Shown here one piece after another: positions 1 through 64,000 of a DNA stretch of 64,000 nucleotides; position 1 is the stretch's first letter; each line of letters starts with the position of its first letter. The notes beneath the pieces were generated by a model. The model worked only from the letters and a program-made list of their open reading frames with translations. It did not search any database and had not been told where the DNA came from. This DNA is from an uncultured Clostridium sp. (lineage in GTDB: Bacteria > Bacillota > Clostridia > TANB77 > CAG-508): NCBI GenBank assembly GCA_945919455.1, contig CAMEJH010000002.1, positions 4,492 to 68,491 on the forward strand, written 5' to 3'. Both the position numbers and the translations under genes were made by a program.

Positions 1-98
1 GGATGATATTTTTTTGCTAGTGTTTTATATGCTTTTTCAATTATTTCATTTGATGCCTTTTTATCTACTTCCAGTATTTCGTAATAATTTTTTTCCAT
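1..98 (-). CDS. J-domain (DnaJ-like) protein, N-terminal 32 codons only; gene continues beyond window start
   Basis: Reverse-complement of 1-98 translates MEKNYYEILEVDKKASNEIIEKAYKTLAKKYHP, a classic J-domain opening (YYEILxV...KxAYRKLAxKYHPD). ATG at 96-98 preceded by GGAGAA RBS. Confidence 0.5.
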   Translation of the reverse strand, partial: MEKNYYEILEVDKKASNEIIEKAYKTLAKKYH

Positions 99-122
99 TC
101 TATTCTCCTTTTTTATTATCTC

Positions 123-662
123 TTATATTTCGGCTTCTATAATTTCACAGTTTTCCATTCCGTATTCATCCAAATTATTACTATCTGGTCTTCCGTACAA
201 ATATGCTTTTAAAACCTTTGCCACTCCCCCATGTGCAATAATTAATACTGTTTTGTCATTATATTTTTCTTTAATATCTTTTATACAATCTATAATTCTT
301 TTTTCAAATTCCAGTAAAGTTTCTCCACCTTTTAAGTCTATATTTAAATTATAGTCCCATATTTTCTTTTCACATTCTAGTGTTATTGGATTTCCTTCTA
401 GTTCTCCTAATTTTCTTTCCCTTAATCTCTCATCAATAATTATAGGTATATCCTCTCCTTCTATTATTATTTCTGCAGTTTCTTTAGCTCTGTTCATTGG
501 AGAACGTATTACTATATCATATTTTATATTTTCTAATCTTCTCTTTGTTTCCTTGGCTTGCTCTATTCCAGTTTCATTAAGATTTCTTTCTGTTTGTCCA
601 CCTTGCATTTTTTTAGCTAGGTTCCAATCCGTTTGACCATGTCTTACATAATAAATTTTCAT
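123..662 (-). CDS. histidine phosphatase family protein (phosphoglycerate mutase-like)
   Basis: 179 aa with N-terminal RHG catalytic motif (MKIYYVRHGQTDWN) and a later IIAHGG motif typical of the histidine phosphatase superfamily. Confidence 0.75.
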   Translation of the reverse strand: MKIYYVRHGQTDWNLAKKMQGGQTERNLNETGIEQAKETKRRLENIKYDIVIRSPMNRAKETAEIIIEGEDIPIIIDERLRERKLGELEGNPITLECEKKIWDYNLNIDLKGGETLLEFEKRIIDCIKDIKEKYNDKTVLIIAHGGVAKVLKAYLYGRPDSNNLDEYGMENCEIIEAEI

Positions 663-809
663 TTTTTCCTCCTCTCATTATTATCCATTTTGATTATACC
701 ATTTATACATTAAATTTCAATATTTTTTATTTCAAATTATTTACAATTTACTTTTTGAATGATATACTTTTCGTAAATTCATATGAGAAAAGGGAGGTGA
801 AAAAAACAA

Positions 810-1727
810 ATGAAAAAACTTTGCAAAATTTTATTTTTAACACTTATTGTTGCTTTAACAGTTTGTGTTCGCTCATATGCTACAGACACTGATACAACAG
901 TAGAAGGTGGTTCTTCTACAGATATTCCAACAGTTTCTGAGTCTACTGAGGACAATACAGACCAAGATAGTGATGATGTAACAGATCCTAGCACAGATCC
1001 TGATGGTAGTGATGTAACAGATCCAACTACAGACCCTGATGGTGATGATGTAAAAGATCCAACTACAGACCCTGATGGCGGTGATGTAACAGATCCTAGT
1101 ACAGATCCTGATGGTGGCGATATAAAAGATCCAACTACAGACCCTGACGGTGGTGATGTAAAAGATCCTAACACAGATCCTGATAATAGTAAAGATGATG
1201 ATCCTACTGGAATGTATTCAGCTCAAGATGAAAAATCTAATATAAAAATTAGTGCTCCTGCAGGAGTTGTACCAAACGGAACTACTCTTAAAGTAGAAGT
1301 TATAATAAATGGAGATACTTTTGATGCTATAGTAAAAACTCTTGGAGATGTTAAATTTACTATTTTTGACATTTCTTTATTAAATAATAATTCTGCTGTT
1401 CAACCAACTAATGGAACAGTAAAAATTAGCATTCCTATTCCAGCAGGATATGATAAAACTAATCTAATAGCATATAGATTTGCGGCAGATGGAACTAAAG
1501 AAAAGGAATATACTGTAACAGTTGAAGGAGATTATGCTGTTATTGAAGTAGATCACTTTAGTGATTATGTTTTAGCAGAAAAAACATCTACAACAGATGT
1601 CAAAAAAGATTCTACGTTAGATAAAGAACCTAAAACAGGTATAAATAACCCAGTAACATTTGTTGTTAGTATTCTCATTGTTGCTTGTTTAGGATTAGCT
1701 ATATGTATTAAAAAAATTAGTAAATAA
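810..1727 (+). CDS. secreted Asp/Thr/Pro-rich repeat surface protein with C-terminal cell-wall sorting signal (EPKTG + hydrophobic stretch + KKISK)
   Basis: N-terminal signal peptide (MKKLCKILFLTLIVALTVCVRSYA). About 7 tandem DPTTDPDGGDV repeats. C-terminus KEPKTG-INNPVTFVVSILIVACLGLAICI-KKISK has sortase-substrate architecture. GGAGG-like RBS (AGGGAGGTG) upstream. Confidence 0.7.
   Translation: MKKLCKILFLTLIVALTVCVRSYATDTDTTVEGGSSTDIPTVSESTEDNTDQDSDDVTDPSTDPDGSDVTDPTTDPDGDDVKDPTTDPDGGDVTDPSTDPDGGDIKDPTTDPDGGDVKDPNTDPDNSKDDDPTGMYSAQDEKSNIKISAPAGVVPNGTTLKVEVIINGDTFDAIVKTLGDVKFTIFDISLLNNNSAVQPTNGTVKISIPIPAGYDKTNLIAYRFAADGTKEKEYTVTVEGDYAVIEVDHFSDYVLAEKTSTTDVKKDSTLDKEPKTGINNPVTFVVSILIVACLGLAICIKKISK
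979..1190 (+). repeat. tandem ~33-bp coding repeats (about 7 copies) encoding DPTTDPDGGDV(T/K)
   Basis: The repeated nucleotide unit gatgtaacagatcc(a/t)a(c/g)tacagaccctgatgg(t/c)g(g/a)t is directly visible. Coordinates approximate. Confidence 0.6.
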
Positions 1728-1732
1728 TGAAT

Positions 1733-1753
1733 AAGGGAAGTTTTACTTCCCTT
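1733..1753 (+). terminator. short hairpin (9-bp stem AAGGGAAGT/ACTTCCCTT, 3-nt loop) between substrate gene and sortase gene; weak terminator or attenuator
   Basis: Perfect inverted repeat seen directly. Not followed by a strong T-run, and the sortase RBS starts 5 nt later. Confidence 0.35.
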
Positions 1754-1770
1754 TAATATTAAGGAGTAGT

Positions 1771-2592
1771 ATGAAACGATATAGAAAAAAATACTTAAAT
1801 AAGAGAAGACAGCGAAAACATATGATTGTTGTAATGGCTGAGTATTTCATTTTAGTTATTTTAGTTTGTATTTTTTATCTTTGTTACACTGCATTTGAAG
1901 CAAAGAAAAATCAATCTTTATATAATGAAAATAAACCGAATTCTATAGTTTCAAAAAATAATTTTTCTACTGAAACTACAGAAAATAAATTTAAAGAATT
2001 GTATTTAGCAGCAAAGCAAGAAAACCAAGAAGTTATAGGTTGGCTTAGTGTTGACAATACTGATATTAGTTATCCTCTTTTACAAACTATGGATAACAGT
2101 TATTATCTTACTCATAATTATAAAAATGAAACTTCGCAATATGGTTCAATTTTCTTACATAAGAATTCTTCGCTGACTAATGAATTTTCAAATCTCGTAA
2201 TTTATGGGCATAATATGAATGATGGTTCTCAAATGTTTAGTCCTTTATTAAATTATAAAGATGAAAATTTTTATAAGGAACACAAAACTGTAAGAATTAC
2301 TACTGATAGTAAGGAATATATTTATACTATATTTTCTGTTTTTAAGTCAAAAGTTTATGATAATGATGATACTAATGTTTTTAGATACTATTCTTATATA
2401 GATCTGACTTCTAAAGATAAATTTACTGAATATATTTCTAATTGCAAAAAGTATCAATTGTATAACACAAATGTTTCTGCAGTTTATGGAAATCAAATTA
2501 TTAGCTTAGTTACTTGCGAATATTCTCAAGAAAATGGAAGATTAGTAGTTGTTGGAAAAAAATTGAAAACATTATCATTAACAAATAATTAA
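1771..2592 (+). CDS. srtB: class B sortase (SrtB family)
   Basis: N-terminal TM anchor and an SrtB-like YPLLQ...NSYYLTHN segment. Catalytic Cys in LVTCEYS (TLxTC-like) and conserved His in YGHNM. Sits immediately downstream of the sorting-signal protein. AAGGAG RBS. Confidence 0.75.
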   Translation: MKRYRKKYLNKRRQRKHMIVVMAEYFILVILVCIFYLCYTAFEAKKNQSLYNENKPNSIVSKNNFSTETTENKFKELYLAAKQENQEVIGWLSVDNTDISYPLLQTMDNSYYLTHNYKNETSQYGSIFLHKNSSLTNEFSNLVIYGHNMNDGSQMFSPLLNYKDENFYKEHKTVRITTDSKEYIYTIFSVFKSKVYDNDDTNVFRYYSYIDLTSKDKFTEYISNCKKYQLYNTNVSAVYGNQIISLVTCEYSQENGRLVVVGKKLKTLSLTNN

Positions 2593-2596
2593 AAAA

Positions 2597-2641
2597 CAAA
2601 GTAAGTTTTATATTATTAAATAAACTTTACTTTGTTTTTTG
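2597..2641. terminator. bidirectional rho-independent terminator between convergent sortase and phosphoesterase genes
   Basis: Inverted repeat ACAAAGTAAGTTT...AAACTTTACTTTGT followed by a TTTTTTG run. Lies downstream of both convergent stop codons. Confidence 0.55.
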
Positions 2642-2642
2642 T

Positions 2643-3179
2643 TTATATATTTTTTTCTTGTATAATATTGCCATCTACATCTTTTAAAATTATCGCATTG
2701 GAATCAAATATGATATAACTATGTTCTGTATTATTTTTAGGCAAAGATATTGAACCCGGATTTGCAAATATTATTCCATTTTTTTCTTCTATAAATCCTG
2801 TATGAAAATGTCCATAAAACATTATCTGCACTTCTTTATTAGGTATATTATTCATATTGTAAATATGTCCATGTGTAAAAAAGACATGTTTATTATTTAT
2901 TTGTTCTTCAATATTTTGTTCTATTTTAAAGTCTGATATCATTTCATCTACTTCTGCATCACAGTTTCCTCTTACAGCTCTTATTTTATCTTTTAAATCA
3001 TTAAGTATTCCTGCTACTTTCATTGGATCATATTGTTCTGTTAAACCGTTTCTAGGTCCATGATAGTATAAATCACCTAATAAAATTATTTGATCTGGTT
3101 TCTCTCTTTTATTTATTTCTTCTATTTTTTTAGCATAATAATTTGAACCATGTATGTCTGATATTATTAATAATTTCAT
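2643..3179 (-). CDS. YfcE/MJ0936-type metallophosphoesterase (phosphodiesterase)
   Basis: 178 aa with ISDIHG, GD and GHFH metal-binding motifs of the calcineurin-like phosphoesterase_2 family. Confidence 0.7.
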   Translation of the reverse strand: MKLLIISDIHGSNYYAKKIEEINKREKPDQIILLGDLYYHGPRNGLTEQYDPMKVAGILNDLKDKIRAVRGNCDAEVDEMISDFKIEQNIEEQINNKHVFFTHGHIYNMNNIPNKEVQIMFYGHFHTGFIEEKNGIIFANPGSISLPKNNTEHSYIIFDSNAIILKDVDGNIIQEKNI

Positions 3180-3205
3180 ATACTCCTCCTTGCAAACATC
3201 ATAAT

Positions 3206-3754
3206 CTAATTTTTTAAAGAACTTTTTTCAGATTCACTTTTTAGTAGTTCTAATGCTTTTTTATATTCTTCTTCTCCAAATTCTATTGTTTTTACAATTT
3301 CATCATTGTTTTTCATTTGTATAAATTCATCTATTGTTACCCATTTTGCCTCAGTTGATTCTCCATCTGTAAATTTTATGTCTTGTATATCTATGTCTTT
3401 TTTAAATAACCAAAATTCCTTAAAGTCTGGTGGAGTTTTGTCTCTTCTTATGTCTTTTAGGAAAATTGCTTCTTTTTCTAAAAGTTCTATTCCTAATTCT
3501 TCTTTAATTTCTCTTATTATTCCCTGTACACTTGTTTCTCCAGCTAGTACAGAACCTCCATTGCATTCCCATTTTAATGGATGAGTTTTTTTACTTCCCG
3601 CCCTTTTGCTTATTAATATTTTATTTTCTGAGTTTATTATTATTGCAGTTACAACTATGTGATATTCTCCTTTTTTAAACTTGTATTCCCCTCTTTGAGC
3701 TAATTTTCCTATTTTTTGTTTATTTATATCATATATGTCCCAAAGTTCTGCCAT
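3206..3754 (-). CDS. Nudix hydrolase (182 aa) with its own RBS and promoter inside the longer ORF
   Basis: ATG at 3754 preceded by CAGGAGGT RBS. Nudix box GETSVQGIIREIKEELGIE. About 70% identical over the N-terminus to the paralogue at 16331-17188. The conserved TGnTATAAT motif lies ~45 nt upstream. Confidence 0.6.
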   Translation of the reverse strand: MAELWDIYDINKQKIGKLAQRGEYKFKKGEYHIVVTAIIINSENKILISKRAGSKKTHPLKWECNGGSVLAGETSVQGIIREIKEELGIELLEKEAIFLKDIRRDKTPPDFKEFWLFKKDIDIQDIKFTDGESTEAKWVTIDEFIQMKNNDEIVKTIEFGEEEYKKALELLKSESEKSSLKN

Positions 3755-5269
3755 TTTTACCTCCTGTTTTTCTTGTTTTTCGTTATTGTTTTCCACAATT
3801 ATATCACTTGTTGTGGATTTATCAATAATTTTTACAGCACTTACATCTATTTCATTTTGGCGATATGATGTTATTTTAAATTCAGATTTTTTATCAAATT
3901 TTATTATTAATGATTTTGTGTAGTTGTCTTTATTTGGTTTGTTATATTCTTTTATTGTCATACTTGCATTATATTTTCTTAATGTATCAAAAGTATTCAT
4001 GAACCCCATACCTGTTCCGCCTTCTTCTGCATGTGTTGTACTAGGCTTATTTCCTAAATTTGATAATGTTTCTTTCTCAAATTCTATTCCTGAGTCATAT
4101 ATGTATAAACTGTAAATTTTGTCCATCTTTCCTAATTTTACTAGTATACTTTTGTTTACATTGTCTGAATGATTAATTGCTATTATTGCATTTTTTATAT
4201 GGTCTGCTAATAGTATTTCTAAGTCTTCTTTATTTATTATGTTGTTTACCATATGATGTATGTTTCCTTTTATTTGTACATTGAAGTCTATGTTACTTTT
4301 ATTACATTCTGATTGCATGTATTTTAACATATCGTCTATTTCTTCTACTTCTGTTTTAGTTAGTTCTACTGTTGCGGTTTTATTGTATAGTTCTTTTGAT
4401 ATATTATTTAATCTATCTTTTATATCTGTTGCTTCTGATATTTCACTTTTTAACATTAGTTCATTTATTTTGTATTCTAATGATCTTTGCTTATGTGCTA
4501 GTGTATGGCTTTTCTTGCTAAAACTTAAGTTTTCTTTCTCTAGTTGCTCTACTTCTTGTTTTTTCTTTTTTAGTTCTTCTTTTGTTTCGTTTAGATCTTG
4601 TATTAATAGTTTTTGTTTATAGTATAATTGTAGTGATTTTTGGATTGTGATGAACATGATAAATGCAAAAATTATTAATCCTACAGTTGTATTTCTTGCT
4701 AATTGTATATTGGCGTTAACAAATATTATAGCTAAAAATAATATAATTATACTAATATTAAGAATTAGCAACTCTATATAATCATTTTTCTCATAATTTT
4801 GTAAGAAAGATATGCCATATTTTAACTTTTTCATTTTTAGTATTCTTGTTAATATTATTATATGTACTAATGATATTAGTATGGAGTTTAATATATCGCT
4901 TTTAACATTTATAATCCTATTTATAATAAATATTACTATTGCAGCTATAAAAAATATTACATAGTTAAAAGCTAATGAAATTACAGTAATAATAATAGAA
5001 TTTCCCCTTTTATTGTTAGAAGTAATAGTAGAAACACAACTTAAAATAAGACCTAAAGCTATTAATCCAATCCAAAAGTTCGTTTTACTCTTTATAAAAA
5101 CTATTATTATTGGCATTATAAATAGAAGTATATATGCTATTATTTTCTTCATACTAAAAATTTCTTTATCATTTATTATTTTGATGAATGTAAAATAAGT
5201 ACAATAAATAATAGTAAAAGTTTTTATTAAGTTTACTTGTATCATTGTATCATTAAAATTAATTATCAT
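3206..5269 (-). CDS. continuous ORF: polytopic membrane domain + AgrC/LytS-like GHKL histidine kinase ATPase read in-frame (no stop) into a C-terminal Nudix hydrolase
   Basis: N-terminal ~200 aa strongly hydrophobic with multiple TM helices. SHTLAHKQRSL H-box-like segment and G-box-like TTHAEEGGTGMGF. A ~45-aa linker is translated from promoter-like DNA (SDIIVENNNEKQEKQEVK), followed by a Nudix box. See the separate Nudix feature for the internal start. Confidence 0.5.
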   Translation of the reverse strand: MIINFNDTMIQVNLIKTFTIIYCTYFTFIKIINDKEIFSMKKIIAYILLFIMPIIIVFIKSKTNFWIGLIALGLILSCVSTITSNNKRGNSIIITVISLAFNYVIFFIAAIVIFIINRIINVKSDILNSILISLVHIIILTRILKMKKLKYGISFLQNYEKNDYIELLILNISIIILFLAIIFVNANIQLARNTTVGLIIFAFIMFITIQKSLQLYYKQKLLIQDLNETKEELKKKKQEVEQLEKENLSFSKKSHTLAHKQRSLEYKINELMLKSEISEATDIKDRLNNISKELYNKTATVELTKTEVEEIDDMLKYMQSECNKSNIDFNVQIKGNIHHMVNNIINKEDLEILLADHIKNAIIAINHSDNVNKSILVKLGKMDKIYSLYIYDSGIEFEKETLSNLGNKPSTTHAEEGGTGMGFMNTFDTLRKYNASMTIKEYNKPNKDNYTKSLIIKFDKKSEFKITSYRQNEIDVSAVKIIDKSTTSDIIVENNNEKQEKQEVKMAELWDIYDINKQKIGKLAQRGEYKFKKGEYHIVVTAIIINSENKILISKRAGSKKTHPLKWECNGGSVLAGETSVQGIIREIKEELGIELLEKEAIFLKDIRRDKTPPDFKEFWLFKKDIDIQDIKFTDGESTEAKWVTIDEFIQMKNNDEIVKTIEFGEEEYKKALELLKSESEKSSLKN
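3786..3818 (-). promoter_or_regulatory. copy 1 of conserved extended -10 promoter/operator motif AGTGATATAATTGTGGAAA, flanked by CCACAA/TTGTGG palindrome arms
   Basis: Identical 19-mer at 3790-3808, 17704-17722 and 19262-19280, each 30-45 nt upstream of a minus-strand start codon. Confidence 0.5.
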
Positions 5270-5778
5270 ATAAACACATAAGCTACCTTTCTAATTTTTG
5301 ATTTATTATATAACAAAATAAAAATATAAGCAATATAAGTTTTACCTTATATTGCTTTAAATTATACTATCCCATCCACTTTTGTAGCCAAAGTACTAAT
5401 TCATCAAACCAATCCATACTCTCCACCACCTTTTTTCTTTTGTTCAGGTTATCCTGATACTAAAAAAATATCATTTATGCATGTTACTATAGGCGGTATA
5501 AGGTAATAGAAAATACTAGCAAAAAATAAAAAAATATAGTATTTTTATAAATAAAAAAAAAGCACTATAACGAATAAGTCACAGTGCTTCTAAATTGATT
5601 ATAATATGGGAGTTATGAATACCCAATAAGATAAAACTAGTCAATGTTCATAAAATTTTATGAATTTTTCTTTTGTTAATTTTATCTTATTGTTATTATA
5701 TAGTCCATCTTTTTTAATTATATAGTATATTATAATAGGAAAAAATAGAAAAACGTTAAAAAATCTAGTATTTTCATA

Positions 5779-6567
5779 CTAGATCATTTTCTTTATTTTA
5801 TCTTTATAATAATAAATAAATTCCATTGGTGTAGGTATTCCAGTTTCATAGTTTATTCTTGCTGTATAATGTGTTGTTAAATCTTCTATTGGTGACACTC
5901 TCCATGCATGTATTATTGCATTTTGAATACCATTAGTAATAGTATTACCAGACTTTTTATACAGTTTCGTTAAATGCTGAATAACATTTGTATTATTGTC
6001 TTCATTTTGAATTAAATATAAAATTGCATCATGTATATATTGCCTTCCTTTTAGTTTTGCAGTCACTCCAATCAAGTCTAACTCATTATAAATACAGTCC
6101 GATATTTTACTTTCATTATCTTCAATCGTTTCTTCTATAGAACTTGTGCTTTTGCAAGAAGCTACTTGTCTTAAATTAATAAAATTGTTTAGCACATGGT
6201 CGCAAGAATATTTAGGATGATCTTTATAAAGTATTAAATCTACTCCATTTCTATGAAGTATATCATATGTTCTCTTTGAATTTACATGCGTTGTTACTAT
6301 TACTATCGGTTCATATTTTAAATTTAGTTTTTTCATGTTTGATAAAAATTCTAATGAATCTGTGTTGCCACTTGTGCTATTGTTTAATTCCAAATCTAAT
6401 ATAATTCCTTCTGGGTTTTTAGTTTTTACATATTTTAGACCATCAATATCTGAATCTGTTATTGCAACTATTTCTATATCATTTCTCTTTTTAGCGCAAT
6501 TTATAAAATTATTACAATCATTAATATCATCCTCTATAATTAAAATTTTCATAGGCTTGGAATCCAT
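5779..6567 (-). CDS. Spo0A-like response regulator (receiver domain + Spo0A_C-like DNA-binding domain), divergent paralogue
   Basis: Receiver-like N-terminus (MKILIIEDD..., ILDLELNN). C-terminus IQNAIIHAWRVS...IPTPMEFIYYYKDKI parallels Spo0A HAIEVAWSRG...KPTNSEFIAMVADKL. Length (262 aa) is similar to Spo0A. Confidence 0.55.
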   Translation of the reverse strand: MDSKPMKILIIEDDINDCNNFINCAKKRNDIEIVAITDSDIDGLKYVKTKNPEGIILDLELNNSTSGNTDSLEFLSNMKKLNLKYEPIVIVTTHVNSKRTYDILHRNGVDLILYKDHPKYSCDHVLNNFINLRQVASCKSTSSIEETIEDNESKISDCIYNELDLIGVTAKLKGRQYIHDAILYLIQNEDNNTNVIQHLTKLYKKSGNTITNGIQNAIIHAWRVSPIEDLTTHYTARINYETGIPTPMEFIYYYKDKIKKMI

Positions 6568-6707
6568 ATTTCTCCTCCTTTTGGCTCTTATCGCTCATAA
6601 TATACCATAAATCATCATATAATACCACATTAATGTAGAATATTTTTCTATACGTGCACTATAATTATACTTTAAAATTAATTAAAAATAGTTAGGAGCA
6701 TTGTACT

Positions 6708-7064
6708 ATGAAAAAAAAATTTAATAATGATTCAGAAAAAGCAGATAAAATTGCTAGAGGCAAGAGAGTTAAAGAAATTAGAGAAAATGAATTAAAAATG
6801 AATAAAACTCAGCTTGGGAAAGAAATTGGAGTTTCAAGTCAGTTTTTAGGTTTGGTCGAAGAAGGTAAAGGTAATTTAGTATATAGTAGTATAAAAAAAT
6901 TAAGAGATTTAAGTGGACATTCAGCAGATTATATTCTGTTTGGTCTTGATGATAGTGTTATTAAAGAAACCAAAAAGTATTTAGATAATTTTTCTGATAA
7001 TGATATAATTAGTGCTTTAGAAATTATTAAAGAATTATGCTTTATTATTCGTAAAAATCAGTAA
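6708..7064 (+). CDS. XRE-family helix-turn-helix transcriptional regulator
   Basis: KTQLGKEIGVSSQFLGLVEEGKGN matches the HTH_3 pattern. Confidence 0.65.
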   Translation: MKKKFNNDSEKADKIARGKRVKEIRENELKMNKTQLGKEIGVSSQFLGLVEEGKGNLVYSSIKKLRDLSGHSADYILFGLDDSVIKETKKYLDNFSDNDIISALEIIKELCFIIRKNQ

Positions 7065-7150
7065 TTTACTTCTATTTTTATAATTACTTAAAAAATGAAT
7101 CATCATTATTATATAACATTTAATAATGGTGATTCATTTAATAATTTTTA

Positions 7151-7927
7151 CTATTCATTTACACATTTTTCTGAACATATAATTTCTTCCATTTTTGAAT
7201 ATACAGTATTATAAATTTCTTCTTCTGGTACTATATCTATTAGTCTAACACTTCCATATAGTGATATATGTTTTGCAATTTCTTTATATATCGAACTTTT
7301 TACTTGATCTTCGTATTTTTCACAAATTGCTTTTTCTGCTTTTAAAGCACCTAAAACAATATGTTTTTCACTTGAATTAGAACGCCAAGTTAACTCTCTA
7401 AATCGTATTGGATTTTCAATAACAAATTTTGTTAATTCATATTTGTCTTCTAATCTTTCATCTACAGAAAGTTCTACTCTAAAAAAGCATCTTGCCATTA
7501 CATTGAAAAAAATTCCTCTTCTTTTTCCTTGATTGAATAGCCAGTGGTCTCCAAATGTAGAATCTGATTTTATAGGCATTGCTTGTAAAGCTGCTTTATA
7601 TCCAATTGTGAAATTAAACCAAGCCCAAAATCTTTCATCTGTTAATATATATCTAGGTAAATCTTTTAATGCTTCATATATAATAATTGAATTTTGGTAA
7701 TCAACTTCTGAATAATCTCCACTTTCACTTGTTAATAATTGGATTTCTGGAATTTTATACTTTTTTTCTTCATATATTTTTCCACTATAAATTTCTTTTA
7801 TCCAGTCTGAAGTTTCTGCTTTTTCTTTTATTTTTTCTGTTGCAAATTTTGAATTTTTTCTTAGAGTTTCTATTGCTTCATCTGTCATAAAACAAATATT
7901 AATCTTGTTCATCTTCATTACCTCCAA
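7151..7927 (-). CDS. hypothetical protein, last gene of the 5-gene operon
   Basis: 258-aa ORF overlapping the upstream gene by 29 nt. No recognisable motif. Confidence 0.5.
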   Translation of the reverse strand: MEVMKMNKINICFMTDEAIETLRKNSKFATEKIKEKAETSDWIKEIYSGKIYEEKKYKIPEIQLLTSESGDYSEVDYQNSIIIYEALKDLPRYILTDERFWAWFNFTIGYKAALQAMPIKSDSTFGDHWLFNQGKRRGIFFNVMARCFFRVELSVDERLEDKYELTKFVIENPIRFRELTWRSNSSEKHIVLGALKAEKAICEKYEDQVKSSIYKEIAKHISLYGSVRLIDIVPEEEIYNTVYSKMEEIICSEKCVNE

Positions 7928-8807
7928 TCATTATGTTTCCAAATGTTATTTTCATTAAGTCTTCAATTGCATTAACTGTACCATTGTTTAGTAATTCTTG
8001 TGCAAGTTCTGCAGAATCTATTTCATAGAACTTGTCTTCTGTAAGTTCATATCCGTATTTTTTCTGAAATCCATTTTTTACTGATCTAAACCATCTATAA
8101 TTTAGTTCTATTTCATCAAAATCATATTGCTCATTTTTTATTTTTTCCAGTGCTTCTATAAGTATTGGAATCGCTAGCATAGAGAAGAATATATTTTGAT
8201 AGTTATTATTCTTTTTCATGTTATCATACATGTTAAATTGTTTTTCAGGTAAATATGCTATAATTTTGTCCCCAATTTCAACTCTCATATTCTTTTTGTC
8301 TGTTTCAGTATCTTTTATAATTAAAAATATTGAAGATACTTTTTTATCTGATGTTTCATCATAATCTATTACTATTGTGCTTCCATTATCTATAGCTATA
8401 ATATCATATTTTTCAATATAAAAATTATAATCTTCGTAATCTTCTAAGAAGTCATTGTTTCTATAATTTTCGATATCTTGTGTTGCATATATAAAACTTG
8501 ATATTACTACTCTATCACTTAAATCTGATATTAATATTTTAATATCTTCTGGTTCTAAACCAATATTATATGTTTTTCTAAATACTGATTTTGAACATTC
8601 TACAATTACACAGGCCTTTGCTTTTCCTTCTTTTATTAAGTTGATTATAGCTTCATTATTTATTTCAATATGAGCATCTTTTAAAACCAAATATTCATCT
8701 TCTTGTACCTGTTCATATTCAAGTGAATATGTTGTGTCTTTATAACAACTATCTAATCTTGAATTGTTGATTGTTGGATATGGAAATAATTTATTCTTTA
8801 TTTGCAT
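7899..8807 (-). CDS. hypothetical acidic protein, 4th gene of the 5-gene operon
   Basis: 302-aa ORF overlapping the upstream GHKL gene by 17 nt. No recognisable motif. Confidence 0.5.
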   Translation of the reverse strand: MQIKNKLFPYPTINNSRLDSCYKDTTYSLEYEQVQEDEYLVLKDAHIEINNEAIINLIKEGKAKACVIVECSKSVFRKTYNIGLEPEDIKILISDLSDRVVISSFIYATQDIENYRNNDFLEDYEDYNFYIEKYDIIAIDNGSTIVIDYDETSDKKVSSIFLIIKDTETDKKNMRVEIGDKIIAYLPEKQFNMYDNMKKNNNYQNIFFSMLAIPILIEALEKIKNEQYDFDEIELNYRWFRSVKNGFQKKYGYELTEDKFYEIDSAELAQELLNNGTVNAIEDLMKITFGNIMIGGNEDEQD

Positions 8808-10704
8808 ACATCTTCACCTCACATGCATATAATTCTTTTAAATCTGTTATAACCTCTATTTTAGTTCTTCCGTTATGTAATGGAATTTTAACTGCTTTTC
8901 CATTTTTTATTTCTGCTTTTGTTCCATTAACTACACAATCTATAATGTTTATATTATATTTTGTGTTAGAATCGTCTAAATAATACATTTCTAGTTCACA
9001 ATTTTTTTCTTCATATAATGAGTTAAATGAAATTACATATTTTCCACTTTTTTTGTCTACTACAAATAGTCTGTATTGCATTCCTTTTAATGGCACTATT
9101 CTTAATATTTCTTGGTCTCCCTCTTCATTAACTCCCTCTTCTGTGTCTGTGTCATGAGGGCCTCCTCCATGTCCATAATTTGTTCCATGTGGTACTGGTG
9201 AACCTTCTCCTGGTTCATGTGAGCCAATATCTGGCTGTAATGCATTACCATTTTCATCTTCTTCTATTCCTATTTTGCTTTTTGCTTTATTTTTTATTGA
9301 TTTTGAAATTGTTGGTCTTTCACCTACTATGACTTGGGTTTCTTCCCCTTCATCCATTCCATTATTTTCATCTACTTCTGGTAAATAATCACTTGCTCCT
9401 TCTATATCTAATTGCTCATTTTGGCTTGATGATAATACCTCATATATAAATTTTTGTATTTCTGTTTTTAATTGTTGAATCATGTTTGAAACTTCTTTTC
9501 TAAGCCCAATATCTTCTATTCTTTTTAATTCCCAGTCTGTGTGTTGTGGATTTTCTATGTCACGTAATGTCTTGTTTAAATCGTCGTCTTGTATTATGCA
9601 TATTGCAGAACATGGAATAGTTGATATGTTTTTAAATGATTTTATTTTCATATATGGATATCTGACCATTACACATTCATTTGTAGCAAGATATGATTCT
9701 TCTTTGTTGAATCCTTTTACATATATTTTTGCTTTTCCATATGTGTCTATTTCTATTTCTTTTGTTTGTACTCCTTCCGCTTCGGTTAATAATAAATATT
9801 GTGATTTTATATGTCTTTTTGCATTATTTAATATTAGTTCTTCACTGTTTACAATTCTCCTTAGAGTTTCTTTATTTATTACTATTGTATCAACTTTTAC
9901 TTCTAAGTCTCCAAAGATTATAGCAGCCATAAAGCTATCAAGTATTTTTGTGATTATTTCTTGTTTCCATGTTGGTTGTTCGTTAAATCCTAATATGTAT
10001 ATATCAGTTCCTGGTGTAGTTCTTGTAAAGTTTTTGTCAAGTTTTAATTGTTCCAACATAGGAGAGTTCTTTTCGTCACTTCCATAATATCCTATTCCTT
10101 GTGTTAGCTCGTCTGTTCCTGGCATTGTTGTTGAGCATAATTTTGATATTCCTATATATCCTACTTCGTTTTCAATGGTCTGTGTAGAATAAAATACAGT
10201 ATTAAAACCGCTTGCAACAAATGATGCAAATTTTCCTATACCTTTTGAACCACCACTTGTTCCTGTTTTATCTGTTATTCCACTTCCTTTTGTTAAAAGG
10301 TAAAATGCTGTTTGCCCTCTACTTGATACTCCTGTTAGTCCTTTTGTATTAAAGTCACTTATTCTTAAACATTTAATTTGTTCTCTTTTTATTGATGCAA
10401 GCATTTTTTCTAATTGTTCTGCATCTTTTATCTTGTTGTTGGCTTTTCGGTATTCTTTGCATGATGCAATTTCTTCTTCTAGCCTTTTTTCGCCTGGAAT
10501 GTCTTCTTTATTGATTTCAAATAATTGAAATTCTATTTTTACTTTGTCTTCTCCTTCTGCCTTTGCATCTATCGAGTTTTGACATGATTCTCTTGCTAAA
10601 GAAGCTATTGGGTCTTTTTTAAATGTTTCCATATCTGATGTATCTAATCCAAATTCTGTTGTATAGTTGTTACCTTTAAATCTCCATTTAATTTCTTCGT
10701 TCAT
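8791..10704 (-). CDS. GHKL-superfamily ATPase (HATPase_c_3/MORC/MutL-like Bergerat fold) with a C-terminal beta-rich domain
   Basis: N-box LARESCQNSIDA (ExxxNxxDA pattern of GHKL ATPases). Gly-rich G-boxes TGTSGGSKGIGKFASF. 637 aa. Starts 4 nt after the upstream gene's stop. Confidence 0.6.
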   Translation of the reverse strand: MNEEIKWRFKGNNYTTEFGLDTSDMETFKKDPIASLARESCQNSIDAKAEGEDKVKIEFQLFEINKEDIPGEKRLEEEIASCKEYRKANNKIKDAEQLEKMLASIKREQIKCLRISDFNTKGLTGVSSRGQTAFYLLTKGSGITDKTGTSGGSKGIGKFASFVASGFNTVFYSTQTIENEVGYIGISKLCSTTMPGTDELTQGIGYYGSDEKNSPMLEQLKLDKNFTRTTPGTDIYILGFNEQPTWKQEIITKILDSFMAAIIFGDLEVKVDTIVINKETLRRIVNSEELILNNAKRHIKSQYLLLTEAEGVQTKEIEIDTYGKAKIYVKGFNKEESYLATNECVMVRYPYMKIKSFKNISTIPCSAICIIQDDDLNKTLRDIENPQHTDWELKRIEDIGLRKEVSNMIQQLKTEIQKFIYEVLSSSQNEQLDIEGASDYLPEVDENNGMDEGEETQVIVGERPTISKSIKNKAKSKIGIEEDENGNALQPDIGSHEPGEGSPVPHGTNYGHGGGPHDTDTEEGVNEEGDQEILRIVPLKGMQYRLFVVDKKSGKYVISFNSLYEEKNCELEMYYLDDSNTKYNINIIDCVVNGTKAEIKNGKAVKIPLHNGRTKIEVITDLKELYACEVKMYANKE

Positions 10705-10707
10705 TGT

Positions 10708-13251
10708 TTATATCCTCCTTATTATAAACTCCGTTTTATTGTATGAATTAACTGTGTTTTCTACTTGAAATTTTTCATCTAAAAAGCTTCTTATTATCCC
10801 TATTAAAAGATATTTATTCCATGGTGTTTCTAATTTTGGTAGCATTGCATAACCATTAAAATTTTCTGTGCTTATACATTTATAGTTATCTAAAATTAAG
10901 TCTATTAATTTTTCTATTCTTTGTATTTGTTCATTAGTTATTTTGAATTTGTCTTTTCTAATCATAGTATCAATATTTATTTGAACATAGTCATCACTCA
11001 TATCTTCCATAAATGTTAAATAACTATACAATCCTCCAATATTCATCCTTTGTATATAATTTTGTATTTTTTCATGATTGAACATTTCCAAGCTTTGTGC
11101 ATATTCTTTTATGAGCATATCTGTTGTTTTAGTTATTTTTTCTTTGCTAATAAATGGTCTACTATAAAAGTAATCTTTATATAAGTAATTTATTATAGAA
11201 AATAGTTCAAAATGTCCTCGTTTTAAATGTAACTTGTCAAATAGTTCTTGGTTTGATATTCTTAATTTTGCATAAATTTTTCTTGATGATAATATTTTTG
11301 TATCAAATTGTATAAACATATTTTCTATATATTTTTTTAGTTCTTCTATTGTTTCTTTTTCAATTTTTAGTTTGTCAAAATAGATGTAGCACTTAGAATC
11401 TATTCGTATAAGTCCATTTTCTTTCTCACTGTATATGTAATTACTATATGTGTAATCATTTAATCCTGGAATTTTTTCTTTTATATCTTCAATAGAAAAT
11501 TCGCTTTCAAAGCTTTTGAAAGTATCTATTATCATATCTCTTGGAGTATAGTCCATTTCAGATATAGTTATATAGTCACGCTTTGTTGAAAATTCTTTTG
11601 GTAATTTGTCATCAATACATCCTTTTAAATAAAAGTAGTTGTCTATTCCATATTCTTCTAATTTTATTTTAAATTTATCAAATATTGTTCTATAATATAT
11701 GGTAGGTTGGTTCTCTACAATGAATTCTAATATTTCATTCAATAGATCTTCTGGTATTGACACACTATATTCTTTGACTATGTAAAGTCCTTTATCTTTT
11801 GTTATTAATTCTGCCCTTTCTATCATTCCTTGTATAGAACGCATAGATGGTATTTCTTCTAATTTTCCATATTGTTCTTCTACTTTTTGCATAAGAAGCT
11901 TATAGTCTTCTTCACTTCCTATACGGAATCCATTTTTAAATGTTTCTTTTATTTGGTATAAGTAAAGTTCGCTAAGATTCATTCCTTTCTTTATATATAA
12001 GTTTCCTTTATTTTTTCTATATTCTTTTTCTAATAATGTTTTTTGTATTTGGTTTAGTCGTTTTAAATCTTTTTCACTGATAAAATTTTCCATTGGTCTT
12101 AAGTTTTCTTTAGATATTTCTTCTATTGAAGTGTTTTTTTGATTATAAATAATTTTAAATTCATTATCATAAGTAATATCAAGCTCTTTTAACTCTAATA
12201 TCAAAAGTAAATATTGAAGCAATTCTTTATTATTTATTGATTTTGAGAATTCTTCTTCATTTACATATAATTCATCTTCTTTTATCAGATTTTTATATAA
12301 ACAATATGACAATATTTTAAAATTCTCTTTATATGATAGTATTTTATTTATTGCATTTTTTTCTAACTGCTTTGTTCTTTGTCTTGTAATGCCTATTAAA
12401 TTTCCCGTTTCTTCTAATGATAATCGTTTTTGTTCTTCATTATGATTATATCTTTTTTCTATTACAATTTTTTCATTTGGTTTTAATTTTTTTGAAATAC
12501 CTGAAATAATTTCTTCTTCTAACTGCTGATGTTTTATTCCTGTTTCTTTTAAAATTTTTTCAATTTCTTTTAGGTCATTTGAAAATATACATATTATTGA
12601 GTTTATAGAAACTTGTTTTAAGTCTTTTATTATATTTATGTTGTTTGAAAATAATATTTTTAATTGTAATTCATTATTTATTATTTCGGCTATTTCAAGC
12701 TTATCAAAAAATTCATCTATATCTTTGATTTTAAAGTATATATCCCTGTATATTTTTCTGGAATCTTTTACTATTGTATAATAATTAAAATAACAAATTT
12801 CTTTATTTTGATAATTGTTATTTAGCATGTCTAGAAGTGTTACATATTTTAGAGTTTCTTCTATATCACAATCTGTTTTTCTGATATTTTCATTTATAAA
12901 ATGATATAATTCTCCTTCTGTTAGTGTTTTATATTCATTTAACTTATTTTTAAATTTTTCTACTTTTTCGACACCTATTGCCTGATCTGCTAATAATTGA
13001 AATCCTTTTTTTTCTATATAGTTAAATTTATTCGCACAAAATGTATTTATTGCATTTGGCTTGATTAATTCTTTTCCATAAAAATTCCATAATGCTTTTA
13101 ATACATCTTCTTTTGAGAAATAATCCATTTTCCATAATTTACTTGCAATTAAATATTGAACGAATTCTTCTTCATATATTGTTTCGTTTTTTGTTTTGTT
13201 ATTAACTAGTTTTTCAATTACCTTTTTTTCATAAAATACATTACTTATCAT
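10708..13251 (-). CDS. large (847 aa) protein with an internal sigma-70 region-4-like HTH; no P-loop seen
   Basis: Segment KRYNHNEEQKRLSLEETGNLIGITRQRTKQLEKNAINKILS mirrors the sigma-70 region 4 pattern (LSLEEVGxxFGVTRERIRQIEAKALRKL). Start overlaps the upstream small gene by 4 nt. Confidence 0.5.
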   Translation of the reverse strand: MISNVFYEKKVIEKLVNNKTKNETIYEEEFVQYLIASKLWKMDYFSKEDVLKALWNFYGKELIKPNAINTFCANKFNYIEKKGFQLLADQAIGVEKVEKFKNKLNEYKTLTEGELYHFINENIRKTDCDIEETLKYVTLLDMLNNNYQNKEICYFNYYTIVKDSRKIYRDIYFKIKDIDEFFDKLEIAEIINNELQLKILFSNNINIIKDLKQVSINSIICIFSNDLKEIEKILKETGIKHQQLEEEIISGISKKLKPNEKIVIEKRYNHNEEQKRLSLEETGNLIGITRQRTKQLEKNAINKILSYKENFKILSYCLYKNLIKEDELYVNEEEFSKSINNKELLQYLLLILELKELDITYDNEFKIIYNQKNTSIEEISKENLRPMENFISEKDLKRLNQIQKTLLEKEYRKNKGNLYIKKGMNLSELYLYQIKETFKNGFRIGSEEDYKLLMQKVEEQYGKLEEIPSMRSIQGMIERAELITKDKGLYIVKEYSVSIPEDLLNEILEFIVENQPTIYYRTIFDKFKIKLEEYGIDNYFYLKGCIDDKLPKEFSTKRDYITISEMDYTPRDMIIDTFKSFESEFSIEDIKEKIPGLNDYTYSNYIYSEKENGLIRIDSKCYIYFDKLKIEKETIEELKKYIENMFIQFDTKILSSRKIYAKLRISNQELFDKLHLKRGHFELFSIINYLYKDYFYSRPFISKEKITKTTDMLIKEYAQSLEMFNHEKIQNYIQRMNIGGLYSYLTFMEDMSDDYVQINIDTMIRKDKFKITNEQIQRIEKLIDLILDNYKCISTENFNGYAMLPKLETPWNKYLLIGIIRSFLDEKFQVENTVNSYNKTEFIIRRI

Positions 13252-13489
13252 AATTCAAATCTCTTCTTTTCTTTTTTATTATCTTTTCTAAATTCTTCTC
13301 TTTGCTTGTCTAATTCCTCTTGAATTGCATTGAATATTGAATCTATTTGATCTTCTGTGTACTCATAAAAAGAAGAATTGGATAAATTATGTAGTTTTGA
13401 GATCAATTCTATTATTTTATTTGTTCGATTTTCTGCAATTCTTTTAAAATTTTCTTTTTTAGTATCCATTTTTATCTCCTTTTCCATGT
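13248..13489 (-). CDS. small charged protein (about 80 aa), first gene of the 5-gene operon
   Basis: ATG at 13489 with AAGGAG RBS 6 nt upstream. The longer ORF to 13520 lacks an RBS. Helical, Lys/Glu-rich. Confidence 0.4.
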
Positions 13490-13668
13490 ATATTTTAACA
13501 CATTCGGAAATATTTGTCAAATATTTTATAATTATTTGGTAATATTTTATAATTATTTTGTATTTTATAATGCTTTATTAACACAAAATATATTTTTTCA
13601 TTGAATAAAAACCAATGCTAACATGTAAAAATACAGTTGCACTGGTTTTATATTTACTAACTATTCCT

Positions 13669-14022
13669 TTATATTAACCTTTTCCAATTTTCTTCTTTAA
13701 ATCCAACAAAAATACCTTTATTTGATATTAATAATGGTCTTTTTATAAGCATCCCATCACTTGCTAATAATTTTATCTTTTCTTTGTCGCTCATAGTTGT
13801 CAATTTTTCTTTTAAGTTTAACTCTTTATATTTTACTCCACTTGTATTAAACCACTTTTTTATGTTTTGTTCACTACAATTTATCCATTCTTCCAATTCT
13901 TTAACTGTTGGTATTTCTTCAACTATGTTTCTATCTATAAATTCAATATTGTTTTCTTCTAACCACTTTTTTGCTTTTTTACAAGTAGAACATTTTGGAT
14001 ATTCTATAAAAATATTTTTCAT
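13669..14022 (-). CDS. ArsC/Spx-family (YffB-like) thioredoxin-fold protein
   Basis: 117 aa with N-terminal CSTC (CxxC) at the position typical of the ArsC/Spx family. Strong AAGGAGGGAAC RBS. Confidence 0.65.
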   Translation of the reverse strand: MKNIFIEYPKCSTCKKAKKWLEENNIEFIDRNIVEEIPTVKELEEWINCSEQNIKKWFNTSGVKYKELNLKEKLTTMSDKEKIKLLASDGMLIKRPLLISNKGIFVGFKEENWKRLI

Positions 14023-14037
14023 TAAGTTCCCTCCTTT

Positions 14038-15324
14038 TTATTCTGTTACTAAACTAATTATCCAATAAATCCATGATTTTATTGTTGATGCTCTTCTATA
14101 ATATGTAATATCACTGGTAATATTATATAATTTACATTCTCTCATATAATTTACAATTTCATCATCAGAAGGCATTTCTGATTTTTCAAAATATTTTTTT
14201 ATTGTCATATGAAAAACTTTATGTGATAATATTAATTTTACAAATTCTATTTGCCTTGATTTATAATTTAATTTTAATATTTGTTTTCCTAAATTAGTGA
14301 TTTCGAATTTTTTTATTTTAGTTCCTGACTTTTTAATTAATCCTAAATATATAGCTGCATCTGTATAATAATTAGTTTGCCTAGATACAAATTCATAATT
14401 ATTCGTTATTTCTTGTTTTTCTTTTTCAGAGTTTTGAAGCATTTCGCATAAGTTTATAACTCTTTCGAAATTGTTTGCTTGTGGAAATGAAACTGTTGGT
14501 TCTTGATCAAAATTTTTTATATTGTCTATTAAATTTTGTATTGTTCCTAAATCAATATTTGTATCTTCAATACTATATTTTTTACATTTAACTAATTCGA
14601 TAGAACTATATTCATTCTCTTTATTAAATTTATATTCAAATATTGTAAATATTCCATTAGAATATACTATATATATTGGTCGCACTAATTTTGTAACTTT
14701 TGACTTCCATAATCTATATGGATAATATAATTGTCTTACTAAAAAATCTTCTGCTACTACATTTTTAGCTTCAATTAAAGCTAAACTATTAGTTCCCTCA
14801 TATCCACCATCTATTTCTATTCTTGAATTTTCAACATTAATACTCATTTTTTTATTACTATTTATTTGGGCTATTTCAAAATTAAACACTCCCGAACCCA
14901 TCTTTCCACTTACTGTTGGTACTAATTCCTCTTCTCCCAAAAAGTCCTCAAGTATTTTTGTAATATATGCACAATTTAATGCCAAAGTTTCACTAGTTAT
15001 ATTATTATAATCTAAACTTTCTATATATGGAAGAAACTCAACTTTTTGTACTTCTTTTGGCATTCTTTCAAATTTTTTATAAGCATCAAATTTTGCTACC
15101 ATATAACTATTACTTGATATTGGTAAAATTGATAACTCATTCTTTTTTAATATTTCAGGAATACTTTCACTATTATCAAATTTAGTCATTAGTCTAGCTT
15201 CTCTAAATTCATTTATTTCTTTAGAAGAGATTTTAAAATATCCTTTATTTTTAATTTCTTCTAAAATGTTATATTTTTCAAAGATTTTTTCCCATGCTTC
15301 TTTATTAGTTGAACATCTAGACAT
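14038..15324 (-). CDS. putative Type II restriction endonuclease (PD-(D/E)xK), cognate to the adjacent Dam-family methyltransferase
   Basis: IEIDGGYEG...LALIEAKN fits a PD-(D/E)xK core. 8-nt start/stop overlap with the upstream MTase gene. Confidence 0.5.
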   Translation of the reverse strand: MSRCSTNKEAWEKIFEKYNILEEIKNKGYFKISSKEINEFREARLMTKFDNSESIPEILKKNELSILPISSNSYMVAKFDAYKKFERMPKEVQKVEFLPYIESLDYNNITSETLALNCAYITKILEDFLGEEELVPTVSGKMGSGVFNFEIAQINSNKKMSINVENSRIEIDGGYEGTNSLALIEAKNVVAEDFLVRQLYYPYRLWKSKVTKLVRPIYIVYSNGIFTIFEYKFNKENEYSSIELVKCKKYSIEDTNIDLGTIQNLIDNIKNFDQEPTVSFPQANNFERVINLCEMLQNSEKEKQEITNNYEFVSRQTNYYTDAAIYLGLIKKSGTKIKKFEITNLGKQILKLNYKSRQIEFVKLILSHKVFHMTIKKYFEKSEMPSDDEIVNYMRECKLYNITSDITYYRRASTIKSWIYWIISLVTE

Positions 15325-16174
15325 TATTTTTTACTAACACCTCTCTTACTTCACCTCTTGAATTACCATTACTGTTTATTGCTCTTTTGGCTTTAACTGA
15401 AATAATTTTATATTTTTCTGTATTTGCATATAATTTTCTAATAAACTCGCAATCAGAATTTGAAAGTAAAATATGAACACCTTTATCAGTCAATCTATCA
15501 CACAAACTTTTTAATCTTATCTGTTCTTCTTCTCCAAATCCGCTTTCATTATACCCAGTAAAATTTGAAGTTTTAGAAATTGGAGCATAAGGAGGATCAA
15601 AATAAACAACAGCTCCCTTTTTTATTCCTTTAACAGCACTTTCAAAATCTCCACTTAAAAAAGTTATATCAACATCATTAAAATATTTACTTACAGCTCT
15701 CAAACCAGCTTCGTTAATTATATTTGGGTTTTTATATCTACCAAAAGGCGAATTGAATTCGCCTACACTATTTACTCTATATAATCCATTATAACAAGTT
15801 TTATTAAGGTACAATATTCTTGCAGCTTTTTGAACTCCAGTTAAATTATTATATTTTTGTGGTATTCTGTCCAATTCTCTGATATTGTAAAAATTTTCTG
15901 ATGTATTCGAATATTTTTCTTTCTTTAGCTCAGATATTAAATCCTCTACATTATCTTTTATAACTTTATAAACATCTATTAGCTCATGATTAACATCATT
16001 TATTATAGCTTTTTGTGGTTGAATATCAAATAATACTGCCCCTCCTCCAACAAAAGGTTCATAATACATAGTATTTTTAGTTATTTTGGGCATATATTTT
16101 TTTATTTCTGGTAGTAATTGCCTTTTTCCCCCTACCCATTTTAAAACAGGCATAACCAATTTATTTTTTTTCAT
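15317..16174 (-). CDS. dam: Dam-family N6-adenine DNA methyltransferase (D12 class)
   Basis: LKWVGGKRQLL, FVGGGAV (AdoMet motif) and DPPY catalytic motif. 285 aa. GAGGAG RBS. Confidence 0.8.
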   Translation of the reverse strand: MKKNKLVMPVLKWVGGKRQLLPEIKKYMPKITKNTMYYEPFVGGGAVLFDIQPQKAIINDVNHELIDVYKVIKDNVEDLISELKKEKYSNTSENFYNIRELDRIPQKYNNLTGVQKAARILYLNKTCYNGLYRVNSVGEFNSPFGRYKNPNIINEAGLRAVSKYFNDVDITFLSGDFESAVKGIKKGAVVYFDPPYAPISKTSNFTGYNESGFGEEEQIRLKSLCDRLTDKGVHILLSNSDCEFIRKLYANTEKYKIISVKAKRAINSNGNSRGEVREVLVKNNV

Positions 16175-16330
16175 ATATATCTCCTCTTTTGAACTTTATA
16201 TATTTATATCATATTTTTTTGTTTTTTTCAAGAACTTTTGTTTTGTTGTAAATTTTTTTATAATTTGATCCATCTTTCTTTTCTAATCTATTGCTGATTA
16301 TATCACGCTTTTTATTATTAGTCTATAAGA

Positions 16331-17188
16331 CTAGACTGTATTTCTTATTATCTCACTTTCAAAATATTTTTCTTGAAAATTAGTTAATTCTCTTATTTCA
16401 CTATCTGTATATTCTTTTCCTTTAGGCACAATAATAAGTTTATCATCATCATCATTTGTTCTATTTATTACTGCTATACATTCTCCTTCAAACGTTTTTA
16501 GTGGTTCATCTATTCCTAAAATATAACAGTCTATTTCTTCTCCATCTTGGCTTTTAGTGTTAGGTATATATCCATAATTTACAGGATATATAAATCCATA
16601 TTTAGGATGTTTACTGTTTAATGGTCTATCTATTTCTGCTTTAACTGTTTTTCCTATAAATTGATATGATTCCCTTTGTTTTATTTCTAGTGCTTTGTTA
16701 TATTCTTCTATTCCAAAATCAACTGTTGGTACAATTTCTTTTTTATTATACATATTTATAAATTCTTCTATTGTTACCCACTTGCAATCTATAGATTCAC
16801 CATCTGGAAATGTGATTTCTTTTTCATTTATATCTTTTCTAAATAACCATAAATCTTTAAAATCTGCTGGTGGTCTGTCATCCCTTATTTCTTTCAAAAA
16901 AATTGCATCTTTTTTGGTAAATTGTATTCCTAGTTCTTCTTTTAGTTCTCTTATAATTCCCTCTAGACTTGTCTCTCCCGCTAAGATTGAACCTCCATTA
17001 CATTCCCACATTAATCCAAATCTTTTATGAGCTGCTCTTTTTGTTATTAAAATTTCTTTATTTGAGTTCATTATTATTCCAGTTACAACTAGGTGATATT
17101 CTCCTTTTTTTAGCTGATATGCATCTCTTTGAGCAATTCTTCCTGTTTTCTTTTTGTTTATATCATATATATCCCATAATTCGCTCAT
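16331..17188 (-). CDS. Nudix hydrolase fused to a C-terminal inorganic-pyrophosphatase-like domain
   Basis: Nudix box GETSLEGIIRELKEELGIQ. C-terminal NYGYIPNT and DGEEIDCYILG resemble family-I PPase motifs (NYGFIPQT, DGDPLDVLV). Confidence 0.55.
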   Translation of the reverse strand: MSELWDIYDINKKKTGRIAQRDAYQLKKGEYHLVVTGIIMNSNKEILITKRAAHKRFGLMWECNGGSILAGETSLEGIIRELKEELGIQFTKKDAIFLKEIRDDRPPADFKDLWLFRKDINEKEITFPDGESIDCKWVTIEEFINMYNKKEIVPTVDFGIEEYNKALEIKQRESYQFIGKTVKAEIDRPLNSKHPKYGFIYPVNYGYIPNTKSQDGEEIDCYILGIDEPLKTFEGECIAVINRTNDDDDKLIIVPKGKEYTDSEIRELTNFQEKYFESEIIRNTV

Positions 17189-17207
17189 ATAGTGCCTCCT
17201 TTAAAAT

Positions 17208-17681
17208 TTATTTCATGTCATCATTTATTTTATGTACTGGAAAAACCATTTCTTTAAGAATTTCTTTGATAACCTGTGGTTTTAATGGATATTCTTCTAT
17301 TTTGTCTAAATCTAACCATTCATATTGTAAATGTTCTTTTCCTTCCACATTTTTTATTGTGTCTGTTATTTTTTTGTCTTCTTCTCTTTTGAATTCTGCT
17401 TTGTGTACAAACATAATTTCATGGTATTTTCTGCCTTTCATTTCAAAAAAGTTTTCTATTGTAGAAATATATCCTGTTATTTCTATTTCTTTTCCCGTTT
17501 CTTCTATGACTTCTCTTTTTACTGTTTCTTCGGAATTCTCACCTATTTCAACTCTTCCTCCTAATAGTGCATAATGATCTGAATTAGCATTTTTATGTAC
17601 TAGTACTTTGTTATTGTGCATAATTATTACACCTGCCCTTATATTTAGTTTGTAATCTTCAACATCAATTGTAATATCCAT
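17208..17681 (-). CDS. Nudix hydrolase
   Basis: GGRVEIGENSEETVKREVIEETG matches the GX5EX7REUXEEXGU Nudix box. AAGGAG RBS. Conserved promoter motif upstream. Confidence 0.7.
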   Translation of the reverse strand: MDITIDVEDYKLNIRAGVIIMHNNKVLVHKNANSDHYALLGGRVEIGENSEETVKREVIEETGKEIEITGYISTIENFFEMKGRKYHEIMFVHKAEFKREEDKKITDTIKNVEGKEHLQYEWLDLDKIEEYPLKPQVIKEILKEMVFPVHKINDDMK

Positions 17682-17699
17682 TCTATTTATTCTCCTTTC

Positions 17700-17731
17700 T
17701 TATTTTCCACAATTATATCACTGTTTGTGAA
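17700..17731 (-). promoter_or_regulatory. copy 2 of conserved extended -10 motif AGTGATATAATTGTGGAAA with CACAAA/TTGTGG arms
   Basis: Exact 19-mer at 17704-17722, ~31 nt upstream of the Nudix start at 17681. Confidence 0.5.
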
Positions 17732-17756
17732 TTAATTGTAAATATATTTATCTTAA

Positions 17757-18140
17757 TTATATCTCAAAATCCCACAAACTTAGTTTTCCTTTTGCTTCTA
17801 TTGGATCATCAAAAACTTCTACATTTTCTAATTGCCAGCCATAGTTTTCTCTAAAGGAACTCTCTGTATATATATCTTTATTTTCTTTTAATAATATTTC
17901 TTTAAATTCTGGTGACATTTTTATACAATCTACTAATGTTACTTTTCCTAATATTTTTCCTGTTGGCATATTTTTTGGAATATATTTTGCTAATCTTTTT
18001 GTTGCTTCTTTGTCTATTTCTTTTCCTGCATGTATTAGCAAATCTCCTCTATATTTAGTTTGCCAACTTCTAAATTCGAATCTCTTGTCTTGCTGCATTA
18101 TTAGTGTTGCCCATGGTTGCTTTATTGTTAGTGTTTTCAT
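17757..18140 (-). CDS. ASCH-domain protein
   Basis: MKTLTIKQPWATLIMQ...EFR, the characteristic ASCH/PUA-like opening. 127 aa. Confidence 0.55.
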   Translation of the reverse strand: MKTLTIKQPWATLIMQQDKRFEFRSWQTKYRGDLLIHAGKEIDKEATKRLAKYIPKNMPTGKILGKVTLVDCIKMSPEFKEILLKENKDIYTESSFRENYGWQLENVEVFDDPIEAKGKLSLWDFEI

Positions 18141-18268
18141 AAGATTTCCTTTCTTTAATTTACATTATTCTTTACCATTTTTTTATTTTTTTCTCACACT
18201 ATTCTTATAAAATGTATTTATAAATTTTAAGGAAGTATATAATCATCAAAATTCTTTTTGAATCTTTT

Positions 18269-18823
18269 TTAGAACATCTCTCTATTATACAGCGTCTCTG
18301 CAAAGTCTTTATACCCTTCTAATTCATCATTTATAAAATCTATATCTAGCTCTTCTCTTCCTTCATCATTTGGATAGTACTCTTCATATCCCCATATTCC
18401 TCCACAATCTTCTGGATATGCTCCTGATTTAGCTTTTATACAAATTGGATTTTCAAGTTTTTCATTTACTTCTTTTTCTAGTACAATGTCATGTATCCAA
18501 TCATCGCCAAAATCATATACAAATTTAATTCTTTTATATTTTTTTAAATATTTATCAATTTTTTCTTTTCCAGAGTCTAGTGTTTTTCCTCTTACATTTT
18601 CTATATCATATTCATCTTCTGCAGGTACTCCTATAAACTGTCCCCTTTTATGCAATGTTCCACCTACTTCAAATTCATATAAATGATATCCGCACCATTC
18701 AAATGCTATTTCTATTATTGCAGCTAAATCATTAAATGTGATATTAGCAGGTATCTTTAATCTTCTCCATGTTGGTGGATGTGATTCCCTTATCATTATT
18801 TTTATTTCATAATGCTTATTCAT
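18269..18823 (-). CDS. plasmid pRiA4b ORF-3-like family protein
   Basis: PPTWRRLKIPANITFNDLAAIIEIAFEWCGYHLYEF matches the hallmark IWRRIxVPxxxTLxDLHxxIQ...HLHEF pattern of PF07929-like proteins. Confidence 0.5.
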   Translation of the reverse strand: MNKHYEIKIMIRESHPPTWRRLKIPANITFNDLAAIIEIAFEWCGYHLYEFEVGGTLHKRGQFIGVPAEDEYDIENVRGKTLDSGKEKIDKYLKKYKRIKFVYDFGDDWIHDIVLEKEVNEKLENPICIKAKSGAYPEDCGGIWGYEEYYPNDEGREELDIDFINDELEGYKDFAETLYNREMF

Positions 18824-18843
18824 ATAAATTTTTCCTCCATATT

Positions 18844-19233
18844 TTATTTAAATAATTCTATATATCCTAATTTAATAAAATGATTTATTTCTTGATAGCA
18901 TCCTACTTCTTTACTTGGCATTTTATATATATAAATTTTTTGATTAGTTTTATTTTGAATTTTCTTTGCAACTAAATAGCTCATTTCTGCAAAAGCTTCA
19001 TATCCAATATATCCTTCAATTCCGTTTTTATCAAAATTTAGAAGTAATAAATCGTCTGTTTTATTTAAATTTTCATAAAATAATTCATATGCATATTTAT
19101 ATTCCATTTCTATAGTATCATTTATTTTCTTAGGATAATCAATTACTTCATATTCTCTTTTTTCTAATGCTTCTTTTATTTTTTGTACTTCTTTATAAAA
19201 TTTTGCTGAACCAGCAATTACTATTTTTCTCAT
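18844..19233 (-). CDS. hypothetical small Rossmann-like protein, possibly nucleoside 2-deoxyribosyltransferase-like
   Basis: MRKIVIAGSAKFY opening only. Shares the conserved upstream promoter motif with the Nudix genes. Confidence 0.3.
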   Translation of the reverse strand: MRKIVIAGSAKFYKEVQKIKEALEKREYEVIDYPKKINDTIEMEYKYAYELFYENLNKTDDLLLLNFDKNGIEGYIGYEAFAEMSYLVAKKIQNKTNQKIYIYKMPSKEVGCYQEINHFIKLGYIELFK

Positions 19234-19257
19234 AATAAAATACCTATATCCTCTTTC

Positions 19258-19290
19258 TTCTTTTCCACAATTATATCACTATCTGTTACT
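19258..19290 (-). promoter_or_regulatory. copy 3 of conserved extended -10 motif AGTGATATAATTGTGGAAA
   Basis: Exact 19-mer at 19262-19280, ~37 nt upstream of the start at 19233. Confidence 0.5.
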
Positions 19291-19472
19291 AATTTAAATA
19301 TATATTTCGTTAAAATTTGTCTAATCACGCCTGTTCTCGCTCTAGATTTGACCAAAGTGTGATAATTTTGCCTAAAAGTGCAAGAAATAAGCTCTTGCTA
19401 GAATCTGGCAATTTATTAATATTTCTACCGTTATAATGGTAAGTTTTAAACTTACGACCTTTGGGTTATGAG
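19285..19472. repeat. imperfect direct repeat of the tRNA-fMet 3' half plus ~150 bp of downstream flank (att-like left boundary of a ~20-kb island); includes a 35-nt tRNA 3' fragment at 19438-19472
   Basis: GGTAAGTTTTAAACTTACGACCTTTGGGTTATGAG parallels tRNA 39522-39556. The adjoining GACCAAAGTGTGA(T/C)AATTTTGCC...TGCAAGAAA... aligns with 39435-39500 at ~75% identity. Confidence 0.55.
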
Positions 19473-19640
19473 AATTTGATTGTGATTTTTGAGAAATTTT
19501 GTTAACTTGAGTTTTTATTAGTTTTAATAGGGTTAGAGCAAATTGGTAAGATTATGAAATCGGTTAAAATATGTACTTTTTTGCAATGATTGTCCCCAAT
19601 TTGTCCCCAAAAATTTTTAATAAAAATGGAGGTTTTAACA

Positions 19641-19943
19641 ATGAAAATTTGTGATATTTTAAATAATAATGAAAGTGAAAATTTATTAAAGGAATGGTTA
19701 GAATTTAGAGAGGAGGAATTATCTCGTATGGATGAAAATGATCAAAAGCATTTAATTAATTTTGATGATTATTCTGAAAAGATTTTAAATAATGTTTCTA
19801 GTGAGAATTACAACTATGTTTCTAAAAAATTAGATTTAATCTATGAGGATTTTATGGAGTATTGTGCTTATTGGAATGATAAGTATTATATGAGTGGATT
19901 TAGTGATGCTATTAAGTTGATTGTTAGTGGGTTGAAATTATAA
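19641..19943 (+). CDS. hypothetical acidic protein (about 100 aa)
   Basis: ATG at 19641 with GGAGG RBS. The longer ORF from 19590 lacks an RBS. Confidence 0.4.
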   Translation: MKICDILNNNESENLLKEWLEFREEELSRMDENDQKHLINFDDYSEKILNNVSSENYNYVSKKLDLIYEDFMEYCAYWNDKYYMSGFSDAIKLIVSGLKL

Positions 19944-20027
19944 TTTAGTATAATAAAAAATGTGAACTTTGACTTTCTTAATCAAATGTCATTTTTCACA
20001 CTTTTATTATAATATTGTATTTAATAA

Positions 20028-20417
20028 TTATCTTCCACCATTAATTAAGACTTTTAAATTATTCCATGTCCAATTGTATATTTTATCCGATGTTTTAGCA
20101 GCTTTTGGTTTTTTACAGATTTCGTTTGCTCTTCCATTTAAAAGAAAATATGGAATCCCCTCTTCTTGTGCTATTGATATTTCTGCAGAAACCCCTGTTG
20201 CCTCATCTGTATATTTACCACATATTACAGCTACAACATCACAGCCTTTTATTCTAGTTCTAGCTTTAGCTTTCCAATCATTGTCAATTGTTTCTTTTAT
20301 CGACATATCAGTTATCTCGAAAGGAGAATCTTCATTTCTCGCTTGTCCTACTAATAATGTTTTTAAATCAGAGTCATTGTCATAATCAAAGCTTATAAAT
20401 GTTCTTTTTTTAGACAT
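20028..20417 (-). CDS. TIR-like (DUF1863/MTH538-type) domain protein
   Basis: KRTFISFDYDNDSD opening typical of DUF1863 TIR-like proteins. 129 aa. Begins 18 nt after the caspase-like gene. Confidence 0.5.
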   Translation of the reverse strand: MSKKRTFISFDYDNDSDLKTLLVGQARNEDSPFEITDMSIKETIDNDWKAKARTRIKGCDVVAVICGKYTDEATGVSAEISIAQEEGIPYFLLNGRANEICKKPKAAKTSDKIYNWTWNNLKVLINGGR

Positions 20418-20435
20418 ATTATATCACCTCCATTT

Positions 20436-21404
20436 CTATATTTGTTTTTTATCTACAAGTCTCCAGTAATGATATCCTAGAGCAGTCAGTTTGCATGACT
20501 TAGAATTCATAGCGGCAAAATACATATGATCTTCATCTACTGGTACTACTAGTCCTACGCTAGCCAACTTTTGAAGTTCTTTAAATATTGCAACATTTTT
20601 TTCATCCGCATATGGTTCAATAACCTTATGTTCTATATCAATAGCATTAGTGTACTCGAATGATGGGTCTAACTTGAACTCTTCTTGTGGAGTTTTAAAA
20701 TATTTTGTTAGATTTCTAATAATACTAATTGGTACTTGTGGTTCTATTTCTCTAATTGAATTAAATTCTTTAACATTTGTTTTAAATATTGGTCTTTGAT
20801 CCCATTCTCCTAATGCTTGGTCAATATATGCATATATACTACTTGGCGTTATCTTTCCATTAATATTAGCAGCACCGCCTTTTAAACCTTCCAATAATAA
20901 ATTTGTAAATACACCATGTCCATTTATTTCTTTTGATGTTTCATAATCAAGGCTAGATGTAAGAATAGAAACTCCTTCAGATATTGTACATTCATATCCT
21001 GATTCTATACTTGGTTTGCCAATTGCTCCCGAATAACAACAATCAAGTATAATTATTTTGTTTCTAATTTTGGATGAATTTGCTATTTTCAGTATATCAT
21101 CCATTGAAATTCCCCAATCATTTTCTGTAAAATCTGGTGTAACTATATAGCCACCTAGTTCATTTATGTATCCGTGTCCAGAGAAATAAAATAGTGCTGT
21201 ATCAGTAGTTCCTTCAAATAGTTTTTTTATTAAACCTAATAACTCACCTTTTTTTTGAACATTTAATGCTGTTTTTACGTCAAAATTAGGAGAACCATCT
21301 CCATTAGTATCTATAATAGATGCCAATGCTGTTGCATCATTTATACAACAATTTAATTGGTTGTTTGGATAGTTATTTATCCCTACAATTAGTGCTTTAC
21401 TCAT
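20436..21404 (-). CDS. caspase-like peptidase (C14/metacaspase family) with a C-terminal ~130-aa domain of unknown function
   Basis: ALIVGINNY...CCINDA, catalytic His in FYFSGHG and catalytic Cys in IIILDCCYSG, as in metacaspases. Confidence 0.75.
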   Translation of the reverse strand: MSKALIVGINNYPNNQLNCCINDATALASIIDTNGDGSPNFDVKTALNVQKKGELLGLIKKLFEGTTDTALFYFSGHGYINELGGYIVTPDFTENDWGISMDDILKIANSSKIRNKIIILDCCYSGAIGKPSIESGYECTISEGVSILTSSLDYETSKEINGHGVFTNLLLEGLKGGAANINGKITPSSIYAYIDQALGEWDQRPIFKTNVKEFNSIREIEPQVPISIIRNLTKYFKTPQEEFKLDPSFEYTNAIDIEHKVIEPYADEKNVAIFKELQKLASVGLVVPVDEDHMYFAAMNSKSCKLTALGYHYWRLVDKKQI

Positions 21405-21514
21405 TTATCATACCTCCTCTTACTATAAATGAACGATTATCTCTCGATATCCTCATTTTTCTTTGTTTTTTATTTTTATTATTTTTATAATAATAATCTA
21501 GTATTTGTTTTTAT

Positions 21515-22084
21515 TTAATATTCTTTTAACTCACCACCACTTAGCCAATCCTTTAATGAAGTATATTTATTATTTACCTGTCCATCATTTACCCAAAAAT
21601 CATATTTACCACTTTTTTTATCTTTTGCATAATCAATATACGGATATATTCCTAAATATTCTAGCCCTTTATACTCATTGCTTCCATTATTTAAAATTGG
21701 TAATATTGCAGCTCTATTCTTTTTTCCATCTGCATATCCTAATTCCCAAGGGCACCACTTTGAATTAACAATATTTCCTGTAGCAATATAAGATAATCCT
21801 AAGCAATTATTTATTCGCTCTCTCAAAATTCTTGCTGTCTCTGATGATACATTTTCCCTGTCTTGCAATGAGCTTTCTTTCCAATCTATATAAACTTCAT
21901 ATCCTGCTTCTTCGAATTTTTCATATAATACTTCCACTAATTCTTTATCCATAAAACTATGCGAAATAAATAAATCATAATTTTTATTAACTATAAATTT
22001 TCTATTTTCTAGCAATAAAGAAAAATTATTAAAATTATTTTTTTTCTTTAATTCATTTTCTAAAAAGCTTTTAGTTAAAATCAT
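21515..22084 (-). CDS. TIR-domain protein (ThsB-like)
   Basis: DLFISHSFMDKELV...GYEVYID...SKWCPWELGYA contains the bacterial TIR motifs, including the conserved Glu in WCxxEL. Confidence 0.7.
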   Translation of the reverse strand: MILTKSFLENELKKKNNFNNFSLLLENRKFIVNKNYDLFISHSFMDKELVEVLYEKFEEAGYEVYIDWKESSLQDRENVSSETARILRERINNCLGLSYIATGNIVNSKWCPWELGYADGKKNRAAILPILNNGSNEYKGLEYLGIYPYIDYAKDKKSGKYDFWVNDGQVNNKYTSLKDWLSGGELKEY

Positions 22085-22185
22085 ATTTTCACCTCCAAAT
22101 TATTCATATATAACTGCTTATTTATTATATCAACTTAAATCTATTTTTTACATACTTAAAATGCGACAAAATAGTTATTTTTTAA

Positions 22186-22566
22186 CTATTTTGTCGCATT
22201 TTGTGTCATTTTATAATTTTCATAAAATTCATCCACATTATTTTTCTTTAAACATTCTCGAAGTGATTCTATAATTCTAACTTTCTCTTCTAGAGTAATA
22301 TTTTTACCTTTTAAAAATTTATCAGATATTTTTATGTATTCTTCTTCTGTTATTCTGTTTATTTCGAACAAATTATCTAAGCTTACTTCATATATATTAG
22401 CTAATTCTATTGCTTCTGTTATACTCATATCTCTTCTATTTGTTTCCCAACTTGAAACCTTTGAACGACTTATATCTAATTTTTCAGCCAACTGTTCTTG
22501 TGTAATTTTTTTACTTTTTCTTAATTCTTTTAATTTTTCTATTATTGCATAGTCCATATATTTCAT
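22186..22566 (-). CDS. XRE-family HTH transcriptional regulator
   Basis: ITQEQLAEKLDISRSKVSSWETNRR, the HTH_3 pattern. Confidence 0.65.
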   Translation of the reverse strand: MKYMDYAIIEKLKELRKSKKITQEQLAEKLDISRSKVSSWETNRRDMSITEAIELANIYEVSLDNLFEINRITEEEYIKISDKFLKGKNITLEEKVRIIESLRECLKKNNVDEFYENYKMTQNATK

Positions 22567-22683
22567 CCCTCTAGCTACTTATAACACATCTTTTATGCAT
22601 TTTTTGTCGAAACTTGTCAGTTGATATAAAAAAAGCAAAATAATTCTGTAAAACTAATTACATTATTATTTTGCTTTTTCAAA

Positions 22684-23913
22684 TTAATCTTTTTCTTTAA
22701 TCAACCAGTCCAATACATTTATCTTCTTTATTCCGTCAAAATCAGCATCTAAGTCATCATCTAATGTTAATATATATTTAGGATAATTATCGCTTATCTT
22801 CTTTAATGGAGCTAATTCTCTTTCTAATACGCTACTATTACCATCAGCAGATTCCCTTGTAGTTAATGCTACTTGATAATAAATTGTATTTTCTGAATTT
22901 TTTGCTACAAAGTCAACTTCTAAGTCATCATATTTTCCAATATAAACTTCATATCCACGCCTTAATAATTCAAGGTAGACTACATTTTCTAAGATATGTC
23001 CCATGTCTTTACCAGAGCCTTGACCTAACATATAATATCTAAGTCCTATATCTACTGCATAATATTTTTCCTGTGTTTTTAAAAATTCTTTTCCTTTTAT
23101 ATCATATCTATTTGCTTTATACACAATATAACTATCAATAAGTGCTTGAACATATGTTGAAACAGTATTATATGAATTATTTTTTTCAAGACCTTCAATA
23201 TTGTCACTTATGTTTTTCATACTTGTTCTATTTCCTATGTTATCATATAAATATTTAGTTACTCTTTCTAAGGTGTTTTTATCTGTTATTCCTTTTCTTT
23301 GCATTACGTCCTTAAATAAAATTGTATTGTATATTCCATCTAAAAACAAGTTAATATTTTCTGGATTAATTTTAAATAATTCGATTGCTTGTGGAAATGA
23401 ACTATATCGTAAATAATCTCTAAATTTTCTTGATAAATCTGTTTTATCTTCAAAAGCTGATAAATATTCTTTAAATGACAATGGCAACATTTTGATCTCT
23501 ATATATCTTCCTGTAAGTAATGTTGCAAGTTCTGATGATAAAAGCCAAGCATTTGATCCAGTTATATATAAATCAACATCTTTATTAATAAAAAGACTAT
23601 CTACTGTTTTTTCAAATTCACCAACTTTTTGAATTTCATCTAAAAATATATATGTTTTTTTACCTTTTACCAGTTTTGATTTTAAATATTCATATAATTT
23701 TTTTCTATCTTGTAATTCTTCATAATCTGCATCTTCAAAGTTGATTGATATGATTTGATTCTCTTCTACTCCATTTTCTTTCAAATAATCTTGAAATAAC
23801 TCTAATAAAGTAGATTTACCACATCTTCTAATTCCTGTTATTACTTTTATAATTTGTTGATCTTTGAAATTTCTTAATATAGATAAATAATCTTCTCTTT
23901 TTATTCTCTCCAT
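22684..23913 (-). CDS. AAA-family ATPase (AAA_14 + DUF4143 type)
   Basis: Walker A GIRRCGKSTLL, Walker B IFLDEIQ. ATG at 23913 with GGAGGAG RBS. The longer ORF to 23964 lacks an RBS. Confidence 0.7.
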   Translation of the reverse strand: MERIKREDYLSILRNFKDQQIIKVITGIRRCGKSTLLELFQDYLKENGVEENQIISINFEDADYEELQDRKKLYEYLKSKLVKGKKTYIFLDEIQKVGEFEKTVDSLFINKDVDLYITGSNAWLLSSELATLLTGRYIEIKMLPLSFKEYLSAFEDKTDLSRKFRDYLRYSSFPQAIELFKINPENINLFLDGIYNTILFKDVMQRKGITDKNTLERVTKYLYDNIGNRTSMKNISDNIEGLEKNNSYNTVSTYVQALIDSYIVYKANRYDIKGKEFLKTQEKYYAVDIGLRYYMLGQGSGKDMGHILENVVYLELLRRGYEVYIGKYDDLEVDFVAKNSENTIYYQVALTTRESADGNSSVLERELAPLKKISDNYPKYILTLDDDLDADFDGIKKINVLDWLIKEKD

Positions 23914-24086
23914 AAAATCTCCTCCAACTATTTTTATTATACTATTTTTTATTATTATAGTCAAGTTTTTTCAAATTTATGAAAAAACTTTTGAATTTTA
24001 TTAAGTTTTTTCATATCGAGAGTATAATAATATTATTTTTATCTATTAAAAACACTAAAACGACTATCAATAATAGCCGTTTTTTA

Positions 24087-24845
24087 TTAAAAAATACTTT
24101 CAAATTCTAAAGGAACTATATCTTCATATAATAAAGTAAACTGTGAATTAACTTGCCTATAATCATGATAATGTCCAAAATACCATTTATTAAACTTACA
24201 TTTTTCTGAAATTTCTTGTAAATAATCTGTTAAGATATCTTTTTTATAAGATGGATTCAATAGTGTTTGTATACTAGTTGGGCAACAATGAGAGATAATA
24301 TAATCAACTTTATAATTTACTTTTTCTAAATTCTTTATTCCGTTTTGCATTTCTTCTTCAGTTGGAAGTTCCAAATCCCACCATGAATAATCTCTTATTC
24401 TAAAATATGCACCCCTTTTTCTATATTCATATATTTTCTCTTCTTCATCTAAATTTAATATTCCATCTTGTATGTCATGTGACCTTGCACCACCAAATGC
24501 GAAAATCTTTTTATTATCTATTTCAAATATTTCTCCACGCATTAGATGTAATACTGAATCTCTTATTTTATGTACTTTACCACCATGCCACTCTTCTACA
24601 GGATATTTATATAATCTTGTAAAATTTTCGTGATTTCCATCTACAAATAATGTTGTAAAATTCTTTTCATCTAGATAATCCAACCAATACTTTTCTTGTA
24701 TATTTTCTTTTTCAAATGTCCAAACTCCACCAAAGTCGCCACATATTATTACATAATCATCTTTGGTCATTTCATTTTGAATTGGGAAGTTTTCGATTAA
24801 AAATCTGCTAAAATCAGCATGTGTATCTCCTGTAATGTAAATCAT
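24087..24845 (-). CDS. calcineurin-like metallophosphoesterase
   Basis: MIYITGDTHAD...ICGDFGG...GNHE motifs. Confidence 0.65.
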   Translation of the reverse strand: MIYITGDTHADFSRFLIENFPIQNEMTKDDYVIICGDFGGVWTFEKENIQEKYWLDYLDEKNFTTLFVDGNHENFTRLYKYPVEEWHGGKVHKIRDSVLHLMRGEIFEIDNKKIFAFGGARSHDIQDGILNLDEEEKIYEYRKRGAYFRIRDYSWWDLELPTEEEMQNGIKNLEKVNYKVDYIISHCCPTSIQTLLNPSYKKDILTDYLQEISEKCKFNKWYFGHYHDYRQVNSQFTLLYEDIVPLEFESIF

Positions 24846-24871
24846 AACGACTCCTTTCTATTATGAATTTA

Positions 24872-25243
24872 TTATATTATACTATATACCCTCCTTTTTA
24901 AATTTATAATTACTATCCATATTGTTAAATTGACTATAAAAGATATCAATATAATATAAATCAAATTGAGTTTATTAAAATTATAACATAAAAAACTAAT
25001 TAAAGCGGTATTAAAAATATAATTTATGCAATATAATGCACATCCTAGCCAACTTGGGTGTCTTCCCTTTTCATAAATACTTGACGTTAGAAAAAAAGAA
25101 AGCATATGTAATATAGTCCCTCCAATAATTATGTTAAAAATATCTGCATATACACTTGATTCAAAATACATTGCATATGGATTTGATAAGCAAAACTGTC
25201 TTATAAATACACTTAGTATATTAAATACCTTATACATATACAA
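24872..25243 (-). CDS. small integral membrane protein
   Basis: 123 aa, with three or four hydrophobic helices. Confidence 0.35.
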   Translation of the reverse strand: MYMYKVFNILSVFIRQFCLSNPYAMYFESSVYADIFNIIIGGTILHMLSFFLTSSIYEKGRHPSWLGCALYCINYIFNTALISFLCYNFNKLNLIYIILISFIVNLTIWIVIINLKRRVYSII

Positions 25244-25292
25244 CCTCCTTTATAAATTTTTAGGCATCTAGATAAAAGATGCCTATATTATT

Positions 25293-25631
25293 TCATTTTT
25301 TGAATAACTGCTTAATTCGTTCAAATAGTCCTTTTTTATTATTTTTTTGTTGATAGCTTTCTAACCATTCAACATTATTATCTGTTATATAATAATGTGA
25401 CCTACATGGTATACTAAAGTTACCTATTGATGGTCTAAGTGTAATTGCTTGTCCATCATATTTCATTACCCATCCATATTTTTTATCGATAGGAGTTACA
25501 GTTCTTTCACCACATCCGCATGCACATCTATGTACAATAACATTACAACTAATGCACACATACAAAATACCATCCTTTAAGTTTGAAGGAATTTTATCAA
25601 CAAACTCAACTTTAAATTTATTAGTTTTCAT
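25293..25631 (-). CDS. Cys-rich (zinc-ribbon-like) small protein, operon partner of the E1-like gene
   Basis: CISCN...HRCACGCGER cysteine cluster. Overlaps the E1-like gene's stop by 11 nt. Confidence 0.4.
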   Translation of the reverse strand: MKTNKFKVEFVDKIPSNLKDGILYVCISCNVIVHRCACGCGERTVTPIDKKYGWVMKYDGQAITLRPSIGNFSIPCRSHYYITDNNVEWLESYQQKNNKKGLFERIKQLFKK

Positions 25632-26781
25632 GTACTATTTCTCCCATCTCAATTGAATAAACATTTTGGCATTGAGTATCATCATTTTCATATATTTTAA
25701 AATATTTTTTCCATTCTATAACTGCTATTGTTGCATTTAAAGCATTACATTCTGCAATTTGAATATTTGTATTATATACATCATTACCATCTTCATCAAA
25801 ATCAAGATATATAGGAATTCTGTCGTAATTAGTTTTGTTAAAGACAGTAGTTCTTACCTGACCATTTATAGTGTCATTTATATTTTGTAGCCCAATTCCT
25901 GTATCTATAAATGGTATTTCTTCTAAGACAAGATAATCTGTAATTAATTTTCTTGCTATTCCTGAATCAATACATATAAATACAAAATCCATATCTTTTA
26001 ATACACTAACATTTTCTTCTTTAATAAACATGTCATGTTCTATTAAATTTTTATGCATATTTTGATAATTTGCTTTAAAATAGCTTACCTTTGACATACT
26101 TTTTGGAAATATTTCTTTACTCGCTGCTCCAGGACTTCTAAAAGCATTATGCTGACAAAATACATCACCATCAATCAAATGTATTTCTTTGACATTAGTT
26201 TTCGAAACTAAATCAAGTATATATGCTCCAGTTCCTCCAAGTCCAATAATTGCTATTTTTTTGTCCAACATTTTTCTATTGCAATTGTCAATTCCTGCTC
26301 TTGATGAATTTGTATCAATATATTGAAATACTGATTCTTCTTCTGTTACCACTTTTTTAAATGTTTTTGCAGTTACTGAATTATCTTTATCTATTGCTCT
26401 AGAAGAAATTATATTAATATAATTTACAAATTTTTCATAATAATCTTTATAATTTTCATCTGGTTTATTTGAAAATGAGCGTTTCACATTTATTCCAGCT
26501 AAAATTGAATTGCTGGCACTATGCTTTATTTGTGTAATTTCTGTTCCATCTGCATTACAAGGTTGATCTCCTGAAAAATATATAACATGGTCTCCATTAT
26601 ACTTAGCCTTATCACCTTCAAAAGCAATGCTTGACACTAATGTACCATAATCTATTTCTCCATTTGCTTTCAAGTATGGGATATGGGAAACAATCCCATA
26701 TCCATTATTTACATCTAATTCATATCCTTCATTTTGAAGTTTTTTCAAATCATCGCTATGATTTATTAGTTCTTGTGACAT
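25621..26781 (-). CDS. E1-like (ThiF/MoeB/UBA-family) adenylyltransferase with an N-terminal ~170-aa extension (possible E2-like domain)
   Basis: Rossmann IAIIGLGGTGAYILDL and LIDGDVFCQHNAFRSPG (the DxDxV...N..R adenylation motif). N-terminal extension has a single Cys in GDQPCNADG. Confidence 0.6.
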   Translation of the reverse strand: MSQELINHSDDLKKLQNEGYELDVNNGYGIVSHIPYLKANGEIDYGTLVSSIAFEGDKAKYNGDHVIYFSGDQPCNADGTEITQIKHSASNSILAGINVKRSFSNKPDENYKDYYEKFVNYINIISSRAIDKDNSVTAKTFKKVVTEEESVFQYIDTNSSRAGIDNCNRKMLDKKIAIIGLGGTGAYILDLVSKTNVKEIHLIDGDVFCQHNAFRSPGAASKEIFPKSMSKVSYFKANYQNMHKNLIEHDMFIKEENVSVLKDMDFVFICIDSGIARKLITDYLVLEEIPFIDTGIGLQNINDTINGQVRTTVFNKTNYDRIPIYLDFDEDGNDVYNTNIQIAECNALNATIAVIEWKKYFKIYENDDTQCQNVYSIEMGEIVHEN

Positions 26782-27019
26782 TTATCCTCATTCCTTTCTT
26801 AACCATAACTACTTGTCCCTTTAATAAAAAACCATTTGGTTTTTCATTATTTCCTTTAAAATAAATTACAGTATAATTTGTAGAATCATTATCTTCATAA
26901 TGTCCAAAAGCTAATCTTATAACTTCCTCATATGAAATTTTTTCTTTTGCTACCTCTTTTTCTTCACCATTTATAAAAATAGTGATTTCATGTTTGTTTT
27001 TTAATTTTTCTTCTATCAT
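26756..27019 (-). CDS. small beta-grasp/ubiquitin-like (multiubiquitin-type) protein
   Basis: 87 aa with an EITIFINGEEKEV...ISYEEVIRLA pattern. Overlaps the E1-like start by 26 nt. No C-terminal Gly-Gly. Confidence 0.35.
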   Translation of the reverse strand: MIEEKLKNKHEITIFINGEEKEVAKEKISYEEVIRLAFGHYEDNDSTNYTVIYFKGNNEKPNGFLLKGQVVMVKKGMRINVTRTNKS

Positions 27020-27090
27020 TTATAATCTTTCCTTTCTTTAAAAAATAAGCAAAAGAACAAGGCAATGCAACTTTAGGCCTTGTTCTTATT

Positions 27091-27321
27091 TTATCCTCTA
27101 GGAGGATATGGATCTTTACCATAAGTATTCTTACTTTGAATTCTTCCATTTAATCCATGTATTATATGTTCAGAATTATTCTGTTTGGCAATTAATCTTC
27201 CAGCATTTTGAGCATCTTGCTTAGTAGCATATGTATTGATTGCCTTTGATGTATTTTCAAATTTGTTTTGCCAACCATTTTTGTTATGAACAGTATGTAC
27301 ATTTTTGTTCATTTTTTTCAC
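27091..27321 (-). CDS. DUF2188-family small protein
   Basis: HVVHNKNGWQNK...DAQNAGRLIAKQN...YGKDPYPP matches the DUF2188 pattern. Confidence 0.5.
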   Translation of the reverse strand: MKKMNKNVHTVHNKNGWQNKFENTSKAINTYATKQDAQNAGRLIAKQNNSEHIIHGLNGRIQSKNTYGKDPYPPRG

Positions 27322-27461
27322 CTGCCTTTCATAAATTTTCTATAAAAGGCTTGCAATATTTTATTATAAATGATATAATTTTAATACTATAAACACTTGC
27401 AAGCCGTTTATGCTGTAAGTTTTTTGAAAAAAGTTAGGGCCTAATCTAGCTTTTTTCTTTT

Positions 27462-28199
27462 TTATTTTATGTCTTCCATAACTAACTGATTCTTAATACT
27501 TTTATCATCATTTGTATCTTTTATTCTTATTTCAGCTGCTTGTTTAGAAACTCCACAAGTTTCAGATATTTCTTTTGCCATTTGTTTTATATCCTTATTA
27601 TTATAATTTTCTGAATAATATTGCTTTATTAATCTTCTAGGCATCAATATTGATGCTCCAAAATAATTTGCTTGCCATTCTAGCCAATCCAAATCTGTTT
27701 TTAATCCACCTGCAATAACTTTATTATCAACTACATCTCTATTTAAACACTTTATGCAATCATTATCTGTTATATCTCCTATAATATCAAATAAATTTAT
27801 TTGATTTTCATCTTCTATAAATTCTTTTCTATGTAAAATCCAATGTCCCAATTCATGTGCTAATGTAAATTGATATCTTCCTTGTAGCTTCAAGTCGTTA
27901 ATCAGTATTTCATTCAAGATAATAGTTCCTTTTTCAAATTTCTTCTTGCAAGGTGTACTATCCTCATTAATCACATCAACATATCCAGTTTTAAATATTG
28001 TCATGCCTAATAAATCACCATTTTCATCTAATTTTTGGTATTCAATTTTTAAATTCAATTTAAATTCTGCAATACTTTCTAAATCAATAATATTTAACTC
28101 TTGCAATGAATTAGGTGAATATTCTTCCAGAAATCTAATAGCTTCATTGTCTATATCACCTTTACATAATATTTTACTTTTTCTTATTTTCATCACCAT
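27462..28199 (-). CDS. ImmA/IrrE-family metallopeptidase (DUF955)
   Basis: HEXXH motif TLAHELGHWILH. Overlaps the upstream XRE gene. Confidence 0.7.
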   Translation of the reverse strand: MVMKIRKSKILCKGDIDNEAIRFLEEYSPNSLQELNIIDLESIAEFKLNLKIEYQKLDENGDLLGMTIFKTGYVDVINEDSTPCKKKFEKGTIILNEILINDLKLQGRYQFTLAHELGHWILHRKEFIEDENQINLFDIIGDITDNDCIKCLNRDVVDNKVIAGGLKTDLDWLEWQANYFGASILMPRRLIKQYYSENYNNKDIKQMAKEISETCGVSKQAAEIRIKDTNDDKSIKNQLVMEDIK

Positions 28200-28512
28200 C
28201 TTTCTTGTTTCTTTTCATATCCCTTAGCAGTGTAATAACTTGTAAATTTTCTTTAACAAATTCTTCTACATCTGCTGGAATTGTATCTTTTGCTTTTCCT
28301 GCTAAATCATATAATTCTCTTTGTTCTTCTTCATCTAATTTTAATATTTCAATAACTTTTTGTAGTTTTTCATATGATAAAGCATTTCTTCTATTGTTTT
28401 CCACATCACTTAAATATGCTGGTGATATGTCAAGTTCTTTTGCTAACATTCTTAAGGACATTTCTTTTTCTTTTCTTTTATTGGTTAAATATTCACCAAA
28501 TGTTATATTCAT
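28174..28512 (-). CDS. XRE-family HTH regulator paired with ImmA/IrrE
   Basis: MSLRMLAKELDISPAYLSDVENNRR. Confidence 0.7.
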   Translation of the reverse strand: MNITFGEYLTNKRKEKEMSLRMLAKELDISPAYLSDVENNRRNALSYEKLQKVIEILKLDEEEQRELYDLAGKAKDTIPADVEEFVKENLQVITLLRDMKRNKKDGDENKKK

Positions 28513-28621
28513 ATTTATTCCCCTTTCAATTGCATGTCAGCTTGTATGCTTACATGTTATCATTTTTTTTATTGTTTGTCAAGTATTTTTTTAAATTTAA
28601 TTAGAGATACAAAATGTATCT

Positions 28622-31282
28622 CTAATCATACTTATATTCTTCGCTTTCTTCTGCTACTTTTAATATATCACTTTCTATTTCTTCTTGTGTATATTTAATT
28701 TCATTGTCTAAAACATTTTCACTCATTATCGTACTTGATTTATAAATAGTATATTTCATTTTACTCTCTGATGCAATTTCTAACGCTGCATTTTTCTTTG
28801 CACTTACTACAGCATCATCTACTTTATTGTCTCCTTTTACTTCTATTATTTCATAAGTGTCATTTTCAAATTTTGCAATGAAATCAGGATAATACTTTCT
28901 TAAAGAATTCGAATCTGGATCTATGTATTGTATGTAAAAATCGGTTTGCGATGCATTTGTAAACATTCCTGTAAAGTAGATTTCTTTTATTTTTTTATTC
29001 TTAATATATTGCAGAAACAATTCTTTTTCTGGTTTAGAATCAAAGCAATATGTATCAGCATGAAAGCTCTTATTCCTAGCACCTAAAATTTGTAAGTCTT
29101 TATTAGTTATAACCAATTCTGGTTTAGCTTTAAATGTATAATATTCTTCTTCTGGCTGTTTTAATAGAACAACTTCTTTATCTTCTGTTGTAGTATCTTT
29201 TTCAAGCTCATAAGCAAAATCTACTATTTTAGGTATAATCCAATCGTATAAAATTTGATTATATTTACTTACTATTTCAATAACCTTGTTTATATCATTT
29301 TTTAATATTTTTTTTACTTCAGAACATTTCATATCTCCAATATATCTTGCAATTTCACTATATAGCATAATCTCACTATATCGAATATTTTCTTGTGAAG
29401 ATTCTATTTCTTTTACTTTAGCTACTCTTGAATCTGCTAAACTTTCTTTTTTTATAATCTTAGATTTATATTTTTCCAAATCAATTTTTTCTAATTCTAA
29501 GTTAATACAAGTATGTTCATTATATTTTTTAACCAAATTATACTTATGATTTATATTTTTAATTTTTATATATCTTGGTGGTGGAACTACTTTTACTTCA
29601 TATATTCGTTTATCATCATTTTCTCTATTCTTTATATCTTTAACAGACATCTTAAAGTTTTTGTTTAATTCATTATCTAATATTTCATAATTATCCTTTG
29701 ATAAATACACAGATGCTGTTTGTTGAATATTTGTAATTTTTCTTAGGCATCTCATTGTCGCTTGTAAAACAAATATTGAAGAATCTGGACTTCTATATAA
29801 TGCTACTCCAAATAAAGATCGACAATTCCACCCTTCTTTTCCTTTTCCAACCAAGATTATAAATTGCTTATTACTTTTTTCTGTATCTAAATTATTAAAT
29901 TCATTTATATCATTATCTTTAGTTAATTTATTATCTCCTACGTTAATTAATATTTTATCTCTTGGAATATTTAATTCCTCTAATACTTTTTCTAATGTAG
30001 GTACAATTTCTTCTTCAACTTCTTTTATTTCACTACCATATATAGCAAGTTTTGGTAGCATATTTTCATATCTTTTTTCTCCATATGTATACCAAAAATC
30101 TTTTACAACATTTCTTATAAAAGTTTCATTTTTTACATTTTCAAAAGCTTGTGGTTCAGCATCTTTTAAATAACCATTAGCAATTGATTCTCTTAATCCA
30201 TATGAATATATTACTTCTGGAAGAATATTATTTCCAACATAAGGTGTACCTGTATAATTATAGCATGCTACTACTCTGCTTCCTTTTTGATTTAATCTAT
30301 TAGCCAATATATTAATAGTTGTTCTTAGACTACTTTTACTTTTATCATATAAGTCCTTGTCTAATTGTTTTCCAAACAAATGATGAGCTTCATCAACATA
30401 TATTCCAAGCTGACTTAATCTTGTTATCTTTTCAAATCTTTGATTAAATATCAAATCTCCCTCTTCCATATGTTGTTCAACGCCATATAACTCAGAAAAA
30501 ATATCATCTATTTCACTTTTTCTCTCTTTATCACTAAATAGCATTTGAATAGGTGTATCTTCTGTATGTTTTTTTCTTAATATAATTTTTTGATTATTAG
30601 AAATAATCACATTAAAATCAGAATCATCCAATGTATTTAAAGTCGTTCCTGTCTCCTCTAAAAAATGAAATTTGATATTACTATCTAATATTCTTACATA
30701 TTCATTCGGAATTACTTTTGATTTATCAAAAGTTTGTATTTCTTTTAAGGATTGCAATACTGTCTTATCTGGCGAAAACACCAATGCATTGTGACAAAAT
30801 CTTGGATCATCAGGATATTTGTTTGCTAATAGGAATTCATAAAATATACATGTCGCCATAAGAATAGTTTTTCCTAATCCCATTGTCAATGCAAATATAT
30901 AATTTGAATAGGTTTCTTTATATTTTATTAACATTTCATATACTTCTTTATATTCTTTTGTTGAATATTCAAAAATATCTATCTGATTATTTTCACCAAT
31001 TTTTAGCTTACTATCAGAAAAACATCCTTTTTTCTCCATCCAATCTTTAAAAATCTCGCTTACTGATTGATTATTTAAAAATTCCTTAATAAAGACATAC
31101 ATTTCTAAGGCTTCAAATTGTGGTTTTCTAAGGAAAGCATCCGGATTACATTCTTTATCATTATAATCTAAATATTTTTTTGTTAAATCTTTATAACTTT
31201 TTTTTATTACTTTTTTGTTTGTATCATAAAAAAATTTTAATGCTTGAAAAAAAGATGTTTGTAAGTTCATATTATTACTCAT
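28622..31282 (-). CDS. res: Type III restriction enzyme Res subunit (SF2 helicase + C-terminal PD-(D/E)xK)
   Basis: Motif I MGLGKT, motif II VDEAHH. C-terminal YYPDF...YEIIEVKG nuclease core. 8-nt overlap with the upstream Mod gene. Confidence 0.75.
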   Translation of the reverse strand: MSNNMNLQTSFFQALKFFYDTNKKVIKKSYKDLTKKYLDYNDKECNPDAFLRKPQFEALEMYVFIKEFLNNQSVSEIFKDWMEKKGCFSDSKLKIGENNQIDIFEYSTKEYKEVYEMLIKYKETYSNYIFALTMGLGKTILMATCIFYEFLLANKYPDDPRFCHNALVFSPDKTVLQSLKEIQTFDKSKVIPNEYVRILDSNIKFHFLEETGTTLNTLDDSDFNVIISNNQKIILRKKHTEDTPIQMLFSDKERKSEIDDIFSELYGVEQHMEEGDLIFNQRFEKITRLSQLGIYVDEAHHLFGKQLDKDLYDKSKSSLRTTINILANRLNQKGSRVVACYNYTGTPYVGNNILPEVIYSYGLRESIANGYLKDAEPQAFENVKNETFIRNVVKDFWYTYGEKRYENMLPKLAIYGSEIKEVEEEIVPTLEKVLEELNIPRDKILINVGDNKLTKDNDINEFNNLDTEKSNKQFIILVGKGKEGWNCRSLFGVALYRSPDSSIFVLQATMRCLRKITNIQQTASVYLSKDNYEILDNELNKNFKMSVKDIKNRENDDKRIYEVKVVPPPRYIKIKNINHKYNLVKKYNEHTCINLELEKIDLEKYKSKIIKKESLADSRVAKVKEIESSQENIRYSEIMLYSEIARYIGDMKCSEVKKILKNDINKVIEIVSKYNQILYDWIIPKIVDFAYELEKDTTTEDKEVVLLKQPEEEYYTFKAKPELVITNKDLQILGARNKSFHADTYCFDSKPEKELFLQYIKNKKIKEIYFTGMFTNASQTDFYIQYIDPDSNSLRKYYPDFIAKFENDTYEIIEVKGDNKVDDAVVSAKKNAALEIASESKMKYTIYKSSTIMSENVLDNEIKYTQEEIESDILKVAEESEEYKYD

Positions 31283-32975
31283 TTATTTTAATCTCCCTTT
31301 CATATGTTTCAGATAACAAATCTGTAATTTTTATTTTTATATTAGTTGCATTATCAGGTATTTCATATTCACCATTTACTAAATCATTTTTTTCAGCAAT
31401 ATCAATCATCTTTGGCTCCATAACTGCACCATCATAATTCCAGTCAATCATTATTGATTCTACCATTTGCTTCCAATCTTCAACATATTCTTTTTGCAAG
31501 CTTAACTTTTGTAATAAATTCATTGGATAGAACTCTTTTATTTTCAATTTATTGTCTTCTATTTCTATAACAGCCTCCGAATCACGCTTGAATTGTAAAT
31601 TTGCTTTGTCTTTCAGTATGTCCAATATTTCTATATCTATATTATAGTTACTCAAATCCTGCTCAAGTGTTGGTTTTATATCTGGTTCATGACCCATACA
31701 TACAATTGTTATTTTTTCAACTGGTTCAAAAGGATTTTCAGCTTTTCTTTTTTCAAACTTTTGATATGGAAGATTGGCTTTTAGTTCTTCTAAATCTGAT
31801 TTAGTAGCAATTCTATTTACAGGCATGATTTTTATCATTCTACCATCTAATTCTCCATCATAAACACTATTTCCATCAAATTTCTGTATTCCTAATGCGT
31901 CAATTAATAAATCTTTTGCTTCTATAGGATTTCTAAAGAAATCATAATTATTTACATTATATACTTCAAATCCTGTATATTTATCATTTTCTAATTCTTT
32001 AGCTATATTTATTAATCTTTTTGTTGTAGTTTGTATAGCACCTAAATTTATATCTGCCCCTATAAACTTTCTTCCTAATTTCATTGCAACCGCTTGAGTT
32101 GTACCACTTCCCATAAAACAGTCAAATACAATATCCCCTGGATTTGAAGATGCACTTATTATTCTTTCTATTAATGCTTCAGGTTTTTGCGTTGGATATT
32201 GTAATCTTTCAATTGCCTGTGAATTAATATATGGAATATCCCAAACATCTCTCATACTTGACCATCTATATACACCATCTTCATCTTCAAAAAATTCTGT
32301 ATCAGCTGCTCCATAATTTACAATTCCAGCTTTTCTACCTTTTGCCTTTGTATATGATTTTTCTTTTTGCTCATTAAACACTCTATTTTCACTTTTAGTA
32401 TATAGAAAAATATTATCATGCTGCTTATTAAATTCATTTTTACCTCCAGCAGCAGTTTTATAAGACCAAATAATTTCATTTACAAAATTACTTGTTCCAA
32501 AAACTTCATCACATAACATTCTCAAATGATGTGCTTTATGCCAATCACAGTGTATATAAAAACTCCCTTTGTCAGATAATAACTCTTTTAATAAAATTAA
32601 TCTTTCATACATAAATTGTAAATACTCATCATTTGTCCATATATCACCATATTGTTTTTCTTCAAATGAATTATTATCATTACATATCTTTCTCCCTTTT
32701 AAACTAATTGTTTTTTTGTAATCTGCCTTAGAATCAAAAGGCGGATCAATATATATTAAATCTATTTTTCCCCTATATTCTCTTAACATATGGCTCATTA
32801 CTTGAAGATTATCTCCCCAAAATATCTTATTAATCCAATCATCCTTCATTTCACCATATTTTTCTTTTAATTGTGCAGGATAATAATCTGTACCTCTATA
32901 TGGTCTTTTTCCTGTCCAATGTAATTCTGGATATCCCTTTATTGTATTTATTCTATCAAATTCAAAATCACTCAT
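31275..32975 (-). CDS. mod: Type III restriction-modification Mod subunit (N6-adenine/N4-cytosine DNA methyltransferase)
   Basis: DPPF motif (IYIDPPFDS) and AdoMet-binding FDCFMGSGTT. Confidence 0.8.
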   Translation of the reverse strand: MSDFEFDRINTIKGYPELHWTGKRPYRGTDYYPAQLKEKYGEMKDDWINKIFWGDNLQVMSHMLREYRGKIDLIYIDPPFDSKADYKKTISLKGRKICNDNNSFEEKQYGDIWTNDEYLQFMYERLILLKELLSDKGSFYIHCDWHKAHHLRMLCDEVFGTSNFVNEIIWSYKTAAGGKNEFNKQHDNIFLYTKSENRVFNEQKEKSYTKAKGRKAGIVNYGAADTEFFEDEDGVYRWSSMRDVWDIPYINSQAIERLQYPTQKPEALIERIISASSNPGDIVFDCFMGSGTTQAVAMKLGRKFIGADINLGAIQTTTKRLINIAKELENDKYTGFEVYNVNNYDFFRNPIEAKDLLIDALGIQKFDGNSVYDGELDGRMIKIMPVNRIATKSDLEELKANLPYQKFEKRKAENPFEPVEKITIVCMGHEPDIKPTLEQDLSNYNIDIEILDILKDKANLQFKRDSEAVIEIEDNKLKIKEFYPMNLLQKLSLQKEYVEDWKQMVESIMIDWNYDGAVMEPKMIDIAEKNDLVNGEYEIPDNATNIKIKITDLLSETYEREIKINE

Positions 32976-32986
32976 TATTTGCCCCC

Positions 32987-35869
32987 TTATTTTTTACAAT
33001 AAAATCTCAAATCACAGTTATCACATATAGTTTGTGATTTAGATTTATTTTTAAATTCTTTACATTCTATTTTATTTACTATTTTATCAAACTCTTTTAT
33101 TGTTTCTTTTACATCATCTTCTCTATTATAAAATGTAATTGTTGGTACTCCATTTTTTTCTCCTGTATAATATAAGTGCATTTTACTTACTTTTTTCCCT
33201 GTTTTCTTTTCAACTAAATATGCATATATTTGTAACTGTCTTTTATACCTCTCAAATTTTTCAGGATCAGAAAATATGTCAGGTTTTTTTTCAGATTTGA
33301 AATCTACAATTTCAACAGTTTTTTCATTTCCTTCTATTAAATCTACTACTCCATTTAATATATAATTTGGTTTTACAAGGCCAATCTGTACTTCTGCATC
33401 TTGTACTTTTTTCCAATTATCACTTTGTTTTTCTGCATATCTAATTACTTGTTCTAATGCAACATCTAATTGTGGTTTACCCAAATATGAATGTTGCACT
33501 TTAGATATTGCCTCATAGTTTGTATCAAACCAAATTTTTATATTATCTCTATTTATTTTTTCATATTCTTTTTTTATAGCAGCCTTATGAATATCTTCTA
33601 TTGTTTGATGTATTAATTGTCCAAATATTGTTGCACCAACTCTTACAGGTGAAAAGCCTAATTCCTTTAAAAACTTATATTGTAATGAACAATTTTCATA
33701 TACCGATATATGTGATGTAAATGAATACGTATTTTTTATATTTACTGGTTTTATATTACTTATCTTTACTTTATCTAATTCAATTATTTCATCAGTATAG
33801 TATGGCAATTCATTATATATCTCTTTAAAATAATCACTCGGTTGTTTTCTGCCTTGATCTTTTTCATTACAAGTCAATAACAACAAATTTTGTGCTCTTG
33901 AAAATGCTGTATAATATAATCTCCAAAAATCAAAATATTTAATATCTTCTTTGGGTTCAAAAGATTTTCTATGATAATATTTTTTTTCTATTTCAATTAA
34001 TTTTGAATTATTTTTTTCTCTTGGAACATTTCCTAATGAATCAACAATTACAATTGGAAACTCCATTCCTTTTGCTTGATGTATTGTTGAAAATGTTATA
34101 CATCCACTTGGAGCATATTCTGATTCATCTTCATATTCACTCATTCCGCCATCTTTTAAAAATCTCAAATATGTATTAAAGAATGTTTCCACATCTTTGG
34201 TAATTCTCTTTGGTGTAAATACATCTATATGCTGTAAATAATCAAATCTAGCAATCATTTGTGTAAATATTGATATATTCCTTATTGGCCTTTGATCAAT
34301 TACTCCATTATTTAAATCTATATTTAAAAATCCTCTAAATGGTTCAAATTCAAATAATTTATACAATAATCCTGTAAATGCATAATCTGTATTTGCAAAT
34401 AAATTCATATGACTTATTCCTGAATTTTTAATAAACAACTTTAATTGTTCATCACTACAAATAAATCCTTCAATTGATTTTATACATTCTTCATAATATG
34501 TAAATAATCCTTCATTTTTTAACTTAAAAGATCTATTTCTTAATTTTAATAAATATTGTGGAAATACTAATAATAATGCCCCTATTAGTCCTTTTATTTC
34601 TTCTCGCTCAAAAAACATATTCGATCTTGGAGAATATACATTAACTCCATTTTTTTCAAGATAATTTGCTAACTCTACTACTTTTGCCCCTCTTACAGAA
34701 TTGAATAACATAGCAATTTGATTATAATTATCTATTATTTTTTCTTCTTTCAATTTTATAATAAATTTTAAAATTTCTTTCTGCCAATCTTCTTCGCTAT
34801 CATTAACTCCTATTTTCATTACTGTAGGTTTATCGCAAATATCATTTCTTCCTGGAATCATTTCTTTATCAAATCTATATTTATCCCATTTAAAACTAAA
34901 GCTTTCTCCATCAGTTGTTTTCATCCATTTATTATAAAAATCAATAATACCTCTTTCTGACCTAAAATTAGTTTCTAATTTTATTTTTTTGCATTCATGA
35001 CTTTCAAATTTTTCTGGAAATTCAATTATATTCCTTATTGTTGCACCTCTAAACCTATATAATCCCTGATCATCGTCACCCACAACACAAATATTCTGTT
35101 CTTTACCTGCCAACATAAAAGTTAACTGTTCTTGTACATAATTAGTATCTTGATATTCATCTATCATTACATATTTAATTTTTTCATTTATCTTCTTTAA
35201 AATATTCGGATTATTAATTAACAATTCATAAGTTTCCGTTTGTATATGTGTAAAATCAATATAATTTAATTTTAAAATCATATCATTATATAATTTAATT
35301 ATTTTCCCTATAGTAACTATTTCTGGATTATCATCACTTATTAATTGATTTATATCTACTAATTCTTCATTAATATTATTTATATAATCTGCAATATGTT
35401 GTGATAATCTCCATCCACTAATTTGATGTTGAAATAACAAATTAAAATCTTCTATTTTTTCAAATTTACTTAAATTTTGGTAAATTAAATATTCTTGTTC
35501 AAATTCATCTATCATTCTATAATTCTTTTTTAAATTTGTATATTCAATATTTTCTTTCAATATTCTCAAACAAATCGAATGAAATGTTCCAATATACATT
35601 TCATTAATATTTACATACATATCAAGTTTATCTAATTCATTAGTTATTCTTGTTACAATTTCCTTCGCAGCTTTCTCAGTAAAAGTTGCAATCATTATAT
35701 TTTCAGGCTTTACACCTTTTTCTGCAATTAAATATATCGTTCTTTGAACTAAAGTATACGTTTTTCCTGTTCCCGGACCCGCAATAATTAATAGAGGTCC
35801 TTCTGTTGTTTTAATAGCTTCTCTTTGACTAGCTGTTGCATTTTCTAGATTAATCATTTTTATCATCAC
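32987..35869 (-). CDS. UvrD/PcrA-like SF1 helicase fused to a C-terminal Cas4/RecB-like PD-(D/E)xK nuclease with a Cys cluster
   Basis: Walker A AGPGTGKTYTL. Nuclease core VVDLIEG...EIVDFKSEKK. Terminal CDNCDLRFYC. Confidence 0.7.
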   Translation of the reverse strand: MMIKMINLENATASQREAIKTTEGPLLIIAGPGTGKTYTLVQRTIYLIAEKGVKPENIMIATFTEKAAKEIVTRITNELDKLDMYVNINEMYIGTFHSICLRILKENIEYTNLKKNYRMIDEFEQEYLIYQNLSKFEKIEDFNLLFQHQISGWRLSQHIADYINNINEELVDINQLISDDNPEIVTIGKIIKLYNDMILKLNYIDFTHIQTETYELLINNPNILKKINEKIKYVMIDEYQDTNYVQEQLTFMLAGKEQNICVVGDDDQGLYRFRGATIRNIIEFPEKFESHECKKIKLETNFRSERGIIDFYNKWMKTTDGESFSFKWDKYRFDKEMIPGRNDICDKPTVMKIGVNDSEEDWQKEILKFIIKLKEEKIIDNYNQIAMLFNSVRGAKVVELANYLEKNGVNVYSPRSNMFFEREEIKGLIGALLLVFPQYLLKLRNRSFKLKNEGLFTYYEECIKSIEGFICSDEQLKLFIKNSGISHMNLFANTDYAFTGLLYKLFEFEPFRGFLNIDLNNGVIDQRPIRNISIFTQMIARFDYLQHIDVFTPKRITKDVETFFNTYLRFLKDGGMSEYEDESEYAPSGCITFSTIHQAKGMEFPIVIVDSLGNVPREKNNSKLIEIEKKYYHRKSFEPKEDIKYFDFWRLYYTAFSRAQNLLLLTCNEKDQGRKQPSDYFKEIYNELPYYTDEIIELDKVKISNIKPVNIKNTYSFTSHISVYENCSLQYKFLKELGFSPVRVGATIFGQLIHQTIEDIHKAAIKKEYEKINRDNIKIWFDTNYEAISKVQHSYLGKPQLDVALEQVIRYAEKQSDNWKKVQDAEVQIGLVKPNYILNGVVDLIEGNEKTVEIVDFKSEKKPDIFSDPEKFERYKRQLQIYAYLVEKKTGKKVSKMHLYYTGEKNGVPTITFYNREDDVKETIKEFDKIVNKIECKEFKNKSKSQTICDNCDLRFYCKK

Positions 35870-35919
35870 CTATTTCATTTCTTAATACATTCCATTTTTC
35901 TTTATCGTTAAGTATAAAA

Positions 35920-36168
35920 TTATATATGTCTGCTGGTAGTTCTCCGTCTTTCTTTAGCAGCAAGATCAAAAAATCTTGTTTTCTCTGTTTGATTTAATTC
36001 TAATGCATTTGCTATATTGATTTGAGTATTTATGTCTGGAGGATTCTTCTTTCCACTCATTAAATCTAACAAATATGGGTGAGTAATTTTTGATAAAGAA
36101 GCTATTTTTCTAATTGAGTTTTTATTGGATTTACATTTTCTATTTAAAAAACTACTAAACTTATTCAT
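35920..36168 (-). CDS. small HTH (XRE-like) protein
   Basis: SIRKIASLSKITHPYLLDLMSGKKNP. Confidence 0.4.
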   Translation of the reverse strand: MNKFSSFLNRKCKSNKNSIRKIASLSKITHPYLLDLMSGKKNPPDINTQINIANALELNQTEKTRFFDLAAKERRRTTSRHI

Positions 36169-36346
36169 TTGAATCCCTTTCTATGATAACCGGTATATAC
36201 CAGTTACCATATATTAAATCACATATTAAGTGTAAAAACTATTACATTTACATTAAGTTTTTGTTACAAAGTCCATTTTTTTGTAATATTTTCTTGACTA
36301 TTTATTTTTATTAAGCTTAAATACACAACCAACTGGAGGTGATAAT

Positions 36347-36619
36347 ATGAATTCAAAGACCATTCTATCTCTATATAATGGAGATTATTCTTGTATTGAA
36401 AGACCTATACCAAAAGATTCCAAATATGCTAAAGCATTGTCTAAATGTACTGACTTGCAAGAAAAATTAGCTCAATTAGTGGATAAAGAAACCTTTTCTT
36501 TAATAGAAAAAGTTTTAGAATATCAAAGTGAATTATCTGCTATTGAAATGGAAGAAGTATTTTCAGAAGGCTTTTCTTTAGCTGTATCTTTACTGCTGGA
36601 AGCGATTTCAAAGGAATAA
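36347..36619 (+). CDS. hypothetical small helical protein
   Basis: GGAGGTG RBS 5 nt upstream of ATG. 90 aa. Confidence 0.4.
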   Translation: MNSKTILSLYNGDYSCIERPIPKDSKYAKALSKCTDLQEKLAQLVDKETFSLIEKVLEYQSELSAIEMEEVFSEGFSLAVSLLLEAISKE

Positions 36620-36625
36620 TATACC

Positions 36626-36712
36626 CCCTCCCCCTCCTATTTCCCGAAAGTTTTTAAAGCACTCCCCTCGCCGTTCCCCCTTTTTACTTTGTAGAGATTA
36701 GAGGCGGGGGTG
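36626..36712. other. GC-rich C-tract element (CCCCTCCCCCTCC ... CCCCTCGCC ... GGCGGGGGTGG) between convergent genes; possible terminator or structured RNA
   Basis: Conspicuous poly-C/poly-G runs in a genome that is otherwise ~25% GC. CCCCTCGCC/GGCGGGGG can pair with a 1-nt bulge. Confidence 0.3.
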
Positions 36713-36836
36713 GTCTTTATATTTTCGGTATGTAATTTTTATTTATATTTCCATACTTTTAAGTATTATCTACCAATTATCACATAAAAAAAATAGTAAC
36801 TACTTATTTAGTAATTACTATTTACCTTTCTTATTT

Positions 36837-38591
36837 TTATTTATTATCATCTAATTTTACTAATGGCTTATAACTTTGTAATGCTTCAATTCTTATATCT
36901 TGTATTTTATTTATCCCTTTTAAACTGTTTACATACTTTTGTAATTCATCCTTATATTTTTTATCCATATATTTATAAAAAATATTCCAAATATAGTGTA
37001 TCCACTTCCATTCTTTTTCGGTAATTTCCCCACTTATGTCACTAATAAAATAATTATTCCTTCTAGCTTTTGTAATAAATCTTTCAAATTGAATTTCTTT
37101 ATTTGATTGTATAAAAGCATTATCTATCCATCTTAACTTTTGTACATCAAATTCTTTCTCTTGAAACGATTTTTCAATCATCTCAATCTTTTCAATATAA
37201 TATTTCTCTTCTGCGTCTTTATTATAGTCGTTCACATATGTTCTTAGTTTTTCACAATTTTCATATTTCAATTCAAATCTATCAATTGTATTTTCATATA
37301 AATCTTTCTCTTCTTTATAATAGTTTTCAAATAGAACTGATTTAAATGATTTTTTTAGCTTTGATTCATCATACTTTACATCAAGTGCATTACACCAGTC
37401 TAATATATTATAAATATCATCTATAAATTCATCTAAACAAGTATATGTATATTGGTTCTCTATAATTAAATTATATTTGTCATTAACTATTTTTTTTATT
37501 TTCTCTTCATTTAAATAAAATATATTCTTTTCATCCTTAGAATTTATATATTGTTCTATAACTTGATTCATCTCATCAATTAAGTTTTTGGTATGATTTC
37601 CTTCAAATATTGCTAAAACATAATGGACTAATACTGCTTCTTTATTTATAATAAGAGAGGAATGAAAGTAATGTCTCTCTATTCTTGCCTCAATGTCTTC
37701 GTCTAGTCTTCTAGAAAAAGTATCATAATAATCAGAATTTTTCTCTTCCTTTCCTTTTTTAGGTTCAAATAAATTCTCTGTTTTTTCAATAGCGACTGCC
37801 ATACATGACTTTAATATAACTAGATTTATATTAGGATATTCTTTATATATGTACATATTTAATATTTCTAAAAATAAATTTACCCCTTTATTTATAGTTC
37901 TTAAATTATCTATTGGAAAATTTTCTATAAAATTTTCAACAAAATCATTTAATTCCTTTTCATCTATATATTGGTTTAATTTTGATATTACTATTGAATT
38001 AATTGCTTCTTTTGAAAATTTTGATATCTTATATTCCTTTTCAATTATTTTTTCTTTAAAAGAATTCCAAACTTCTTTATCCTCTTCATTTATCCTACTT
38101 TCATCACCAATCAACACAATTTTTATTTGCTTGCACAATGATAATTGTTCTATTATTCCTAATATATCTTCAATTGCAATTTTGCTACTTTTTCTTTCTA
38201 AGTCGTCTATAACTATTACTAGATTTTCTTCCTCTTTTAAAATTGAATAATACTCTTCAATAACTGATTTTGATTTTATTTCTGGTGAATTAATGCTAAT
38301 TCCGTTATAAGATATTGATCCACTAATTTTCTTTGCTAATTCCTTTCCTTTTTTCCAAAATTTCAGTTTTGAATTAGCTTTTTTAAATAATTCTTTTGCA
38401 ATTTCTTCTTGAATTACTTCAATATTATCCTTACCAAACAAGCTAATATATATTGCATTGTTTTTACTTTCTATATATTGATTTGTATAAAAACTTTTTC
38501 CTATTCCCCATCTTCCATTTATTAATATTTTTTTATATGTATTATCTTTTTCAAAATTTTTTAAAATTTCAAGTATGCTTTTTGATTCCAT
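36837..38591 (-). CDS. KAP-family P-loop NTPase
   Basis: INGRWGIGKSFY (GxWGxGKS of KAP NTPases). 584 aa. Confidence 0.65.
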   Translation of the reverse strand: MESKSILEILKNFEKDNTYKKILINGRWGIGKSFYTNQYIESKNNAIYISLFGKDNIEVIQEEIAKELFKKANSKLKFWKKGKELAKKISGSISYNGISINSPEIKSKSVIEEYYSILKEEENLVIVIDDLERKSSKIAIEDILGIIEQLSLCKQIKIVLIGDESRINEEDKEVWNSFKEKIIEKEYKISKFSKEAINSIVISKLNQYIDEKELNDFVENFIENFPIDNLRTINKGVNLFLEILNMYIYKEYPNINLVILKSCMAVAIEKTENLFEPKKGKEEKNSDYYDTFSRRLDEDIEARIERHYFHSSLIINKEAVLVHYVLAIFEGNHTKNLIDEMNQVIEQYINSKDEKNIFYLNEEKIKKIVNDKYNLIIENQYTYTCLDEFIDDIYNILDWCNALDVKYDESKLKKSFKSVLFENYYKEEKDLYENTIDRFELKYENCEKLRTYVNDYNKDAEEKYYIEKIEMIEKSFQEKEFDVQKLRWIDNAFIQSNKEIQFERFITKARRNNYFISDISGEITEKEWKWIHYIWNIFYKYMDKKYKDELQKYVNSLKGINKIQDIRIEALQSYKPLVKLDDNK

Positions 38592-38624
38592 TTTTTAACT
38601 TACCTGCTTCCTTTATTTATATTT

Positions 38625-39332
38625 TCATCTACTACTTTGATAATTTTTTACTTTTTTTATATATTCTTTTTTAAATAAGAAATCATTAATGTCTTGTAAA
38701 TATAATTTTAGTATCTTTTCAATTTGTTCTTGATTCTTCTTTATTTTATTAACATACTTCTTTTTCAGCTCTTTTATTTCATCTTTGAATGCTATATTAT
38801 ACTTCTCTGTATCTCTAAATTTTGATATAACCTCATAACTTTCTACATTATCTATGTCTTTGGTGGTATATCTTTTTACGTGTACATGTGCTCCTCTTAT
38901 TTCTATTATTCTTTTAAATCTATCAATTGCATTGTTTGTAGAGTTATCTATTACAGTAAAATCAGCATTAAAATCGTTTTCTTCTTTGTACTCCTTTAGA
39001 CTTCTTTTTATTGTCTTTGTTAGTTTTGATATTCTAGATTTCAAAATATATATCTCATTCAAATATGCACTATATATAAATTTCAAATAGTCTACTTTTG
39101 TCACTCTAGGATAAAAAGGAAACGAATTTCTATATATTAAGCAGTTCTTTATACTCTCATATGTCGCATTTAAATCAGTATATTCTTCAAATATCTTTAA
39201 TCTTGCCTTTTCATTATCGGTTAATTTGTCCATATTGAATTTATTTCTTTCAATACTCTCTATAACTTTTGAAATATTTTCAGTAATATTATAAATTAAT
39301 ATTTGAATATCATCTTCCATATATTGCTCCAC
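38625..39332 (-). CDS. hypothetical protein upstream of the KAP NTPase
   Basis: 235-aa ORF, no recognisable motif. Confidence 0.4.
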   Translation of the reverse strand: MEQYMEDDIQILIYNITENISKVIESIERNKFNMDKLTDNEKARLKIFEEYTDLNATYESIKNCLIYRNSFPFYPRVTKVDYLKFIYSAYLNEIYILKSRISKLTKTIKRSLKEYKEENDFNADFTVIDNSTNNAIDRFKRIIEIRGAHVHVKRYTTKDIDNVESYEVISKFRDTEKYNIAFKDEIKELKKKYVNKIKKNQEQIEKILKLYLQDINDFLFKKEYIKKVKNYQSSR

Positions 39333-39371
39333 TTCTTTTTTATTTTTTCCCCAATTATACCACTTCCTGTA

Positions 39372-39587
<216 letters not shown>

Positions 39588-39778
39588 ATGTGAACAATAT
39601 TTATTATACTACCATAATCAATATCTGTCAATACATTTATATCAAAAAAACTGCAAAAAACAATTTTTAAACAGCACAAAGCAAAATCTTAAATGCATCA
39701 ACTAATACAATTATATGCAACAAACAAAAAAATATTCACACATCACTAAGAATGTATACATCCTCTAATTAAAACGCA

Positions 39779-40582
39779 TCAAACAAAAATATAGCTTTTG
39801 ATATCTTCAAACTTGCTATCTCCAATACCGCTAACATTCTTAATCTCCTCAATATTAGAAAAATTACCATTCTCCTTTCTATAATTAATAATCTTTAAAG
39901 CAAGTGAAGGTCCAATACCAGGAAGGGTTTCCAATTCAGTCTGCGTAGCAGTATTAATATTAACCTTATCAATTTTACTTAAATAACTATTTTTAGAATT
40001 TTCTGAAAAATCCCCTGATGCCCCATTAGCAAGAACACTATAGCTAGAATTAGATATACCATCTCCAGACCCTAAAGTAACATATTCAAAATTTGGATTA
40101 TTCTTTAAATCTTCATCATTTGGAATATTTATTTTCATCCCATCATCTAGCACAAACACCAAATTTATTTTAGAAATATTAGCTTTATTCGTGATTCCTC
40201 CAGCAGCATTAATTGCATCGTTAATTCTACAGCCTTTACTTAAAGAAAAAACTCCTGGATTATTAACTTCTCCTGAAACATATACAAAAATATTATTATC
40301 TATATTTTCTATATTTTCATCTGAATCTTCTTCATTTATATTAGTATTCTCCGCTTCTCCTTCTGCCCCAACAATATCATTTCCATTATCTACATGTTCT
40401 TTTTCAACAGTTTTAGCATTTTTATCATTATTTACATCACCTCCAATCTCTTCATTATCGACTTTAACAATAACATCTTCGCTATCATAATTACTAACAA
40501 AATAATCAATAGCTAAACACATTAAAATACATATTATTATTCCAATTATTGTAATAACTTTTTTATTTTTAAAAAAACTCAT
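39779..40582 (-). CDS. comEA: competence protein ComEA (SLBB + tandem helix-hairpin-helix DNA-binding)
   Basis: N-terminal TM. YVSGEVNNPGVF (SLBB). C-terminal INTATQTELETLPGIGPSLALKIINYR HhH motif. ATG at 40582 with AAGGAGG RBS. Confidence 0.7.
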   Translation of the reverse strand: MSFFKNKKVITIIGIIICILMCLAIDYFVSNYDSEDVIVKVDNEEIGGDVNNDKNAKTVEKEHVDNGNDIVGAEGEAENTNINEEDSDENIENIDNNIFVYVSGEVNNPGVFSLSKGCRINDAINAAGGITNKANISKINLVFVLDDGMKINIPNDEDLKNNPNFEYVTLGSGDGISNSSYSVLANGASGDFSENSKNSYLSKIDKVNINTATQTELETLPGIGPSLALKIINYRKENGNFSNIEEIKNVSGIGDSKFEDIKSYIFV

Positions 40583-40688
40583 AATTAACCTCCTTTTTAA
40601 ATTTAAAAAATCCCTAAAAACTCCTTGAAAATAATTAACAAATAAGATATGATAATAACACGATGTAAATAAGGAGTTATAATAACAA

Positions 40689-42014
40689 ATGAAAATACAA
40701 AATAAAATAGCATTAATCATAATATCAATAATATTATTAATAAATACATGTATGTGTACAAAAGTCCAAGCAGATCAAACTTTAACAACATCCAACACTT
40801 CAACAGTTATATCTTCAAAATCAGATTCAGATATGACATTAGATTTATATTCAGAAGCGGCTGTTCTAATAGATTCAAAAACAGGAAAAATTTTATATGG
40901 CAAAAACGAAAAAGAAAAAATGTATCCAGCTAGCACAACAAAAGTATTAACAGCAATACTAGCTTTAGAAAAATGTAAATTGACAGACAAAATAACTGCA
41001 AGTTATGATGCCGTAATGTCGATACCAGCAGGATATTCAAATGCCGCAATACAACCGGGTGAAACTTTAACAGTTCAAGAATTACTAGATATGTTTTTAA
41101 TTCATTCCGCAAATGAAATAGGTTTTATATTGGCAGAACATATTTCTGGAAGTGTTGAAGAATTTTCAAACTTAATGAATCAAAAAGTTGCGGAGTTAGG
41201 TTGTACTGGTACACATTTTACAAACCCAAGTGGGATCCATGACAATGATCATTACTCTACAGCATATGATATGGCTCTTATAGCAAGATATTGTATGGAA
41301 AATGATGAATTTAGAAAAATAGTTTCTAAAAAGTCTTGTACTATTGCACCAACAGAAAAATATCAAGAAAGATATTTTGTTAATACAAATGATATGATTA
41401 AACCTTCTAGCCAATATTATTATCAATATGCAATAGGAATTAAAACAGGATATACTAGCCAAGCTAAAAATTGTCTTATATCGGCTAGTTTAAAAGATAA
41501 TCTTGAACTAATTGCTGTAGTACTTGGTGCACAATCAACAGATACTGGTAAAAGTGGTAGATATATTGATACAATAAATTTATTTGAATATGGATATTCA
41601 AATTATAAGATGCAAGAAATAGCAACTAAAAATAGTGTTATTCAAGAAATAACTATTCAAAATGCAACAAAAGAAACTAAAAATTTACCTATACTTTTGA
41701 AAGATTCTATTAGCAGTGTTGTACCTATTGGTTTCGATTTAAACAATATAAATTATAATATTCAACTTAATGAAAATATATCTGCTCCAATTTCAGAAGG
41801 ATCAGTTGTTGGAAAAATAACTTATAATATAGATGGAATTGTTTATACATCAGAGTTATTAGCTGGCCACAATGTTGAAAAATCGAATCTACCAATTCTT
41901 ATTGTTCAAATAGTTCTAGCAGTTTTGGTTTTATTTATATTAGCTAAGCTGTTATCTCCAAAGAAGAATTATAAAAAGAAAAAATATAAAAAATCTAAAA
42001 AGAAAATAATTTAA
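40689..42014 (+). CDS. dacF: D-alanyl-D-alanine carboxypeptidase (serine-type, PBP5/DacF-like)
   Basis: Signal peptide. SASTTK (SxxK) and SAN (SxN) motifs. C-terminal membrane anchor. Confidence 0.8.
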   Translation: MKIQNKIALIIISIILLINTCMCTKVQADQTLTTSNTSTVISSKSDSDMTLDLYSEAAVLIDSKTGKILYGKNEKEKMYPASTTKVLTAILALEKCKLTDKITASYDAVMSIPAGYSNAAIQPGETLTVQELLDMFLIHSANEIGFILAEHISGSVEEFSNLMNQKVAELGCTGTHFTNPSGIHDNDHYSTAYDMALIARYCMENDEFRKIVSKKSCTIAPTEKYQERYFVNTNDMIKPSSQYYYQYAIGIKTGYTSQAKNCLISASLKDNLELIAVVLGAQSTDTGKSGRYIDTINLFEYGYSNYKMQEIATKNSVIQEITIQNATKETKNLPILLKDSISSVVPIGFDLNNINYNIQLNENISAPISEGSVVGKITYNIDGIVYTSELLAGHNVEKSNLPILIVQIVLAVLVLFILAKLLSPKKNYKKKKYKKSKKKII

Positions 42015-42049
42015 TATAGAATTTCAAATTATTTATTACTACTATATGA

Positions 42050-42081
42050 GGGCATATATTAATATGCCCCCATTTTTATTT
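42050..42081 (+). terminator. rho-independent terminator after dac gene
   Basis: GGGCATAT-atta-ATATGCCC hairpin followed by CCATTTTTATTT. Confidence 0.6.
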
Positions 42082-43524
42082 ATAATCTTTACCTATAATT
42101 ATTGTAATGTCTACATTACTTGAGCTTACTGAACTTGTTGAAATATTTCCTACTCCAAGTAATTCTTTAATGTTATTTTCAAATTTTTGATCTACATCTG
42201 TTTTGTTTATTATTGTTGTTTTAGATGTATTTGTTGTATTACTTGCTTTAGTAACTTTGTATCCTTTATCAGTTAATGCTTTTTTTACTTCAGCAAGTTT
42301 TTTATCAGAACCAGAACCATTTAATATTTCTATTTTTATTTTTGATGCTTCTGTTTTTGTTATTGTTGAGCTTGTCTCACTTAATGTGTTAGTATTGGAT
42401 GTATTTGTTGTAGTACTATTTGAAGATGTATTGCTGGTAGTATTACTATTTGTATTACTTGTTGATGTATTAGTTGTATTTGATGTTGTTTCATCTGTTT
42501 CTCCATCTCCATATAATTCTTCTATTAATTTTGCAGTTTCTGTTTTGTTTACTTGATAGAACCATAATGGTACTTCTGGTGGTCCTACTGATACCCCTGG
42601 CAATACTTGGCTTTGTATTGAGTCTATATTCATGTTTACTGCATATGGCACATAGTCTTTAACAACTGATATTGATAAGTTTGTTTCTACATATTCATAA
42701 ACAATATCTATTATATCTTTAACTTTAAATACATTTTTAGCTTGTATTGTTTGTTTTGCTGTTTCTATTATGAAGTTTCTTTGTGTCTTCATTCTTCCAA
42801 TGTCATTTCCACCATATTCTTCTGGGTATCCACCTATATATTTTCCTGTTTTTTTATCTAAATTTCCATGTCTATATCTTAATAATTGTTCTGCTTTATC
42901 ACCATCTAATGTTTGTAGTCCCTTTTTTAAATTTATGTGTAAATCTTGTGAGTCATCATCATATACCATATCTATTGGAACATCAAATTCAACTCCACCA
43001 ATTACATCTACAAGTTTTATTAACGCTTGATTATCAATTACCATATAGTATTTTATATCTAGCCCTGTTATGTTATTTACTGCTTCTAATGTCTTTTCAG
43101 GACTTTTTTGGTATAAAGCATTAATTTTGTCCATCCCTCCACCAGTTTTTATATCTTTTCCAACGAATGTGTCTCTTGGAATTGATAGTAAAGATGCTGT
43201 TTGTTTTTGTGGATCATATGTTCCAACTATTATTGTGTCTGTAAGTTTTCCACCATTGTCTGTACTTACACCCATTAATAGCACTTGGATTGGTTCAAGT
43301 TCTTTTAAAGTCTCTTCTGTGTGTCCTACTAATGTTGACAATAGTCCTTGCATTCCTCCACCATTTTTCTTTGTTCTATATGCTATTAATCCTACTAATG
43401 CTAATAATAGAATTATTAATATTATTAATATCTTTTTTAAAATTCCTGATTTCTTTTTTACTTTTTTATTGCTATTTTCTTCTCTTTTGTTTTTGTTTCT
43501 TCTTGCCACAACTCTCACTCCCAT
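42076..43524 (-). CDS. LytR-CpsA-Psr (LCP) family cell-envelope phosphotransferase with Thr/Asn/Ser-rich linker
   Basis: N-terminal TM. LLSIPRDTFVG LCP core. Low-complexity TSNTTNTSTSNT... linker. Confidence 0.7.
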   Translation of the reverse strand: MGVRVVARRNKNKREENSNKKVKKKSGILKKILIILIILLLALVGLIAYRTKKNGGGMQGLLSTLVGHTEETLKELEPIQVLLMGVSTDNGGKLTDTIIVGTYDPQKQTASLLSIPRDTFVGKDIKTGGGMDKINALYQKSPEKTLEAVNNITGLDIKYYMVIDNQALIKLVDVIGGVEFDVPIDMVYDDDSQDLHINLKKGLQTLDGDKAEQLLRYRHGNLDKKTGKYIGGYPEEYGGNDIGRMKTQRNFIIETAKQTIQAKNVFKVKDIIDIVYEYVETNLSISVVKDYVPYAVNMNIDSIQSQVLPGVSVGPPEVPLWFYQVNKTETAKLIEELYGDGETDETTSNTTNTSTSNTNSNTTSNTSSNSTTTNTSNTNTLSETSSTITKTEASKIKIEILNGSGSDKKLAEVKKALTDKGYKVTKASNTTNTSKTTIINKTDVDQKFENNIKELLGVGNISTSSVSSSNVDITIIIGKDYK

Positions 43525-43705
43525 TTTTAGTTTTACTATTTTACTATAACAAACTTTTTTATAAATTTCAACATTTAATTGACTTTTTTGTATTTTTTCA
43601 CAAAGAATTCACAAACTTGTGCTTAAACAAAAAACGTCTTAGTTATGATTTCAAATATTAGACAGTTTTTCTAATATTTTGGTTCATTTCTAAGACGATT
43701 GTTTT

Positions 43706-44347
43706 TTAAAATAGTATTGTTAATAATAAATTATTATTGTAAAAGAATTTAGTTATAAATGAGCTTGATATTACATTTGCTATTGTTGTATTTCCTGTAG
43801 TATATATTATAAAGAATGCTATGGCTAGTAGAGCATAAATTATTAAAAGTGATTTTATAGTACCATACAATATTCCTCCTATAGCATTAAATTGTTTTAA
43901 TATAGGTAGTTCTGTTATCATATCTGCTATGAATGTTAACAATATTAATACTACTCTTGAGATAATAAATATTCCTAATATTACACCTATGTTTATTACT
44001 TTTATAGCTATTGTTCCTGCTGCTTCAACTACTATTTCATTTTTAGTTTTGTTTACTGTGTCGTCAACATATTTTTCTATGTATCTCATGAATCCATTGT
44101 CTTCATTTTCTTCAGTTTGACTATTTTCTGTAGTAAAGTTTTCTATTATTGTATTTTCTATTTTCTCATCTATTTCTGTGTTTTCTATTACTATATTTGA
44201 TACAGGTTTATATAATACTACTGCTAAGATAATTGATACTATTACTGCAATTAGTCCAACAGCAAGCTTTACTAGTCCTTTTTCATAACATATATATATA
44301 TTTATTAAAATTATTAAAACTACTATAATATCTAAAATTATTCCCAT
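43706..44347 (-). CDS. cvpA: CvpA-family membrane protein
   Basis: MGIILDIIVVLIILINIYICYEKGLVKL opening and four TM segments typical of CvpA. Confidence 0.55.
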   Translation of the reverse strand: MGIILDIIVVLIILINIYICYEKGLVKLAVGLIAVIVSIILAVVLYKPVSNIVIENTEIDEKIENTIIENFTTENSQTEENEDNGFMRYIEKYVDDTVNKTKNEIVVEAAGTIAIKVINIGVILGIFIISRVVLILLTFIADMITELPILKQFNAIGGILYGTIKSLLIIYALLAIAFFIIYTTGNTTIANVISSSFITKFFYNNNLLLTILF

Positions 44348-44358
44348 ATATGTCCCTC

Positions 44359-45543
44359 CTATAATTTTATTATTTGTATTTTATTTCTATATACTACACC
44401 AACTAAGTTGTCAGTCATAACTATGTCATTTATTTCTGTTGAAGATATATATTTTTTAATTAATATACCATTTGTGTCTATAATATGGAGCTCCGCTCCA
44501 AAATTTATGGCTATTTTATTTTCATAAGTTTTTACTGATTTTGCTACATCATTTGCTATATATTCTCTTTTCTTTAATGTTGTTGGGTTTATAATTGTTA
44601 CATTTGTGTCTGAAGTATATTCTCCTGTAGAAATTTCTTCTAGTACTGCAACTCTATTTCTTAAGTTTATTGTCATAAATGCTAATTTTCTATCTTTAAA
44701 ATTTACTATTTCTGTAATTTGCTGGTCTTGTAGCATTTCTATTGAATCATTATAAAAACATATTAAGTTTCCTTTATCTTGGTATTCTATGTTTATTATT
44801 AATTTATCTGTTTGTGCCTCATGTTTATATATCATTGCTTCTTTCGCATTTGTTTGTGCTAACTCCATAGATATTATTTGTATGCTTGATTTTATTAGTA
44901 TGCCTGATATATCTATTTCTGCTATAGCTAAATATTTACTGTCTTTTGATATACTTACATCTGCAACTCTTGATGTTACTAAATTTGTTTTGAATACTTG
45001 TTTTCCGCTTTTGTTATAAACATCTACAATTGATTTATAACTTGCATTTGATAATACTATTGAAACATAACCGCCTTCACTTACATTTATTTGATTTATT
45101 GTTCCTTCTATTGAATTTTCAAATAATTTTTCTTTTCCACATATTAAGTAAAATTTTTGTCCTTGCTCTTCACATATTGCCATATATTTTCCTGCAGATG
45201 TAAATACAGGTTTATTTATGTCTATATCTATTTTTTCTACTTGATTTCCTAATCTGTTGTAAAATTCTAAAGATTTTTTCCTGAATATACATATATATTT
45301 ATCATATGCATATATTTGTGTATTTTCATCACCATCTAGCTCTATAGTTTTAGTGTCCTCTTCAAGAACTTCTTTTCTTAGTACATTGTCATCACACCAT
45401 TTTCTAAATTGCATATTATACATATATACTATTATCAATACTACTATTAATATTATAATTGCTATAAAGCCCATGAATACTGCTAACTTCTTTAGTTTTC
45501 CTTTTCTCTGGTTCTGCAGCTCTTCAGCCCAAAAATCCTTCAT
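44359..45543 (-). CDS. hypothetical membrane-anchored protein
   Basis: N-terminal TM followed by a beta-rich ectodomain. Confidence 0.45.
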   Translation of the reverse strand: MKDFWAEELQNQRKGKLKKLAVFMGFIAIIILIVVLIIVYMYNMQFRKWCDDNVLRKEVLEEDTKTIELDGDENTQIYAYDKYICIFRKKSLEFYNRLGNQVEKIDIDINKPVFTSAGKYMAICEEQGQKFYLICGKEKLFENSIEGTINQINVSEGGYVSIVLSNASYKSIVDVYNKSGKQVFKTNLVTSRVADVSISKDSKYLAIAEIDISGILIKSSIQIISMELAQTNAKEAMIYKHEAQTDKLIINIEYQDKGNLICFYNDSIEMLQDQQITEIVNFKDRKLAFMTINLRNRVAVLEEISTGEYTSDTNVTIINPTTLKKREYIANDVAKSVKTYENKIAINFGAELHIIDTNGILIKKYISSTEINDIVMTDNLVGVVYRNKIQIIKL

Positions 45544-45623
45544 TATTTTCTCCTTGTCTTTTGATATTTGCTATTATTATATCATAAGTGTTTATTTTTG
45601 CAATATTTTTTATATGTTTCTTT

Positions 45624-46643
45624 TTAATATAATGTAGAATTGTCACTAATTATTGCTAATATTTGTATAATTCCTAAGTACCCAAAAAACGGATATGCAA
45701 AATTTACTAATTTTGAAAAGCCAAAATTTGAAATTATTAAACTAGTTATACACATAAACAGCAAAAATTGTGTATAACTTTTCTTATTTTTACTAACATT
45801 TTGTAAAAATCCAATTCCTATTGATATTGCTGTTGTAAATATTGATGATAATATAATAAATGCATATATGTTTTTAAATTTGGCAAAGAATTTTCTTATA
45901 ATATATACCGCTGGCATTTCTAATGTAGATATTTCTACATCTGATTTTACTAATAGCATATATATCATGCTTGATAATATTATCATTATTACATTGCTTA
46001 TTATAGCAATATATTTTATATTTTTCTCTTTTGAAATATGTTTTCTTAAAGATATCAGTACTGGTATTAACAAAATTAAGTTATAACTACAATATATTAT
46101 TGCACTTAATAACCATCCTTGTTTTATTTCTGGTATTTGAATTTCTCCAATATTTATAGATAATATATTATTTATCCCTATTGTTATTACGCTTACTATT
46201 AATATTGGTACTATATATTCACTCACTCTTAGTACTCCATTTACATTTGTTAAAAAAACTAAAAAACACAATATAACTAAAATTAAGCTTCCTATTATTT
46301 TATTTATTTCTATTTCTTGTTCAAAATAAGCTCCAAAACCTGCTATCATTATATAAAAACTTGCTAATAATAATATATTTAATATTATATTTATAATCTT
46401 TATTATTTTTTCATTTTTTATAAATAATCTTAAAAATTCTTCATAACTATCTATTTTATTAACATATATTATTCTGAAGCTTTTAAATATTAAGAAACTT
46501 AGCAAACAACATGTTACTATTATACCAAAAAGTCCTTGTATTCCATAGCAATAAAAAAACGAATAGATTTCCTGCCCTGATGCAAATCCAGCTCCTATTA
46601 GAGCTCCTATTATTACTAATATAATTGAAATTGTTTCTCTCAT
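45624..46643 (-). CDS. YkvI-like/APC-superfamily polytopic membrane protein
   Basis: IGAGFASGQEI motif near N-terminus. About 10 TM helices. Confidence 0.4.
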   Translation of the reverse strand: MRETISIILVIIGALIGAGFASGQEIYSFFYCYGIQGLFGIIVTCCLLSFLIFKSFRIIYVNKIDSYEEFLRLFIKNEKIIKIINIILNILLLASFYIMIAGFGAYFEQEIEINKIIGSLILVILCFLVFLTNVNGVLRVSEYIVPILIVSVITIGINNILSINIGEIQIPEIKQGWLLSAIIYCSYNLILLIPVLISLRKHISKEKNIKYIAIISNVIMIILSSMIYMLLVKSDVEISTLEMPAVYIIRKFFAKFKNIYAFIILSSIFTTAISIGIGFLQNVSKNKKSYTQFLLFMCITSLIISNFGFSKLVNFAYPFFGYLGIIQILAIISDNSTLY

Positions 46644-46731
46644 ATTTACCTCTTATATTAGTATATTTATAGTTTCTTATTAATATAACTAAAAAGGAGA
46701 CAGTCAATTCTTTTAACTGTCTCCTTGATAG

Positions 46732-48177
46732 CTATTTTCTTCTTCTAACTTGCCATACTACTATTCCAACTCCAATTACTAATACCGGTAAAATGAATAT
46801 TATTGTTTTTATTATTGCATCTTCTTGATCTGTTACTGTATATTTTTCTTCTTCACTTGTTTTTCTTATTGTTATTGTATCTGTTCTTTCTGTTAAGTGT
46901 GAAATTGAATTTAATATTACATCTTCATTATTATGTAAATTTACTGCATACATATAATATTGATTGCTTATTGGTACTTGTAAATTTGAAGCACATATTT
47001 CATTTGAAAATATTATTAGTTCAGATGAAATATCGTCTGATATTTTCTTAGTTACTAATGCCCCTACAATGCTTGAGCCTTCTTCTCCATCTTTATCAGT
47101 TCTTGAATATGTATCTATATCAAAATTTGTTCTTACAAAAGATTTTTCTCCTGTTGTAGCTATTGTTTCATATTCAACACCTAGTTCATTTAGTTTGTCT
47201 TCATCTGCAAATTGTATTTTTCCTGGATCTGTTAAACACATCTTTAATGACATATCTATATCTTGCATATAGCTTGCATTTGCTGATACTACTACAAATT
47301 CTGGCGCATTTTGAAGCATTTTAGCACTATCTTGTTCAAATATTGCTCCATATTCCATTGATATTCCATATTGTGCTAATATTTGATCAAAGTTTGGAGT
47401 ATCTATATCTAATACATTTTGAGATGTTAACATCATTATTTTTCCACCTCGTTGAATGTATTCAGATATTCTATCTCTTTCTAGTTCTGTAATATCTTTG
47501 GCTAATGTAGTAATTATTAAACAATCGCAGTCTTCTGGCACTTCTCCTTTTATCAATATATCTAAATATTCCACTTCATTAGACTCTTCTTTTAGTTTTG
47601 AAATTATGCTTGCTAATGATTCTTCTGTTTTATAATATGCCTTTCCTGAAAGTATATATATTTGTGGTTTTTCGTCTAGAGTTATTTCTACTATTGCATT
47701 AGTTATAGCTTCTTCTGTTCTATCTACTTGTTCATAAGTAGAATAATCAATTGTGTATAAATCACTTATTGATAATGTTTTTTCTTTATTATCTGTTTTT
47801 ACTACTATTAAGCTGTCATTATTTTCTAGGTTATATTTGGTCATTAAATCAACTCTTGATGATAGATCTAAAATTTCTTCTATTTTTATCTTGTCTGTTG
47901 ATTTTGTATATTTTTTTGCATATTCTATTACATAATTGTAATTATTCATATTTATTAATTGAATTGTTATTTCTTTATCTAGTTTTGAGATTTTATCTTT
48001 TGTTTCACTTGATAAAGAATATAACTTTTTTTCAGTACAGTCTAAATCTTCTAAATTAATTTTCTCAACTCCCCAATTTAGTAGTATATAACATGCAATT
48101 ACTATAACTACTAAAGCTGCTGTGGTAGTGCCTTTTATTAGCCACTTGTTTTTTATTATTTCTAAAAGCTTTTTCAC
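46732..48177 (-). CDS. GldG-like ABC-transporter auxiliary component
   Basis: N- and C-terminal TM anchors with a large periplasmic-type domain. Sits downstream of ABC-2 permease and ATPase genes. Confidence 0.5.
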   Translation of the reverse strand: MKKLLEIIKNKWLIKGTTTAALVVIVIACYILLNWGVEKINLEDLDCTEKKLYSLSSETKDKISKLDKEITIQLINMNNYNYVIEYAKKYTKSTDKIKIEEILDLSSRVDLMTKYNLENNDSLIVVKTDNKEKTLSISDLYTIDYSTYEQVDRTEEAITNAIVEITLDEKPQIYILSGKAYYKTEESLASIISKLKEESNEVEYLDILIKGEVPEDCDCLIITTLAKDITELERDRISEYIQRGGKIMMLTSQNVLDIDTPNFDQILAQYGISMEYGAIFEQDSAKMLQNAPEFVVVSANASYMQDIDMSLKMCLTDPGKIQFADEDKLNELGVEYETIATTGEKSFVRTNFDIDTYSRTDKDGEEGSSIVGALVTKKISDDISSELIIFSNEICASNLQVPISNQYYMYAVNLHNNEDVILNSISHLTERTDTITIRKTSEEEKYTVTDQEDAIIKTIIFILPVLVIGVGIVVWQVRRRK

Positions 48178-48193
48178 TATTTCCCTCTCCTAT

Positions 48194-48877
48194 CTATTTT
48201 ACCAATTTTCTTCTTTGCATTACAATGATTGTAAACGCTGTAAACATTCCTGTAAATGATACTAATCCTACTATTTCACTTAAGGAAATGACTCCACTAG
48301 GGAATTTTTGATAAAAGTCCATTATTGCTAAATTTGAAAATACACTATTTAAGTTTTCCATAAATAATGACATTATTAAAAATGCTATTGTTATTATTCC
48401 TGCTATTATTTGGTTTTCTGTTATGCTTGATGCAAACATTCCTATTGATAATGCTGCACTACTTACTAATACAAATCCTAACATATTTACTAATACTACA
48501 GTTATGTTTGGTGAACCAAAATAGCTTACTATAAAGAAATATACAAATGATACTAATAGTGTTATTACTATTACTGCTAATGCAGCTAATAGTTTTCCCA
48601 TTACAACACCCACCATACTTACCGGCGATGTTAATATTAATTGTTCTGTGCCTGTTTTTCTTTCTTCTGCAAACATTCTCATTGTTAATATTGGCACTAT
48701 TATCATTAATCCATACAATGCTGTATAATAATATAATGCTCCTAAGTCAACAGATCCTGATTGTGGTACTGTTATATAAAAGAATACACTAAATACAAAT
48801 AGAAATATTCCTATTACTACATATCCTATTGGAGATAAAAAGTAACTCTTAAATTCTTTTTTAAATATTGCCCACAT
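48194..48877 (-). CDS. ABC-2 type transporter permease (GldF-like)
   Basis: Six TM helices. Adjacent to the ABC ATPase. Confidence 0.6.
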   Translation of the reverse strand: MWAIFKKEFKSYFLSPIGYVVIGIFLFVFSVFFYITVPQSGSVDLGALYYYTALYGLMIIVPILTMRMFAEERKTGTEQLILTSPVSMVGVVMGKLLAALAVIVITLLVSFVYFFIVSYFGSPNITVVLVNMLGFVLVSSAALSIGMFASSITENQIIAGIITIAFLIMSLFMENLNSVFSNLAIMDFYQKFPSGVISLSEIVGLVSFTGMFTAFTIIVMQRRKLVK

Positions 48878-49911
48878 TATTCTTTTCCTCCTTCTTCTTC
48901 TTTTTCATTACTATTATCACTTTTATCTTCTATATTTTCTTTTGAAGGTGTGTCTATTAATTGCATAAATGCATCTTCTAGTGTTGCATCTGCTTTTTTC
49001 ATTTCAAATATTGTTATTCCTTCTTTTGCAAGAATTTCAAATATATTTTTTCTTAGGTCAATTTCTTTGTCTGTTGATATAATGTATTTTTTAGTTTTAT
49101 CTTCATTTTCTGTTATAAGTTTTACTTCTTGTACATCTTCTAGTTTTTCTTTAATTGTATCCATTTTGTTTTCTGGATCTTCAACAGTAACATATACCGA
49201 ATTGTCTTTTACTACTTTTTTCTCCAGATTTTCTGGTGAATCTATTGCTACTATTTCTCCTTTATTTATTATTATTACTTTATTACATATTTGACTTACT
49301 TCTGATAATATATGAGAACTTAATATTACAGTATGTGTTTTTCCTAGTTCTTTTATAAGTGCTCTTATTTCTGTTACTTGTTTTGGATCAAGCCCAACCG
49401 TTGGTTCATCTAATATTATTACTTTAGGATCACCAACTAACGCTCCTGCCATACTTACTCTTTGTTTATATCCTCTTGATAAATTTTTGGTTAATTTCTT
49501 TTGTACTTCTGTTAATCCTGTTTCTTCTATTGCTTTTAATACTTTTTCTTTCTTTTCTTTTTTATCTACACCTTTTATTTCTGCCATATATGTAACAAAT
49601 TCTTTTACAGTTAAATCACCGTATAGTGGCACTCCCTCTGGCATATAACCAATTTGTTTTTTAGCTTTTTTAGGTTTTTTTGAAATGTCATATCCGTCCA
49701 CAATTATTTTTCCTGATGATGGCTCAATAAATCCTGTTATCATGTTCATTGTTGTACTTTTACCAGCACCGTTTGGTCCTAAAAATCCTACAATTTCTCC
49801 CTCTTCTATTTCAAAGCTAATGTTTTTTACAGCTATAAAACTACCGTATTTTTTTGTAATATTTTCAACTTGAATCACAAATTTATCCTCCTCGTTTTTT
49901 AATCTTAACAC
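48877..49911 (-). CDS. ABC transporter ATP-binding protein
   Basis: Walker A GPNGAGKST. Signature LSRGYKQR. Walker B ILDEPT. Confidence 0.8.
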   Translation of the reverse strand: MLRLKNEEDKFVIQVENITKKYGSFIAVKNISFEIEEGEIVGFLGPNGAGKSTTMNMITGFIEPSSGKIIVDGYDISKKPKKAKKQIGYMPEGVPLYGDLTVKEFVTYMAEIKGVDKKEKKEKVLKAIEETGLTEVQKKLTKNLSRGYKQRVSMAGALVGDPKVIILDEPTVGLDPKQVTEIRALIKELGKTHTVILSSHILSEVSQICNKVIIINKGEIVAIDSPENLEKKVVKDNSVYVTVEDPENKMDTIKEKLEDVQEVKLITENEDKTKKYIISTDKEIDLRKNIFEILAKEGITIFEMKKADATLEDAFMQLIDTPSKENIEDKSDNSNEKEEEGGKE

Positions 49912-50034
49912 ATATTACCATTTTCTGTTTCTCTTGTAAATATAATTCACATACTTTTCACATTTATTTACGGATAGTGGAAAAAGCGAATATTTTTTAT
50001 GTTGTTTCATATCTATTTAAAAAGTGAGGTTTGT

Positions 50035-50664
50035 ATGCAATATTTATATCCTTTTATGATTTCTTTTATTTTTATATTTTTGTCTGAACTTGGTGATAAA
50101 ACTCAAATATTGGTTTTGTCTTTTTCAGCAAAAAATAAGGCTTCTAGTATACTAATTGGTGTTGCTTTAGGTACACTTCTTAGCCATGGAGTTGCTATTA
50201 TGTTTGGTAGCAAATTAAGTTGCCTTGGTAATGAGTTATTTATCTTTTATCTAAAAATTTTAACATATTTAACTTTTATTTTGTTTGGTATAATTGGTTT
50301 TATTAATTTAGCAAAAAAATCTGGTTCTTCATCTTCTGAGTTAGAGGCAAAACCAAATTCTTCTTTTGTTAAATTTATAACTTCTTTATTTAATAACTGT
50401 ATATTTATTGTTGCATCTACTATTGCTATAGGAGAACTTGGTGATAAAACTTTTTTAGCTTCTATTGGTCTTGGTGTAGAATATCCCCTTTTTAGAATTC
50501 CTCTAATTTGTGGTTCTATCTGTGGAATGGTTGCAAGTGACTCTATTGCCATCTTTTTTGGCAAATTATTAGGAAGTAAAATTTCTTCTAATACAATTGA
50601 TTTTTTGTCTAATATGATTTTTATATTGTTTGGTGTTATAGGCATTATGAGTGTTCTTATATGA
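50035..50664 (+). CDS. UPF0016/GDT1-family cation (Ca2+/Mn2+) transporter
   Basis: Two E-x-G-D-K-T motifs (SELGDKTQ, GELGDKTF). ATG at 50035 with GTGAGG RBS. Confidence 0.7.
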   Translation: MQYLYPFMISFIFIFLSELGDKTQILVLSFSAKNKASSILIGVALGTLLSHGVAIMFGSKLSCLGNELFIFYLKILTYLTFILFGIIGFINLAKKSGSSSSELEAKPNSSFVKFITSLFNNCIFIVASTIAIGELGDKTFLASIGLGVEYPLFRIPLICGSICGMVASDSIAIFFGKLLGSKISSNTIDFLSNMIFILFGVIGIMSVLI

Positions 50665-50677
50665 TTAAGAAAAAACA

Positions 50678-50733
50678 AGACCCGGGACTAAATTTCCCTT
50701 AGGGAAAAAGTAGACCCGGGACCAAATTGCCCA
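50678..50733. repeat. two 21-bp GC-rich direct repeats AGACCCGGGAC(T/C)AAATT(T/G)CCC, each followed by a short palindrome
   Basis: Repeat units at 50678-50698 and 50713-50733, 19/21 identical. Located between convergent genes. Confidence 0.4.
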
Positions 50734-50735
50734 AT

Positions 50736-52316
50736 TTATTCTATTCCTAAATATTCATTATATGTAATTTCTCTATCTATAATTTTATCTGATTTTATAT
50801 CTATAATTCTATTTGCTACTGTTTGTGTTAGTTGATGATCATGTGACGTAAATAATATATTTCCTTTAAATTTACTCATCCCCTCATTTACAGATGTTAT
50901 ACTCTCCATGTCTAAGTGATTTGTTGGTTCATCAAATATTAAGAAGTTAGCTCCTGAAAGCATCATTTTTGATAATACACATCTTACTTTTTCTCCTCCT
51001 GAAAGTACTTTTACATCTTTCAATGCCTCATCTCCTGAAAATAACATTCTTCCTAAAAATCCTCTAACGTATGTTTCATCTGGATCTTTAGAATACTTTC
51101 TAAGCCAATCTGTTAGGTTTTCATCTGTTTCGAATAAATAGTTATTGTCTTTTGGGAAATAGCTTTGAGTTATTGTTGTTCCCCATATTAGTTCTCCTTC
51201 ATCTGGCTCCATTTCTCCTGCAATTATTTGAAATAATACTGTTTTAGCATTTTCATTGTCTGCTAAAAAGGCTATTTTATCTCCTGTTTTTACAGTAAAA
51301 GATATGTTGTTTAGTATTTTTTCTCCATTAATTGTTTTTGAAATATTTTTTACTTGTAATATTTCTTTTCCTGGTTCTCTATCTGGCTTAAAATCTACAT
51401 ATGGATATTTTCTATTTGATGGTTTTATTTCATCTAATTCTATTTTTTCAAGTGTTTTCTTTCTTGATGTTGCTTGTTTTGATTTTGAAGCATTTGCACT
51501 AAATCTAGCTATAAATTCTTGTAGTTCTTTTATTTTTTCTTCTTTCTTTTTGTTTTGTTCTTTCATTTGTTTTAATGCTAATTGGCTTGACTCATACCAG
51601 AAATCATAGTTTCCTGGATATACTTTTATTTTTCCAAAGTCAACATCTGCTATATGCGTACATACTTTATTTAAAAAATATCTATCATGTGATACTACTA
51701 TTACTGTATTTTCAAAATTTATTAAAAATTCCTGTAACCAGTTTATACTTTTTAGGTCTAAGTCATTTGTTGGCTCATCTAATAACAATACATCTGGATT
51801 TCCAAATAAGGCCTGAGCTAACAATACTTTTACTTTGTCTCTAGCCTCTATTTCACTCATTAATTTATAATGGTTTTCTGGGATAATTCCTAAATCATTT
51901 AATAACATTGCACTATCAGATTCAGCATTCCATCCATCTAATTCTGCGAATCTTTCTTCTAATTTTGCTGCTTTCATTCCATCTTCTTCTGAAAAATCTG
52001 GCTTCATATATATTGCTTCTTTTTCTTTCATTATGTCGTATAATTCTTTATTTCCCATCATTACTGTATCTATTACTGAGTATTCTTCAAATGCAAAGTG
52101 ATCCTGTTTTAGTACTGATAGTCTTTCTCCTTTTTCTAGTGATACCTCTCCTTTGCTTGGTTCTATTTCTCCTGATAATACTTTCAAAAATGTTGATTTT
52201 CCTGCTCCATTAGCTCCTATTATTCCATAACAGTTTCCTTTTCCAAATTTTATATTTACATCCTCAAATAAGACTCTTTTTCCAAATCTAACTGTTACTC
52301 CATTTGCTGTTAACAT
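50736..52316 (-). CDS. ABC-F family ATPase (tandem ABC domains, no TM)
   Basis: Two Walker A (GANGAGKST; ADNENAKT-like) and two signature motifs. Short inter-domain linker. Confidence 0.8.
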   Translation of the reverse strand: MLTANGVTVRFGKRVLFEDVNIKFGKGNCYGIIGANGAGKSTFLKVLSGEIEPSKGEVSLEKGERLSVLKQDHFAFEEYSVIDTVMMGNKELYDIMKEKEAIYMKPDFSEEDGMKAAKLEERFAELDGWNAESDSAMLLNDLGIIPENHYKLMSEIEARDKVKVLLAQALFGNPDVLLLDEPTNDLDLKSINWLQEFLINFENTVIVVSHDRYFLNKVCTHIADVDFGKIKVYPGNYDFWYESSQLALKQMKEQNKKKEEKIKELQEFIARFSANASKSKQATSRKKTLEKIELDEIKPSNRKYPYVDFKPDREPGKEILQVKNISKTINGEKILNNISFTVKTGDKIAFLADNENAKTVLFQIIAGEMEPDEGELIWGTTITQSYFPKDNNYLFETDENLTDWLRKYSKDPDETYVRGFLGRMLFSGDEALKDVKVLSGGEKVRCVLSKMMLSGANFLIFDEPTNHLDMESITSVNEGMSKFKGNILFTSHDHQLTQTVANRIIDIKSDKIIDREITYNEYLGIE

Positions 52317-52443
52317 GGCTTCCTCCTTTTATGCGATTTTTAACTCTTTCTATTATAATTGATTTACCTATTTTTGTCAATTGGTATATTCACTATTGCA
52401 TATTTAGTCGTTTTATGTTATTTTATAGATAAGGTGATATTGT

Positions 52444-53688
52444 ATGAAGAAAAAATTAAAAATAGTAAATAAATGCCGTTTTATTATTGCATTTTTTGTA
52501 TCAATTGCTATATTAGTACTACTTGGTTTTGGAGCTTATAAGATATTATTTAATAGGACTTCTAATGAAAATACTACAATTTCAGATTCAAATACTACTA
52601 ATAATACGGTAGAAACACCAGCAAAAAAAGAGGATATACATATTTCAATGAGTGTAATTGGAGATATTATGTGTCATAATTCACAATATACAGATGCATA
52701 TCTTGCTTCTTCTGATACTTATGATTTTTCTTATGTTTTTGATAATATAAAAGATTATATTGGTAAAGCTGATGTAGCTATTGGTAACTTAGAAACTACT
52801 TTTGCCGGAAAAAAGAGAGGTTATAGTAATTATCCTAGATTTAATAGTCCTGAACAATTAGCTACTGATTTAAAGGAATTAGGTATTGATGTTCTTTCAA
52901 CAGCTAATAATCATAGTATGGATACTGGTTATTCTGGCCTTGTTAGTACTTTAAATTTTTTAGATGAAGTTGGTATATCACATACTGGTACATATTCTTC
53001 AATAGAAGATCAAAATAAGGTTTTAGTTAAAGATATTAATGGAATTAAAATCGCTTTTTTAGCTTTTACATATGGAACTAATGGAATTCCTGTTCCAAAA
53101 GATAATAGTTATTGTATTAATCTTATTGATGAAGATTTAATTTTGAAGCAGCTTGATGTTGCCAAAAAGCAAAATCCTGATTTAATTTGTGTTAATATGC
53201 ATTGGGGAAATGAATATCAATTAAAACAAAATGATACCCAAAAAAATTTGGCAGATTTATTATTTAAAAATGGTGTTGATGTTATATTAGGAAGCCATCC
53301 TCATGTTCTACAACCTATGGAAAAAAGAACTGTTACTCTTGAAGATGGTACAACTAAAGATTGCTTTGTTATATATTCTTTGGGTAATTTTATATCTGGA
53401 CAGACAAAGGATAATACAAAAAATTCAGTTATTTTGAATATAAATTTTACTAAAAATGGTGAAACTGATAAAACAACTATAGATTCTGTTTCATATGTGC
53501 CTATTTATATGTATAAAGCTTCTTCTGGCAATACTAAAAAATTTCGTGTTCTAGATATTGAAAAGTCTATTGCTGATTATGATTCTGGAGTAGATAAATC
53601 TATAGGTGCTACTACATATTCTACTTTGAAAAAAGAACTTACTAAGATTAAAAATACTATGGGAGAAAATATTGATTTTAAAAATTAA
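52444..53688 (+). CDS. capA: CapA/PGA_cap-family metallophosphatase-like protein
   Basis: MHWGNEY and GSHPHVLQP motifs of the CapA family. N-terminal TM. Confidence 0.7.
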   Translation: MKKKLKIVNKCRFIIAFFVSIAILVLLGFGAYKILFNRTSNENTTISDSNTTNNTVETPAKKEDIHISMSVIGDIMCHNSQYTDAYLASSDTYDFSYVFDNIKDYIGKADVAIGNLETTFAGKKRGYSNYPRFNSPEQLATDLKELGIDVLSTANNHSMDTGYSGLVSTLNFLDEVGISHTGTYSSIEDQNKVLVKDINGIKIAFLAFTYGTNGIPVPKDNSYCINLIDEDLILKQLDVAKKQNPDLICVNMHWGNEYQLKQNDTQKNLADLLFKNGVDVILGSHPHVLQPMEKRTVTLEDGTTKDCFVIYSLGNFISGQTKDNTKNSVILNINFTKNGETDKTTIDSVSYVPIYMYKASSGNTKKFRVLDIEKSIADYDSGVDKSIGATTYSTLKKELTKIKNTMGENIDFKN

Positions 53689-53696
53689 ATAAATAG

Positions 53697-53725
53697 AACT
53701 CTACAATAATTGTAGAGTTCTTAAG
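53697..53725. terminator. perfect hairpin GAACTCTACAATT-att-GTAGAGTTC between capA and tRNA-Lys (bidirectional terminator)
   Basis: 13-bp stem inverted repeat. Confidence 0.55.
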
Positions 53726-53728
53726 TTT

Positions 53729-53803
53729 GGTGCACCATAGAGGATTCGAACCTCCGACCATTTGATTAAGAGTCAACTGCTCTACCAACTGAGCTAATGG
53801 TGC
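53729..53803 (-). tRNA. tRNA-Lys (anticodon CTT)
   Basis: Reverse-complement GCACCATTAGCTCAGTTGGTAGAGCAGTTGACTCTTAATCAAATGGTCGGAGGTTCGAATCCTCTATGGTGCACCA. Cloverleaf arms present. Anticodon loop CTCTTAA. Confidence 0.85.
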
Positions 53804-53828
53804 ATAACAATAATTATTATAATACTAA

Positions 53829-53858
53829 AGAGCTCACTTGTCAAGACATGTGAGCTCT
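53829..53858. terminator. hairpin AGAGCTCAC...GTGAGCTCT (12-nt loop) followed by TTTTTATTTT
   Basis: Seen directly. Lies between the surface-protein gene stop (53876) and tRNA-Lys. Confidence 0.4.
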
Positions 53859-53875
53859 TTTTATTTTAATAATCA

Positions 53876-55231
53876 TTATTTTATATCTCTATACTTTTTA
53901 TTTTGATGTATAAAATATATTGATGTTATTATTAATGTAGCTAATATTACATAGGCAATTACATTTAATCCAGTATATGGTAAAGGCTCTTTTGCTACAG
54001 TATTGTCTTTAATTTCATTATCTTCTGTTACAAATTTGAATTCACTGCTAAAGTAGTTAATTAAATTTTTACTACCATTTTCTTCTATTTTTGCTTGGCA
54101 CAATGCAACATCTTCTACTGTATTATATATTCCATTATCATCTTCTAATTCCATATAAATAAAATAGTAAGCTTCATTGACTAATTCTACATTATTAAGT
54201 ACTCCTAAATTTTCTCCTAAAGATAATGTTCCTGTAGAAATAGCAGATTGGCTTTTAGCATAATTTAATAAATTTGATAACGAATCATTTGTATTATCAT
54301 TAATTGATTTTAATAATTCCATATCTGTAATTCTTCCTATTTTGTAATTAACTTTTCTTGAAGCACTATATACTTCTCTACAAGATATATTTGTACTATC
54401 AGAGTTATAATATCCAATAATTCTTTTTGTTAGTTGGAGTTGAGTTAATCTAGTAATTTCTTTTGCTTCTACTACAATTTTAGTTTTAGATTCTGTATAG
54501 TTGTTTTCTATAATCCAAAGATAAATTTTTCCTTTTGATTCTATTACATTTTTTAAATCTGATGCGCTTATCTTTCCATCTAATAACATTTTATAATTGT
54601 TTAAACTAATACTATCTATATTAACTGTATCCGTTTTATCATTAGATAAATATATATAATAATGTGTTGTATTTGAGTTTTTAAAATCAACATTTTTTAT
54701 TAATAAATTTGGAGTTGTATGATCTGTATCTGTATATCCACTCCATTCATATGTTGCTTTACTGAAGTCTGTCCATTCAATTGTCTCAGATGACTGATTT
54801 GCAATAATAGTTTTTGTTAATAATTCACTAATATCAATTTTAACTGTTGATACTCCTATATCTGTTGTTTCTTCATAAATAATATCTTGTACATTTAATG
54901 TTCCTATATCTTCAGATGTTATTGTATATGTGTATGTTAAATAATCTGTTATTGTTTCTATTGTATCTGGTAAAATTGTCCTGATTTCACTGTCTCCAAA
55001 TTGAATTGTTAACTTAGGTAAGTCTTGTAAAGCATTAATATTAGCTGTTAGTTTAAATATTACTTTATCTCCTGTTACACAGTTTCCAGACTCCATATTT
55101 GTTACTTCAAAATCTCGTATATCATCTACTGTTACTGTTGTAGCATTAGACAAGTTTGGTATGCTTAATACCATAATCAAAGTTATTATTAAAAATAGGA
55201 TTTTAAATTTTATTTTCATTTGTACCTCCAT
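53876..55231 (-). CDS. LPXTG (LPYTG) cell-wall-anchored surface protein
   Basis: Signal peptide. C-terminal LPYTG + hydrophobic stretch + KKYRDIK. Confidence 0.65.
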   Translation of the reverse strand: MEVQMKIKFKILFLIITLIMVLSIPNLSNATTVTVDDIRDFEVTNMESGNCVTGDKVIFKLTANINALQDLPKLTIQFGDSEIRTILPDTIETITDYLTYTYTITSEDIGTLNVQDIIYEETTDIGVSTVKIDISELLTKTIIANQSSETIEWTDFSKATYEWSGYTDTDHTTPNLLIKNVDFKNSNTTHYYIYLSNDKTDTVNIDSISLNNYKMLLDGKISASDLKNVIESKGKIYLWIIENNYTESKTKIVVEAKEITRLTQLQLTKRIIGYYNSDSTNISCREVYSASRKVNYKIGRITDMELLKSINDNTNDSLSNLLNYAKSQSAISTGTLSLGENLGVLNNVELVNEAYYFIYMELEDDNGIYNTVEDVALCQAKIEENGSKNLINYFSSEFKFVTEDNEIKDNTVAKEPLPYTGLNVIAYVILATLIITSIYFIHQNKKYRDIK

Positions 55232-55278
55232 TCTTTATTTTTATTTTATATTTTTATTATTTTTTTGTCAAGAGTTTA

Positions 55279-55320
55279 TAAAAGAACTATAACAATTATA
55301 GATAATTGTTATAGTTCTTT
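55279..55320. terminator. hairpin GAACTATAACAATT...AATTGTTATAGTTC downstream of the 1466-aa gene
   Basis: 14-bp perfect inverted repeat with T-rich flanks. Confidence 0.5.
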
Positions 55321-55355
55321 TTATTTTAGTATTTATCTTTATATCTTATTAGTAA

Positions 55356-58300
55356 TTATCCAATTACTTTTTTCTTTATTAAGTATATTCCTCCTGCTAG
55401 AACTATTAGTGCTACTGCTCCTACTGCTATATATATTATTGTATTATTTTCTAGTCCTGTTGGTGGTGTTATTCTTATTGTAATCATGTCGTCATCTTGT
55501 TCATGTAAAGTTGCTCCATTCTTTAAAGATATAATATTATTTTGTATATCATTTTTTGTCATATCTTTATCTATTGTCCTCTTCAAAGAAGGTAAATAAT
55601 CACCTGGCTTATAAGTTTTTGTTATTTGTTTTCCATCGTTTACACTATCTATATTTCTTGCAATCTTTCCATTTAATTGTAAGATTTCTACATGATTTTC
55701 ATAAGTATAATCTTCTGCTTGATTTGCTAGTAATTTACTTGCAAATAAGTTTAATGTCTTAGAACTTCCACTTGTAACATTGTAGAAATAATTTGTCTTA
55801 AAGATTAAGTAATTTTCTTTATTCAATTTTTCTTTTGTTTTTTCTGATATTAATCCTTGTTCTCGTAATATATCAGCTGGTGATTTAACTGTTCCATCTG
55901 CATTAGTTCCAGGTTTTACTTGCTCCCACCTATAAGTTGTTACACCAGTTGTGTCATTGGTAAATGTAAGTTTATTTATTCCATTTACATCATCTCTATT
56001 AGTTTCATCTCCAACTGTACAAGTTAGTTCTGGATCTACGTAGTCAACAAGCCATTCTACTGTTGATATAATTAACGGTGTTGTTTGCTCACCATAATAA
56101 TAATAATTTGCATTTCTGTTTTTAGTAATAAAGCATTTGTTTTCATCAATGTCATTATATTCATATTCGTATTCATAGTCTTTTTCACTATTATTAGTTA
56201 CAGTTATAGCATATGTTATATCAAGTCTTGCTCCTTGGATTGATTCAGAATCCATTTCTATGTAAAGGAATTTTTCTTTTGCTTTTACAGCATCGGCTCT
56301 AGTTTTAATGTCTTTATCTCCTAATGCTTTTACATAATTCATTTTTTCTGCATATGGATTTCCTTCTGTTAATACTTGTCCATTTGCTAATGTAATTTTT
56401 AAATTTGATATTGTTTTATCTACAACTATATCTTCTCTTGCTCTTTCTATAATACCAAAGTCAAATATTGTCCAATCATGATCAAATTTTCCATTTTTCT
56501 TTTCACCATCTATATTAACATCTGAATTTTGATCTTTAGTATACTCTATCTGTACTCTAAATGGTCTGGTATATGCTGACATATTTACTGGGTCATCAAA
56601 ATTTGAATATTTTAATGATTGTACTCTTAATCTCTCTTTAAGATCATCTACTGCTATTGAATAATTGTTGTTTGTTGTTAGATGCCACATTGTACTATTA
56701 TTTGAACCGTTTATCATATTCTTAATTATAGGTTCTGTTATTACTGTAGATTTATAGTTTCTAGCATTAATAATATTATTATTTATTTTTGTTTGTAAAT
56801 CTACTGAATATGTATTTGGAGACTTATCTACATCTACTAATGTTGTTTTATCATTTCCGTATGTATATCTAATTATATAATTATCTACTACTACACCTTC
56901 TGTTGTGTCTTCTCCAAACTGATAATGTCCATCTGATTTTGTATATGCAACAGCTAATTTTCTTTCAGCTCTATTACCAGATATATAATATAAATATGCT
57001 GGTTCTGTAGTTCCATCATCATTTACTTTTAGTAATTGAACTTGTACTCCTTCTACTGAATTTTCTGTACTTGAATTGTATTTACCATCTCCAATTCTTT
57101 CTCCTGTTCTAGTGTTTGTGTCTTCCCATACCGTTCCTGATATTATCTTATAGTTTGGATCTTTACATAATACAAATGTTGGAGCAATGTCTGTATCGTC
57201 CTCATTTGGGCCTTTTCCAGGTACTGTATTTCCTGGTGCTGAATCTTGGTCTATTCCAGCATATCGTCCGCCTGTCCATCCCTTTTCTTGTGCTGTTTCA
57301 GTCTCCGCACACATAGTATTACTTCCATAGAATGAAGAATAAGCATATATTTCTGAAATATTCTTTAATAAGGCATCCTCAGTTAGCAATCTCTTTATAA
57401 CATTATCATTTACCCTGTATTCTACCTGTATAATATCTGACATTTGTCCAGGTTGAATAATTTGTCCACTCAGAGCCTGACTATACATAGCTTTATATTT
57501 TCCATTATAAGTATCACCATATTTGCTTGGACTTGTCCAAGGTCCTGCATTAAATGTATAATTAGCATCATAGTAATTTACTATTTCTTGAACCCTTGCA
57601 GATAGCGTAGTAGACTGATTTTTTACTCTTATGTCATAAGTAACATATACTTGTAAATCTTCTGTTCCATGTTTATTTACATATGCTATGTCTGATGGAT
57701 TTACAGGTCTACGATATTCTTGTGTGTATTTTCCTGTAAATTTAACCGTATAATCAAATAGTTCTTCATTTGGACTTTGAATTCCTCTAGAATTATATTT
57801 GTATGTATATTCTTGCCCTTTCATAATTACTCTTACTTTATTAATATCTGATACTATTGCTAAGTCTGGTTGCTCTCTTCCTACTAATCCTAAGTTCATG
57901 TTGTATATGTGCCATTCATCTATTTCTTGATCATAATAATGATGTGTACATCTATGAGAACCATGCTTTTTACATGATACCCTATGTGTGTATTCATCAT
58001 AGCAATATCTACTTGTTTCTGTTTCAGCATATCTACTTAATAAACTATTTACACCTGTCAGTTTAGTATTTGCTCTTACAGTAAAATCCGTAATATCTTG
58101 TTGTAATTGTGATGAATTATTTCCTGTTGTATATGATAATCCAAATCTACGTGTTCCATTACTTTTAACTTCATCTTTTGTTATTTCTTCAAATTGATTA
58201 TCCAATAATTTTCTTGAGTTTTCACTTTCTGTTGCTTTTGATGTATTTGATCCAGATGTTGTTGCAGCTACAGTTGTATATTTCAATCCATTATATTTAA

Positions 58301-59756
58301 ATTCTATGTACGAATTGTTTAACTCTCTATATTGACTGGTGTTATAATGATATGTATGATTATATATACGTATATTTTGTTCCATTCTATAGTACCCACT
58401 TGAATCAGTTGTTGTATTAGCTAAAACATCTCCATTAGCATTCTTCCAATAGACTTCTACTCCTTCTATTCCTTTTTCTCCTGAACTTTTTTTACTATCT
58501 ATTGTATTACCTTTTCCATAGAATCCATCTTCCCATACAATACCTTCTACTGATACATTTCCATCTCCAGGTCCTGGATTCTCTTCTTCTGGTTCTTCCT
58601 TCCAGTTTTCTAATTGTATTGTTTTTGATTCTTTTTCATCAATTTGTATAGTCCAACTTTGGCCTATATTATAATCATTATTATAACCTTCGTTTGGATT
58701 TCTTGTTTCTGTTATAGTATATGTACCTGCAGTTAATCCTTTTATATTAATTGAACTATATCTTGACAATCCTGTTGTAAATTCCAAAGCATCTAACTTG
58801 TTTTCAGAATATCCTACAATTTCATTATTATATGATGAAATATATTTTCCTATTGTATCATTTTTTATTATAAATGATACTTTTGCTAGTTCAGTTCCTG
58901 ATTCTTCATCAACTTTGTTAATAGTTAACTCTGTCTTTGGAACTTCTTCTGGAATAGCTATCATCAAATATTGAAGTCTTTTTGCACCTTTATGCTCCAG
59001 AATATATATTTTTATTTTTTTATTATATTGATCAAGTACACCATTTAGTGATGCTTCTCTAACTTCATCAATTATTGGAACTACATATGTCCAACCATCT
59101 TTTGTTGTTTCATCCCAGTTAACTCCATTTTCCCCAAAACTATCTGACGAATAGATATCCTGTAGTCCAAAATAGTCTCTATTACTTAGTTGTGGTCCAT
59201 CATTTATAACTATTCCATTTTCATCTTTAACTTGATCAGGATCCCATTCTAGCCATGTAAACAAATACATATATAATGCTTTTTGAGCTTTTGTATAATT
59301 TTTATATTCACCATATCTATTTTCATATCTAGATAATATTTCAGCTAATATAATATTTGAATTATCTTTTCTGCTAATACTTGTTCCTGGGATGCTAAGT
59401 TCATCACCATTAATTTCCATGTATTTTGTTACTGTATAACTATATATATTAGGTAAGTCTTGATTGTGTTCCATACAGTATAATTCTGTACTTCCCTTTA
59501 ATGTTGTATTTCCTATCATTAATGTTTGTCCTATTGCATTAGTTCCTAGATCATCTGCTTTAAATTTATTAACGTAATCAATACAGTCTTGTTTTCTTTC
59601 ATCAGAAAACCATTCTGTATAATCCGAATTATTTTTAATTTTATCAACAATGGCTGGATCAACGTAATCATAGGAATCAGCATAAGAAATATTATACATT
59701 AATATTATTAATAGTGCAGTTGTTAATGTTGTTATTACTATTTTTATTTTACTCAT
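55356..59756 (-). CDS. very large (1466 aa) secreted adhesin/pilin-like protein with Cna-B/SdrD-B-type repeats and C-terminal sorting-signal-like tail (PPTG + TM + KKKVIG)
   Basis: Signal peptide MSKIKIVITTLTTALLIILMYNISYA. Repeated GxVWEDxxxxG...GxxxDxxGxYxF segments. C-terminal hydrophobic anchor. Confidence 0.6.
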   Translation of the reverse strand: MSKIKIVITTLTTALLIILMYNISYADSYDYVDPAIVDKIKNNSDYTEWFSDERKQDCIDYVNKFKADDLGTNAIGQTLMIGNTTLKGSTELYCMEHNQDLPNIYSYTVTKYMEINGDELSIPGTSISRKDNSNIILAEILSRYENRYGEYKNYTKAQKALYMYLFTWLEWDPDQVKDENGIVINDGPQLSNRDYFGLQDIYSSDSFGENGVNWDETTKDGWTYVVPIIDEVREASLNGVLDQYNKKIKIYILEHKGAKRLQYLMIAIPEEVPKTELTINKVDEESGTELAKVSFIIKNDTIGKYISSYNNEIVGYSENKLDALEFTTGLSRYSSINIKGLTAGTYTITETRNPNEGYNNDYNIGQSWTIQIDEKESKTIQLENWKEEPEEENPGPGDGNVSVEGIVWEDGFYGKGNTIDSKKSSGEKGIEGVEVYWKNANGDVLANTTTDSSGYYRMEQNIRIYNHTYHYNTSQYRELNNSYIEFKYNGLKYTTVAATTSGSNTSKATESENSRKLLDNQFEEITKDEVKSNGTRRFGLSYTTGNNSSQLQQDITDFTVRANTKLTGVNSLLSRYAETETSRYCYDEYTHRVSCKKHGSHRCTHHYYDQEIDEWHIYNMNLGLVGREQPDLAIVSDINKVRVIMKGQEYTYKYNSRGIQSPNEELFDYTVKFTGKYTQEYRRPVNPSDIAYVNKHGTEDLQVYVTYDIRVKNQSTTLSARVQEIVNYYDANYTFNAGPWTSPSKYGDTYNGKYKAMYSQALSGQIIQPGQMSDIIQVEYRVNDNVIKRLLTEDALLKNISEIYAYSSFYGSNTMCAETETAQEKGWTGGRYAGIDQDSAPGNTVPGKGPNEDDTDIAPTFVLCKDPNYKIISGTVWEDTNTRTGERIGDGKYNSSTENSVEGVQVQLLKVNDDGTTEPAYLYYISGNRAERKLAVAYTKSDGHYQFGEDTTEGVVVDNYIIRYTYGNDKTTLVDVDKSPNTYSVDLQTKINNNIINARNYKSTVITEPIIKNMINGSNNSTMWHLTTNNNYSIAVDDLKERLRVQSLKYSNFDDPVNMSAYTRPFRVQIEYTKDQNSDVNIDGEKKNGKFDHDWTIFDFGIIERAREDIVVDKTISNLKITLANGQVLTEGNPYAEKMNYVKALGDKDIKTRADAVKAKEKFLYIEMDSESIQGARLDITYAITVTNNSEKDYEYEYEYNDIDENKCFITKNRNANYYYYGEQTTPLIISTVEWLVDYVDPELTCTVGDETNRDDVNGINKLTFTNDTTGVTTYRWEQVKPGTNADGTVKSPADILREQGLISEKTKEKLNKENYLIFKTNYFYNVTSGSSKTLNLFASKLLANQAEDYTYENHVEILQLNGKIARNIDSVNDGKQITKTYKPGDYLPSLKRTIDKDMTKNDIQNNIISLKNGATLHEQDDDMITIRITPPTGLENNTIIYIAVGAVALIVLAGGIYLIKKKVIG

Positions 59757-59775
59757 TGCTTTTACCTCCTTTCCT

Positions 59776-62700
59776 TTAATTTATGCCTTTACTTTTTTTA
59801 AATATCAAATATATTGCAAAGCCTATTAATGCTGTGTTAATTATTATTAATATTGTATATGATACGTTTTTAGCTCCTGTACTTATACTTATAATAACAT
59901 CTGCTGCTCCAAGGTCATCTTCACCTTTTACTAAATTATTTGGTGTTGAATCTGTATCTACTTTTCCAATATCATTAAAGCATTCTTCTATTTCTGCTCT
60001 ATTATTAATTAATCCTGTATTATTTTCTGTCATTTTCTTCGTTAATATTAATTTAACTTCTCTTGTTTCACCTGGTTGTATTCTATCATTTGCTAAACTC
60101 TTTGTATGTAAATTTTCTCCTGCTAAATACCAATCAGGGTTTAATTCAGAGCTGAATTCTAGTCCGCTTGGTAAATAGTCCACAATACTATTTACATTTC
60201 CAGCTAATTCTCCTGTATTTTTTACTCTTATTGTATATTCTAATACTACTACGGAATTATTCAATTGTTTTCTATTTATCTCAACCTTTTGAAATACTGA
60301 ATCATTGTATTCATATGTTTTTGTTCCTTTTTGATTTTGTATAGAAATTCTACTTATATATTTATTTAATTCTAAATCAAAATTCAATTTTTCTTTTAAT
60401 CCTATATTAATATTAGTAATATTTTTTGTTAAATTAATTGTATTGGTTACTGCATACAATTTTTCATTTCCATCTATTGTAATTGCTTTTAAAACAACAT
60501 TTGAATTTTTGCTCTCTTCAATTCCATCTTTCATATAATCAGTTAGTTCATATTGTGTTATATCATATTCAAATAGAACAATATATTCCCCTTTAGTTAT
60601 ATTAGTAAATATATATTCTCCATCTTCGTTTGTTGTTGTTTCTATTATATTATCATTAAAATCTTTAGCAATATCATTTGTTAAAACATCAAATAATTTT
60701 ACATTTACATTTGATAATAGTTTTTCATTTGATTCTTTTTGTCCATTCTGATTTTCGTCTAACCAAGCCTTTCCTCTAATGTTATATGTTTTATTAATAT
60801 TATTATTGCCATTATCGTTATTATTATCACCATTGTCGTCACTATTGTTGCCATTATCGTCATATTCGTTTTCGAAAATATGTGATACTTCTTCAGAAGT
60901 GTCAACAATTTTTGACAAAACTTTCACTTTAGCAATATTAGTAATTTCTTCTGTTTCAAATTGTTCATCTGTATACTTTACTTTTGTTATGATTGTTAGT
61001 TGAATTTTTTCTTCAGGTTTTATAAAAATAGAATAATCTATATTATTGCTAATTTTATAAATATAAGTTTCATTTTCATTTACATCTGTTGTTTGAAATT
61101 TTACATCTCCATTAACACTTATTTCTTGAACTTTTAAATATTCAGAAATGTCATCAATTATAGATATAGATTGTATATAAGTTCCTGTACTTTCAATAGT
61201 CATATTATATTCAATTATATCACCAATGTGAACATATTCTCCATTATTTGGAGTTGTTAATTTGATAGTTGCTCCTGATTTTTCTACATCTCTTATTACT
61301 ATATTTGATCTATATGTTTTTCCATCAGTATCTGTTACTTTTAAGGTTACTTTTATATTTTCTAAAAGTTCTTCTTTTACTGTAGCTGTTAGTTTTAAGT
61401 ATATTACATCATTTGCGGATATTTCGCTTATAGGATTATTATTGGCATCTGTTATATTAGTTATATTTGAGTCTGTATCTTTTAAGTATTTTACAGTTAA
61501 TCCTTCTGTTATTATTTGCATATTTAAACCATCTAGTGTTTCATTAGACAAGTTTTCTATAAATAATCCATATTGTAATGTTGTTCCTGGTGTAACAGCA
61601 ATTCTTTCATCAGTAATGTTTTTAATTGTTACTCTAAATTTTGATGTATCTAATATTGTTTTTAATTCTTGACTCTCTGTAGTAACTTCTTGATATATTG
61701 CTATTGCTTTATTTGATATTTGTTGTTCTTCTGTTATATCCATATTTACTCTTACATCATAATTGATTGTATATTCTTGTCCTGGTGCTAATGTTGATAT
61801 TGATTCACTTTTTTCTTTTATGTCTAGCTTTTCTTCAAAATATGAAGCTCCTGAATATATATATCCTAAATCTTCATTTCCTTGGTCTTCTCCTGTATTT
61901 TCTGCTGTGGCTTTTTCAGGTTCTACATAGACAGTACCTTCTGGAACTCCACCTTTAATTACAACATTTTCTAATGTTTGTGTTCCATTATTTTTTACTG
62001 TAGCAGTATATCTTATAACTTCTCCTGCTTTTACTGTATCTCCACTATTTAAAGTTTCGTTTCCAACTGTTGCTGATATTTTTGTTTCTAACTTAACACC
62101 TTGTCCAGTTGTAATTCCGACTAAAGTAGATTTAACTTTTTGCGCTGTCGTATCAGTTCCTTCATTATATATAACTTGATATCCAGCATATGATATTAAA
62201 TCATAATCCAATGTTAATGGTAATGTTACTGTATATGTTGTACTAAATGTTTCTGCATTTGCTATTGTTGGTATTACTATTAAATATGCTCTTGGATTTG
62301 CAACTTCTGCTAAATTTTGTTTCCATCCATTGTTTGTATCATTTATATCTGATGTAGCATTCATATTATTTGTATAATATACAGTGGCATTTGACGCTGT
62401 TATTGCTGATTTTAATGTCGTTGTAAATGTATTTTTAATAGTTTCTGTTCCATATGTAAATTCTCCGCTTGTTGGTAATATTCCTAATATTTTTACATTA
62501 TTTACATCACTTTTTGTATTATTTACTAATGATACATCAAATTTTACATCTGTTCTACCAGCTGTATTTTTGTCCACATTTGCTAATTGCTTATCTTGGC
62601 TTATTCCTCCAATTCCTTCTATATTATAAGTTTCAATATTATTTACAGGTATTAAGCCACTTGGTGATACTATAGCTATTTCTTTTTCAACCACTCCCAT

Positions 62701-64000
62701 GTCTGTTCTTCCACCGTCATATTGAGCAGCATTCTCGTTTGTATATGTCATTGTTATTTTGTCTGTACTACTTGGAGTCAATTTTGATAATGTCATATTT
62801 AAATTTATTTGCAAATATACTTGTGTTTCTGTCTCTGGATAACTCATTTGTTCTCCATTTAATATTATATTTATAATTTTATTAGTTTGATCATATTCAG
62901 CCTTTATCTCAAATTCATCTGAATATAAACGATTTATACTATTTACCTTTATTGCTTCTACAGATTTTGGCAACTGAATTTGTATTGTTGGATTTTTATA
63001 TAAATCATATTGTACTCCATCTGTAATTAATTTTATTCCTAGTATAAGTTCATTATTTGTTGTCATTGTTGACAATGTATCTTTATTTACTGTTAATTCT
63101 GCTTTTGTTATTGTTTCTTTTAATTCTATGCTTGATTCAATGGAATTCTCTACAACTTGACTTTCTCCTAACATTCCAGTTACAGTATTTTTTAAAGTTA
63201 TTGTTTTTAAATTTTTTATTTGTTCTGCTTTATAAGAATTTTCTCCAATTGCTTTTGTATATTCAATTTCAAGTACTCCTGCTTTTTCTGGCTTACTTGT
63301 TATTATTGTTATTTCGTTCACATCTGTTGTATAATTTACCACAATATTTCCGTTTTCATTTACTTCCGTATCTTTTGTAACATATTGTATTGTTTCTCCA
63401 TCATTTATTTGAATACTTCCATCCTGTCCTAAAATTGATAACATTTTTTCCTTATTTATTTCTGTTCTTAAAAATTTAGTATTAGCATCTAATTCTGTAC
63501 CTTTTTCTGTTTTAAACGCGTCTGGACCTTCATGTATTCTTATACTATCCACAAGTTCTAAATTTGTAATTTCTAGTACTGTTTTTGTTTTATATTCAAT
63601 ATCTTGTTTTTGTTCAGATTTTGAATTTACATATAACTGTCCTTTATATAACTCCGTAGTATTTTCTTCAATTTTTGTTGAAATTGTTTTATTTAATGAT
63701 TGATTTTGAATACCTTTTGTATATTCAGCTGTATATGTATTTGATGAATTATATAGTGTTATTTCTGAATTCGTTTTTATTTCAACAGTACTTGCATCTA
63801 CATTTTCACTATAAATTAAAGTTACTACTAATTCATCATAAGAATTTTTATTCCATGTTATATTATTTTCCCCATCAGGTTCATTTTTTAAAGTTATTTG
63901 AAGTTTTCCATTTTCATTTTCATTTTTGTAATCTTCTATATTATAGTCTGCTTTTCCATTTGTTGCTTTTGTTTCTAATGCTAATATTTTGACTTCTTCA
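59776..64000 (-). CDS. very large surface protein (more than 1400 aa), 5' end beyond window; Cna-B-type and Ig-like repeats, low-complexity D/N/G tract, C-terminal TM anchor
   Basis: The minus-strand frame stays open upstream of the GTG at 63552 to the window edge. Codons 63553-63720 read ...TKGIQNQSLNKTISTKIEENTTELYKGQLYV... with no stop. C-terminus ...ILIIINTALIGFAIYLIFKKSKGIN. Confidence 0.5.
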   Translation of the reverse strand, partial: EEVKILALETKATNGKADYNIEDYKNENENGKLQITLKNEPDGENNITWNKNSYDELVVTLIYSENVDASTVEIKTNSEITLYNSSNTYTAEYTKGIQNQSLNKTISTKIEENTTELYKGQLYVNSKSEQKQDIEYKTKTVLEITNLELVDSIRIHEGPDAFKTEKGTELDANTKFLRTEINKEKMLSILGQDGSIQINDGETIQYVTKDTEVNENGNIVVNYTTDVNEITIITSKPEKAGVLEIEYTKAIGENSYKAEQIKNLKTITLKNTVTGMLGESQVVENSIESSIELKETITKAELTVNKDTLSTMTTNNELILGIKLITDGVQYDLYKNPTIQIQLPKSVEAIKVNSINRLYSDEFEIKAEYDQTNKIINIILNGEQMSYPETETQVYLQINLNMTLSKLTPSSTDKITMTYTNENAAQYDGGRTDMGVVEKEIAIVSPSGLIPVNNIETYNIEGIGGISQDKQLANVDKNTAGRTDVKFDVSLVNNTKSDVNNVKILGILPTSGEFTYGTETIKNTFTTTLKSAITASNATVYYTNNMNATSDINDTNNGWKQNLAEVANPRAYLIVIPTIANAETFSTTYTVTLPLTLDYDLISYAGYQVIYNEGTDTTAQKVKSTLVGITTGQGVKLETKISATVGNETLNSGDTVKAGEVIRYTATVKNNGTQTLENVVIKGGVPEGTVYVEPEKATAENTGEDQGNEDLGYIYSGASYFEEKLDIKEKSESISTLAPGQEYTINYDVRVNMDITEEQQISNKAIAIYQEVTTESQELKTILDTSKFRVTIKNITDERIAVTPGTTLQYGLFIENLSNETLDGLNMQIITEGLTVKYLKDTDSNITNITDANNNPISEISANDVIYLKLTATVKEELLENIKVTLKVTDTDGKTYRSNIVIRDVEKSGATIKLTTPNNGEYVHIGDIIEYNMTIESTGTYIQSISIIDDISEYLKVQEISVNGDVKFQTTDVNENETYIYKISNNIDYSIFIKPEEKIQLTIITKVKYTDEQFETEEITNIAKVKVLSKIVDTSEEVSHIFENEYDDNGNNSDDNGDNNNDNGNNNINKTYNIRGKAWLDENQNGQKESNEKLLSNVNVKLFDVLTNDIAKDFNDNIIETTTNEDGEYIFTNITKGEYIVLFEYDITQYELTDYMKDGIEESKNSNVVLKAITIDGNEKLYAVTNTINLTKNITNINIGLKEKLNFDLELNKYISRISIQNQKGTKTYEYNDSVFQKVEINRKQLNNSVVVLEYTIRVKNTGELAGNVNSIVDYLPSGLEFSSELNPDWYLAGENLHTKSLANDRIQPGETREVKLILTKKMTENNTGLINNRAEIEECFNDIGKVDTDSTPNNLVKGEDDLGAADVIISISTGAKNVSYTILIIINTALIGFAIYLIFKKSKGIN

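Follow-up and report, generated by a model that had tools for sequence, protein, structure and literature searches.

A UvrD-Cas4-like helicase-nuclease gene heads a conserved mobile operon with a Type III-like methyltransferase and a TnsA-like Res protein

The DNA analyzed here, which we refer to as the window, was a stretch of 64,000 nucleotides. The genes and features of interest are listed in Table 1. The longest open reading frame of the HelNuc gene (helicase-nuclease, a UvrD-Cas4-like fusion) was located at positions 32987 to 35869 on the minus strand and encoded 960 amino acids from a GTG start codon at 35869. This reading frame was not due to chance, given its length of 960 codons in DNA with a GC content of 26% and the domain matches of its product. 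The initial annotation had described a 960-aa protein. The reading frame itself was real, but the start required revision; because homologues start at codon 5 and a GGTGA Shine-Dalgarno sequence was located 7 nt 5' of the ATG at 35857, the product was probably a 956-aa protein.

Table 1. Features of the HelNuc locus (positions refer to the window)
Feature	Position	Strand	Basis or remarks
Near-palindrome, candidate operator	36182..36211		30 bp, 18-nt arms, 89% complementary; just 5' of the RBS of the 82-aa gene
Small gene (82 aa) 5' of HelNuc, weakly XRE-like HTH	35920..36168	-	HTH_19 E=0.04, HTH_3 E=0.14
HelNuc	32987..35857	-	956 aa from ATG 35857
UvrD/REP helicase N-terminal ATPase domain of HelNuc (aa 12-288)	35006..35836	-	PF00580
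Walker A of HelNuc (GPGTGKT)	35759..35779	-	Invariant, 36 cassettes
PD-(D/E)xK/Cas4-like nuclease domain of HelNuc (aa 719-959)	32993..33715	-	PDDEXK_1, Cas_Cas4, PADLOC Cas4
Cysteines of HelNuc	C727 at 33689..33691; C949/C952/C958 at 32996..33025	-	Invariant, 36 cassettes
Mod, beta-class N6/N4 DNA methyltransferase	31275..32975	-	566 aa; N6_N4_Mtase, MTase_III
Variable central region of Mod (aa ~160-250), probable target-recognition domain	32226..32498	-	Column conservation 0.09-0.40 vs 0.6-0.9 in flanks
Res-like subunit	28622..31282	-	886 aa; SF2 ATPase and C-terminal TnsA-like PD-(D/E)xK endonuclease

HelNuc was a fusion of an SF1 helicase of the UvrD family and a C-terminal PD-(D/E)xK/Cas4-like nuclease, which agreed with the domain call of the initial annotation. 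The helicase part matched the Pfam families UvrD-helicase (PF00580, 2.3e-73), AAA_19 (3.5e-21), and UvrD_C (PF13361, 2.1e-18), and the C-terminus matched PDDEXK_1 (PF12705, 8.8e-23), Cas_Cas4 (PF01930, 8.6e-7), and the PADLOC Cas4 model (3.7e-15). The sequence features that had been pointed out were all present, namely the Walker A string AGPGTGKTYTL at aa 30-40, the PD-(D/E)xK string VVDLIEG...EIVDFKSEKK at aa 841-862, and the terminal cysteine cluster CDNCDLRFYCKK. Additional helicase motifs were found at aa 237-241 (DEYQD) and aa 264-268 (GDDDQ), and the catalytic residues of the nuclease were D843, E853, D856, and K858, together with a QxxxY motif. Walker A, DEYQD, and GDDDQ were unchanged in all 36 of the non-identical cassettes described below, and the same was true of nuclease residues H754, D843, D856, K858, Q878, and Y882; the E853 position was E in 34 cassettes and D in 2. 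The cysteine set C727 plus C949-x2-C952-x5-C958 (C…CxxCx5C) was also kept in 36/36 cassettes. This spacing is that of the Fe-S clusters in AddB and Cas4, and the cysteine pattern suggested that HelNuc may hold such a cluster. The AlphaFold2 (AF2) model had pLDDT values below 50 around the cysteines (aa 706-743 and 941-960).

The PADLOC classification proposed in the initial annotation yielded partial matches only: the motor matched GajB and DRT-helicase models, the nuclease matched Cas4, and no PADLOC model matched HelNuc over its full length. For the helicase part, GajB models ranked highest in PADLOC, with values down to 8e-55. Such matches might point to a GajB-like end-sensor, which would sense termini produced by a partner nuclease and hydrolyze nucleotides or allosterically activate the Res-like protein, with the nuclease of HelNuc itself having a minor role. 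However, the GajB matches were confined to aa 6-320, the generic UvrD core, and the conservation of the nuclease residues and four cysteines argued that the HelNuc nuclease is used. Thus, we regard an end-sensor role as very improbable.

The solved structures closest to HelNuc in sequence were those of PcrA (4.8e-53), UvrD, and Rep, which is what might be seen if HelNuc were a housekeeping PcrA, UvrD, or AddA orthologue located beside restriction-modification (RM) genes by chance. However, the NCBIfam equivalog scores were 3- to 8-fold under the cutoffs: 245 versus 911 bits for PcrA, 211 versus 1144 for UvrD, 203 versus 951 for Rep, 129 versus 708 for AddA, and 88 versus 696 for RecB. Orthology to a core PcrA or AddA, which was the outcome that the initial annotation had set against its own proposal, was therefore rejected, as was orthology to UvrD, Rep, or RecB. 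In addition, the gene was located in an island of about 20 kb flanked by a tRNA-Met direct repeat, and HelNuc homologues were found on plasmids and ICEs. The housekeeping explanation was refuted by these findings. HelNuc was also rejected as a CRISPR-associated Cas4: its score of 52.1 bits was under the cutoff of 65 for the NCBIfam cas4 equivalog (TIGR00372), Rfam detected no CRISPR family, and there were no cas genes near HelNuc. In Foldseek searches, the best full-length match was AddA (4ceh_A, E 3.6e-25), followed by UvrD/PcrA/Rep, AdnB, and RecB, and the AddA-like organization suggested earlier was thus supported. No AddB-, RecC-, or RecD-like partner was found in the window, as had been stated for AddB, or in the homologous loci, and the window contained no second helicase-nuclease gene.

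The genes directly downstream of HelNuc were a Type III-like Mod and a Res-like gene, as the initial annotation had indicated. Mod matched Pfam N6_N4_Mtase (3.5e-54) and PADLOC MTase_III (7.2e-66), as well as the PDB sequences of EcoP15I Mod (4zcf_A, 3.5e-21) and MboIIA (1.7e-23), and it contained the motifs DPPF (motif IV) and FxGSGTT (motif I). The Res-like protein carried GLGKT at aa 135-139, DEAH at aa 297-300, and nuclease residues D800, E814, and K816; the GxGKT, DEAH, and D..ExK motifs were invariant in the 36 cassettes, so both ATPases and both nucleases of the cassette kept their catalytic residues. Its nuclease matched Tn7_TnsA-like_N (6.3e-6) rather than RE_endonuc, and its ResIII score was 22.4 bits (cutoff, 22.5). 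No PADLOC model, REase models included, matched the Res-like protein, and PDB sequence searches were negative with the protein itself, with a profile of 20 sequences, and with the nuclease domain alone. Foldseek gave weak matches to TnsA and to EcoP15I Res (4zcf_C, E 8.5e-3) and none at E<=0.001 with what was a poor AF2 model (pLDDT 64, pTM 0.35).

The three genes were closely spaced. Mod started 11 nt past the HelNuc stop codon, which overlapped the Mod Shine-Dalgarno sequence AAGGGGG; the Mod and Res-like genes overlapped by 8 nt, and no terminator-like site was detected inside the window cassette. This arrangement recurred in 36 non-identical, intact cassettes, which came from many phyla and also from plasmids, ICEs, and prophage-like contigs; in each, HelNuc preceded the same methyltransferase (N6/N4) and the same SF2-ATPase/TnsA-like endonuclease of about 870 aa. 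The HelNuc-to-Mod gap was -13 to +23 nt or held an inserted gene, and the Mod-to-Res gap was -14 to +11 nt; the few exceptions were artefacts of calling each start at the longest ORF. Three distant homologues whose flanks were unrelated kept the order and strand of the triad. Among the genome loci with at least 41% identity, ten were intact (L001, L003, L005, L006, L007, L009, L010, L013, L014, and L015), L008 was decayed, and L016 was frameshifted and cut by the contig end. Reciprocally, we searched IMG/VR with the Res-like protein as seed. Every one of the 31 loci recovered that had enough upstream DNA contained HelNuc and Mod, two loci had HelNuc remnants together with a truncated Res, and no intact Res-like gene without an upstream HelNuc was found. 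Pairwise distances were correlated in Mantel tests (HelNuc-Res, r = 0.97; HelNuc-Mod, r = 0.79; Mod-Res, r = 0.80; p<=5e-4), and co-divergence of this kind follows from co-inheritance alone. The same association, with a canonical ResIII/RE_endonuc Res, was observed in relatives of about 25% identity.

Based on this obligate, tightly spaced, and co-diverging linkage, we place HelNuc at the head of a conserved mobile operon with Mod and the Res-like gene; it very probably belongs with them to a single three-gene unit. The initial annotation had placed HelNuc in a defense island beside a Type III RM system as a stand-alone, single-protein defense. The island setting was correct, but the genes were in the same operon rather than merely adjacent, and HelNuc did not stand alone. 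If HelNuc recognized and degraded foreign DNA independently and merely shared the RM operon, one might expect what was seen in several cases: the motor and nuclease in HelNuc were complete, the sister-clade proteins L011 and L012 had no RM genes, and the L008 HelNuc was intact beside a decayed Mod and Res. Nhi and Hna are, moreover, single-protein helicase-nuclease defenses. An independent defense did not fit with the fixed order and translationally coupled spacing in the 36 cassettes, the failure to find an intact Res-like gene without HelNuc, or the distance correlation with Res. In addition, Pfam revealed no evident self/non-self sensing domain in HelNuc, and a full-length PADLOC match was lacking. 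These findings made an independent defense improbable, and we read HelNuc as part of the neighboring RM system rather than as a separate single-gene defense.

Other neighboring genes did not appear to be components of the cassette. At some loci, genes were inserted between HelNuc and Mod, and a family of about 267 aa recurred in one subclade (L090-L093 and L096). The inserted genes were rejected as a fourth subunit; the others were unrelated, and none was present in the window. The 82-aa ORF, DUF6809, KAP NTPase, and 235-aa neighbors were rejected because they were absent beyond the closest relatives. In the case of the small HTH gene noted in the initial annotation, the upstream ORF was present and had its own RBS, but it was only weakly HTH-like (both matches were sub-threshold) and its conservation was limited to the closest relatives (96% identity in L087-L089, absent from all other cassettes). 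Unrelated small DNA-binding genes occupied the same position elsewhere, and the 82-aa gene is a possible regulator. The near-palindrome in Table 1 is a candidate operator, as judged from its sequence. A promoter scan of the AT-rich window DNA was uninformative (63 sites versus 71 expected).

In Enterococcus, Vibrio, and Nitrosomonas, the triad was found on conjugative plasmids; plasmids, ICEs, transposons, and prophage-like elements are the vehicles by which the cassette passes from one bacterium to another. The window cassette itself was recombinant: HelNuc was 97% identical to one lineage and Res was 100% identical to another. The junction was the variable central region of Mod, in which positions 32252..32478 were unlike both L086 and L087, and the flanks matched at 99% and 92%. 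Therefore, tight co-adaptation was not needed at that divergence. Spo0A was also encoded in the window, which pointed to no more than a low-GC, spore-forming Firmicute.

Some HelNuc relatives were located outside RM settings, including L011 and L012, with an RNase_T gene or N-terminal fusion, and a UvrD-PDDEXK_1 protein of Fusobacterium vincentii (32% identity), which was located beside SbcD/SbcC and RlmN/PBP. Thus, the enzyme was not intrinsically restriction-specific. The housekeeping SbcD/SbcC context of the Fusobacterium protein, and the fact that AddA had the nearest fold, would be in keeping with a damage-control module in which HelNuc resects DNA, helps repair host breaks made by its own restriction enzyme, and alleviates restriction; entry of the cassette into an unmethylated host would be an example. 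For UvrD-Cas4 fusions, Hudaiberdiev et al. suggested a role analogous to that of RecB/AddB nucleases in recombination and called it 'ancillary', with no mechanism or experiment (PMC5704561). However, the window encoded no Chi-recognizing or AddB-like partner, and in a neighbor-joining tree (no bootstrap, generic UvrD sequences left out) the RM-linked HelNuc sequences, that of the window included, formed one clade, separate from the repair-context relative. The cassette was also carried by mobile elements, its hosts across phyla have their own repair enzymes, and the linkage was obligate from the Res side too. Furthermore, Type III enzymes act only where sites in both strands are unmethylated, and hemimethylated self DNA is thus already spared. 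On balance, a repair role seemed unlikely.

We favor the idea that HelNuc, Mod, and the Res-like protein form a three-component Type III-like RM cassette in which HelNuc is the helicase-nuclease subunit, and we give this reading a probability of roughly 0.55. By homology with Type III enzymes, Mod would methylate a short site and thereby mark self DNA, with specificity conferred by its variable central region; its DPPF motif points to m6A as the mark. When incoming DNA is unmethylated, the complex of Mod and the Res-like protein would use the Res SF2 ATPase, and the TnsA-like PD-(D/E)xK domain would make a nick or break. The architecture of HelNuc, and analogies to AddA/RecB, to Cas3 after Cascade, and to UvrD after a MutH nick, suggest that HelNuc might then load at the nick or 3' end, translocate 3'-5' as a UvrD/AddA-type motor, and feed the strand into its putatively Fe-S-stabilized Cas4/RecB-type nuclease. 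In this way, a single cut would be converted into processive and irreversible degradation that is independent of host AddAB/RecBCD. We put the chances that HelNuc acts as a downstream degradative effector at even. No helicase-nuclease partner of this kind is needed by canonical Type III enzymes. A bolder proposal, which we hold only tentatively and consider somewhat doubtful, is that the cassette represents a distinct, obligately three-component RM class, in which Mod and the TnsA-like Res only recognize unmethylated DNA and license it through a nick or one cut, and HelNuc is the true degrader, comparable to Cas3 acting for Cascade or to UvrD following a MutH nick.

If the three genes cooperate as proposed, they would make up a widespread restriction system equipped with a motor of its own for shredding DNA, one carried by many phyla, plasmids, ICEs, and prophage-like elements. 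Such a system would explain how a Type III-like enzyme that makes few cuts could destroy an invader irreversibly without host RecBCD/AddAB. Phages often inhibit RecBCD/AddAB, and an obligately three-component class would be self-sufficient where this occurs; it would also be missed by current defense finders because the Res-like protein matches no PADLOC model. The RefSeq labels of the genes were 'ATP-dependent DNA helicase', 'site-specific DNA-methyltransferase', and 'TnsA endonuclease N-terminal domain-containing protein'. Given these labels and the absence of a PADLOC model for the Res-like protein, the cassettes are probably under-counted in defense-system censuses.

Several known systems resembled the cassette in part. 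Nhi of Staphylococcus also combines a nuclease and an SF1 helicase in a single polypeptide for defense. However, the nuclease of Nhi is N-terminal, its helicase is of the DNA2/Upf1-like SF1B type, and it acts alone, whereas HelNuc has an N-terminal UvrD/SF1A motor and a C-terminal nuclease and is embedded in a triad. The Nhi organization suggested in the initial annotation did not hold for this reason; AAA_11 reached 24.6 bits on HelNuc (cutoff, 27; aa 13-82 only), and no Nhi model was among its best 25 PADLOC matches. In Gabija, as in the proposed cassette, a helicase (the UvrD-like GajB) and a nuclease (GajA) cooperate in anti-phage defense, but HelNuc had no GajA/OLD (ATPase-TOPRIM) neighbor and the GajB matches covered only about a third of its 960 aa. 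Cas3, a helicase with an HD nuclease, is the model for a shredder that is licensed by a recognition complex; in the HelNuc cassette, self and non-self would be distinguished by methylation and not by crRNA.

The subunits AddA, RecB, and AdnB of AddAB, RecBCD, and AdnAB resemble HelNuc in that a single chain holds a UvrD-type SF1A motor and, C-terminal to it, a RecB-family nuclease. HelNuc was about 200-300 aa shorter, lacked a partner subunit and an evident Chi-scanning element, and was located in a mobile defense island rather than a repair locus. Type III RM systems (EcoP15I/EcoP1I, Mod2Res1) shared with the cassette a beta-class Mod with a variable center, related to EcoP15I Mod, a Res or Res-like protein with an SF2 DEAH ATPase and then a C-terminal PD-(D/E)xK domain, and overlapping genes in the order mod-res. 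Unlike these systems, the window clade always had HelNuc as a third gene, and its Res-like protein had no sequence match to EcoP15I Res and a TnsA-like nuclease instead of RE_endonuc.

The closest counterpart was the group of UvrD-Cas4 fusions defined computationally by Hudaiberdiev, Shmakov, Wolf, Terns, Makarova, and Koonin (2017, BMC Evol Biol 17:232; PMC5704561), for which Type III Mod and Res were the commonest neighbors, in some cases together with HTH regulators, and Dcm with the nicking enzyme Vsr was a second context. We found no later or experimental work on the HelNuc-Mod-Res triad in the literature searched. The window HelNuc is a member of this group, with which it shares a UvrD-like SF1 helicase, a pfam12705 Cas4-like nuclease, a Mod/Res neighborhood, and monophyly, and it differs in its partner, a non-canonical TnsA-like Res that went unrecognized in searches of PADLOC models and PDB sequences. 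For the window clade, the results presented here extend the 2017 prediction in two respects: the linkage was obligate from the Res side, and HelNuc and Res co-diverged with r = 0.97.

The helicase-nuclease gene (HelNuc) reported in the initial annotation was confirmed as an open reading frame with helicase and nuclease domains, and every sequence string quoted for it was present. The product is probably 956 aa, because homologues begin at the fifth codon of the longest reading frame (ATG 35857) and a GGTGA Shine-Dalgarno sequence is located 7 nt before this ATG. In addition to the domains listed in the table, we found Pfam matches to AAA_19, UvrD_C, and Cas_Cas4 (8.6e-7). Residue conservation was examined first in 20 aligned homologues and later in 36 cassettes. 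The helicase motifs Walker A (G31-T37), DEYQD (237-241), and GDDDQ (264-268) were invariant, as were nuclease residues H754, D843, D856, K858, Q878, and Y882; position 853 was occupied by E in 34 sequences and by D in the other 2. The conserved nuclease speaks against the idea that HelNuc is a GajB-like end-sensor. All four cysteines (C727 and C949-x2-C952-x5-C958) were also invariant; the CxxCx5C motif plus one distal cysteine has the spacing of AddB and Cas4 Fe-S clusters, and the cluster in HelNuc is putative.

The AlphaFold2 model of HelNuc was of moderate quality (pLDDT 72, pTM 0.62) and was poor at the cysteine segments. Its top full-length Foldseek match was AddA (4ceh_A, E 3.6e-25), followed by UvrD, PcrA, Rep, AdnB, and RecB, which agreed with the AddA-like character originally proposed. 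At E <= 1e-30, the C-terminal half matched the representatives of 242 clusters built at 50% identity; most of these proteins were 940-1000 aa. The earlier view that HelNuc is not a core repair gene also held, as the housekeeping helicase alternative was refuted by NCBIfam equivalog scores far under the cutoffs for PcrA (245 vs 911 bits), UvrD (211 vs 1144), AddA (129 vs 708), and RecB (88 vs 696). As had been noted, the window contained no AddB-like gene, and it contained no second helicase-nuclease gene.

Features of the window and of the related loci that carry a gene inserted between HelNuc and Mod
Feature	Position	Strand	Details
HelNuc, longest ORF	32987..35869	minus	960 aa from GTG
HelNuc, UvrD-helicase domain	aa 12-288		Pfam 2.3e-73
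HelNuc, PDDEXK_1 domain	aa 719-959		Pfam 8.8e-23
Mod, beta-class N6/N4 methyltransferase	31275..32975	same as HelNuc, downstream	PADLOC MTase_III 7.2e-66; EcoP15I Mod 3.5e-21
Res-like, 886 aa	28622..31282	same as HelNuc, downstream	GLGKT/DEAH SF2 motifs; C-terminal TnsA-like PD-(D/E)xK domain
82-aa ORF upstream of HelNuc	35920..36168		own RBS
DUF6809 gene	36347-36619	plus	2.5e-17; divergent from 82-aa gene
KAP-family P-loop NTPase, 584 aa	36837-38591	minus	PADLOC candidate system PDC-S49 7.7e-21
235-aa protein	38625-39332	minus	no family match; upstream of KAP NTPase
tRNA-Met	39512..39587
Partial tRNA 3'-half copy	19449..19472
Candidate defence genes (L086 Pfam)	within 20028-28512	minus	HTH_3 + Peptidase_M78 (ImmA-like); DUF2188; AAA_14/DUF4143
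Candidate defence gene (L086 Pfam)	within 20028-28512	minus	Multi_ubiq + ThiF/DUF6791 + BubE ubiquitin-like module
Candidate defence genes (L086 Pfam)	within 20028-28512	minus	TIR_2 + Peptidase_C14 (caspase-like) + ThsB_TIR trio
NUDIX, ASCH, PRiA4_ORF3 genes	16331-18823
Second RM-like pair, outside island	14038-16174	minus	D12-class Dam-like N6-adenine MTase (3.8e-76) adjoining DUF6996/DUF6997/DUF7226 protein
Spo0A-like response regulator	5779-6567	minus	Spo0A_C 1.3e-13
~267-aa family, locus L090	5252-6061		between HelNuc and Mod
~267-aa family, locus L091	5132-5950		between HelNuc and Mod
~267-aa family, locus L092	5471-6268		between HelNuc and Mod
~267-aa family, locus L093	5218-6021		between HelNuc and Mod
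~267-aa family, locus L096	5404-6036		between HelNuc and Mod

The HelNuc stop codon lay 11 nt from the Mod start and overlapped the AAGGGGG Shine-Dalgarno sequence of Mod, Mod and the Res-like gene overlapped by 8 nt, and no terminator-like site was found inside the window cassette. The Res-like protein is an atypical Res partner because its nuclease is TnsA-like, it matched no PADLOC model, it had no sequence match in the PDB even with a profile, and its fold match to EcoP15I Res was weak and came from a poor-quality model.

The same three genes were present in all three of the 57-59%-identity homologues examined (Butyrivibrio, Hydrogenoanaerobacterium, and Clostridium algoriphilum), where the flanks were unrelated (an ICE, a prophage edge, and a conjugative T4SS). 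Intact cassettes were found at ten loci in GTDB genomes (L001, L003, L005, L006, L007, L009 from Anabaena, L010 from Flavobacterium, L013, L014 from Moraxellaceae, and L015); of the other GTDB loci with at least 41% identity, L008 was decayed and L016 was frameshifted and cut by a contig end. As a reciprocal test, IMG/VR was seeded on the Res-like protein, which yielded 31 loci. HelNuc and Mod were found at every one with enough upstream DNA, two carried HelNuc deletion remnants alongside a truncated Res, and none of the 31 had an intact Res-like gene without HelNuc. Generic UvrD matches (<40% identity, helicase region only) lacked both partner genes.

Across the 36 non-identical intact cassettes, gaps between genes were -14 to +23 nt, except where an extra gene was inserted, and no variation was seen in the catalytic motifs of the two ATPases and two nucleases. 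The distance matrices were correlated (HelNuc-Res r = 0.97, HelNuc-Mod 0.79, Mod-Res 0.80; Mantel p <= 5e-4). Thus, for this clade, linkage to HelNuc is obligate from the Res side and the three genes co-diverge, and they very likely form one unit. These linkage data speak against truly independent defence by HelNuc. The initial annotation was borne out in calling the gene defence-related, and its observation was confirmed, but its interpretation was supported only in part: HelNuc was the first gene of a triad rather than a stand-alone system, and it was not Nhi-like.

Some cassettes carried genes between HelNuc and Mod; none of these genes were present in the window. One subclade had a ~267-aa protein family that was 49-88% identical between lineages. 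L013, L009, L015, and L110 had unrelated inserted genes, with no significant Pfam match for those of the first three, and Spirosoma plasmid pSLIN01 had two further hypothetical genes at this position.

In a neighbor-joining tree, the RM-linked HelNuc proteins formed one clade. Its sister group comprised two proteins at 44% identity that had no RM partners, one with an RNase_T-domain gene downstream (L012) and one with an N-terminal fusion (L011). More distant relatives (~25% identity) in Elusimicrobia and Actinobacteria once more had genes for an N6_N4 MTase and a ResIII protein downstream, with a canonical RE_endonuc domain in the Elusimicrobia ResIII protein; therefore, the helicase-nuclease/Type III association recurs at two evolutionary depths. 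The Res partners of these distant relatives were canonical Type III Res proteins with a Peptidase_S24 (LexA-like) match near the C terminus, which was clear in L020 (8575-12189; 5.9e-8) and weak in L018 (10712-14107; 0.0029).

A Fusobacterium protein adjoining SbcCD branched further out than L011 and L012. The gene for this 919-aa UvrD-PDDEXK_1/Cas4 protein of Fusobacterium vincentii (32.5% identity) immediately preceded SbcD- and SbcC-like genes (L123, region 8007-14684), with RlmN and a class A PBP as flanks, in an unannotated 2.1-Mb PLSDB record that is labelled a plasmid and looks like a chromosome. The context is one of housekeeping repair, and it favours a RecB-like damage-control role as an alternative for HelNuc.

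The best-supported reading, with a probability of about 0.55, is that the three proteins act in order in restriction. Mod would mark self DNA, Mod/Res-like would recognise and then nick or cut unmethylated DNA, and HelNuc would load at the nick or 3' end, translocate 3'-5', and degrade the strand with its Cas4/RecB-type nuclease. With such degradation, restriction could not be reversed and would not depend on host AddAB/RecBCD. Domains, conserved residues, and linkage are what was observed directly for the triad, and we infer the functional order by comparison with the homologous Type III and AddA/RecB enzymes.

Upstream of HelNuc, the small gene first described was present as the 82-aa ORF, with an RBS, but its HTH assignment was weak (HTH_19, E = 0.04; HTH_3, E = 0.14). 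A 30-bp near-palindrome was located just upstream of this ORF. The gene was kept only in the closest relatives; about one-third of the other cassettes had a small DNA-binding gene at this position, from unrelated families: HTH_26 (L090, L093), HTH_3 (L009), MazE/AbrB (L086), and HTH_17 (L001/L002, L006, and the distant L018). Such replacement by non-orthologous genes points to a regulator of the controller type rather than a core component. The DUF6809 gene was kept together with the 82-aa gene (69-70% identity) in L087-L089, which are the closest relatives, and not in other cassettes.

The triad was also found on the conjugative plasmids pEC369 (Enterococcus), pVAS19 (Vibrio), and p1 (Nitrosomonas eutropha), in the last case within the trb operon as part of a transposon-like insert, and on pSLIN01; RefSeq labels for these genes were generic only. 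The Spo0A-like response regulator of the window, taken with the ~26% GC content, points to a Clostridia-like host, a low-GC Firmicute that forms endospores. In the window, a 24-nt piece of the tRNA-Met 3' half occurred at 19449-19472 and 39533-39556, 20 kb apart, with none expected by chance, and ~150-170 bp of the downstream flank was also repeated (19260-19411 vs 39345-39510). The repeat marks the ends of a genomic island of ~20 kb (about 19.47-39.51 kb), inside which the cassette lies. No integrase was seen inside the island in the window; the metagenomic lineages L086 and L087 had integrase+DUF6076 beside the cassette. The KAP NTPase and 235-aa protein genes lay between the cassette and tRNA-Met. 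Downstream of the Res-like gene, the candidate defence genes were in a stretch 99.2% identical to L086, and their annotations were precomputed Pfam matches on L086, not on the window itself.

The window cassette is a recombinant of these two lineages. Specifically, 36845..32478 was 92% identical to L087 and 32252..19459 was 99.2% identical to L086; HelNuc was closer to L087 (97% identity) than to L086 (87%), whereas the Res-like protein was closer to L086 (100%) than to L087 (89%). The junction (32252-32478) was inside the variable, TRD-like central region of Mod (aa ~160-250), and Mod lengths differed among the three cassettes (566 aa in the window; 585 and 624 aa in the two lineages).

HelNuc belongs to an already known, computationally defined group, the monophyletic UvrD-Cas4 fusions described by Hudaiberdiev et al. 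2017 (PMC5704561). Type III Mod+Res was their commonest neighbourhood, sometimes with HTH/WYL regulators, Dcm+Vsr was the second context, and an ancillary unwinding/cleavage role in defence was proposed (PMC5704561). Dcm+Vsr also suggests the functional order in our reading, because a methyltransferase and a site-specific nicking enzyme are again paired (PMC5704561). No later or experimental work on the triad was found in the literature searched. The triad is a widespread restriction-like system already described in outline, to which our analysis adds, for this clade, obligate linkage from the Res side, co-divergence of the three genes, and an atypical Res partner.
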